Translations under genes and position numbers: made by a program | Origin: Amoebidium appalachense | Lineage: Eukaryota > Protista > Ichthyosporea | NCBI GenBank assembly: GCA_963693365.1 | Contig: CAVNZM010000003.1 | Span: 6,042,509-6,106,508 of the forward strand | Direction of reading: 5' to 3' | Length of the DNA stretch: 64,000 nt | The notes under the pieces: generated by a model | Told to the model about the DNA's origin: nothing | What the model saw: only the letters and a program-made list of their open reading frames with translations | Database searches by the model: none | In this document: positions 1-64,000 of the stretch, one piece after another | Layout: every line of letters begins with the position of its first letter | How positions within the stretch are numbered: the stretch's first letter is position 1

Positions 1-1873
1 TCCCCCGAGCCCCCCCCCCCCACTGGCCAACAACCCTTGCTGCCGGCCCCCCCGTTGCTGTGCATCAACCCGGCTACATGACTCCGGTTCGTCCTGGGTC
101 CCCCACCTTCCACTCGGCCACGAGCAGCCCTGTGGACACCGATGCCCCCCTCACCACCGGTCCTATTCCTGGCTTCCATGCCCCTATCCCGGCCTCCACC
201 ACCTACCCGGCCACCACCCCCCTCAAGGACCCCCCCACGCCCAACCTTCGTCGGTCTACACGTCTCACCAAGACTCCAACGGCACTGGTCAGCATCGTAG
301 CACCGACCATCAACATTGACCAGCTCCCCAAGGGCATTCAAAAGCTTTGCAACGGTCCCAACGGTGATGCCGTCATAGCTGCCCTCACCTCCGAGTACCA
401 AGCCTTCATCACCAAGGATGTCTTCACCATTGTTGATCCCCCCCTGGTGCCAACATCATCAAGTTCAAGTGGATTGTGACTGAGAAAGTCCTCAACTCAG
501 CCGGTGACACCAAGATCAAAGCTCGTGGTGTTGCAAAGGGCTTCACTCAAGTCTACGGTGTTGACTACGGTGACACCTCTTCCCCCGTGGTGATGTCCTC
601 CTCCGTCCGTGCCCTCCTTGCCATCGGTGTGGACGGCAACCATGAGATTCATCAACTCGACGTCTCAACTGCCTTCCTCAACAGTCCTCTTCAAGAAGAC
701 ATCTACATTGAGCCACCACCTGGCTTCATCACCCCCGGCAACGAACACAAGGTCTGGAAACTTAAGAAGGCACTCTACGGGCTCAAGCAAGCATCACTGG
801 CCTGGTATGAGTACTTCGACAAGGTCCTCCTTGCTCACGGTCTCGAACGTCTCCGTTCAGATCCATGTGTCTACATCAAGACCTTCCCCAACGGTGACAT
901 CATCCTCACTGGCAACTATGTGGACGACGTCATCATCATCTGCACGGCCAACTCCTCCCACACCAAGGATCTAGTAGACCACATCATGAAGTCAGCTCTC
1001 TGCAAGGTTGACCTTCCCGACATCTTCCTTGGCACCCAGCTCATCCACACCCCCGGTCACCTCAAGCTGCTTCAGCAATCCTACATCAACGACATCGTCA
1101 GAGACTTCAACCTCAACGATGCTCACCCCAAGGCTACTCCCATTCCCGTCGGCACCGTCATCACCATCAACGAGAACGACTCACCACCCATCAAGGTTCC
1201 CTACCGTGAACTACTCGGCCGTCTTTTGTGGGTTGCTCGTTGTTCCCGGCACGACATCTCCTTTGCCATCGGCTACCTCGGTAGATTCAGTGCCAACCCC
1301 ACCAAACTTGCATGGGAATGTCTACTCCGTGTAGTTCGTACCTCATCGGCACTTCCAACCTCGGCCTTCACTACGACAAGTCTGCTTCCGACGACAACAC
1401 CCCCTTGCTGGAGTGTTATTCTGATGCTGACTTTGCCAACTGCCCCAACACCCGTCGTTCAACCACCGGATACGTCATCTTCCTCAAGGGCATACCCATC
1501 ACATGGTATTCGAAGCTGCAGTCCATCACGGCAACATCCACCACCGAGGCTGAGCTTCTGGCCATCAATGCTGCTGTTCAAAACGTCATCTGGCACCGTG
1601 ATCTCCTCCGTGAACTCGGCTACCCGATGACCGACCCCACCCCCGTCTACTGTGACAACCAGTCCACCATTGCCCTCCTGCACACCAACAGCATCAAGCA
1701 CCGGACCAAACACATTGCAGTCCGTTACCACAACACGAAGGACTACATCAAGAGTGGGGATGTGGTCGTCACCTACGTGTCCAGCAAAGACAACGTGGCT
1801 GACATCTTCACCAAGCCCCTGCCCGGGCCCTCCCACGAGCAGCACCGTGATTCACTCAGTCTTCGTGACTGAG

Positions 1874-1918
<45 letters not shown>

Positions 1919-2527
1919 TCATCTACAGTGGTCTTCAAGTAGGTTGGGGCCCTGGCCAGTGGTCTACACATCACCGTGTAGAGACACCTCCCAACGAAAG
2001 TCTACTGCTGTCTTCATCGATCTTCAGTGTGTGCATCTTCAGTGGGGATCTCTTCTCCACCATCCGTCGTTTATTTATATACCACCATATATATAATGTA
2101 TTTATCATTAGCCACCAACACGTCACACATACACTAGTTGTTTCTTCTATATATATTTATATATCACGTCATTGGCTACCGTCATCTTCCGAGTCTTCAG
2201 AGGCAACCGTCGTTGTGTGCTTCTTCCGTTTTGGTTTTCTTCCCCGGCTTGCACCTTCAAGTCTTCTCCATTGTCTTCTCGAGTGGGGAAACTTGACTGT
2301 GACTTCACGGCACCTACTTCTACATGTGTGAAAGTCTTAACATCAACAGTCACATCAACAAACTTCACGAGAACCCAACTTCCAACCCTTGAGTGGGGAT
2401 GTCATCTTCACTTAATTCTCAGCAAGACTTAGAAGTTGAGTTTGGTATTTATTTATTAGTTGTTGTAGTTTGTTTCCTTTTCCTTTCTTCATTTCTTTCT
2501 TTCTTTTCCGTTTCCGTGTACACGACA
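1..2527 (+). mobile_element. Ty1/copia LTR retrotransposon, 3' portion (5' end outside window)
   Basis: RT and RNase H motifs. PPT GAGTGGGGA at 2391-2399 is followed by TGTCAT at 2400. Candidate LTR end ACGACA at 2522-2527 (LTR end is tentative). Confidence 0.9.
60..1872 (+). pseudogene. pol: copia pol (IN-RT linker, RT, RNase H) broken by two 1-nt frameshifts
   Basis: RRSTR linker; KARGVAKGFTQ, QLDVSTAFLN, LYGLKQA, YVDD; RNase H YSDADFA..RRSTTGY..CDNQS..HIAVRYH. Shifts at the C run near 439-445 and near 1338. Confidence 0.9.
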
Positions 2528-2989
2528 TCTTAGATCTGTGTACGTATCGACATACTTAGCTCGCGCACACGTATTGTCGTTTGCGTCAAAATCTATATAT
2601 GTCATCCAATCATATCTCGTTTGTATTTTCCCAAATATAGTAACTTACATTCCTTTCTCATTCCTTTCCCACGACGTAGCATTGTGCTATGTTCTTCAAC
2701 TATTAGGAATAATTATATTTAGACGTGTTATGATAAGAACATGTATAAATATATGTTATGAATTAATAGTTACATAAGTGGTTTCATTTTATTAAATGTT
2801 TCCGTGCTTTTATTAGAAGTTTCTTTCATTGGAGGATTGAGTTTTATATTCTAAATGTCGACAGACATTTTATTCGATATATTTTACACTCATAGTTTTC
2901 ATTCTTTTGATTGGTTTATCGTTTCACATTCCCAAGTATAAAAGGGACCTCATCTTGAAATAAATCATAAGCAGTCGTATTCACTTCCT

Positions 2990-3952
2990 ATGGTTCCAGA
3001 AATCGTTCCTCCTCTCCGGTTGTGTTTTTCCCGTGTGTCTTTGTGTTGTGTTTTACATAACACCCATCTGTGCTCTCTGCTTCTCCGTTTACCCACACAA
3101 AATAACACCTACCTTCGCAGCTTTGTGCTTCACGTGGGCGCACGGCTCGAACTTTGGATCGGTCCGATGTGTCAATGTTACCACCGGGTCCCTTGCAGGC
3201 ACGTATGCAGCACCAGGTGTCGCAGGCATGCCCTCTCTGTACCGCAACATGTTCCAAACGGACAACTTCTTCTACCTTGTCCCCAAGCCGGGCTTTGTCG
3301 CCGTTGAGAGGAGGTACCCGAGCTTCGGATCGGATAGCTGGACCGCCCCACCAGGCGCCCTCTGCACAGAGTACCTCAGTTGGCTCTCGAACACACCCGT
3401 TCCCGCAGATCTTGTCAGCGACGGGAGAAGCGATTCCTATATTTTCGGAGGCGCCATCAACAACGAGAACATACTATTGGACGTCGGCATGGATGAGATA
3501 AGCGTATCGTAGGCCACAAAACAAAGTTTGTCTGTGTTGTCCCTCAGGCTACAAAGTACAGATACGTGGCACTGCCTTATAATGTGGCAATCAACACCGC
3601 AAAAACCAAGCAGTCGGTCAGGGATAGTACGGAACCGTTCTGGGACACAAACGAAATGGGGCGCCTCATGGAGGCCGCCAACCCAGGCGTTTCGTGTGCG
3701 AAATTTGATTTTACAAGCGACATGAATGAACCTCTGGTGTCCTCCTTCTACACGGGCTCCCCGTGGCCCGCACAAACGACTGGCAACTACTACACGGGAA
3801 GCATCGTGCGCCTGGACGACCTCGAGGGCGCAAAGCCAGATGGCACCGTCGACGCGCAGCAGTACAAGGACGTGGACTACTATGACGCCACACGGAACCT
3901 GACGTGGCGCTGGTGCGACTGGGCCGGCTGGTATCTCAACATAAATGCGTGA
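2990..3952 (+). CDS. hypothetical protein, probably spliced
   Basis: ORFs 3033-3512 and 3566-3952 join in frame through a GT..AG intron at 3504-3547 (DEIS|ATKYRYVALPY). TATA GTATAAAAG at 2936. 5' structure uncertain. Confidence 0.5.
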
Positions 3953-3964
3953 ACTTGTCAGACT

Positions 3965-5188
3965 TTACTCAAGCCGGGCGACCAGCGCCTCGAGCGCCGA
4001 CGTCAGCCGGTCCACATGGTCGTTGATGGCCAGCACGGCCTCGGCGATCGTCGCCTTGCCCGCGGCGGGCCCCACGGTCGGCGCGGCCCACGTGCCCACG
4101 TTGGCCGGCGGGGCGCTCGCGTTCAGCGCATGCACGGCGGCGGCGATGGTGGCCTTGGTCGCGGCGGGGCCCGTGGTGGGGGTGGTATAGGTGCCCACCA
4201 CACTGGTGTTTGCTTTCGTGTTCAACTGCGTATCGCAGTAACTTTTGTCGGCCTTCGCAGCCAACGTCGTTCCCTGCGTGGTCACGGTGGTCTGGAGTGC
4301 CTGAACCGTGGACGAGTCTGCTTTTCCCGCCAGCGTAGTGCCTTGAGTCTGGACGGTTGTTTGGAGTGCCTGCACAGTGCTTGAGTCTGCTTTCGCCGCT
4401 AGGGTTGTGCCCTGTGTCTGCACGGTGCTCTGCAAAGCATCCACAATGGTAGCTTCCGCTTTTTTGGTTAGAAGGCCGTCTACGTAGATGGTTCTGTTAG
4501 TGAAATCGGTTCTTAAAGTTGCAACCACGGCCTTGGTCTCCCTGTTCGACAATTCGCTGTCTACATAGACAGTCCGGTCGGTGAAGTCACTGCGGAGCTG
4601 GGCCACCACACTCTTCTCTTCTTTTAGGAGGACTTGCTGTTCGATGTTTGTGCACCGGTCACCAAACTCCTGCGTGATGCCATCGAGAGTTGTGTCGATC
4701 GTGATCTTATCTGCTTTCTGGTCTAGGCGCTCCGCCACCCTAACGAGGACTTGCTGTTCGATGTTTGTGCACCGGTCACCAAACTCCTGCGTGATGCCAT
4801 CGAGAGTTGTGTCGATCGTGATCTTATCTGCTTTCTGGTCTAGGCGCTCCGCCACCCTAACTTCATCTGCTTTTGTGTTAACCACCTCGGCAAGTGCTGC
4901 CAGTGCAGTCTTCTCAGCCTTGAGAGCCAGACTAGCTTGATGGCTTCTCAATGTTGCGTTGATTTCCTCCACCGTGCACAACACGATATCGTCCTTGACC
5001 GTCAGCGCGCTGTTCAGGACCCCCACCGCCGCGCCCAGCGTCAGCCCCGCGCACGGCCCCTCAACCGGAACGGAGTAGAGAGGACTTGGGCCACGCACGC
5101 TGCCGCATCCTCGAGGTTCAGGGTGCCCGTGTCGAAGGAGATGGAGTGGGGCACGAGTGCCTGATCCATGCACACCAGTTCTTTGCAA
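3965..5188 (-). CDS. fibre-like coiled-coil repeat protein (phage/viral tail-fibre type KAD repeats)
   Basis: Repeats LxxKADxxxVxxL, YVDGLLTKKA, YCDTQLNTKAN. The true N-terminus may lie in ORF 5041-5226 across a frameshift. Confidence 0.6.
   Translation of the reverse strand: MQRTGVHGSGTRAPLHLLRHGHPEPRGCGSVRGPSPLYSVPVEGPCAGLTLGAAVGVLNSALTVKDDIVLCTVEEINATLRSHQASLALKAEKTALAALAEVVNTKADEVRVAERLDQKADKITIDTTLDGITQEFGDRCTNIEQQVLVRVAERLDQKADKITIDTTLDGITQEFGDRCTNIEQQVLLKEEKSVVAQLRSDFTDRTVYVDSELSNRETKAVVATLRTDFTNRTIYVDGLLTKKAEATIVDALQSTVQTQGTTLAAKADSSTVQALQTTVQTQGTTLAGKADSSTVQALQTTVTTQGTTLAAKADKSYCDTQLNTKANTSVVGTYTTPTTGPAATKATIAAAVHALNASAPPANVGTWAAPTVGPAAGKATIAEAVLAINDHVDRLTSALEALVARLE
4628..4861. repeat. 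exact 117-bp in-frame tandem duplication inside the fibre-like gene
   Basis: Identical units start at 4628 and 4745 (39 aa). Confidence 0.95.
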
Positions 5189-5211
5189 CGCAACATTTGC
5201 TTACAGCGCCG

Positions 5212-5421
5212 ATGATAATCATGCAAGCCACTGATCTGTCACCTGTTGGATCTACCATCACAACAGTCGCGGAAGAGAGGCCCGTCAATGGCCGCCGTAA
5301 ATGTGAGCATGGTAAGCAAAGAACGCGCTGCAAAGCCTGTGGTGGGGCTAGAATTTGCCTGCATGGCAGAAACAAACGGCACTGTAGGCAAGGAAACACC
5401 AGATCTGGGTGTGCAGTATAG
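5212..5421 (+). CDS. short CxHG..CxxCGG..ICxHG zinc-repeat protein, probably truncated
   Basis: CEHGKQRTRCKACGGARICLHGRNKRHC, a repeat type I recognise from large DNA virus proteins. Confidence 0.55.
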   Translation: MIIMQATDLSPVGSTITTVAEERPVNGRRKCEHGKQRTRCKACGGARICLHGRNKRHCRQGNTRSGCAV

Positions 5422-5845
5422 CAGGCTGGTGTCAATCGAAGACATGGAGAGCTGGAGACATGGAGAGCTACTGGCCCCGTTTCAAGTGAAAACGAGTCCG
5501 GTGGAGGAGGTTATAAGCTGTAGCCCGACCGGGAGGGGCTCCTTTTATTCAATATAAACGGTCCTGGACAGGGCGAACAGGGTCAATCCCTGTTCTCTAG
5601 AAATTTCGGAGACATTGTAACCGTGTGCCACGGTGTTCTCTTGGCTTTCGGGAGACATGGTGGGTACCGGGTGGGTACCGGCGCGGCTATTCTCTATGAA
5701 ATGACGGGCCAATCGTTCACAGAAGCCGCCGCGTTCTCTCTGGTTTGTGCAGAAATCGTTGGACTGAGTAGCGGGTGGTAGGCAGGAGAACAGGGTGCAC
5801 GCCCCTCGTCCCGTAACACGAGCGCACATTTTTAAGGCTTCACGC

Positions 5846-7579
5846 ATGAACATACAGGGCGGCACCCCCACCACAGGCTCACAGGGGTTCAAGCGCCCCC
5901 GAGAGCCCGAGCGCGACCTGCCCTCGCATGCGGATATTGCCGTCAGGAACGTGCATCTGATCTCCGACATGGGTGCCGTTGAAGGTGAAGAGGCCGCCGA
6001 GGGCGAGAACGCCAACAACCCCTTCGACCTAGTCGCCAACTACGGCGTGACGCTTCTTAGACCTCACACGCTGCTTGCCAGCCCTTATGCCACACGGTAC
6101 CTGTCCGAAGTCCTGGCCTATTCCCTGGTTCTTGTTCCGGGCGAGCTGGGGCGGCGGGAGCACGACTGCGGCGACAAGGAGGCGTACTTGACCGGGCCCA
6201 TGTACAAGAACAATCCCTTCTGGCGGTCCCATGGCACCACCGTCCCCCTCGACCCGCCGGGCGGCCAGCTGTATGACCAGATCGCCCGCATGGTCTCCAA
6301 CAGCTCGCGCAACCTGTCCCTTCGGCCTCCGGTTACACGCCCGGGGGGGCCTGCCTACACCGGCATCACCCTTGCCATCGCGGCGACGGGCTCCGACGCA
6401 AACACCCTCTGCGAAACGGTGGCCATCCAGGCCGCGCGGGTGCGCAACTCCCACTGGGACTGGATGGCGTGCCCGTGTGACGCATCCGCATGCAACTGCA
6501 ACGACGCCGCAATCCTTCTGTACGACACCTACGGCGCCGGCCGGGGCACCTTTGCCGGTGCGTCGCGATACGGGTTTTCGCAGAACTGCAGCTGGAGGAG
6601 AGCCCACGTCGTGCGTCGCAAGGCGAACGAGTCGGCCGTGGACGCGCTCGCACGTGCCCAGGATGAGCTTGCGGGGCAGGGTATACCTGTCGGGGCCGTG
6701 TTCGTCGAGTTCCTGAACGGCCACCACGTGGTCATGATGTCCAAGGACGACGCCTGTGCCATCCGGCAGTGGTGCAGCGACCAGAGGGTGTATCTCATCG
6801 CTGATGAGATTCTGAGCGCGTTTCGCTGCGGCGCGCTCTTCTCGTTCCAGTTGTACGACGGTGCCGTAGTGCCGGACCTGGTCACGCTGGGCAAGGGTTT
6901 GCAGTTGGGCCTCGTCGTAAAGATCGTCGACCCCAACACCCGACTGAGCGAGGTGGAGAACTTGTTGCGCAACACAAGCCCAGGGTACAACCTGCACATC
7001 CCGCAGGTTGCCAGCATGGAGCTCTGCAACACGGGGATATTGACCGCGCTCCATGTCTTGCACGTCATCGAGGCAGGCGACCACATCTACGGAGCCGCGG
7101 AAAGGTGTCGCGAGCTCTGCTACGGCCTAAACCGATACCACAACGTCATCACCATACGCGTGGGTGCCATGGCAGGCCTCTACACCCCCGACTTCCTTCC
7201 AGACAACTCCCCTCCAACGGCCCCGGGCTCGACGGACCCGTTCACGCGCTTGCTCGATTTCCTGCTGGGACCCGACGACCACGTCGGGAAATACAGGGGC
7301 TATGCGCGCAAGCAGTACCGCCCCGACGCCCATTCACAAGTCCCTCCCGGCATGGCAGGGTTTCACTTCACCTGCACCGACTGGGAGCGCGACCACCGCG
7401 TGCTCTACAGCAGCACCCAGTCCAACAGGATCTGCCCGCCCCTCGACCTCACCACCGCCGAGGTGCACGGAATCGTCGATTGCGGCCGACTGCGGCTGTT
7501 CCCCCACAACCCGACCACATACGGGCCCATCGAGTCGGTGAACGCGCAGGTGGATATGGGCCTGGTTGTCCCGGTCTAA
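5846..7579 (+). CDS. divergent class-III PLP-dependent aminotransferase
   Basis: Intronless. TGSDAN, AVFVEF, LIADEILSAFRCG and PDLVTLGKGL (PLP lysine) occur in canonical order. Confidence 0.8.
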   Translation: MNIQGGTPTTGSQGFKRPREPERDLPSHADIAVRNVHLISDMGAVEGEEAAEGENANNPFDLVANYGVTLLRPHTLLASPYATRYLSEVLAYSLVLVPGELGRREHDCGDKEAYLTGPMYKNNPFWRSHGTTVPLDPPGGQLYDQIARMVSNSSRNLSLRPPVTRPGGPAYTGITLAIAATGSDANTLCETVAIQAARVRNSHWDWMACPCDASACNCNDAAILLYDTYGAGRGTFAGASRYGFSQNCSWRRAHVVRRKANESAVDALARAQDELAGQGIPVGAVFVEFLNGHHVVMMSKDDACAIRQWCSDQRVYLIADEILSAFRCGALFSFQLYDGAVVPDLVTLGKGLQLGLVVKIVDPNTRLSEVENLLRNTSPGYNLHIPQVASMELCNTGILTALHVLHVIEAGDHIYGAAERCRELCYGLNRYHNVITIRVGAMAGLYTPDFLPDNSPPTAPGSTDPFTRLLDFLLGPDDHVGKYRGYARKQYRPDAHSQVPPGMAGFHFTCTDWERDHRVLYSSTQSNRICPPLDLTTAEVHGIVDCGRLRLFPHNPTTYGPIESVNAQVDMGLVVPV

Positions 7580-7745
7580 GGTTGCCAAAGACCATTGTAG
7601 CCGTCAGCCAAAGCCCTCCCGATTCTGCGGTGGGGCCTGCGGGGCTGGGGGGGGCTGGGAGGGGCGCCTGTGGCACACGTGCCTCGCGTGCCTCGCATGC
7701 CTCTCATGCCTCGCAAGCCCTGCGCGCCCCTCCCAGCCACCCGGG

Positions 7746-8042
7746 CTAGTGTCGGGTCCGATTCGGGCTCCCCGGTTCTTTGGTGTGCTGCTGCATGTGC
7801 CGCTTGAGGCTCAAGGCATACCGAAACTGCCGTCCGCACCCCGCATGCGCGCACACGTGCCGCAGAATCCCCGCATGCCTGTCGCTGTGCGCCGCAAAGT
7901 TGCTGTTGCGGGTGGTGGAGTAGCCGCAACCGTCGACTGTGCACCGATACACCTTGTACTCCTTGACCATGACTGGGCCTAGCTCAGACCTGCACGTGCA
8001 TGGAAACATTATGTTACTGAAGGAACGGAAAATATTTTCCAT
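7746..8042 (-). CDS. small protein with two C2H2 zinc fingers
   Basis: YRCTVDGCGYSTTRNSNFAAHSDRH and HVCAHAGCGRQFRYALSLKRHMQQH. Alternative ATG at 7970. Confidence 0.8.
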   Translation of the reverse strand: MENIFRSFSNIMFPCTCRSELGPVMVKEYKVYRCTVDGCGYSTTRNSNFAAHSDRHAGILRHVCAHAGCGRQFRYALSLKRHMQQHTKEPGSPNRTRH

Positions 8043-8234
8043 GGTCACGGACTCTGTCACTGCAGGTCGCTGCTGATTTGCCTGAGGGGCTGATGGTGGG
8101 TGACCTGTCTCCCTTGCTCCGCAGGCCCGCACGCAGGTATATAAGCACGCACCCGACCGGTTCCGGTCACAGTCTTGATCTTTGCTTCGAGTGTGACAGG
8201 CGACGACGAGAAAATATTTTCTATACAACCTGTA

Positions 8235-9668
8235 ATGCTGGCGACACCTACCTCTAAGCGGCAGCGCGGGGACGCCGAGGCCATGGTCGCCCGCCACCTA
8301 TTCCTGGCTACTGACGACGGACAACCACGCTTTGTGTCTTCAAGTTGCATTGGTCGCTGGGCTGACTTGAACCACATTATGCAGTTCCTACAGTCAAAGG
8401 TGGCAAGTGTGGTACATGCAAGCAACACGTACATCGTCAAGCTCAGCAGCGGCAGCAAGTCAGTTTTTGAGATCATGGGGAAGGACGCAGTCGCTACCAA
8501 GTTGGCCTCGATGCAGTTTCTGTACATCACAACAGACAAGAAGGGAAACCCAGTGGAGAATTGGTACAAGGGTGAGAACTACCTGCGCGAGCCTGTGTGC
8601 ACGTGGTTTGAGCGTATTGTTTTTGACCCCTCCGATCCCAACTGCACCTCCGAGGACAACCTGTACAACTTCAACACGTACAAGGGCATGACCTTTGACC
8701 CCATTGACGGGTTCAGAGTGGAGATCGACCGGGTGAGACCAATGCTTTGGCATTTGGAGAGGGTGATGGCAGCTGACAACCCCGTAATGGGAGATTTCCT
8801 CACTACCTGGTGTGCCCACATCATCCAACACCCAGGGACCAAGCCCGACAGTTGTTGTCTGTTTATTTCCAAACAGGGAACAGGCAAAGGTGTCTTCTGG
8901 ACCATATTTTCCAAGCTGCTCGGCGAGCGCCTCGTGGTCACCGTGAACAGCAAGCATCGCTTGGTCGGAAACTTCAACAACCACTTGGCAGACAGGCTGT
9001 TGGTGCTGGTGGATGAAGTCATGTTTGGTGGTGAACATGCAGTCAACAACCAGCTCAAGAACATGATAACCGATACCACCATGGTAATCGAGCGTAAGGG
9101 TATTGACTCAATGACCCGCCGGTCTTGCGAACGTTACGTCTTCATGTCAAACGAAGAGTGGCCGCTGCGCGTTGAGGCAAGCGACCGAAGAAGCGCCTGT
9201 TTCGAAGTGTCACCTATGAAAGTCGGTGATTCCGAATACTTCAGCAACCTCAGGGCCCACTTTGACGACAAAACTAATCTTGAGCACCTTTTTCATTTCT
9301 TCTACCAGCATCGCCCAAACGGAAATCCCGTGGCTTTGTTCCTTCCACCACCCGATTCCACACTCAAGGACGAGCTAAAAGCCATGTGCCGCGACGACTA
9401 CGTTACCTTCCTGAAAGATCTTGTGGCCTGTCGGAATGGATGCGAACACATGGGTGTCTCTGATGGAACAGTCACCGACTCAGCGAATATGCTGAATTTG
9501 TTCAAGGAGTGGTGCGAGAAAAACGGCAAGGACCCCAAAAGAGCAAGCTTGACCATAATGGGCAGAACACTCAAAAGGGTGTTTGGCGAAAGGGTTTCAG
9601 TTCACGTCCCCAACTCCACCCCCACCAAAGGCTACCGGGTAGCTTTTGCCAAGGTCGTAGAACATTAA
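8235..9668 (+). CDS. SF3 helicase of D5/DUF5906 (phage/plasmid primase-helicase C-terminal) type
   Basis: Walker A SKQGTGKG, GNFNNHL, Walker B LVLVDE, LKNMIT..IERKG, motif C VFMSN, arginine finger SDRR. TATA GGTATATAAG at 8136. Confidence 0.9.
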   Translation: MLATPTSKRQRGDAEAMVARHLFLATDDGQPRFVSSSCIGRWADLNHIMQFLQSKVASVVHASNTYIVKLSSGSKSVFEIMGKDAVATKLASMQFLYITTDKKGNPVENWYKGENYLREPVCTWFERIVFDPSDPNCTSEDNLYNFNTYKGMTFDPIDGFRVEIDRVRPMLWHLERVMAADNPVMGDFLTTWCAHIIQHPGTKPDSCCLFISKQGTGKGVFWTIFSKLLGERLVVTVNSKHRLVGNFNNHLADRLLVLVDEVMFGGEHAVNNQLKNMITDTTMVIERKGIDSMTRRSCERYVFMSNEEWPLRVEASDRRSACFEVSPMKVGDSEYFSNLRAHFDDKTNLEHLFHFFYQHRPNGNPVALFLPPPDSTLKDELKAMCRDDYVTFLKDLVACRNGCEHMGVSDGTVTDSANMLNLFKEWCEKNGKDPKRASLTIMGRTLKRVFGERVSVHVPNSTPTKGYRVAFAKVVEH

Positions 9669-9686
9669 ACACCATGACGGTGCTAA

Positions 9687-9946
9687 TAGACACATAGACA
9701 GCTAGACACTTGACCCCGTACCTGTGGTAGGATGCCCCATGGACACCATTTGTATAGTAGGAATCGGATATTTTTACTCTTCCCCCCGACCGCCAATCCT
9801 GCTGTCTATGTGTCTATCTGTCTATGAACTCCTTATTTCATATATGTATTAACTATATTTATATATAAAAATGTATAGACACATACTAGTCACAAGCATT
9901 CCTCTAGACAGATCCGCTAGACAGGTCCATAGACACCTTCTAGACA
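9687..9946. promoter_or_regulatory. iteron-like TAGACA array around an AT-rich core (candidate replication origin)
   Basis: TAGACA at 9687, 9695, 9703, 9876, 9905, 9918, 9930, 9941; inverted TGTCTA at 9803, 9811, 9819; AT-rich 9833-9875. Confidence 0.6.
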
Positions 9947-10024
9947 CCATCGAAAAATGTCAACCGGGCAACCAACTCGTCTGAAGTCCGCCTGGTGCGG
10001 CCCAGGAATAAAAATTACAAACTT

Positions 10025-10057
<33 letters not shown>

Positions 10058-10058
<1 letters not shown>

Positions 10059-10312
10059 TACCACCTGTACACCAGCAGGCCAGCGAGCAGCACGAGCAGT
10101 ACCATGCATGCAAGCGCTATGCCCCTCCACATCGAAGCCCTCTTGAGCTGTGCATCATGGTCGTCCAATGAAGTGCCCATGTAGAGCATGAAGCGCGTGT
10201 TGTTGTCGATGGTCAGGTGGTACTCGTGCGGGTCGGCGGCAATGTCATCCCTGCGCACCCACGAGTTACTCGGGTTGTCAAATCTCAGGTTTGCAATGTT
10301 CGGAGAAGTCAT
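10058..10312 (-). CDS. small protein with C-terminal transmembrane anchor
   Basis: 84 aa ending GIALACMVLLVLLAGLLVYRW. Confidence 0.55.
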
Positions 10313-10392
10313 ACCTTCCGAAGAGATAGTTTGGAGCGCCCCCTCCCCAGCAACTCGGGGAGCACACACAGAGATTATGCATCGCAGTGCTA

Positions 10393-11326
10393 ATGGAACC
10401 TAAAAACCGCTGGGACGTAGGGCGCGCCAAGACGGAGGACGCACTGACGAGGTACATGGACAGGGTGTGCTCGGGTGAGGATCCGGAAGGAACATGGTGG
10501 TTTCTTCGATGGGGGGGGCTTCAGATGGCGGTTCCTGTAGTAATAGCAGGACCGCACATCGAACTTTGGAGTCTTCAAATCCAACACATAACGCGCGTAA
10601 AGGCCTCGGATTATGAGGTACCGTACAACTCCAACCCTCCCACTACCAACACAACCCGCAGCAGCCCACACATCTATGATATCTACAAGAGCGAGGATTA
10701 TGAGAGTCCGGACAACCCTCACCCCGCTGCCGACACGACCCTTAGTCCCTACGTCTATGAAATCTACATTTTCAGCCAGCCCAGAACTGAGTTGTTTCCC
10801 TATGATAATTTCTTCCATGAAAATTACAGCCGTCAAACCCCTCAAGACATTATTAAACAGACCAGGGACGGTTGGGTCTTTTGGAATGCATACGGGAATC
10901 CCGACCTGGACGAGGCCAAAAACACAGCGCCCGGTGTCTCGAGGAGGCCCTACTGGTTTATGCCCGAACTGCTCTTTGAGACCCTTGTCAAAGAACCGCC
11001 CCTGACCAAACCTCGGACCCTGCTCGAGTCAGCCTACCGCGCCGGAGTGTCGCACGGCGCGCCCACCACCATGGCCCCGGGCGGCGCAACCACCGAGGAC
11101 CTGAGCACAGCACTTGAAGATTGGGGTGAGCGCTGGCTTGACTATTTTTTCAAAGAGGTCGGCCAGCGTGGTGGAGGCAGCAGGGCTGCCGCTGCGCGAG
11201 GGTGTCTTTGACAGAGCCTACGGGCGCAACCGCAACCAGGAGTTCGAGGGGGTGGGTGCGGATTTTGATGAGTGGAACGAGGGGACCCCCTGGAGCAACG
11301 CGGGCAATTTGGGACATGCCTTATAG
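10393..11326 (+). CDS. hypothetical protein (ORF to 11211, possible frameshifted tail to 11326)
   Basis: Long intronless ORF with an internal repeat DYE.P....P...TT.SP..Y.IY. Confidence 0.55.
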
Positions 11327-11516
11327 CAAAAAATCTTAAACATTTTCGGGGTGAATATACAATGTAAATCCAACGATCCAAATATGGTAAAATTACATAC
11401 CCCCCCCCCCCCCCCCCCTCTGAGCGCCAGCACGCGGCAAGCAGCACGAGCAGCACCATGCATGCAAGCGCTACGGTCCACAACACAGGTGTGGAAGAGG
11501 AAGTGGCAATTTTTAT

Positions 11517-11951
11517 TTACTCCTCGTGTCCAGCACGGCTGCGCTTCTCGGTGGGCGCCGAAGTGTCCTCGGGCGACCGCGCGCGCTTCTTCTCGGGGGG
11601 CTTCTTGTCGAGGCGCTCCTCCTCGGAGCTCAAGATGCAAATGGGGCGCTCCTCGGCGGGGGACTCCTCGGCGGAGGACTCCTCGGGGTCGCTGAGGTTC
11701 TTCAGGGTCCTCCATGTCATACGGTACAGGCTCACGCTGGTCTTGAGGCGCTGGTACTTCTTGCGCAGCACCTTGTACTTGAGCTGCATCTCCCGCTCGC
11801 TGGCGCGCGCACGGTAGCGGTCGCGCTTTGCCTCCTCGTACATGTACTGCTGCCATTCGGGAGGCCACGTGGCAAATGACCCTGGGGGCCGTGGACGGGC
11901 AGGCTGCCCGGCTGGGTCAGGGCCGGCCTTTGGAGATGGTGTGCCGGACAT
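11517..11951 (-). CDS. basic coiled-coil (bZIP-like) nuclear protein
   Basis: AKRDRYRARASERE then heptads M-L-L-Y; KKRAR NLS-like motif; TATA GGTATAAAA on minus strand at 12008-12016. Confidence 0.6.
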   Translation of the reverse strand: MSGTPSPKAGPDPAGQPARPRPPGSFATWPPEWQQYMYEEAKRDRYRARASEREMQLKYKVLRKKYQRLKTSVSLYRMTWRTLKNLSDPEESSAEESPAEERPICILSSEEERLDKKPPEKKRARSPEDTSAPTEKRSRAGHEE

Positions 11952-12675
11952 TGTTGGTGAAGAGAAACAGGAAGAGTGGAAAGTGTCAGCATAGCGCTGA
12001 GTCGGCATTTTATACCTGCCAGGCAGGGAGGCTGACAGCTATCGCGTTTTGATTGGATGTAACCTTTGTCCAACAGTATCCTTCTTGCTCAATGACAAAC
12101 AAACAGAGAATATCTGTGTTTAGACTATGCGTCATGCTAGCATGCATGCTAGTTAATTAAGAGGTATTTAGAATGCTCACGAAATGTAATTTCGGTTTAT
12201 TTGAGCTTAGTGGAAGTTCCATATCACCAAAGATACTGTTCAGAAAAGATCTATAATAGCTGCAACTTTTTCCACGGGTCGGGGCAATCATGACTAAGAT
12301 CAAAATTGGCTGTCAGATCGGATATGCAAATCTACCAATCAAATTAATTATCGCGGGGCTCACTTCAATGCTGTCAGAATTTTGCGAACCAATCACATTA
12401 GCTCAACCTAGATCAATCCATCCCTGCCAACCAATCAGCGCGAGAATTGATCTCCAATCAAATGGCGCTGTGGACATGCCATACCAGTCCCTTCTGAAAA
12501 CTGATCCTACATAAAAGACCAACACAAGGCCAATCCTGTCACTTTCACGCTTTCACACATTCTCCCTCACAACGACTCCCGGCCAAACGATTGTTGCCAG
12601 ACATTTCACCACGTCCCTCTTTCTCGCCCTTTCTTAGCGGATCGTTTCATTAGACCCCCCCCCCCCCCCCCCCCG

Positions 12676-12694
12676 TGACGTCACAGTGACGTCA
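12676..12694. promoter_or_regulatory. two tandem CRE palindromes (TGACGTCA) in a CCAAT-rich divergent intergenic region
   Basis: TGACGTCA at 12676 and 12687; several CCAAT boxes in 12330-12530. Confidence 0.5.
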
Positions 12695-12760
12695 CACCCC
12701 TACGTTACGTTCCCGCCATTTTTGAAATCTCAAATTTTAACGGACCAATCAGGGGCAAGC

Positions 12761-13535
12761 ATGGACCAAACACCTGAAGAGGCCGTGGCTTTGCCTTTCA
12801 TCGTCCAGCCCCCCGGCTTGGACACGGACAAGGTCGTCGTCTATGCCGTGGACGACAAGTATCGGCTCCACCGGGACCCTGCCAGCGCTCGCCTGCTGGA
12901 AGTTGCGAGAGACGGCGACCTCCGCATCTTCGAAACACGGGAGAGCTTCGCTGCGTTCCGTTCAGTCCTTGAGAACGACATGAAAACTTTGCTGCTGCAT
13001 TTGCAGAGACAACCCCGCGGGCCTGGGCGGGTGCCGCCCCCTGGGACACTGTCTGCACTCCACGCGTCCCAATGTACGCCGCCTCCAGCGCTACGTGCTG
13101 GGGAAGCCGGACCATGAGGCTCTCCACGAGGGCACGCTCGGTCAAGGGGTAGGACTTCCTGCTCGTGGGGACGGGAGCGAGCGGTCCGGTCTCAAGGCCC
13201 GACCCCCTGCCCACTCAGTCAAGAGCCGGCCACACCGCCTTGGGTGCGAACGTTATGCAAGGACATGTCGAGTGGTGTACAATGATTGGCCCGGGCCGCG
13301 GCACGTGACGGGCCTCCGTGTCAGTCTCCAGGCCGCCGCCCGCGACACAAAGAAGTGCACCCGCGCAGAAACGCCACTTCTGCAATGCCATCTGTTGAAA
13401 CAAAGGGCCCGAGCACAGAAGGACTGCAAGGAGCAACCCACCCACCAAGACCCAATGGTGTCGAAAACGAGGCGTGGCACACCCTGGACAGCCCTGCGTT
13501 TCCACTCGGACCCGGTCTGCAACCTGATGCTTAAA
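12761..13535 (+). pseudogene. hypothetical gene, frameshifted and cut by the copia insertion
   Basis: ATG at 12761; overlapping ORFs 12686-13117 and 13095-13562 run into the LTR. Confidence 0.35.
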
Positions 13536-14288
13536 GTACTCCCGGCTAGCAATGTCTGTTAGAGAAAGTTTCTGAGCAATTGAATAACTGTTTCAACACT
13601 CACTCGAGTGCATAGAGCTTTTGTTTACGGTCATATTCATATATGGTAGTTATATGTTTGAGCCAAAACTGTACCAATGACGAGCTTCACTAGCAACGTG
13701 CTAATTGTGCTCATTAATTAATATTCCCGGTTCAGATGATGTCATGTCTATATTTGCCACAGGATTCTATTCTTAGAGTGGTAGTGTGCTTTATTCCCGG
13801 ATATTCTCAGAATATTTTTAGTTGTGTGAAGCAAGATTTACGTTTAACTGCAATTGGTGTGTTAAACACGTTTATTTGTGTGCTTTAGTGCAAGTTAACT
13901 AGCCACTCAACGTGCACAGTTAACTTTTATATCTTTAACGACTTGTTTTCATTGTGCTCTCTTTTCGGCCATGCTGTACATGGCCCACCACCAGGGTGCA
14001 CACGAGGCCACCATGAGGTGGCCAACGACTATATAAAGCAGTGCCTCATGGCATGTCACAAACATGGGAAGCAGAACGTTTGATTTACACTTTTCTACTG
14101 TCGTTTCCAGTGCACAAAACACATAGACTAGTTACCCATCATACACGACACTATGTCTGACAACTTACAGTTGCAGCAACTAGTCCAACTACTGGAGCAG
14201 AGGTTGGCCTCACAAGATGCAATCATTTCTGACTTACAGAAGGAACAACGTGCACTAGAACTAGCTTCTATGAACACAATGTCCAACA
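13536..14288 (+). repeat. 5' LTR lacking its first 15 nt
   Basis: Matches the 3' LTR from GTACTCCCGG onward; TATATAAA near 14030; one small indel near 14048. Confidence 0.95.
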
Positions 14289-15361
14289 GGGTTATGGGCC
14301 CCTCACGTAATGATTCCATCAAGTTCAAGGTCGACATCCCTCTCCTCACTGGCATTGATAATGATTCAGGCACGGACTACCACACATGGGCCGAAACCAT
14401 GTATGTCCAGCTTTCTGGTGCTGGTCTTCTCCACACCATCGCGCCCAGTACGGAGCACCCGGCTACCCGTGAACAGGTCGACACTGCCCGTTCCTACCTG
14501 TGGCAAGCACTCTCGGTTGACGTGCGTTGTATCCTAGGGTTAACACGCACCACCACACCTGCGGAGATATGGTCGGCCCTATCTGCCCACTACCTGGAGC
14601 AATCTGAGGCCAATCAGTACGACCTTATCGGGCTGTACATGAATTCTACGCCTGAACCTACGGACACCGCGACGAAATACGCCATGGAACTCCGCGGCTA
14701 CGTGCGGCGCCTGGCCGATTACGGCACACAAATTGGTGATGCTCAAGTGCTGACCAAGCTCACCAACGACCTCGGCAAGGTGCCTTACTACGAAATGCCT
14801 GTAATTGCCTACAAGATGACACCCAAGCCTACCGTGATGGGCCTCCTCCAACAGCTACGGGCATATGAGACCAGCCACCCACGTGCACGTGTGACTACCA
14901 GCTCCGGGCCGGCCGCCTTCACCACACGGGCTCCTCAACCTGTCATCTGCCACGGCTGCGGCAAACCAGGCCACATCAAGTCTCAGTGCCCCAACGGCAA
15001 CGGCCAACACAGCAACTCTGGCAACAACCGTGCCAGCACCTACCCCAAGGGTTCCTGCGTCAACCACCCACTGTCTACCAGTCACACTACCGCCATGTGC
15101 AAGGGGGGCAACCGTGCCAACGGCCGCAAACCTAAGGGTGGTCCCCTCCCGCCTGGGTCCTGCATCAACCACCCTGCCTCTACTACCCACACTACGGCAC
15201 AGTGCAAGGGGGGGCTGCCGCTCCCCGGGCTTTCCTCATGTCTAGCAACGACTGTGGCACCAACAAGGTGCTCCTCGACTCTGGAGCCACTGACCATGTG
15301 TGCCCCCGGCCCGATGTGTTCATCAACATGCGTGCGGCGCCTTACTCCACGGTCCAAGTAG
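14153..15361 (+). CDS. gag: copia Gag, starting inside the LTR
   Basis: Zinc knuckle CHGCGKPGHIKSQC plus two C-x2-H-x5-H-x4-C repeats. Confidence 0.9.
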   Translation: MSDNLQLQQLVQLLEQRLASQDAIISDLQKEQRALELASMNTMSNRVMGPSRNDSIKFKVDIPLLTGIDNDSGTDYHTWAETMYVQLSGAGLLHTIAPSTEHPATREQVDTARSYLWQALSVDVRCILGLTRTTTPAEIWSALSAHYLEQSEANQYDLIGLYMNSTPEPTDTATKYAMELRGYVRRLADYGTQIGDAQVLTKLTNDLGKVPYYEMPVIAYKMTPKPTVMGLLQQLRAYETSHPRARVTTSSGPAAFTTRAPQPVICHGCGKPGHIKSQCPNGNGQHSNSGNNRASTYPKGSCVNHPLSTSHTTAMCKGGNRANGRKPKGGPLPPGSCINHPASTTHTTAQCKGGLPLPGLSSCLATTVAPTRCSSTLEPLTMCAPGPMCSSTCVRRLTPRSK

Positions 15362-18300
15362 CCGACAAGGGTGCATGTGCAGTGCTTGGGGTGGGCGACG
15401 TGTTCTTTTCCAGCACCATCGACGGCGTTACTGCGGTGCATCAGCTGACGGATGTACTCTACGTGCCCTCCATCCCCGACACTCTCATCAGTGTGTTCAC
15501 GGCAACTACCAACGGTGTTTTACCCCGCTTTGACACCCGCGGCGGCGTTAAGTTGTGCTACGGCGATCAAATTCTGGCCACCGGCTCGGCTGTCGGCACC
15601 AAGCTGTACCACATGGCGGTGTCTCTTCTGCGCGCGGACACAACCCCGGACGCCCAAACCACCACTGCTCCGCGTATCCTCAAGGTTACTGCCGACCTCA
15701 ACACGTGGCACTACCGTCTGGGCCATGCTGGCATTGACGCTGTACGCTCGGTCATCAAGTCTGCAGGCCTGTTGGTGGGTGGCGGTGCCAAGTCTCCGGG
15801 TGTGTGTGAGCCCTGTGCCCTCGGCAAAGCCCACCGTGTTGCCTTCTCCGAATCAACTAGCCAAGCTCCCCGGGTCCTAGCCAAGGTTCACAGCGACATC
15901 AGCGGCCCCTTCCCTCCCGCGATCGGTGGTGCTCAGTACTTGGCGACGTTCCACGACGAATTCACCGGCCACACCACGGCCGTGCCCCTCGTCAAGAAGT
16001 CGGACACACTGGCTGCATATGTGACGTACCACAAGGCGGCGGTTACCCAACACGGTGTTCCCATGCAGGTGTTTCAGTCCGACGGGGGGGGCGAGTACAT
16101 GGGCACGGCCTTCGGGGACTACAACCGTGAGCATGGCATTCGCCATCAGATCACTACCACCGGCTCTCCTCAACAGAATGGGACTGCCGAACGACTGAAC
16201 CGGACCCTCCTCGACATGGTTCGGGCACTCCTGCAGCAGTCCGGCCTTCCGGTGGGATTCTGGGCCGAGGCAGCTGTGACCGCGGCTTTTATACGCAACA
16301 TGCTCCCGTCGCGAGCCACCGGCAGCCAATCGTCTCCCGCCCTGCTGTGGACCGGCATTCCTCCCGACTACAGCCGGCTCCGTGTCTGGGGCTCTCCCTG
16401 CTACGTCCATCAACAGGATACACCAAAACTGGCGCCTCGTGCCGTCAAGGGCATCTTCGTGGGCTACCCTCCTAACATCAAGGGCTACAAGGTCTGGATT
16501 CCAGCAGCACACAAGATGACCGTCAGCCGTGACGTGCAGTTCGACGAGGCTGCTATTCTGCACCCCCTCCGTGATGTCCCATCTGATTGGTCGACCGCAC
16601 CGGCAATTCATCATTTTTTGGAGTCATCTGATTCGTCAAATCAGCCAGCCAATCACATCGTCCGGAATGATCAGCAATCTGATTCGTCTCGTCTGTCAGC
16701 CAATGGGACAGCGCCGAGTGATCAATTGGACATTCCGATCCTGCCCGAGCCTGCACATCGGCTCCCCCGGACGACCCGTAGTGGCGCTGTGTACAACGAC
16801 CAACGTCGAGGCCCGACTGCCAACGTGGCTGCTGCTACGGCCCCCCTTGCCCCCCAGGCTACGGCTCCTGCATCAACACCCATCAAGGCTTCCACCATTG
16901 TTGTCCCCAAGACTGTCCGGGCTGCACTCAAGAGTCCCCAGCGTCTGAAATGGGAGGAGGCTGCACACCGTGAGCTCAAGGCCCTGGAAGACAACGGCAC
17001 CTTCACCCTTGTGCCCCGTCCAGAGGATGGCTCCACTGTCATTCCGGTCGGCTGGGTCTTTACGGTCAAGCAGGACAACGTCGGCAACGTCACTGCTTTC
17101 AAGGCCCGGCTTGTGGCCCGGGGCAACTACCAGCAGCCTGGCCAGGACTATTTCGTCACCGAGTCACCTGTGGCTGCGCTGGCTACCATCCGGCTGGTTT
17201 TGGCTACCTCCGTGGCCCAAGGTCTGCCTCTGCGCCACATCGACGTCAACACAGCATTCCTCAACGGCACCGTCAACGAGACCATCTACATTGAGCAGCC
17301 CCCTGGCTTCGTCAACCCCTCGGCCCCCCATGCTGTCGGCTTGCTCCACAAGGCGCTCTACGGCCTAAAACAGGCACCGCGCCAGTGGTATGAGGCCCTC
17401 CGTGACCATCTCCTCGACCAAGGCTTCATTGTGAGTGCTGCTGACCCGTGCCTGTTCATCAAGAATGCCGGGACCCCAACGTTTATTGCCCTTGCTGCCT
17501 ACGTGGATGACTTCACCGTGACGGCCGCCACTGATGCGCTCATCGACGATTTTTTCACCAAGCTGGATGCTCGTTTCTCTGCCAAGGACCTGGGTCGTCC
17601 TACCCTGCTCATCGGGCACACTCTTACCTGGCTGGAGGACGGGTCTCTGCGTCTGGGCCATCGTCAACACATCATCGACTTGGCTGCCCGTTTTCGTCTC
17701 ACCCACATGTCCGGCACCAAGACCCCCATCGTCCCGGGCCAGGCCAGTGAAAGCAACAAGACCCCAGCCTACAGCAAGAAGGAGGACTATGCCAGCCTGG
17801 TCGGTGCCCTGCTGTGGATTGCGCGTACCACCCGCCCCGACATTTCCCAGGCTCTGGGAGTCCTTACTCGACACATTCATGCGCCCACCGTCACCCACTG
17901 GACTATGGCTACCAGAGTTGTAAGCTACCTGCTGGCCACCATCGACCTGGGTATTGTCTACCGTCCCGGCCCCCCCAACCTTGTTGGCTACTCCGACTCC
18001 GACTACGCCGAGGACCGCGACACCCGGCGCTCCACCACGGGCTATGTCTTCTTCATCAACTCCTCCCCTGTGTCCTGGGTGTCTCGGCTCCAGTCCATCA
18101 CCACCCACAGCTCCACTGAGGCTGAATTTGTGGCCATGTCTGCTGCTACGAACGAGGCCCTATGGCTCAACTATGTGATGGACGACCTGGGCCTTAATCC
18201 TATCAATGAGCCCACCCCGGTGCCCATCCATGGGGACAATGAGTCTGCCCGGGCCCTGCTGGACACCCTGGGGGTTAAGCCCAAGACCAAGCACATCGAC

Positions 18301-18450
18301 GTCCGCTACTGCTCCGTCAAGGAACATCACCTGCTGGGCAACATCACTGTGGTCCCGGTGGCTTCTGCTGACAACAAGGCCGACATGTTCACCAAGGCCC
18401 TGTCTGCCTCCTTCTTCACCAAGGCCGTGGGGATGCTCAACATGTGCTGA
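15202..18450 (+). CDS. pol: copia Pol (protease, integrase, RT, RNase H), -1 frame relative to gag
   Basis: LDSGATDH; WHYRLGH..CEPC; HSDISGP, QSDGGGEY, QQNGTAER; YVDD; YSDSDYA. Confidence 0.95.
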   Translation: MQGGAAAPRAFLMSSNDCGTNKVLLDSGATDHVCPRPDVFINMRAAPYSTVQVADKGACAVLGVGDVFFSSTIDGVTAVHQLTDVLYVPSIPDTLISVFTATTNGVLPRFDTRGGVKLCYGDQILATGSAVGTKLYHMAVSLLRADTTPDAQTTTAPRILKVTADLNTWHYRLGHAGIDAVRSVIKSAGLLVGGGAKSPGVCEPCALGKAHRVAFSESTSQAPRVLAKVHSDISGPFPPAIGGAQYLATFHDEFTGHTTAVPLVKKSDTLAAYVTYHKAAVTQHGVPMQVFQSDGGGEYMGTAFGDYNREHGIRHQITTTGSPQQNGTAERLNRTLLDMVRALLQQSGLPVGFWAEAAVTAAFIRNMLPSRATGSQSSPALLWTGIPPDYSRLRVWGSPCYVHQQDTPKLAPRAVKGIFVGYPPNIKGYKVWIPAAHKMTVSRDVQFDEAAILHPLRDVPSDWSTAPAIHHFLESSDSSNQPANHIVRNDQQSDSSRLSANGTAPSDQLDIPILPEPAHRLPRTTRSGAVYNDQRRGPTANVAAATAPLAPQATAPASTPIKASTIVVPKTVRAALKSPQRLKWEEAAHRELKALEDNGTFTLVPRPEDGSTVIPVGWVFTVKQDNVGNVTAFKARLVARGNYQQPGQDYFVTESPVAALATIRLVLATSVAQGLPLRHIDVNTAFLNGTVNETIYIEQPPGFVNPSAPHAVGLLHKALYGLKQAPRQWYEALRDHLLDQGFIVSAADPCLFIKNAGTPTFIALAAYVDDFTVTAATDALIDDFFTKLDARFSAKDLGRPTLLIGHTLTWLEDGSLRLGHRQHIIDLAARFRLTHMSGTKTPIVPGQASESNKTPAYSKKEDYASLVGALLWIARTTRPDISQALGVLTRHIHAPTVTHWTMATRVVSYLLATIDLGIVYRPGPPNLVGYSDSDYAEDRDTRRSTTGYVFFINSSPVSWVSRLQSITTHSSTEAEFVAMSAATNEALWLNYVMDDLGLNPINEPTPVPIHGDNESARALLDTLGVKPKTKHIDVRYCSVKEHHLLGNITVVPVASADNKADMFTKALSASFFTKAVGMLNMC

Positions 18451-18636
18451 GCACCCGTCATCAACCAACTGCGCCCTCATACTTCAGGGGGGGGGAGAGA
18501 GTTGCATCCGACTGTGCAACTACGTGTACCATACTAAAATTGAGTAGGGGAATCTTTATTGTCTGTATTTTGTGCACCTGAAGCACTCGAGCTCAGTTGC
18601 ATTAATTCATACCACAATTATCCAATTGAGTAGGGG

Positions 18637-19401
18637 TGTTGGAGTACACTGGTACTCCCGGCTAGCAATGTCTGTTAGAGAAAGTTTCTGAGCAATTGAA
18701 TAACTGTTTCAACACTCACTCGAGTGCATAGAGCTTTTGTTTACGGTCATATTCATATATGGTAGTTATATGTTTGAGCCAAAACTGTACCAATGACGAG
18801 CTTCACTAGCAACGTGCTAATTGTGCTCATTAATTAATATTCCCGGTTCAGATGATGTCATGTCTATATTTGCCACAGGATTCTATTCTTAGAGTGGTAG
18901 TGTGCTTTATTCCCGGATATTCTCAGAATATTTTTAGTTGTGTGAAGCAAGATTTACGTTTAACTGCAATTGGTGTGTTAAACACGTTTATTTGTGTGCT
19001 TTAGTGCAAGTTAACTAGCCACTCAACGTGCACAGTTAACTTTTATATCTTTAACGACTTGTTTTCATTGTGCTCTCTTTTCGGCCATGCTGTACATGGC
19101 CCACCACCAGGGTGCACACGAGGCCACCATGAGGTGGCCAACGACTATATAAAGCAGTGCCTCCCATGTCACAAACATGGGAAGCAGAACGTTTGATTTA
19201 CACTTTTCTACTGTCGTTTCCAGTGCACAAAACACATAGACTAGTTACCCATCATACACGACACTATGTCTGACAACTTACAGTTGCAGCAACTAGTCCA
19301 ACTACTGGAGCAGAGGTTGGCCTCACAAGATGCAATCATTTCTGACTTACAGAAGGAACAACGTGCACTAGAACTAGCTTCTATGAACACAATGTCCAAC
19401 A
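18637..19401 (+). repeat. 3' LTR (765 bp)
   Basis: TGTTGGA...TCCAACA immediately after the PPT. Confidence 0.97.
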
Positions 19402-20017
19402 ATTATGTGCATAATGATATGTATTTTTTCCAACATCGATATCGACAGAATAAATTTCAGTCCGTTTTCCGCTTTACTCGCACGCTCTGTCGGAGCACCA
19501 GTCTCCGGTATTTCGGCATGAACGCGTCGGCATACACGTACTTCTTTATCCGCCTGCTACCTCTCTTTTTCGACCGGCTTCTTCGGTGTGGCATGCCCCT
19601 CTCCCGAAAAATGTCCGCATCCGACTCCCAAAACACCTTCCTAGTGAAACCAACTTTCTCCTCCTACACCCAGCCGCACACTGGTTGCTGGCCCACGCGC
19701 CCTCCTCAATCTCGAGGGACACCTTGCGCCACCCGGGCTCTGCGCGCTTGATCTCACACGCCAACACAATATCTCCGGGGCGAACCCCTGCGGCCCACAG
19801 GCTGGTGCAGCACCGCAGGCTGAGCACCTCACAACACGAGTCGGGCCCGCGCATACACACACCTACACACGCAAGCTTGCACTCGTGGTCGTGCAGCGCC
19901 TCGAGCACCGGCACCTTGCGAGCGAGTGTGCGCCGACGCAGGCGCAAGTTGGGAATGGTATAAAAGCCCGTATCGGACGCAGTGAGGTGCCAGTCTGCAT
20001 CTGCACCAGAACCGACC

Positions 20018-20536
20018 ATGGCTTTTGAGCGGGAATTGAAGCTGTTTGTCAATCGGCTGTCGCTGCTTGTGTCTAGCATGACGTTCGACTCGAACGGCGC
20101 CGGGAGGGTGGCCAGCCGGCCGCTGCAGCTCCACGCACGACTTGGGAAGGGCGACACGATGTTGTCGGACACGATGCTGCCGCTGCAGTCGGTAGAAGCG
20201 TCGAACAGAACTGGACTCAACCACCTGGTGTTTTCGACGTGTCCACTAGAGGGGGCCGGGGATGCGGTGACCATCGACCTGGATTGGGGCAAGTCGTTTC
20301 GGCTGACCTGGGAGCGCTGGGACACCACGCTGTCGCTGCTGCCACCGAGGGATCCGACTGAGGAGCAGGGTATGAGCGAGGGGCGAGCCGTCCCCTTGAA
20401 GGCTATGAGCCAGCGAACAACCCTTCTACGGATCGACTTTTTGAAGGACTTTGTTTGGCACGACACGGGCTGCGACATTCTGTCGCTGCAGCTATATGAA
20501 TCAGTAGCGAAAAATAGGCGGCAGCGTAGAGAATAA
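20018..20536 (+). CDS. hypothetical protein, 172 aa
   Basis: GGTATAAAAG at 19957; ACCATGG start context; intronless. Confidence 0.65.
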   Translation: MAFERELKLFVNRLSLLVSSMTFDSNGAGRVASRPLQLHARLGKGDTMLSDTMLPLQSVEASNRTGLNHLVFSTCPLEGAGDAVTIDLDWGKSFRLTWERWDTTLSLLPPRDPTEEQGMSEGRAVPLKAMSQRTTLLRIDFLKDFVWHDTGCDILSLQLYESVAKNRRQRRE

Positions 20537-20699
20537 TGCAGGTATCGCGGAGTGAGTGCGTGTGTGCGACTGCGCCCCGGACGGTGCAGCACGCGTATAA
20601 AAGCAGGGCCACAGCCATGGTGTCTTCCGAGTGCATGTTGTGTATGCGCTCACAAATTTGTTTGCATTACGGAGTTATCATGCCCCCCCCTCCCTGTAC

Positions 20700-21130
20700 A
20701 CCATCGGATCGACCACTCCTGCAATCGCAGACCCCCCCTCACTCCCGCAACACCCCCCTCCTCTCATCGGATCGGGAAAAAGCTCTCACTCCCGCAACCC
20801 CCCCCCTGCTCTCATCGGATCGGGAAAAAGCTCCCACTCCCGCATTCGGAGAGAAGTTCACCTCTCCCCCTCCTCCCCTCATCGGATCGGGAAAAAGATC
20901 CCACTCCCGCAATCAGAGAGAAGTCCACCTATCCCCCTCCCCTCTCATCGGATCGGGAAAAAGCTCCTCCCGTCAACGGATCAGGAAAAAGCTCCCACTC
21001 CCGCAATCGGAGAGAAGTCCACCTCTCCCCCTCCTCCCCTCATCGGATCGGGAAAAAGCTCCCACTCCCGCAATCGGAGAGAAGTCCACCTCTCCCCCTC
21101 CTCCCCTCATCCGATCCCACTCCCGCAATC
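20700..21130. repeat. minisatellite, ~67-bp unit with core CTCATCGGATCGGGAAAAAGCTCCCACTCCCGCAA
   Basis: About 6-7 imperfect copies. Confidence 0.9.
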
Positions 21131-21202
21131 CCCCCCCCCCCCCCCCCCCCCAATTAACTCCCGCGCACCTCCACCACCGCATTATATCATGCACCGAGTA
21201 AC

Positions 21203-21574
21203 ATGGACGCCGGCGCACCCTTTCTACCATTCCGTCCCCTCCCCCCCCTGCGAACCACAAATTCTCCCTCCCCCATCCTGCTGGCCGTGCTCGCCGGCCT
21301 CATCCTCTACGTGCTGTGGGACACGTTCAGCCCGCGTGTGCGGCGGCGGCTGGCGGTGCTCAAGTGCCCCGGCACATGCCCGATGTGCGCCAGCTGCGGC
21401 AGCTGCCCCCCCAAGCCCAAGTGTGCGCACTGCCCCCGCTGCCACGTGTGCGGTGCCAGCCCCACCCGGTGCGCACAGTGCCCCGCATGCACGCGCTGCC
21501 CGCCCGAGCAGAAGTGCCCGGGGTGCCCCACATGTGCGCATGCGCCTGCGGTGGTGATCAAGGAGCGGGCATGA
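21203..21574 (+). CDS. membrane protein with Cys-rich CPxC/CxxC repeats
   Basis: TM segment ILLAVLAGLILYVLW followed by CPMCASCGSC..CAHCPRCHVC..CAQCPACTRC..CPGCPTC. Confidence 0.7.
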   Translation: MDAGAPFLPFRPLPPLRTTNSPSPILLAVLAGLILYVLWDTFSPRVRRRLAVLKCPGTCPMCASCGSCPPKPKCAHCPRCHVCGASPTRCAQCPACTRCPPEQKCPGCPTCAHAPAVVIKERA

Positions 21575-21610
21575 GGATTGACGCGGTATGAGATTTTTGT
21601 GGCATAGAGT

Positions 21611-21935
21611 ATGGCGTACCGATGGGAGTACAAGCTGAAGGAGGAGCCCGGCAAGGCACCCGTGGTGCAGGCAACGATTGTGCCGACCGAGGCCACCGCC
21701 CGGCGGACGCAGATGGAGCAACGAGCATATGCACAAGAGCTTGCAGAAAAAGGCTACATAGACCTGCCCGAAGAGCTTGCGGATAAGTGCGGATTCAAGA
21801 AGTGGGAGCCCAAAAACCAACGGCAGACAGCCATCGTGCTGCAGAAGATGATGGAGCCGGAGACCCTACCAGCCGAAACGGGAAATCATGAGAGAAAGTG
21901 TTGAACTTTATGTGCATGCGTGTGTGTGTGCGCGC

Positions 21936-22005
<70 letters not shown>

Positions 22006-22313
22006 GCAGGGCCTCAGCCGCCGTGGTCGATGGGCCAGACATGTCACAGATTCAAAGCAGAAATGGTATATTTATAACGTCAAACGGATTGGAGTCTCTC
22101 CGTCACTATATTTATTGGAGTCTTTCTGCCACTGTGGGTGACTACAATACACAAGTGATTCATCCCTTGCAATGTACCCGCTTTTTTATTTTACTGTACC
22201 CGTCATATACGTGGCCATGCAATGGCCGTCACAAAAGTGCAGACCACATTCGAAATTTGGTACGAACCCTTAAATGTGAATGTGTGGCCTACTGCCCACA
22301 CCACCACAACTAG
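21611..22313 (+). CDS. hypothetical protein, possibly spliced across a (GT)n intron
   Basis: ORF 21611-21904 can join the frame ending at 22313 via GT 21898..AG 22009 (phase 2, weak donor). Confidence 0.45.
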
Positions 22314-22391
22314 TGTTTCCCTCACCGCACCCACCACGAACCCCTAGCAATCGCCGTCACAAAAGTGCAGACCACATTCGAAATTTGGTAC

Positions 22392-23305
22392 GCATCCGGG
22401 CATGCAAATAATGCTAAGTGTGTGAGGCCGGGCATGCAAATATTGCTAAGTGTGAGGCCGGGCATGCAAAAAGTGTCTCTTCGGCAGGCCAAATAAATGC
22501 ATCCGGGCATGCAAATAATGCTAAGTGTGTGAGGCCGGGCATGCAAATATTGCTAAGTGTGTGAGGCCGGGCATGCAAAAGGTGTCTCTTCGGCAGGCCA
22601 AATAAATGCATCCGGGCATGCAAATAATGCTAAGTGTGTGAGGCCGGGCATGCAAATATTGCTAAGTGTGTGAGGCCGGCCATGCAAATAATGCTAAGTG
22701 TGTGAGGCCGGCCATGCAAAAAGTGTCTCTTCGGCAGGCCAAATAAATGCATCCGGGCATGCAAATAATGCTAAGTGTGTGAGGCCGGCCATGCAAATAA
22801 TGCTAAGTGTGTAAGGCCGGCCATGCAAAAAGTGTCTCTTCGGCAGGCCAAATAAATGCATCTGTCTCTTCGGCAGGCCAAATAAATGCATCCGGGCATG
22901 CAAATAATGCTAAGTGTGTGAGGCCGGCCATGCAAATATTGCTAAGTGTGTGAGGCCGGGCATGCAAAAAGTGTCTCTTCGGCAGGCCAAATAAATGCAT
23001 CTGTCTCTTCGGCAGGCCAAATAAATGCATCCGGGCATGCAAATAATGCTAAGTGTGTGAGGCCGGCCATGCAAATATTGCTAAGTGTGTGAGGCCGGGC
23101 ATGCAAAAAGTGTCTCATCGGCAGGCCAAATAAATGCATCCGGGCATGCAAATAATGCTAAGTGTGTGAGGCCGGCCATGCAAATATTGCTAAGTGTGTG
23201 AGGCCGGCCATGCAAATATTGCTAAGTGTGTGAGGCCGGGCATGCAAGAAGTGTCTCTTCGGCAGGCCAAATAAATGCATCCGGGCATGCAAATAATGCT
23301 AAGTG
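22392..23305. repeat. composite satellite A (GCATGCAAATAATGCTAAGTGTGTGAGGCCGG / GTGTCTCTTCGGCAGGCCAAATAAATGCATCCGG)
   Basis: Interleaved ~32-bp and ~43-bp modules. Confidence 0.95.
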
Positions 23306-23335
23306 CACACTACCCTATGTCGGGCCATTGCAACC

Positions 23336-32517
<9,182 letters not shown>

Positions 32518-32969
32518 GTTAATGGTTTGTGTGTGAGCGAGTTTATGTGCAAGCGAGTAGTAGAAAATCTTTGCTCGGAGTAAAGGGAAGTTTTGCTGTG
32601 GCTAAAAAAGTGTGAAGCGCTAAGACGTGACAGACTGTTGCCGAAAGTGGCAGACTGACGGGTGCGCGCATGGTCTCATAGTTCGAGCATTGGTATTTGA
32701 AGTAGGGTAAAAAGGTGTGCCTACATATGCGTATTTGAAGTAGGGTAAAAAGGTACTACCTCGGCCACCGATACCCGGTGCAGTCAGGCTACCACAATGC
32801 GAAAAAATGAGAAAAGTTTTATTATATGTTTTTCTTTTGTGTAGTGTACTTATCCATAAATATTTATTAATACAGCGTCAATATATATAAGGCCGTGCGT
32901 CACTGCTTGCTTTGAAAAGCCTTGCCCCCCTCCAGACAGTTCTCAGAAGTTCACGTGATCCCACGAGCT

Positions 32970-33095
32970 GTCCCAATCGCTGTCCAGCCAATCAAAAAGA
33001 CCCCGAATTAGCCCCCAATCGCTTTCCAGCCAATCAAAAGGACCCTGCATTAGCCCCCAATCGCTGTCCAGCCAATAAAAAGGATCCTGAATTAA
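32970..33095. promoter_or_regulatory. three ~42-bp repeats, each with two CCAAT boxes
   Basis: CCCAATCGCT.TCCAGCCAAT x3, between the divergent JmjC and coiled-coil genes. Confidence 0.55.
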
Positions 33096-34148
33096 CGTGT
33101 CTTCTGTGTTCATATTGTGTATAAACAAAATCATTAATACTTCATTGTAAAGATCTTATCCAGAAAGAATAATTTTGAATTTTAATAGATTTGATTGTGA
33201 AAGAATAATTTTGAATTTTAATAGATTTGATTGTGATTAAAGGGGTTTTTTATAATCCTTTTGACAGCGGGGCGTCAAAAAAAAAACGGAAAAATTCAAA
33301 AGCCACTCATGGGGGGGGTAAAAGGGGTGCTATTTGAATGACCCGCGGCAACGGCATCCATGTACACAAGACTTGAATTATAAACATATGTAGGAAATAA
33401 TACATCTGAATTATAATAGCCTATTGTGATTTTAAGTTTTTTTTTTTAGAATCCCGGACAGTGGGGCATTAAAAAGTGTGAAATTCAAGAGCCACTCATC
33501 GGAGGGAGGGCAAAAAGGGGTGTGAAATTCCGATTTTGCGCTATTTGAATGACCCGCGGCAAAGGCATCCCATGTTGATGTTTTTTGTTCGTTTTACACA
33601 ATTGCTTGACTTGAATGAAATAAAATAACCGTAGATTTTTCGATTAACATTAATGTTGAGTTGTTATTTGTATCCATTGTTAAATAAGCACGCTGACATG
33701 CCATGAGGCTCTTGCTTCTTGACAGCTCTCACATGACCACCAGTGCCCCAAAAGTTTATTGCTTTGTCCAACCAATCCAAGGGCATGCGCATCTTCTAGA
33801 AAACACATGCTGAGCTGCCCACAACAAGATGCAGTTGTACCTCTGAAAGTAAATCCATAGGGCGTCGCGCTGTTCCCTATGAATTTACTTTCAATGTTGA
33901 GCCAAAACCATTATAAGTAAAAAAAAAACGTTAAAAAATGCAGTCAAGCCAATTCACGTACTCATAATTTGGACAACCGAATCGACCACCATTTAGATCC
34001 GCGAGTATTGTCTGTTGGAGCTCGGGCTACCATTTAGATCCGCGAGTAAGATGTCCGTTGGAGCTCGGGCTATAAAAATGCAATCCAACTGATATCGGGT
34101 CATTTTCGCTCACTCTCACCTCGAATATCCTTTCTTTTGTTCTTAGTC

Positions 34149-34895
34149 ATGTCAGACCCTGATCGTGAAGATTTGGAGTCGGGGCACACTACTGGCCCCA
34201 AGTCTCCTCGTGGTACTGACCCCAAGTCTCGTGGTGAAATCGAAGAGGGGGGGGAGGGTGGGGGGACGTTCTGTGTTACCCCCGAGATGTGGGACAACCT
34301 TTGCAGTCGGGTCGGTGTGGTTGAGGAGCAGCTCGAGTCGTTGTCCGGCGACGTGCAGAAAGTTTCGGAGAAAGTTCATTCTCAGAACGAAACTCTGGCA
34401 CGCCAGAACGAGGCTCTACAACAGTCTGCAACATCGTGTGCAAGGGACATTGAAGATATGCACGAACGTATGGCCCGTGGGTACGGTAATGTTGGGGGGC
34501 TTGTGCGGGAGCTGAAGAAGACTCGGGAGGCTCTTGAGGCAAGGGAGGTCGAGTTGGCGAGTGCGAAGGCCAGGGCTGAAGAGTACAAGATTCAGCGTGA
34601 CAGGCTGTCTGCCCGTGTCGACGACAACCCGATGAGTGCTGTTTACCGGCCTGCTAACGCCCCGCCCCGGGGGGGAGGGGGGGCCACACCCGACGAGACC
34701 CGCAAAGGCCGCAAGTCCCCCTCCCCCCCGTCCACCTTTGACCCCCGGCCCCCCATCCCCCCGGCCACCTTCGACCCCCGGCCCCCCGTCCCCCCGGCCA
34801 CCTCCGGCCCCCGTCCCCCCGTCACCCGTGTCGTTCTGGGAGCCCCCCCCCATGGTTTTGGCTACCCCTCGCACCGCGGGCACCCCGAAGGGTAA
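34149..34895 (+). CDS. coiled-coil protein with Pro-rich repeats
   Basis: TATAAAA at 34071; long heptad region; (T)FDPRPP repeats; possible frameshifted tail to 34950. Confidence 0.65.
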   Translation: MSDPDREDLESGHTTGPKSPRGTDPKSRGEIEEGGEGGGTFCVTPEMWDNLCSRVGVVEEQLESLSGDVQKVSEKVHSQNETLARQNEALQQSATSCARDIEDMHERMARGYGNVGGLVRELKKTREALEAREVELASAKARAEEYKIQRDRLSARVDDNPMSAVYRPANAPPRGGGGATPDETRKGRKSPSPPSTFDPRPPIPPATFDPRPPVPPATSGPRPPVTRVVLGAPPHGFGYPSHRGHPEG

Positions 34896-35840
34896 GAGAG
34901 GCCATGAAGATGTCGAGCATGACCCCAAGAGACACGCGCCCAGCAAGTAGTGTGTTCGGTGTGGGGTTTTTGGTGTCCTTTTTTGTCGTGCATTGTGTGT
35001 GGGGGGGTGTTTAGTTTATTTTTGTTATGATTGTGATGAACGGGACGGCAATATATATTTTATAGTTCTGATTTAGATATTTTTGTTATGATTGTGAATA
35101 ACAGGACGGCAATAAATATTTTCGTTGTATACTATGTGCCATTCCGTCTTTCTCGACACAAAAACTACTCCGGGACGTGTGTTGCCTCTAGGGGGACATC
35201 CCCTTGGACGAAAGTGAACCTGCAATGGTTGTAAACCACGGCAAGCCCCCAGTCATCAATTTATTGATCCGTGAGGTCCATGTGCCCAAAAAACGGGGGA
35301 AGTCTTCGCCCCGTGAAAAAACAGCACGTATGTGTGGATCAATGGGGGTTGTGTGTGGGTGTAGGTGGGTGGGTGAAAAGGAATATATAGCTGTAAGGCT
35401 GTGGATGCTAAACACAGAAGATGTGTTTGTAGCTTGCTGATCTGCTAAAAACTGTCGTGCTTATATACCTAAGCCTACCGATCTGAGCCAATCAAAAATC
35501 GATCTAGTGATATGTGAAATCTAATCCGAGCCAATCATAACTCGGTCTAGTGATCTGTGGTATCTGATGTTTTGACTGGCTAATAGGTGCCCGTGTGCGG
35601 GCAGCCAACCGCTAACTGCTAAAACACGAAATGAAGCCTACATGGCTATGTTGGTATCGAACACCCATCCTACGTGTTTACCCAGAAAAATATTTATGTC
35701 AATAATTTCCACAAATAAAACCTCTATGAAAAACTACTCCGGGACGTGTGTTGCCTCTAGGGGGACATCCCCTTGGACGAAAGTGAACCTGCAATGGTTG
35801 TAAACCACGGCACGAGAGCAGTATGCTTGCTCCAAAGGTT

Positions 35841-36872
35841 TCACTTAAGAATAGAGGCGAATACACGTGTGGTGGTGGCAGCAATGAAGGCCGGACGAAG
35901 TCGGGTATAGATCAGGAAGCAGTCGGAGGACCACCGGCCGAGTTGTTTGATCCGGGAGTCGTCGACCCCGGCCTCAGCCAGTGCTGTGGCCCCCCCGATG
36001 CGGAGGCTGTGTCCGGCAAACCGGGAGGGTGAGAGGCCTGCCCGGGAGAGGAGGGCACGGAAATCGGCAGAGAAAGCACTCTTGGTGTAGGGGATGCCAC
36101 CGAGACTGAAGAGGGGGTCGTCGGGTTGACCGGACGTTGTATCCAGGAACTGCCGGAGGAGATGGGCTGGGGAGAAGTGGGTGAGGGGCAGGGCAGCTAG
36201 GGTGACGTTGACACCTCGGGCCTGTACATCCGTTTTAGAGGTTGGCAGGTGGAGGGTGGCATGGGACAAAGTACCGGTGGGGGTGTAGCTGAAGGTCACG
36301 TCCTTCCGTTTAACGTGACGGGACGGGTCGAAAGAAGTCAGGGTCTTGGAGGTAAATTCCCCTGAACGGAGGAGACCACAGAAACCGACGATGAGGGCCG
36401 TCCATAGCCGGAGATTGGCCGAGGAGGCCTTGGTGGGGCACTGGCCGTGGAGTAGGCGGAGGTGGGAGGGGAGGAGGGGTTCCCTGGTGGATGAGCGGGG
36501 TCGGATGTTGTGAGAAAGCTGCCATCGGCCTACCCCCCGTAGGAACCAGGCCAGAGACTTGTCGTGGGGGTAGGGAGCAGGGAGGCCCATGTCGAGGTGG
36601 AGCCTGGTGATGGCCGAATTGTAGCCGGTTAAGGAAGAGGCCTGTACCCCTCGTTGGGCGCACCAGGCGAGAAAAAGTTGCACGGTGTGTGGGGAGGCCG
36701 GGAGGGAGGACCCGGAGGAGGATTGCAGCCGAGATGCCACACAGAAATCGATGAACACTTTTTGCACCCGGGAGTAAAAGGCCCGAGAGTCGAGGTTGAG
36801 ACTCAGGGCCTGGCATTCCTGCAGGGTAGTGGTGGCTCGAAGCAGCTCGGCCGGAGCAAAGTGGGGGGCCAA
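35841..36872 (-). CDS. tyrosine recombinase
   Basis: LLRSGEF, SKTD, GHSLRIGGAT and LGRWSSDCFLIY give the full catalytic set. Confidence 0.93.
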   Translation of the reverse strand: MAPHFAPAELLRATTTLQECQALSLNLDSRAFYSRVQKVFIDFCVASRLQSSSGSSLPASPHTVQLFLAWCAQRGVQASSLTGYNSAITRLHLDMGLPAPYPHDKSLAWFLRGVGRWQLSHNIRPRSSTREPLLPSHLRLLHGQCPTKASSANLRLWTALIVGFCGLLRSGEFTSKTLTSFDPSRHVKRKDVTFSYTPTGTLSHATLHLPTSKTDVQARGVNVTLAALPLTHFSPAHLLRQFLDTTSGQPDDPLFSLGGIPYTKSAFSADFRALLSRAGLSPSRFAGHSLRIGGATALAEAGVDDSRIKQLGRWSSDCFLIYTRLRPAFIAATTTRVFASILK

Positions 36873-36926
36873 TCTGCCAGTGTTGCTCCGGAACGGGAGA
36901 TCTGGGGGGGGGGGGGGGGGGGGGGT

Positions 36927-38609
36927 TTAGCCCAAGGGAAGGGATAGGAACTCGTGGACCCAGGAGGGGAAGGGGCAGGGCTCCGGTTGCAGGGAAGGTC
37001 GGAGTCGTCGGGCCCGGGGAAGTTGGTTACGAGAAATGGCATCGGCCAGATGGTTGAGGGGTCCTGGTAGGTAGGATGCCTGTAACGTGAATTGGTATTG
37101 CATTTCCATGCGGGTGATGAACCGAATAAGTTTGGCCATCACGGGGTGGGGGGAAGACCGGGAGTGCAGGTCAGACACAGCACCCGTGTTGTCGCATAAA
37201 ATACGGACATGGTGGGTGTACCAGGAGGGGGCCCAGAGGGCCACGGCGGCTGCGATGGCCAGGAGTTCGATGACGGAAGAACCGAGTTTACCCTCATGAG
37301 CATAGAGGGCTTGGGTGGAGGGGGACCAGGGCATGAAGAACCATTGGTCGAGCCAGTGGCCACCTAGACCCACCGATCCGGCAGCATCAGTGGCCAGGGT
37401 GGTGTATGTGGGGGGTGTGATGAGGTGCACCCCATTCCATGATGTGAGGAACTGGTGCCATTCGGCTATGTCGGCCCGGGCGGCAGCAGTCAGTCGTATG
37501 TGGTGGTGGCCGGCAAGGTGTGGGTGGGTCCGGAGAAGGGCCCAGAGGCGCTGGGAGAAGGCCCTCCCGGGGGGAACCAGCTGGGCACACCAGGTGAGTT
37601 TGCCGAGGAGGGACTGGAGGTCCCAAATGGTGATGGTGGGCTTTGGGTGGGAAGTGAGGTCGAGTAGGTCCGAGAGCTTGGAAGCCGGGATTCGTGCCTC
37701 CATGGCGATGGAGTCGAATTCGATACCGATGAAGACGACACGGGTAGCCGGGACCTGCATCTTGTCTTCGGAGATGGCAATGTGCAGCTCTCGGCAGAGT
37801 TGCAGGAAGGTGGATAGGTGACGTTGGCACTGCTGTTGTGTGGGGGCGACTATAATCCAGTCGTCTACGTAGTGGCGGATGAGGGTAATACCGTGCTGGT
37901 GTGCCAGCCACTGTAGGGTGGCCGCGATCCGTTCCCAGATGGCTGGGCTAGATTTCAGGCCGAAGGGCAGTCTGGTTTCAACGTAAAAATGCCCTTGCCA
38001 TTTGAATGCCATTAAGTGGTGGTCTTCCGGTCGGATGGGCATGTGCCGGAAGGCAGCCTGCACATCTGCCACGGCCATGTAGCAGCCGGGGCCTGCGTCG
38101 AGAATGAGTTGGGTGACATCCCGGGCGCGAATGTACTGAAGTTCGTCGGGGTAGGTGATGCTGTCATTGACACTGCTACCCCGGGGCCAGGAGAGGTGGT
38201 GGATTCGACGGTACTTGGGGGGGTTCCCTTTCTTGGTAACGGCGCCGATGGGGGAGGAACGGTGGACGGGAAATTCGTCAAAGAATTGGGCCGGGGAGAG
38301 GGGGCCGCGCAGGTGGCCGAGGGCGACTTCTTTGGCAATATCCACCGTGATAGCGGCAGCTGCCTCCGGGGTGGTGGGTAGGTTGGGGCCCACCCGAGAG
38401 GTGGAGGGGCCGCGATAGCCGATGTCGACGCCGAATTCGACATCGTGGAGGAGTTGTGCGGCGAATGGTTGGTCCGGGTAGGAGGCCAGCAGTTCCCGGA
38501 GGCGGGAGGTGTCAATGTGGTGCTGGGGCAGCGGGCGGGCCTCCGGGTCTGAGCCTCGGGGGAAGGGGTGGTTAGCAAGGGTGGTGTGCCCTTGGGGAGA
38601 TCCCGGCAG

Positions 38610-38674
<65 letters not shown>

Positions 38675-38789
38675 CGGGGCCCCGGGGGGTTAGAGTAGGG
38701 CAGCTTGGCCCAAGTGAGGGTTGGCAGGGAGGGCAGCGGGGCCCTGTGCAGGGGAATGTGCCCGAGCACGCGGGGGTGTGGGCGGACAC
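36927..38789 (-). CDS. pol: DIRS/Ngaro RT-RNase H (5' end uncertain)
   Basis: YRRIHHLS, LPFGLKSSP, HYVDDW; RNase H TDAAG, IELLAI, CDN, NHLADAISR. Confidence 0.92.
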
Positions 38790-39064
38790 AGCGGTAGAAG
38801 AAGGGGGGGGAGGGAGTGCTAGGTGAGTGTAAGGGGGGGGGGAGGCTCGTGGGATGGGGGGGGGAGTAAAATTATGTGCAGTGGCCAGAATAAACGTCTT
38901 TGTATAGGGACATTTATTCTTGACGCGCGCGGGCGCCGTAGTTGGCCTGCGAAATTTTGTACTCAGCCCTATTGGCCCGTTCTCCCGAGCTCCGTTTCCC
39001 TGTACTCGTGTGTCCTAGCTCCGAACCCCTATGTTCTAGCTGTGTGTGTGGGTGTGCGCGTAGA

Positions 39065-40234
39065 CTAGGCATTGTGCTTGCAGTCTTTGCGGGGGTGTGT
39101 GCCAGAGCAGAGCGGGCACACGTGGGAGAAGGGGCAGGGCTGCTTAGCGCAGGACCGACCGTTAATGTGGAAATTCCTGCAGTGCGTCGCATGTAGATCC
39201 ACGGGTCGGGCCGGTTTTGCCGGGCCGGGTTGCGGGCCAGGGCGGTTAGGGGTGTGACCCCCGCCGGGCTTGTGGGGCGGCTTAAAGCCGTCAAGACCAC
39301 AGCCGGGCTTGGGGTACATGGGGCAGGCCGCGCTGGGGTGGTCGGGGAAGCCACAGCGCTGACATGCGTCCTGGATGAGCAGGGTGGGTGGCAGGAGGAG
39401 ATCCTGGTGGAGTTGGGCGAGCAGGTTGGGGCACTCGATCGGAGCCCGACCCTGCTGGTGGGCCACGGTGCGGGCGTATACGTCATAGTTGTGAATCTGG
39501 GCCCACGGGTATCGGGTGCTGAGGCGAGTGATGTGCTGAGTCCAAAGTACGTCTTTGTCCGTGGGAAGGCCGAGGTGGTGCTTGGCGGCCATGTAATGGG
39601 TCCAAGCTTGGATCCAAATGACGAGTGAACGCAGGGGAACGGGTTTGTCTTGGCGAAAAGTCTCGATGCTGCCGTCGTCGGCCATGCGCAGATGCTGACC
39701 TTTCTTGGATGGGGCCAGGAGGGCGGCGGGGGTGAACTTATACAGGTCGACGAAACGATTGGCGCGCAAATCTGCCAGCACATCCGCGGGGGGAAGCGGG
39801 AGTGTGCCCGGCTGAATGTCGCCAGTGTTCTCACCTGTGATGGGGGGCGCGGGCAGGGCAGGCAGGTCAAGGTCAGGGCCGAGATGCAGCCCCGGGGAAA
39901 CCTCCCCGGGTGTGGAGGGCGCGGAGGGGGGCGCGGGAGGGTCGCGGTTGGTGAGAGCAGCCAGGACGCCAGCCATCTGGGTGCTGATGGCGGTGAGGGC
40001 GGCCAGGACGGCGTCTTGAGAAGTCATCTGCGGGGACGGCGGGGCCTGAGGGGGGACTTCAGGGGTGGAGGGGAGAGTCGCCGGCGGGTCCGGGTCCGTG
40101 GTGGTATGGGCCGCTGGAGGCGCGTCAGTGTCCGCGGGAGCGTTGGTCAGCCTGTGGCGGAGGTCGCTGCGGGTCAGGCGCTTAGGTGCCGCGGCAGGGG
40201 CGGCGGCTGAGGCCTGGCGCTTTTTCGGCGGCAT
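39065..40234 (-). CDS. gag: Ngaro Gag-like ORF1
   Basis: FVDLYKF..WIQAW..W...YD; zinc motifs CQRCGFPDHPSAAC and CRNF..C..C..HVCPLCSGTHPRKDC. Confidence 0.85.
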   Translation of the reverse strand: MPPKKRQASAAAPAAAPKRLTRSDLRHRLTNAPADTDAPPAAHTTTDPDPPATLPSTPEVPPQAPPSPQMTSQDAVLAALTAISTQMAGVLAALTNRDPPAPPSAPSTPGEVSPGLHLGPDLDLPALPAPPITGENTGDIQPGTLPLPPADVLADLRANRFVDLYKFTPAALLAPSKKGQHLRMADDGSIETFRQDKPVPLRSLVIWIQAWTHYMAAKHHLGLPTDKDVLWTQHITRLSTRYPWAQIHNYDVYARTVAHQQGRAPIECPNLLAQLHQDLLLPPTLLIQDACQRCGFPDHPSAACPMYPKPGCGLDGFKPPHKPGGGHTPNRPGPQPGPAKPARPVDLHATHCRNFHINGRSCAKQPCPFSHVCPLCSGTHPRKDCKHNA

Positions 40235-40573
40235 GCTGACCGGCGTAGGGAAAGATAGGGAGAATGAAAAGGAATGAAAAGGAATATATAGCTGTAAGGC
40301 TGTGGATGCTAAACACAGAAGATGTGTTTGTAGCTTGCTTCTCTATTTCTATGTGAAATCTAATCCGAGCCAATCATAACTCGGTCTAGTGATCTGTGGT
40401 ATCTGATGTTTTGACTGGCTAATAGGTGCCCGTGTGCGGGCAGCCAACCGCTAACTGCTAAAACACGAAATGAAGCCTACATGGCTATGTTGGTATCGAA
40501 CACCCATCCTACGTGGTTACCCAGAAAAATATTTATGTCAATAATTTCCACAAATAAAACCTCGACACAAAAA

Positions 40574-40790
40574 ACACCCCACACACCGAACACTAGCACG
40601 GCACAAGCACCCCCCACACCGAACACTAGCACAACAAAAACCCCCACACCGAACACTAGCACGGCACAAGCAACCCCCACACCGAACACTAGCACAACAA
40701 AAACCCCCACACCGAACACAACACCAACACAAAACCCCCCATACCGAACACAACACCAACACAAGCACCCCCACACCGAACACAACACCA
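40574..40790. repeat. CACACCGAACACTAGCAC minisatellite
   Basis: About 30-bp units. Confidence 0.85.
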
Positions 40791-41245
40791 ACGACACTTT
40801 TTGCATGCCCGGCCTCACACTTAGCATTATTTGCATGGCCGGCTCACACACTTAGCATTATTTGCATAAGAGACACTTTTTGCATGCCCGGCCTCACACA
40901 CTTAGCATTATTTGCATGCCCGGATGCATTTATTTGGCCTGCCGAAGAGACACTTTTTGCATGCCCGGCCTCACACTTAGCAATATTTGCATGCCCGGCC
41001 TCACACACTTAGCATTATTTGCATGCCCGGATGCATTTATTTGCATGCCCGGATGCATTTATTTGGCCTGCCGAAGAGACACTTTTTGCATGCCCGGCCT
41101 CACACTTAGCAATATTTGCATGGCCGGCCTCACACATTAGCATTATTTGCATGCCCGGATGCATTTATTTGGCCTGCCGAAGAGACACTTTTTGCATGCC
41201 CGGCCTCACACTTAGCAATATTTGCATGGCCGGCCTCACACACTT

Positions 41246-41383
41246 AACAACCGCACCTAAAACCGATGCAAACAAGTCAAGGGAAACGGTAAAGAATTTC
41301 GCACCAGAGATGGTCATTGCCTTTTGACATTGTTGGCATACAATCTGTATGAATGTCTTTGCTTCTTCACTTCCGTCATACCA
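41246..41383 (-). pseudogene. Orco: 46-codon fragment of the insect odorant receptor co-receptor C-terminus
   Basis: [46 protein letters not shown], almost identical to the conserved insect Orco C-terminus as I recall it. Confidence 0.9.
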
Positions 41384-41574
41384 CAAAGCAATGAATTTGT
41401 AAGCATAAAATTAATTTCCTCTTTAACATATTTCATTTTAATAACCTTCGTCATAACAATTTGAGCTCGTCCACCCATCGAAATTATGTTTAGGTCATCA
41501 CCTTTCCCCTCATCATTTTCTTCTTTCCATGCAACACACAAAATAATTAATTAATTACATACAATTCCCCTTAC

Positions 41575-41695
41575 GGATTTATTTTTGGGTTAATTCTTGA
41601 TAACAATGTGGCTGATGCATGAACACATCCAATGCTCGCACACTCTTTGTACTGCTTCTGACACTTTGCAAGTTTTGAACTTTTTAGCAGCAAGA
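41575..41695 (-). pseudogene. fragment resembling an M13/neprilysin N-terminal exon, followed by a GTAAG donor
   Basis: KECASIGCVHASATLLSRINPKINP resembles C...C..AA..LL..M...V.PC; then CC|GTAAGG and AT-rich intron-like DNA. Confidence 0.55.
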
Positions 41696-42871
41696 CTCAC
41701 ACACTTAGCAATATTTGCATGGCCGGCCTCACACACTTAGCATTATTTGCATGGCCGGCCTCACACACTTAGCATTATTTGCATGCCCGGATGCATTTAT
41801 TTGGCCTGCCGAAGAGACACTTTTTGCATGCCCGGCCTCACACTTAGCAATATTTGCATGCCCGGCCTCACACACTTAGCATTATTTGCATGCCCCCCCC
41901 CCCCCCCCCCCCACACCCACCCCCCCCCCCCCCCCCACCCCACCCACCCCCCCCCCCCCCCCCGTGTGCCACCCGTGCCACGTGTGTCTCCCAGTCACGT
42001 GCACCACGCCCCCAGTGGTGGCAGTGAGTGTCTTAATAGTGCCATGCCAGCTGCGCCTTCCTCACCTGCCCCCTGCCCCAGCCGTCCAGCCAGCCTCCCG
42101 CCCTGCCGGAACCACGCCCCCAGTGGTGGCAGCGTGTGCTTTATCAGTCAAACAGTCTCACTGTGAGTGCCTCCTCTGCCCCCCCCGGCCCCCCCATCCC
42201 CCCCCGGCCCCCCATCCTCCCGGAACCAGGCCCCAGTGGAGTCTCTTAGTATACGTGACCATGGCCATATGCATACATAACATTTTTTCATGCTGTGAGG
42301 GGCATGCCAGTCTCCCCTGCCTCCCTGCCTCCCCCTGCACGTGTGCCCCCCTGCTGCCCGGAACCAGGCCCCCCAGTGGTGGCATCAGGCCCCCCCGTGC
42401 CGGCATGCCTCACCTGCCCCCGTGCCCCCCGCCCTCCCGGAACCAGGCCCCCCAGTGGTGGCAGTGTGTGTCTTACAAGCTAGTGATTTGCTATTATATG
42501 GCCACATGGCCACATGGCCAGATCATTTTGGCTCCCGTTTTATCCCGTTTTATCCACATTTTTGCACACACTGAATTTGATCTGGCCATCTGGCCATCTG
42601 GGTATAGACCGTTTTCTGTTCTAATATTGGAGAACTGTCTGATAGTGATAGAAAATGAAATGTGGAAGAATAATCGGGAAAGGTCGTCACGTGATAGATT
42701 TTCGGAAGTGATCTACTGGACAGAGCGAAGCAATAGTGATAGAAAATGAAATGTGGAAGAATAATCGGGAAAGGTCGTCACGTGATAGATTTTCGGAAGT
42801 GATCTACTGGACAGAGCGAAGCAAGCGGGCGCTGGGGGGGGGGGGGGGGGGGGGGGGGGAGGGGGGGTACG

Positions 42872-44886
42872 TACTTCTTGGTTGGTCTCGGTATCGTCGC
42901 TCTGTCGGGCCGACTTGCGCTTTGGGGACGGGGACTCCTCGCCGCGCTTGCCGGACAACTTGGTCTTCGACTTCTTGACTGTCAGCGCCGCCTCCTCTTC
43001 ATCACTGGTGGATGCCCGCCGCTTAAGTCTCGCCAGCTCCTGCTCCATCTCCGAAACTTGCCCTTTGAGGTGCTGCACTTCGTCCACAACTTGGGGGTGC
43101 TGAATAATGCCAACGGCGCCAGACTCAGCCCCGTATGCGGGCTTCCGATCAACCTGGGGAAAAAAGAGGGTAGAAATGTCAGCATTTACTGCTGACACTT
43201 TTATGTGAAAACGGCATTCGAACAACGAAAACAAGGAAGAGTTAACGTGAAACGAAAAAGAAACATGGATGGTGCAAAAGGGTACACAACAAGATATAAA
43301 GGGTATTACAAAAGGTAACAATGGATATCAACAAGGTGTAGATATGTTATCAGCATGTTATCCTATGGTGACATTCGTTTACCAATGTAAGCAACGTGAT
43401 ACACTTTGAATGACAAAAAAAAGAAAGTAATTTATTTCTCACCAGTACTGCGCAGGTCGGTGGCGAGACGGTAACGGTCAACGTCCAGAACAAACCAATC
43501 TTTGCACCCACACAAACGAAGCTTCGGGAAAAGAGAGAGAACGGCAGGAGAACCATAGTTGGAGGCAACAGCATAGTTTGGTTCCAAGTTAAACCCAAAA
43601 TGAAGTGTGTGTGGTGTCACAAACACCAGGTCTCCGGGTTTCTGCACAATGAACGTGTACTCTATCTTTAACTCGTCGAGCATGTCGAGTGAGAGAGGGA
43701 TTGTTTTTGTGCAGGAGAACACTTGTGCAGTGTGTGTACTTTGTGAGTTTATGCATCTGCCTAGTGATCTTTAAAAACGCATCCTTTTCACAAATAACCC
43801 AAAACTTTGGTCCCCCAGACAAGAGCAAGTTATGTGCACCCAAGCCACTGTCTTCTATATGCATGCAAAAAAAGGTTGCAAGCAACTTCCCAGCCTGACC
43901 CCGAAACAAAGCATGCATGTACGCCCAAGGGCTGTTAACACCAGGAATCTCCTCCCCGTAGAACTGAACACCCAGAGGAGAAATATCACACACTTGATTG
44001 AATGAAGGGGGACAAGAGGCCTTAGAAACAGAAACGTCTGCAAGATACGCACCACCAGAGTTTTCTACAGCATACTTGTACAAAGCCTTAAAAGCATCCC
44101 TACTCATATCTATTGGGAAGTCGTACTTGGAGGTGTATGCTTTCGTTTGGCAAAAGTCTACGTGTTTGTTTTTCCTTACGACCTCACCCCAACCGTTGGA
44201 GGACACGACTGAGTGAACCTTCCCATTTGCAAAAAGAGATGCAGGTATGCATGCAAGTGCATCTCCCATGGAAATGGGTTCACAAAACCCACGAATAACA
44301 CCACCCAACTTCCCATCATTCTCAATTCCATAAAAAAATGAAAGTGCAGCAGCTGGTGTGAGCATTGTGCCTTGTGAACAGGAAAGTGTGAGGGTAAACT
44401 GGGAAGGGGAAAGGGAAAGAAAAGCAAAAACAAAAAACAAACAAATAAAAAATAAAAAAATGATACTCGAGAATACAAGCTCGAGGGAAAGTGACAACAA
44501 CGAACCGTGGAACGTCGGCTTATGCGGTGGAACTAACTATGTGGGAGGGCACAGCACACGGACCAAAAAAAGGGAAAAGAAAACATACCTTGGGGTCTGG
44601 CATTGAACGTTCTGGCGACGTAGGCGCCGAGCAGGCCCTTGCCCCTTTGGCCGTCACCGTGTCGCTGGCTGAACTCCTTCTGCGCCTCTAGCGCAGCCTT
44701 CCTCGAGGGCGGAAGGGCATCGTCCACGCTCTCGCTCGACGACGACTCGGAGTTAGAGCCGAAGGAGGGTTCTCTCTCTTTCCTTTTTTTATCTTTCCCA
44801 TTCACGAACTTTTGTTTCTTTCTCCCTTGCTTTGCAGCTTCCTCTGCAGCCGCTGCGGCCTTTGCCTGCTTTTCCTTTTTCCCCAT
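42872..44886 (-). CDS. second KDM4-like JmjC gene (one frameshift in an A run; 3' exons uncertain)
   Basis: Exons 44886-44589, 44532-44506, 44370-43443, probably 43152-42872. IPGVNSPWAY, FCMHIEDSGLGAHN..GPKFW, QKPGDLVFVTPHTLHFGFN, CGC. Extra base at 43704-43708. Confidence 0.82.
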
Positions 44887-45605
44887 GCTTGCTGTCACGC
44901 GGCGATCGGCCACACAGTCGTAACAAAGCCAACAAAATGATACGTTTTGGTAACATAGTGTGTCCCAAAAACCGACAAGGAATGTGGTCGCGTGTCCTAG
45001 CATTTGTTTGATTGGCTTACGTTTACGGCCACATTCTAGAGGGAGGCAAACAAAGTGTGTTCTCGTTTGGGTTTAAGAAAAAACAAACAAAACCGTGGTA
45101 TATCAATCGTTTAGATTACATCACCAGCCATATATGTAAAATATTCGTATTGAGCTAATGCAATACTGTATTTTTCTAACACATTATAAAAAAAACCAAA
45201 CCATGAGTAAGCCAAATGACGAGCTGCCCAATGATGGTTTTTACTTGCTCAACCAATCAGTATCGTCGCATGGGCACAAAACAAACTTGCTCTCCAACGG
45301 GCGGCACGGGCCGCTCGGGCCATTAGCTGGAAGAGAAAGAAGGAAGAAACCGCTATTAATTACATACCTATTCTCAAAATATAATGCCAAAAATATTAAA
45401 GTAATAGTCTCTTCAACCATAATGAAGGCTAATTAAGAACATATGATTGTTTAACTTCGTCTATTTATGCTGATGGCGGCCGCCGCGATTAATAGCTCAT
45501 CCAATCAGTATCGCGGCATTGGCAAAAAAAAATTACCAGTGCACGTGATATTTAAAGAAAAAACCTGATCTATATGAAACATACTTTAATTCTTCATAAC
45601 TTAAG

Positions 45606-45644
<39 letters not shown>

Positions 45645-45774
45645 CATTTAATAACTTGCAACTTGGTGAATTCAAATATGACAACTTTAAAGCAATCGCA
45701 AAAGCGAACCTATCACATGGCCCACATGGCAGCACAGTATGATCACGCGGGGGGGGGGGGGGGGGGGGGGGGAC

Positions 45775-45858
<84 letters not shown>

Positions 45859-45893
45859 CTACAGTATATCAGCTGCAGGGTGGCCGCCCATAA

Positions 45894-45939
<46 letters not shown>

Positions 45940-46201
45940 ATCAGTGTATACATAAGTGGTAACCGATTAAATACCTCATGTATCGCCACGTATAAACGTC
46001 CTGGTAACATCGTACAAATTTTTTATTTGTGTGTATTCCGTTGTGGTACCCCGGGATGCCATAACTTTTGGATTTTGTCCTGGTGCAGAGACTAGCGATC
46101 TTGCTAGCCTTGAGATCACAACCTAACCACTGCCGATGGTTGTGATGACGCCAGTAAAGGCGTGCTGGCTTTACCCCAGCGAGAAGAGGATGAGAAAAAG
46201 A

Positions 46202-46274
46202 TGATCCCGACGGGATTTGAACCCGCGACCCCTCTATCTCCGGTCGAGTGCTCTACCAACTGAGCTACGAGATC
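46202..46274 (-). tRNA. tRNA-like gene, GGA at the anticodon position, short variable loop (tRNA-Phe-like body)
   Basis: Acceptor GATCTCG/CGGGATC; D arm GCTC-AGTTGGTA-GAGC; T arm GCGGG-TTCAAAT-CCCGT; TTTTT terminator just downstream. Confidence 0.75.
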
Positions 46275-46554
46275 GGTTAGATCTCGAGGCCACCAGCCGA
46301 CATGATCTGATTCATGCGATCGGACTGGATAACGATACCATCTTCCAACATCCCCACTCAGGACGAATCGCAGAATCAGGTTAGGGTGGACTGCCCCCTC
46401 AGTCCCCTCTGAACCTCTGTTCATGCACCATTTGATTTGTCCTGTGCAGAGAAGCGATCTCTAGCCTGAGATCACAACCTAACCACTGCCGAGGTTGTAT
46501 GACGCCAGTAAAGGCGTGCTGGCTTACCCCAGCGAGAAGAGGATGAGAAAAAGA

Positions 46555-46626
46555 TGATCCCGACGGGATTTGAACCCGCGACCCCTCTATCTCCGGTCGA
46601 GTGCTCTACCAACTGAGCACGAGATC
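46555..46626 (-). tRNA. second copy of the tRNA-like cassette (1-nt deletion)
   Basis: Same sequence in the 5' LTR. Confidence 0.65.
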
Positions 46627-47037
46627 GGTTAAGATCTCGCAGGCCACCAGCCGACCATGATCTGATTCATGCGATCGGACTGGATAACGATACCATCTTC
46701 CAACAATAACCCCGGGCATGTAGATCGATACTCAAATTTCGTGCTTCCACCCTACCCTCCCCCCCCCCCCCCCCCCCCCCCCCCATTGGGGTATATCATT
46801 CCAGACCCAATATACCACACTTTCCCCTCTCCCCCTTGCCTAAAACATGCCTCCCATCCACACACCACCCAGTAGCCCCCCAACACAACATGCTTATTGG
46901 GCGCTTACCTCGCGCATATCACCCCCCCCCCTACGTGGGTAAATTTGGATATATCTCCTGAACCAAAACCGGCAACCCGTTCCGGACGGTTCTGTTGCAT
47001 CCCCCAGGCGGGCACACGGCTTTGTGTATGCCCACAG

Positions 47038-47072
<35 letters not shown>

Positions 47073-47571
47073 CCCTTCCCCAACACATGCCTCCCATCCA
47101 CACACCACCCAGACCCCCCCCCTACACAACGTGTTTATTGGACGCACACACCGCATTTCCGCGTAAAGAAACTCATCTAAATACATATCAAAGTGAGTAC
47201 ACATCACGATAAAAACGAATACCAAACATATCAAATGTGTCCAATCATAACACGTATATTAATAGACAGGAATGCATATCACGATCTATACTGATGTACT
47301 CACCGCGTCTATTGGTGAGTCATCCTACTTTGAACCAAAAACAATAATAAAAACAAAGACATTGAATATAGTTAGCCAATCACACTACTCTCAGAAAAAA
47401 AGAAGAGAGCAAACTCAGATAAAATGCAATAAGTCCTATCAGGCAAGGGAGCCAGGTGTGCACAGATCTTCAAATATCCGTGCACACAGCTGAAACAAGG
47501 ATCCCGGGATCAGGCAAGGGAGTCAGGTGTGCACAGATCTACAGATATCCGTGCACACAGACACAAGGATC

Positions 47572-47621
<50 letters not shown>

Positions 47622-47763
47622 AGAGCAGAAGGGAGAGAAGAGGGAGAGCACAAAGAAGAAGAGCAGACACGAATACAAAAAGGCTAAGACACACACACAT
47701 ACTTCAAGACTCTTGCTGTACTACGTAGTAACGTATTCCAACAGTGTGTGTGTGTGTGTGTTT

Positions 47764-47794
<31 letters not shown>

Positions 47795-48139
47795 GGGCTG
47801 AGGGGGCCCTGGCGGGGTGGGGGGGGGGTGTGGGGGTGAAGGTAGCTGTACGCCACAGTATGGGGTAAAAAGTATGATATGACGTCATGTCTGTCAGCGT
47901 GTATGGTAGTGTACGGTATGGGTGTGTGTGTGTGCGTGTGCGTGGGTGTGTGTATGTGTATCAGTGTCACCGTGAGAGTTCAGGTTCAAGGTACATGATA
48001 CACAGGTTGTCACACAACTTCGTTTGTCCACGCGTACACACTACTTCTCGCATAGACTACTAGTAGTATGCAGCATTATTTTAGTTACTCAAGTATGTGT
48101 ATTAAAGCTTAGCTTAGTAGTATTGCAGGGCAAACAAAG

Positions 48140-56957
<8,818 letters not shown>

Positions 56958-57424
56958 GTTTTGTACACACCACGCCAGATGCGTGGCGCAATCAACTTCA
57001 CGTGTACTTTTTGTTATTAGCTTGGTTCGAATGGTGTAACCTTATTGTAACATAGATAACATGCTGGTGTATGAATGTTATGCATGTACATACATTATGA
57101 CGTGCGTCTGATAGCACAGATAACATTACGTGTATCATACTGTTAACCCTGTAAACAACAGTGTGTGTACCATAATTATACGTTTGATATCCGAATGATA
57201 TAAATGGTACCTGTGGTATCCCGAATAAACTGTGCGAAGGCCCATCATCCGGGTATCCTTGCAGCATCAGCCATTAAAAATAGCCAATCAAAGGCCAGAG
57301 GGCAATTGGAATAATGCTGAGAATCCCACAATCGCGCCACCAATGCACTTTGCCGCCATAAAATTGCCCAGGGATCTGCCACTCTCCCGAGGGACTCTGC
57401 CGATGCGCGGGTTCTTGTACCTGA

Positions 57425-58599
57425 TATAGCTAACAATTTACACACATTTACATTATCATCTAAACCTGTACCTATAGTTCCAGAATACAAATATCTTGGT
57501 GTTCCGGTTGATTCTGTTGGTGTTATGTTTCCCCATATGGTCGAAAAGAGGGTAGAGTTGGCTCGTAAGCGGTTAGCTTTCTTCTCGGCTAATATTTTTA
57601 AAGACACACCCCTCCATCCTTCTATTAGACTTACATTTATTCGCACTTTTGTCTTCCCGGCATGTGAATATGGTTTACCCCTTCTCGCCGCTTGGATCAA
57701 GAAAGAGAGAACTAGAGCGCTTAAACCCCTGGCAAATTTCCTTGAAGCAGAAGTTGCCTCCTTTCTATCTAACAACTGTTGTAAACCTGGGCCTGTAACG
57801 CTCTCGATATATGGTCTGGTCCCAATAGCTGCTAGAGTATCCTATCTCGCGCTGAAATTCAATAAGCACATAAGCCGCTTAAAGAAGTATTTGCCCTCCC
57901 ACCCTCTCTTCTCTATCCGACCTGTCCCCTCCTCACCTCTCCCCTCTTTCCTCCCCCTCTCTCTCCCCCTCTCCCCTGGGCACAAATACAAATAAACCCC
58001 GCAATAGTGTGTGTGTGACTTTGGACTGCCACTTACTTGTTAAACATGTACACAATCACAAGATAATCACGCAATATAACAAATGGAAAAAGATACCACA
58101 CGACACTAGACCCGATGAAAGCATACACCTTGAAAAACTAAGCCTTATGTCTCGTTTTATATATACTGACCGCCTCAACCATATTGCCAAATATGGCACT
58201 CGCAAGTGTATAACACCTAAATACATATTACCTTCCTGTAGAACTGGTCTTTCTCTAGCTGATGGTATTATTGATCAATTACCACGCTTTTACTGTACAC
58301 GTGCTATACAGTGGAGATCTAATAAGTATAAGGTGGCATCATTTGCATGCCCAAACAACACACACACACACCAGTTTAACCGGTCATGTATCGCCAAATG
58401 TAGTTTGATAGACCACATAATACCGCAACACACACACGTCACATTCACAACAGACACCCAGAAAGATAGCCTACCTGTAAATTACAACATCCTTGATTTT
58501 ATACTAAACACGCGTAACTACGACCTGTTTATTAGATGTATTGATTGGCTTGAGAAACACATCACTACAAAATTATAGCGCACGCGCACACACACACAC

Positions 58600-58656
<57 letters not shown>

Positions 58657-58718
58657 CCAGCTGATACCGAGTGTCCCGAGGGGAGCCCCTTTAAAAAAAA
58701 AAAAAAAAAAAAAAAAAA
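57425..58718 (+). mobile_element. 5'-truncated non-LTR retrotransposon (RT thumb and C-terminal domain) with (CA)n and poly-A tail
   Basis: PEYKYLGV, RTFVFPACEYGL, C-terminal Cys/His cluster, NILDFILN; stop at 58578; ORF broken near 57920-58010. Confidence 0.75.
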
Positions 58719-59572
58719 CGGGGAACCCCAACTAATTGATTTCTCCTTGTAGTCTTTATGGTGTCTCGTAGAGAAAGTAAACCCTGATATATAGTCACCA
58801 CCCGACATCTATGTACGTGATCATGATATACCGCTGAGGGGATATTCCGAGCAAAACCCCCCCCCATACCTGAGACTGGTTCTCTTTGCCTCGAGTAAAC
58901 AGCGTAAACCCCCGTATCCTCTCTCTATATTTAGTGCTAAATTCCGCATCGGCAGGTCCCTTTTTACAGCCTGTCTATTTGTCCTTTCTTGATTCTTTCT
59001 GTTTTCTATCACTAATCATGATGGCTAAGCTAATACTGTACACGTGTTTCGGGCCGCCTCACCTTTTGGCCCTAAACTGTGAAGCAATAAGGGCTACGTA
59101 ACATTATGATACGCCAATCTACCCATACGAATACCACTGGTAAAAAAGATATCTAAATGATACAAAGGTGGTTGTCCAAAATGGCGACATATGTATCCAA
59201 ATACCTATGTGATTTGCGACCAATGGGATCATGTCTTTACTATGGATTTTGCGCAAAAACTGTACTGCACGGCCGCGCCACGGAGCGTACTACTACTGTA
59301 CCATACGTACAACACTGTAGTGGTATACTACTAGTACTACTGGTTGTATAGCAGAGCATAGCAGAGAACAGGAGGAATACTAACACGTACTGACGTGTTG
59401 CCGCACGTGCGACGTCATACATCTACTTGTGGCGGCTTTGCGGCTTTGCAAAAAAAAAAAAAAAAAAAAAAAAGGAATGGAAAAAGGAGACACCGCCTCA
59501 GTAGGTGGTAGGGAGGAATAGTAGTGGCTAGTATTCTCTTCCTACTTCCACCTATTCACTGGTGTACGTACA

Positions 59573-59803
59573 ATGACGCGCACGAAACAGACACCGCTTT
59601 GCGGGGATAAACTGCACATACAGAACCCTAACACCCATCTTGTAGGCAGGACACTTATCCCAACACCAGTGTTTGTCATCAGCGATGAAGAAGAAACGGC
59701 GGCCCCTATCAGGGGCACTACGTTCGATGCCAACAAGAGTGTTTTGAGGGAAATGATGAAGCAAGCAGTTGCAAGCTTAATGAGTAGCAGTGATTCAGAA
59801 TAG
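59573..59803 (+). CDS. small ORF or first exon starting MTRTKQT (histone H3 tail-like)
   Basis: The N-terminus matches H3 ARTKQT at 5 of 6 residues; VFVISDEEE is SIM-like. Confidence 0.35.
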   Translation: MTRTKQTPLCGDKLHIQNPNTHLVGRTLIPTPVFVISDEEETAAPIRGTTFDANKSVLREMMKQAVASLMSSSDSE

Positions 59804-60362
59804 CATGGCTAACAGGTTGTTCAGCATGCATCCTTTTTTTATTTATTTCATTTTTGTACCTGGCACCTAAACACTTAGGAGATGCATGTAACGTATCCAA
59901 CGTCATAGTTCAGATTCCATACTTGCTAAAGAAATGGTGATGCCAAAGTAGATGCATGTAAATGATGTTGTGTGAACAGTTCAAAAAACTTATGTGCATC
60001 TGCGTGTTCAACGCGAGTGTAATAAAAGCGCATCGGGAAACCCAGTGCAGGTAGTCACTTCTTGTGTCAGCCCTCTGCAAGGCCATCTCCAGGCAGGCAA
60101 ACACCTCGATAATCCTCCCCATCATCATGGCCTTCTTTCCGTGCATACCCACCTAGCCCTCCGCACCCCCTCCCCCCTTCCCCCCCACCCCTAACACCCC
60201 CCCGCACAGATACACACACGCGCGCTCACCCGAACACACACACACACGCGCGCGCACGCGCACACACACACGCACACGCGCGCACCCACACACAAACACA
60301 CACACGCACACGCACACGCACTTGCAGCGTGACACACGCACACTCGCACCCCCCCCCCCCCT

Positions 60363-60393
<31 letters not shown>

Positions 60394-62340
60394 AAAACAC
60401 ACACCGTGACACACACACTCACCAAAGGCGGAAAAAAGGGGTCACCCGAGGACTGTCACAGTGCGTGACAGTTGATGTATCATTGTTGTCTTAATATATA
60501 TCAGGGTTATCGTTATTGTAAAACCATGGCGAGTATACCACAGTGGACAGCATTTTGGTATATATGTGACACAAATGGGGTACCTTGTTGTTACCCTTGT
60601 TGCTACCCTCGCCACTGAGTGGTACCACCATGGCAGGGTGGTGAGTATACCACAGTGGACAGCATTTTGGTATGTATGTGACGCAAATGGGGTACCTTAT
60701 TGTTACCCTTGTTGTTACCCTCGCCACTGAGTGGTACCACCATGGCAGGGATAACACAAAGGACAATAGATTGGTAGCAGAGTGGTATACATGTAAATAT
60801 CCGTGAGAATACATGTAGGGTACCAGGTTGTTACCCTCGCCGTAGAGTGGTACCACACGGGCATTGATAACAAAAAGGATAATAAAGTGGTATACAGTAA
60901 AGAGCCCCAAATGGTACCTCTATTGTTATCACTGCCACTACGGTATCAGCATGTACACAAGAGCGTACGCCAAATATTTAGCCTTTGACATACACCATGT
61001 TACCCAAATGTTATCTAAGGTTACCACAGCTATCCCTGTGTAGCATACTGTGTAACATTTGTATTATCCTGGCGCCTCACCCTAGACCTAACCCTCTGAC
61101 ATATAGTAATCTCGGTATGTCCTGATTGGCATAAAATTGGTGTAAAAGTTCAACTTTTTCACACAAACTGCTGTCCCCCGTTTTTACCCCCCTGACTCAA
61201 TCCGGGGGATACCACAAGGGTTACAAACAGATGCCCAAAAATACGCAGAATATTGCAATTGCTATCTTATAAGATACAAGTATGCTATAGGGTTGGTATA
61301 TCGGGATTGGTACCCCCGTATGCCTTAATGGCACCATATTGTTACCCTCGCCAATATCTTACAATTGGTACAGATAGAGTATACAAATAATTATACAGTA
61401 TGGTGTACACTATGGTAGACACAATGGTAACATCGCCACTGTGTCACCTTTGGTAACATCTGGGTAACACAATGTATAACCTAAGCAGTTATACAGAAAT
61501 GTACCACTGCCATGATGTTACCAACACGCTATCACGACGTTATCATATTGTACAGGGATAGCATTGAGGTGACTTATTGTGTATAATATCGTGTATACAA
61601 GGTTACCAGCGTGTATACCATTGTGTCATGGATAACCGTTTGTATACCAATGTCACCCAAAGTATCGGGGGTAGGTTTGCTGATGCCTTAGCCCGCGTAT
61701 ATACGACGCTCCAACTCAGACAGCAGCATCAACTGAACTTGGGGGGTCAACCCGTCTTGATCGATATCAAAGACGAGCAGGGTTGCTTATGCAAGCAAGG
61801 TGAGCAAAACGGTGAAGATGTGTGCGCAAACTAATGCAGTGCAGCGAAAAATGCGTATGTGCTTACAGATGCACGACACAGAGCAACCATGCCCGGTTGC
61901 ATGGGGGGGGGGGTCTAACCGAAGAACCCGGAAAAAGGACCTGGATAGATCCGTGGTCAAGATTTATTGACACGGATAGACAGGCCGTAACATCACTACG
62001 ATAACTCCACATAGAAACATACACATTCGTTCAATAACTCCAAAGCAGTATATTATTGATTACTTAACATGAGATTCGTTACCAACTGAATAAAAACTTA
62101 TGAATGATCAATGCGTTAAGTACGTGCTATGTCAATTGTGTGAACATACCCGATTAAAGAAACATCTGCTAGCTTCATGTCACCAAACTACATTTCAACA
62201 CTGTTCGTGGTAATACGAGGCGAACTGTTCAAATTCGATAACTGTATCACTCATTACTGCAAGACCTTGCATGCAATATAGACTGAACGAATCACATTAC
62301 GACTCCCTTAACAACACGTGTAAGTCCCATACAGGGACCA

Positions 62341-62379
<39 letters not shown>

Positions 62380-62403
62380 GTGTGCGTGTGCGTGTGTGTG
62401 TGT

Positions 62404-62435
<32 letters not shown>

Positions 62436-63597
62436 CTTCGTGTGTGTGTGTGTTCGTGTGTGCATGTTCGCACACGTGTGTGTGTGTGCGTGTGTGCGTG
62501 CGTGTGCGAGTACACGTGCATGGGTATTTGTGTTAACATATGGGCGCATTGAGTTGATGTTGCGGTGTTTTTACCATTAACCTGCATGGATGCACGTGTA
62601 TGTGTGTATGTCGATCTGTTGTCTGTGTAGGCATGTCTATGCGCGTGGATATCATGTTGCAAAAGCCCTTCGATTCAGCACAATACCATACAAGGAGCAA
62701 ACAAAAAATGTGAGAGTAGGTTTAACGGTATCAAATCATGTGTAGACATTCACTCTTAACCCAACACAATCAACACCATAGTTGATGGTTGTGTGATACA
62801 CGACTCGTGTGTTGATATGATGTGTGTGGTGAGAGAACACTCGGGTGGGGCAGGGTGTGAATGTCAAGCGTTGCGAGTTCACTCTGGGTTATGAGTGTCT
62901 GTGCGTGCATGCATGTACTTGCGTGTTTTTAGGTATGTGTGTATGTGTGCATTGTGCGTGCGTGCCTGGGTGAGTGTGTGCTTGCATGTGTGTGTGCCCG
63001 TGCGTGCATTCCTGCCTGTTGTGTGGGTGTGTTGTGCGCGCATGTGTGTTGGTGGTGGTCACGGGGAATGGGATTCCAGGTGGTCACTACTGATACACCA
63101 ATTGAGATGGATGGATGCCACAACGCCTCAACACAAGAAGTGTGAAGGGCAAAAATGAGGTGACATCACACGGCTGTTGTCCCCTTTTCCTTAGCCACTG
63201 AGCCTGGGCTAGCAGGCAGCTTGTCCTTGCCACTCCTGCACCACAGACCACACCGTCAGTGCTACGTCCACAGCAGGATGCCTTGCCACCCACAAACACT
63301 AGCAGCCCCCCCCCCCCCCCCCCCCCCCCCTCCCCACCCCTTCCTCGAGGTAGAGGGGAAAAAACAAACAAAACAACCCACAAACACAAGCATTGCCTTT
63401 ACTCAACTACAACCCGGCACACATACAACAATCTTTGCACAGACACAACCAAGTCGGGGTGCACATAGCCCCCCTCCCCCCTCCCCCCTCCCCCCCCTCT
63501 CTCCCCTTTCCCCCCTCCCCCTCTTCGACCTTTCCACTCCCAGCCTGCCCTTCCCCATCCACCTATCCCCCTCCCCCCCCCCCCCCCTTCCCCTTCC

Positions 63598-63629
<32 letters not shown>

Positions 63630-64000
63630 ACACACCCACGCACCTTGCCAGTACAGGGACCTTGTTGAGCAGCCTGATAGTGATGGTGGAAGGCACTAGA
63701 AGGGTCGGCTCTCCGTCTATCTGCATGGAGAATGCCCTGCGTGTCGTCACCACCGCCTCACGGCACTGGCAGATGCGCACACACTGGCCAATGCCTACTT
63801 GCTGCTTGGCCTATGGGGAGAAAACGTTAAAAATTAAAAGGGCATTAGAAGAGTATATCCCTCTGGATGTACGATACCCTACCACTAAATTTCGATAAGG
63901 TAAGGACAGAAGATAGACAGCAGCAAAACTGAACAAAACGCCTGTGCGTGTGTGTCTGATGACAACAACAATGAAGAAAGGTATTTTGGAGAAAAGAAGC

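Follow-up and report, generated by a model that had tools for sequence, protein, structure and literature searches.

The window, i.e., the whole 64-kb stretch of DNA that was analysed, contains Copia and DIRS-like retroelements, two JmjC genes, a D5-like primase, a tyrosine recombinase and a Plavaka transposase. It also contains a satellite array that is split by an AT-rich insert with the same 12-mer on either side, as the sequence-only reading had noted. That reading gave the span of the insert as 41246-41695; the insert is real, but it starts at 41247, as the left 12-mer ends with position 41246. The features of the locus are as follows:

40790..41246, plus strand: host satellite, left arm, 30-32-bp units between 47-bp heads
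41235..41246, plus strand: left 12-mer CTCACACACTTA, end of the 40-bp flank repeat 41207-41246
41245..41246, no strand: microhomology TA, 2 bp, common to the satellite and the Orco donor contig
41245..41383, minus strand: piece 1, interior of the last Orco exon, 139 bp, ends 10 codons before the stop
41247..41695, minus strand: composite insert of three midge DNA pieces, 449 bp, 36% GC
41379..41383, no strand: microhomology TACCA, 5 bp, common to the Orco and WDR6 donor contigs
41379..41536, minus strand: piece 2, interior of a WDR6 exon, ~158 bp, residues 694-744 of the Chironomus protein
41537..41695, minus strand: piece 3, M13 peptidase exon and intron start, 159 bp
41696..41707, plus strand: right 12-mer CTCACACACTTA, 40-bp flank repeat at 41700-41739
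41696..41895, plus strand: host satellite, right arm

The GC content of the insert is 36% (33-42% for the single pieces) compared to 52.6% for the whole window, and 1.4% of 1271 sliding 450-bp windows were equally AT-rich. Within the 64-kb window no 14-mer was common to the insert and the remaining sequence. All 449 bp of the insert were covered by three pieces of DNA. The original proposal of two unlinked arthropod fragments was right about their origin and lack of linkage but not about their number, as the middle piece (WDR6) had been missed. As to the accompanying statement that nothing else in the window is insect-like, inspection covered the other AT-rich islands and their open frames, none of which was recognised as insect.

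Piece 1 had been read as 46 codons of the insect Orco C-terminus (41246-41383, minus strand), and the comparison to solved Orco structures bore this out with 44 of 46 residues identical in the five alignments shown (7 hits, E ~1e-24 to 2e-22). The Pfam family 7tm_6 (PF02949) was found with E=1e-9 and 38.2 bits relative to a cut-off of 25.8. Among the 120 homologues listed of 249, the only representative identical in 46 of 46 residues was Chironomus riparius; Orco of C. tepperi, which belongs to the C. riparius cluster, was identical in 46/46 and that of Polypedilum in 44/46. The piece is a fragment of 46 codons and not a whole seven-helix Orco subunit (~480 aa with start and stop).

Piece 2 is an internal fragment of WDR6, a regulator of tRNA 2'-O-methyltransferase, and is homologous to named WDR6 proteins. 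Its 52 open codons matched C. tepperi in 47 and C. riparius in 46 residues. None of the 8 proteins aligned, one of which lacks the region, was an exact match, the best being the 47/52 of C. tepperi. In JGI metagenome contigs 243 pattern hits were obtained for relatives of this piece and 0 were confirmed. The end of piece 2 at position 41536 was taken from a loose end of the donor-like run X13 (described below) over a one-codon gap.

Piece 3 had been taken for an M13 peptidase exon with its GTAAG donor, which agrees with 35 of 39 residues identical to a Polypedilum M13 peptidase and GTAAG at 41574-41570 (codon phase 2). The coding part (41695-41575) corresponds to the first coding exon minus its first ten codons and is followed by the first 38 bp of the intron (41574-41537), beginning with GTAAG. 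The best relative was found in residues 12-50 of Polypedilum P0123, a protein with PF05649 and PF01431. This piece was identified by protein search alone (1 hit of 4 candidates) and gave by itself no Pfam and no PDB hit. It stops at the start of PF05649 (residue 50), and the M13 catalytic domain is absent from it.

All three pieces read in sense on the minus strand, with no stop codon over 138 codons. The reading frames break between the pieces, each of which lacks a start codon and a complete domain. The ends of the pieces fall regardless of exon ends, no spliced exon-exon joint is found in the insert, and poly-A is absent, the insert ending within the Orco coding sequence. Without a start codon or complete domain in any piece, the insert gives no ground for predicting a function and is likely inert filler, not a gene. 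Nor does it have the intact open reading frame of a functional horizontally transferred gene. Three runs from organism B guessed to be RNA had a share of the sampled words of 0.00, which is not proof of absence.

Identification of the donor taxon had been proposed as a check, and by comparison of proteins and sequencing runs the donor could be narrowed to the genus Chironomus. Run X13 (organism C, midge-like) had zero depth over the satellite-only bins. It carried the three pieces on three separate contigs of 4838, 6885 and 491 bp, each piece being flanked by unlike DNA. The 4838-bp contig matched 41245-41383 in 139 of 139 nucleotides, including 5 intact CpGs, and its loose ends read as intron-free Orco sequence to either side. 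With 0 differences over 139 nucleotides, the upper 95% bound on the divergence of piece 1 is 2.1%. The 6885-bp contig matched 41379-41521 with 9 differences and runs on as WDR6, its residues agreeing with C. riparius P0126. The 491-bp contig was identical in 138 of 157 nucleotides (41537-41693, 19 differences), with the intron aligned too, and its loose end contains the M13 start codon that is missing from piece 3. The loci are also unlinked in named midges: in C. riparius Orco and WDR6 are located on different chromosome-scale contigs (58.9 and 61.4 Mb), and the same is true for Orco and the M13 gene in Polypedilum (36.9 and 31.4 Mb).

The capture is recent, since piece 1 is without differences from the midge run and the pieces are without stops. 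The 10 listed of the 19 differences in piece 3 hit 9 codons, 8 of which are changed synonymously. These differences are therefore best read as divergence on the donor side, from a paralogue or a second species, and not as decay after insertion. For piece 2, seven of the nine differences from the X13 contig bunch within 11 bp (41469-41479). Here the residues encoded in the window are those of C. tepperi and other midges, and those of X13 are the ones of C. riparius; the cluster thus looks like a multi-base change on the riparius side. On these comparisons the donor would be a Chironomus near to, yet distinct from, organism C. Four other organism-C runs contained 0.26-0.29 of the sampled words, the upper value being equal to the share expected from pieces 1 and 2 by themselves (0.30). 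Shares of 0.32 in an aquatic metagenome and 0.05-0.15 in fish-gut, sediment and plastisphere runs were obtained. None of these small shares was counted as evidence.

Two of the four joints show microhomology, i.e., 2 bp between satellite and Orco and 5 bp between Orco and WDR6. The WDR6/M13 and M13/satellite joints have ~0 and 0 bp, respectively, and look blunt, the donor copies compared being non-identical. The chance of at least 5 bp of microhomology at one of four joints is ~0.03. The flanking 12-mer is part of the satellite unit, with 8 copies on the plus and 14 on the minus strand of the window, and is therefore weak evidence of a target-site duplication. For a 32-bp unit, 44% of random break pairs would show an apparent duplication of 7-20 bp by chance. 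This satellite also forms another array on the opposite strand (~22390-23300), which lacks an insert. When the empty site was modelled on that array, a duplication matched 40+46 bases and a 20-bp deletion 37+58 bases. The duplication model needs 4 units between heads instead of 5, where the other repeats have 0-3; the unit counts thus favour duplication slightly. The 12-bp repeat was considered as proof of a retro-event and rejected, given the 44% chance and the equally good fit of the deletion model. A diverged 62-bp relative of the satellite was found at 28450-28980, and a 23-base satellite word had no exact match in JGI metagenome contigs.

The joined form of the insert was searched for in 24 listed runs. 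Eight runs contained 0.91-0.97 of the 65 sampled words; they derive from organism codes A and B, five sample codes and three study codes, and from the years 2011 and 2024. Mapping at the level of contigs covered four of the 24, i.e., X1, X3 and X5 (one per study code) and X13. A single contig carried the insert in X1 (523 bp, 41217-41739, depth 247), X3 (509 bp, 41217-41725, depth 143) and X5 (502 bp, 41224-41725, depth 41), with 0 other letters in all three. Both internal joints were bridged by more than 100 letters per side in each run. The contigs reach 30/44 (X1), 30/30 (X3) and 23/30 (X5) bases into the satellite to the left/right and stop where the repeat starts branching. By the rule of 31 letters on each side only the right satellite junction in X1 is bridged, the other five having 23-30 satellite letters. 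The short contigs fix the insert to this satellite family and not to this array. No intact midge copy was present in the host runs at an identity of at least 85%. Since none of the loose ends in X1, X3 and X5 runs on as Orco, WDR6 or M13, these runs reflect neither midge contamination nor a host that is itself an insect. The assembly may stem from one of the three studies, which would leave two others, and the runs may represent one clonal strain.

Over 41140-41800 the depth ratio of satellite to insert was ~4 in X1 compared to 75 and 138 in X3 and X5, summed contig depth being a rough measure; the contig totals were 49, 205 and 158 million letters, respectively. The insert may be enriched in X1 if this is an RNA or open-chromatin library.

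Pieces 1, 2 and 3 are 139, 158 and 159 bp long, respectively. Mononucleosomal DNA of dying cells is described with a core of 145-147 bp and a chromatosome of ~167 bp, and ~158 bp is also given (PMC9497998). The three lengths lie around the 145-147 and 167 bp sizes, with n=3 from one event. The chance that three pieces fall in any 40-bp band is 0.005-0.06 depending on which of three flat priors is used, for a band chosen post hoc.

Amoebidium grows on midge larvae. The related Paramoebidium hamatum was described from Chironomidae (PMC7270078), and ichthyosporeans are described as osmotrophs (PMC11286789). The published inventory of Amoebidium agrees with the Plavaka transposase, D5-like primase, JmjC and tyrosine-recombinase genes of the window (PMC11244446). 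The earlier suggestion of a symbiont or parasite genome is consistent with both gene inventory and ecology.

We consider it probable that mononucleosome-sized pieces of degraded midge chromatin were end-joined into a double-strand break in the satellite and remain there as inert filler. The recipient would be an inhabitant of midge larvae, on their surface or inside, and is likely to be an ichthyosporean such as Amoebidium. Chromatin cut between nucleosomes would be released from larval tissue that dies or moults, and the fragments would then get through the walled osmotroph cell into the nucleus. There they may have been linked end to end and used by NHEJ or microhomology-mediated joining to close a staggered or resected satellite break, and the resulting allele would have been passed on clonally. 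The earlier notion of filler captured in break repair is in keeping with the junctions. A DNA template is favoured because the intron is kept, the ends ignore exon borders, poly-A is missing and the genes are likely of low abundance as transcripts. What speaks against DNA is that all pieces are coding and co-oriented, which would be easier to explain from RNA; the orientation alone has a chance of 1 in 4. With a genome of which about one-eighth is coding, random pieces are unlikely to be all coding. Nucleosomes are enriched on the GC-richer exons, and this, together with ascertainment through Orco, accounts only in part for the finding of coding sense pieces only.

The same structure could have been formed from midge RNA by a host LINE-type reverse transcriptase or by polymerase theta. 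Priming would have occurred at a satellite nick, the enzyme would have jumped from Orco to WDR6 and then to M13 pre-mRNA before splicing, and a 12-bp target-site duplication would have been left. Non-LTR enzymes are known to perform template jumping, retroelements are present in the window, and all three pieces are exonic and in sense on one strand. The Orco and WDR6 pieces each have their microhomology at the 3' end, which is expected of priming and jumping, and the site is flanked by a 12-bp repeat with an empty site matching the other array over 40+46 bases. However, such a duplication is apparent by chance in 44% of cases, and the 20-bp deletion (37+58 bases) fits equally well. Intron loss was not observed: 38 bp of the M13 intron are kept, and pieces 1 and 2 are uninformative in this respect, as they span no intron in X13. 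Neither poly-A nor a spliced joint is present, and uniform sizes of 139-159 bp are unexpected for RNA. The Orco, WDR6 and M13 transcripts are also likely of low abundance, unlike rRNA, haemoglobin or cuticle RNA. Altogether, we regard an RNA origin as rather unlikely. Joining of DNA ends is retained in a different form if the sizes are coincidental, or if the pieces were joined beforehand in a go-between such as a DNA virus or a mobile element. Uptake of insect host DNA by viruses via microhomology has been described (PMC4735498), virus-like intronless genes (D5-like primase) are found in the window, and the difference between piece 3 (138/157) and piece 1 (139/139) in their identity to X13 allows for more than one donor. 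A paralogue suits piece 3 equally well, though, and we found no viral or transposon sequence inside or adjoining the insert, the 449 bp of which are filled by the pieces. Sizes clustering by chance have the probability of 0.005-0.06 given above. Also this alternative is unlikely.

An assembly or library chimera, or contamination with midge DNA, would be in line with the location of the insert within a repeat, where misassembly is common, with five of six satellite junctions falling 1-8 letters below the bridging rule and with four of the 24 listed runs having been examined by contig. It is, however, very improbable, as three study codes and both years, 2011 and 2024, yielded the same joined sequence at depths of 41-247, with internal joints bridged by more than 100 letters per side and no branch into intact midge genes. 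A chimera could only touch the choice of satellite array. As far as short-read contigs allow, the chimera that the sequence-only reading had named as the alternative is refuted, and the contigs of X1, X3 and X5 spanning the insert uphold its proposal that unlinked arthropod fragments were truly integrated into a genome that is not an insect's. That the window is itself part of an insect genome, with the insert as an endogenous rearrangement, is hardly credible: the host runs are without intact Orco, WDR6 and M13 at an identity of at least 85%, the midge-like run is without the satellite, the GC content of the window is 52.6% as opposed to 33-42% for the pieces, and the Plavaka, D5-like primase, JmjC and tyrosine-recombinase genes match the Amoebidium inventory (PMC11244446).

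Taken as joined midge chromatin, the insert resembles several known systems. The mosaic insertions of organelle DNA described as numins (numts/nupts; PMC6215612) also consist of several unlinked foreign fragments joined with blunt ends or a few bases of microhomology, which is ascribed to NHEJ at a break. The insert shares with these the unlinked donor loci (three X13 contigs) and the blunt or short-microhomology joints. Their donor is an organelle, whereas that of the insert is an insect nuclear genome from outside the cell, and its pieces are each of about one nucleosome. The insert thus works like a numin, yet is none since its donor is a foreign nucleus. The mosquito polyubiquitin gene in Zancudomyces culisetae (PMC5026252) is likewise DNA of a dipteran larval host in an associated microbial eukaryote. 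That case is described as one whole, old and GC-ameliorated gene with a proposed function, while the insert appears very recent and non-functional and consists of three exon fragments with readable joints. Moth DNA in the baculovirus AcMNPV (PMC4735498) is joined through 1-20 bp of microhomology or blunt ends. There the recipient is described as a virus replicating in the host nucleus, with mostly transposon inserts that are quickly purged; in the present case it is a cellular eukaryote, with an insert that persists over the 13 years between the runs of 2011 and 2024. Mononucleosomal DNA of dying cells is proposed to enter other mammalian cells and integrate, possibly by NHEJ (PMC9497998). This was described in the laboratory and within mammals, whereas the capture of midge chromatin would be natural, inherited and cross-lineage. 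Amoebidium itself tolerates foreign DNA in the form of giant-virus, adintovirus and Plavaka-repeat insertions (PMC11244446), and the same kinds of genes are present in the window. The main text of that paper deals with viral and repeat insertions and does not mention animal host DNA ('host DNA' occurs 0 times and 'insect' in a reference only). Transfer from dipteran host to symbiont (PMC5026252) and viral capture of insect DNA by microhomology (PMC4735498) are, as described there, already known. Searches of the open-access literature listed no paper on nuclear fragments from a midge or another animal in an ichthyosporean, and none on a host mosaic of several nucleosome-sized fragments in the genome of a microbial eukaryote.

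It is possible, and we put this forward tentatively, that a microbial eukaryote dwelling on midge larvae routinely captures nucleosome-sized host chromatin into breaks in its own chromosomes. If so, many such mosaics would be present in the genome and form an archive of past hosts at the level of species. The earlier notion of a record of past hosts has this one event behind it. Such capture would also show how gene transfer from animal to microbe begins, at a stage that selection has not yet reached, and would prove from nature that distant eukaryotes exchange cell-free chromatin which is then inherited. The passage of DNA from animals to other eukaryotes is otherwise inferred mostly from old, eroded genes. 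The freshness of the insert makes donor genus, piece sizes and joints legible per base, and the midge run provides the unjoined originals. The insert also shows that insect-like sequence in symbiont assemblies, though usually filtered as contamination, is real in some cases.

The remaining part of the window contains mobile and virus-like sequences. None of 8 ORFs from the window occurs in the protein collection searched. About 0.9 kb to the left of the insert lies the DIRS-like retroelement (35841-40342, minus strand) with long open gag (CCCH-like), RT and tyrosine recombinase frames. The Copia element (13530-19080, plus strand) has long open gag and pol frames by Pfam and near-identical AT-rich terminal repeats with 99-100% of 20-mers in common; it appears to be a recent insertion. 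A partial extra copy of the Copia gag start is found at ~19245-19400. Two ORFs at 57321-58578 (plus strand) had no Pfam hit; from a motif we take them to resemble the C-terminal part of a non-LTR retroelement. The Plavaka transposase lies in pieces over 48113-56957 (plus strand), with PF18759 at 49570-49962 and 50409-50726, and the pieces are parted by long microsatellite- and poly-C-rich stretches that resemble introns. An intronless virus-like cluster (3497-11211) includes a C2H2 zinc finger, the D5-like primase/helicase (8145-9668; nearest relative 61% identical), a class III aminotransferase-like ORF (5768-7579) and a fibre-like repetitive ORF (3965-5200), in which 117 bp are duplicated exactly in tandem. 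The JmjC-domain genes or fragments at 23655-24125 and 43589-44536 (minus strand), for which generic JmjC clusters were obtained with a low recognition score, are each located close to satellite arrays.

Follow-up and report, generated by a model that had tools for sequence, protein, structure and literature searches.

The element analysed here occupies positions 46066-46705 (640 bp, minus strand) of the window, the 64-kb stretch of DNA that was studied as a whole. It lies between two copies of ATAAC, at 46061-46065 and 46706-46710, and such a match of flanking 5-mers has a chance probability of about 0.001. CCCGGG flanked the target site on both sides (46049-46716), so that the empty site is a short repeat in itself.

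The window was compared with public runs. Part of the stretch was contained in 20 of the 24 listed rows; five studies were named, and seven rows had no named study. Four runs (X1, X2, X6 and X16) were compared as assembled contigs only, and one listed row may be the window's own source.

Two copias were present elsewhere in the window. The 3' end of copia-1 (437-3107) had its reverse transcriptase (RT; Pfam RVT_2) and RNase H divided between two frames around 1285-1630, followed by a 530-bp 3' UTR and an LTR (2400-3107) that was very deep in X1 and X2. Its anticodon-loop primer-binding site (PBS), as seen in the runs, was possibly of the tRNA-Tyr type, and X6 held a solo-LTR contig of it. In copia-2 (13536-19401), the LTRs were 99.5% identical, the 5' LTR lacked its first 15 bases, gag started inside the LTR, gag and pol lay in different frames, and the PBS was of the half-tRNA iMet kind.

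A tyrosine-recombinase retroelement (35160-40563) carried RT, a phage integrase and a gag-like ORF, with split direct repeats at 35503-35724/40342-40563 and 35160-35243/35729-35812. From its layout we take it to be Ngaro-like. Intron-poor virus-like genes occupied 2964-12038, with a repeat-rich fibre-like ORF (3965-5200), an aminotransferase class III ORF (5768-7579) and a DUF5906 primase/helicase-like ORF (8145-9668).

Pieces of JmjC-like genes and of a fragmented Plavaka transposase were found at 23655-24125, 26909-27289, 43589-44536 and 48113-56957. The Plavaka match was at E 5e-20, and the JmjC match was weak, below the Pfam cut-off. The JmjC-like gene at 43589-45072 shares the element's strand. 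Upstream of it are two 44-nt repeats with CCAATCAG boxes (45241-45532) and, at a distance of about 1 kb, the element itself. No close named relative emerged from protein searches with the window genes; the best matches, both partial, reached 46% and 47%, and JmjC had none. The mixture of Plavaka, JmjC, DUF5906 and tyrosine recombinase resembles that described for an ichthyosporean in passages of PMC11244446; Plavaka is also listed for fungi and algae. That the host is a unicellular holozoan is a guess, somewhat more probable than not.

Anatomy of the element

The initial annotation had described a non-coding element of 640 bp, with two LTRs of about 280 bp and an 80-bp core holding a PBS and a polypurine tract (PPT), and the LTR alignment agreed with this. 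The 5' LTR spanned 46431-46705 (minus strand; 275 bp in the window, its deletions being likely sequencing errors), as judged by LTR alignment and the runs. The 3' LTR spanned 46066-46350 (minus strand; 285 bp, 289 bp in the runs), starting with TGTTGGA and ending with TCCAAAA. Their alignment gave 272 identities, no substitutions and 16 gap columns. U3 was only about 80 nt long.

The non-coding core (46351-46430, minus strand; 80 bp, 81 in the runs) carried the PBS at one end (46419-46430, minus strand), with the start TGGTAGCA in the runs, and the PPT, TGAGTGGGGA, at the other (46351-46360, minus strand). The AA end of the LTR, noted earlier in place of the usual CA, is real, as the runs joined it straight to the PBS, to both target-site duplications (TSDs) and to other flanks. 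With two LTRs, no protein coding and 640 bp (659 in the runs), below about 1 kb, the element is a TRIM. No further copy was found in the 64-kb window, and similarity to the LTR or core elsewhere in it was not above chance.

Each LTR contained a tRNA-like unit, and both Rfam tRNA matches were in the same sense as the element. The unit in the 3' LTR (46202-46274, minus strand; 57.4 bits) had A and B boxes, a 7-bp acceptor stem and a supporting fold, and it alone was called by ARAGORN, as Ser-GGA. The unit in the 5' LTR (46555-46626, minus strand; 49.2 bits) has one base missing in the window. Two bases after each unit was a T5 run resembling a Pol III terminator (46195-46199 and 46548-46552, both minus strand), the sole run of four or more T on the sense strand of each LTR.

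A full cloverleaf with A and B boxes and T5 had been claimed for each LTR. The units, the boxes and the T5 runs held up in the Rfam matches, but the fold was not canonical: the anticodon stem had a G.A mismatch, position 33 was C, and the GGA anticodon was not accompanied by a long variable arm. U33 is invariant in tRNAs, and serine tRNAs carry a long variable arm. C33, the G.A mismatch and the short arm do not agree with a functional tRNA-Ser gene. The tRNA-like RNA is predicted to be non-decoding from its C33, its mismatched anticodon stem and an arm that is wrong for its anticodon. The acceptor stem was complete (7 bp) and the A and B boxes were intact, although the anticodon arm had drifted.

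Across 45000-48000, no Rfam match up to E=1 was found to 5S rRNA, the hallmark of Cassandra and Ajax, or to a ribozyme (the hallmark of retrozymes being a hammerhead in the LTR). A tRNA-derived SINE, which is a single unit with a 3' tail and a TSD of variable length, was ruled out by the LTR pair, the PBS, the PPT and the fixed 5-bp TSDs.

Relation to Helenus and proposed transcription

The initial annotation knew of no tRNA-bearing equivalent of this design. One has in fact been published: Helenus, or TRIMp3, comprises TRIMs of fungi, animals and Selaginella whose LTRs hold sequence derived from a tRNA (Kojima 2024, PMC10886601). Fungal and plant Helenus have a 5-bp TSD, and the fungal ones are tied to Copia, while animal Helenus have a 4-bp TSD, are tied to Gypsy and use Gypsy-type primers (PMC10886601).

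The element had tRNA-derived sequence with an A box (TRGCY, YGG) and a B box (GGTTC) in its LTRs, as aligned by Rfam, and a core bounded by PBS and PPT, the identity of the primer tRNA being deduced from likeness. Judged by its sequence, it is a new family of the published Helenus kind, showing every sequence feature that defines the group and following the fungal pattern. The earlier picture, in which each LTR of a TRIM bears a Pol III cassette of tRNA origin, thus stood, with several copies and differing 5-bp TSDs in its support; its novelty as a design did not. It had also been asked whether the family was already catalogued. The kind is, as Helenus, but the family itself was not found in Data S1 of PMC10886601, where three family-specific words gave no match (line breaks can hide matches). 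Our literature searches found no report of such elements in unicellular holozoans, and no experimental work following up Helenus in the passages of PMC12859917 available.

The likeness to fungal Helenus of rust and agaric fungi (Helenus-5_PSt, -3_PTrit, -10_CroRib and -1_CCin) extended to a TRIM of less than 1 kb with a 5-bp TSD, a sense tRNA-like unit and T run per LTR, PBS and PPT only, an LTR start of TGTT and an anticodon discordant with isotype. The first eight core bases were identical to those of seven fungal families. Unlike most of these, the element has a longer, structured U5 of 140 nt after the tRNA-like unit. Its TG...AA ends also differ, one listed consensus having TA...AA. Judged by repeat content, its host is not among the species listed for Helenus.

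The closest tRNA-like parts seen were those of oyster Helenus-1_SaGl, -2_SaGl and -2C_CGi, in the entries available (49 of 57-58 core positions, counted by eye). A common origin with oyster Helenus was not supported once phage tRNAs served as background, because these reached 81-83% to the same query, compared with 84-86% (by eye) for the oyster units. Membership of the kind does not depend on common descent, several origins being proposed in PMC10886601. Cassandra of plants and Ajax of nemerteans are also TRIMs with a piece of a Pol III gene per LTR, but that piece is derived from 5S rRNA (type 1 promoter) and not from a tRNA. Cassandra is transcribed from the 5' LTR to the 3' LTR (PMC10886601).

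We consider it probable that the element is a non-coding mini-retrotransposon of Helenus design, in which the tRNA-like unit likely serves as an internal Pol III promoter and the proteins of a Copia likely do the copying and insertion. Pol III would initiate immediately ahead of the 5' unit. Some transcripts would be terminated by the first T5, which would act as a leaky terminator, and yield a short tRNA-like RNA; the remainder would continue across U5, core and U3 as far as the second T5 or past it, making an RNA of roughly 450 nt. The tRNA-like unit would then form the terminal redundancy (R) at both ends of the genomic RNA. The 3' end of the host initiator tRNA-Met would prime at TGGTAGCA, the PPT would prime the second strand, and a Copia integrase would insert the DNA with a 5-bp duplication.

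According to passages of PMC4937561, yeast Pol III frequently reads through short T runs and needs more than six for an efficient stop, and T4 is reported to be sufficient for human Pol III. The T5 in the 5' LTR could therefore stop most transcripts. For Cassandra, transcripts running through the LTRs are described in the available part of PMC7215508.

The predicted U5 region (46066-46195, minus strand) folded into four hairpins with z = -4.18, and none of 200 shuffles was as good. The folds of U3 and core were not better than shuffles (z -0.73 and -0.14). This contrast fits an RNA whose start is the tRNA-like unit, and a role of U5 in packaging. The loops of the first two U5 hairpins were complementary over five bases and their stems could swap partners; from this model, the pair is a possible kissing pair or switch. 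The third loop contained GATC.

Could the element instead be an ordinary TRIM driven by Pol II, its tRNA-like unit being a passenger that stems from an old SINE or tRNA insertion and plays no part in replication? A T5 right after the unit would shorten a Pol III genomic RNA, and among the several origins of Helenus, SINE insertion has been proposed; Pol III transcription is expected for Helenus, with no experimental demonstration in any family (PMC10886601). We regard such a passenger as unlikely, given the intact A and B boxes and full 7-bp acceptor stem beside a drifted anticodon arm, the U3 of only about 80 nt, and a layout that is identical in more than 100 fungal families in the supplement parts available.

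Primer site, LTR ends and the helper

The PBS start, TGGTAGCA, is the start used by fungal Helenus primed by the 3' end of iMet. We take the PBS to be of this type from the likeness to fungal Helenus and from the usual 3' ends of iMet. The 5-bp TSD, the iMet-type PBS and the non-CA end make dependence on a Copia plausible, and by this analogy it is our best guess.

In lotus, non-CA LTR ends are mostly a Copia trait, and TGAA is absent from the eight Copia ends tabulated (PMC9804982, in part). A TGAA end is listed once, for an annelid, in the available passages of PMC8220671, and the fungal consensus Helenus-1_PCor ends in AA in the part of PMC10886601 available. The TG...AA end is thus rare and not unique. 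Since the motif list of LTR_retriever, as quoted in a passage of PMC8220671, does not hold TG...AA, elements of this kind are easily missed.

The initial annotation had a copia mobilise the element, and pointed to the PPT of the copia at 2391 and to the LTR start of the copia at 18637. Mobilisation by a copia remains plausible on the grounds given above; the two copias named have other primer sites and CA ends. The PPT match extended to an identity of 13 nt over the PPT/LTR junction of copia-1, and lost weight, as 12 of these 13 nt recur inside copia-1's own coding region at 1752. TGTTGGA is indeed common to the element and copia-2, and this says little, because the motif occurs 17 times across the window, where 7.8 would be expected.

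The LTR of copia-1 (2400-3107) ends in CA and is followed by GGTTTACGGCCC in X1 and X16, and that of copia-2 ends in CA and is followed by the PBS GGTTATGGGCCC. Both are anticodon-loop primer sites, of a kind described in PMC10886601. An end of the copia-1 LTR at TGAAA near 2960 had been considered, and was rejected in favour of CA at 3107. Reading position 33 of the host iMet from the copia-2 PBS was dropped, as a rust-fungus Helenus, in the supplement parts available, has the identical PBS.

That copia-1 or copia-2 is itself the helper is quite unlikely. The junction identity, the 7-nt LTR start and the presence of one copy of the element inside the 3' UTR of copia-1 (see below) would favour it. 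Yet a search for an autonomous Copia with the element's PBS found both of the window's two copias to differ, the LTRs of both end in CA, and neither LTR nor core resembled other parts of the window more than chance would allow. As both copias use other primer sites, neither is supported, and another Copia is the likely helper.

Copies, mobility and probable errors in the window copy

An empty site was found in two of the four runs compared. In X1 and X2, which came from two studies, a contig joined 46060 to 46706, with five letters that fit either side, so that ATAAC was present there as a single copy. The perfect 5-bp TSD described earlier was borne out on both sides of the element. No filled site at 46061-46710 was listed in the four runs compared.

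A second insertion was recognized from loose contig ends in the 3' UTR of copia-1, at the target site ATCAC (2163-2167, plus strand), which is empty in the window. Flanks in X1 and X2 matched the window from 2163 on, and a flank in X16 matched it up to 2167, where the first 30 bases of the element sat behind 2167; the overlap was ATCAC. The two flanks came from different runs, and we assigned them to one insertion because they share the site. The element is thus multi-copy, with two 5-bp TSDs (ATAAC and ATCAC), each with an empty site, as in fungal and plant Helenus. The earlier suggestion to look for copies with different TSDs was answered by this.

More distinct flanks were seen in loose contig ends at 46064/46066 and 46704. 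In X2, the single LTR contigs were at about 52-53 times and the core contig at about 25 times the depth of the empty-site contig; in X1, two LTR difference rows were at about 16-18 times. These depths are rough and are no copy numbers. The element is multi-copy and recently mobile. Loose ends in X1 and X2 also showed variant core and U3 sequences, suggesting subfamilies.

The runs differed from the window by four extra bases in the 3' LTR, presence of the tRNA base that the window's 5' LTR lacks, one substitution and one extra base in the PBS. Base 9 of the tRNA-like unit, lacking in the 5' copy of the window, and the PBS base were both present in the runs, from which the family unit was taken to be 289+81 bp and the full element 659 bp, with the PBS start given above. 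The core joined an intact LTR end in X2, X6 and X16, and X6 and X16 each held one contig of 400 bases that fits a 370-base unit of LTR and core. This suggested that sequencing errors are the likely cause of the indel-only differences, among them the 16 gap columns of the LTR alignment, in a copy that is absent from X1 and X2. The true LTRs of the window copy are probably identical.

A joint from 46426 to 46066 represents collapsed LTRs and gives no support for tandem arrays. Bins 46444-46499 had almost no cover in the four runs, which by itself proves nothing. Exact-pattern scans of metagenome contigs and viral contigs gave no match to the element, and no RNA run was among the listed rows matching the stretch. 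X6, which was picked by its match to this stretch, is only guessed to be RNA and was seen as contigs only, held one contig across LTR and core; on a control stretch it held a copia LTR alone.

The LTRs might be kept for the benefit of the host, as a working tRNA, a source of regulatory small RNA or chromatin barriers. A complete cloverleaf with terminator, and the short T5-terminated RNA expected as a by-product, are in line with this. It is nevertheless very unlikely: C33, the G.A mismatch and a GGA anticodon with no serine arm do not suit such a role, most Helenus units are predicted to be non-functional (PMC10886601), and the site was empty in two of the four runs compared, which makes the window copy dispensable. 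An assembly artefact or one-off duplication, to which the indels absent from the runs and the lack of a listed filled site at the locus might point, can practically be dismissed, since the 5-bp duplication is exact, its empty site was seen independently, copies are numerous and another TSD exists.

The anticodon-loop palindrome and its possible role

Positions 32-35 of the tRNA-like unit are CCGG (46240-46243, minus strand), a palindrome that opens the anticodon loop and puts C33 in place of the invariant U33. Fungal Helenus LTRs were inspected by eye for a 4-base palindrome from the first or second loop base, as counted without structural alignment. In the supplement parts available, 106 of the 116 LTRs, from related families, opened the loop with one (25/26, 25/26, 29/31, 24/30 and 3/3 by part), compared with a chance expectation of about 12%. 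Three of the ten exceptions had CTGG, which can pair with itself in RNA through G.U.

Six spellings occurred in these fungal entries (CTAG, CATG, GTAC, ACGT, CCGG and ATAT), several of which break U33. Selaginella Helenus had ACCGGT in the loop, sister oyster families had CTAG and CCGG respectively, and Helenus-1_SaGl of oyster had CCGG as in this element. Many fish, mussel and wasp families in the same available parts had no loop palindrome (no tally was made).

In tRNAs with AGN anticodons, CTAG arises naturally. The independent palindrome switches among the related families may number no more than a handful. The predicted duplexes are weak except for CCGG (-4.9 kcal/mol, versus about -1.5 for the other four-base palindromes). 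The text of PMC10886601 makes no mention of palindromes, dimers or self-complementarity, and our literature search found no paper on dimer palindromes in such elements.

The genomic RNA of Ty1, which is of Copia type, is packaged as a dimer that is started by loop-loop (kissing) pairing, according to the abstract of PMC5454406. In Ty1, two complementary hairpin loops of 7 nt in the mRNA pair; here, the loop would be that of a tRNA-like anticodon arm. By analogy, we tentatively propose, as something possible rather than probable, that in Copia-dependent Helenus the anticodon loop may have become a self-complementary kissing loop, through which the genomic RNA would dimerise and so be packaged by the helper Gag. 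If so, the tRNA piece would serve at once as promoter, as terminal repeat and as signal for dimerisation. Packaging by helpers was left open in the Helenus paper (PMC10886601), and the proposal, if true, would make it possible to test directly how LTR elements devoid of genes are packaged by helpers with no LTR sequence in common.

LTRs that bear tRNA sequence also inflate counts of tRNA genes. With this element, a group that is known from consensus sequences alone and has never been tested at the bench gains a family that moved recently and has presence/absence sites. The family would also exemplify Helenus that is still mobile in a lineage not yet listed for the group; this may be a unicellular relative of animals.
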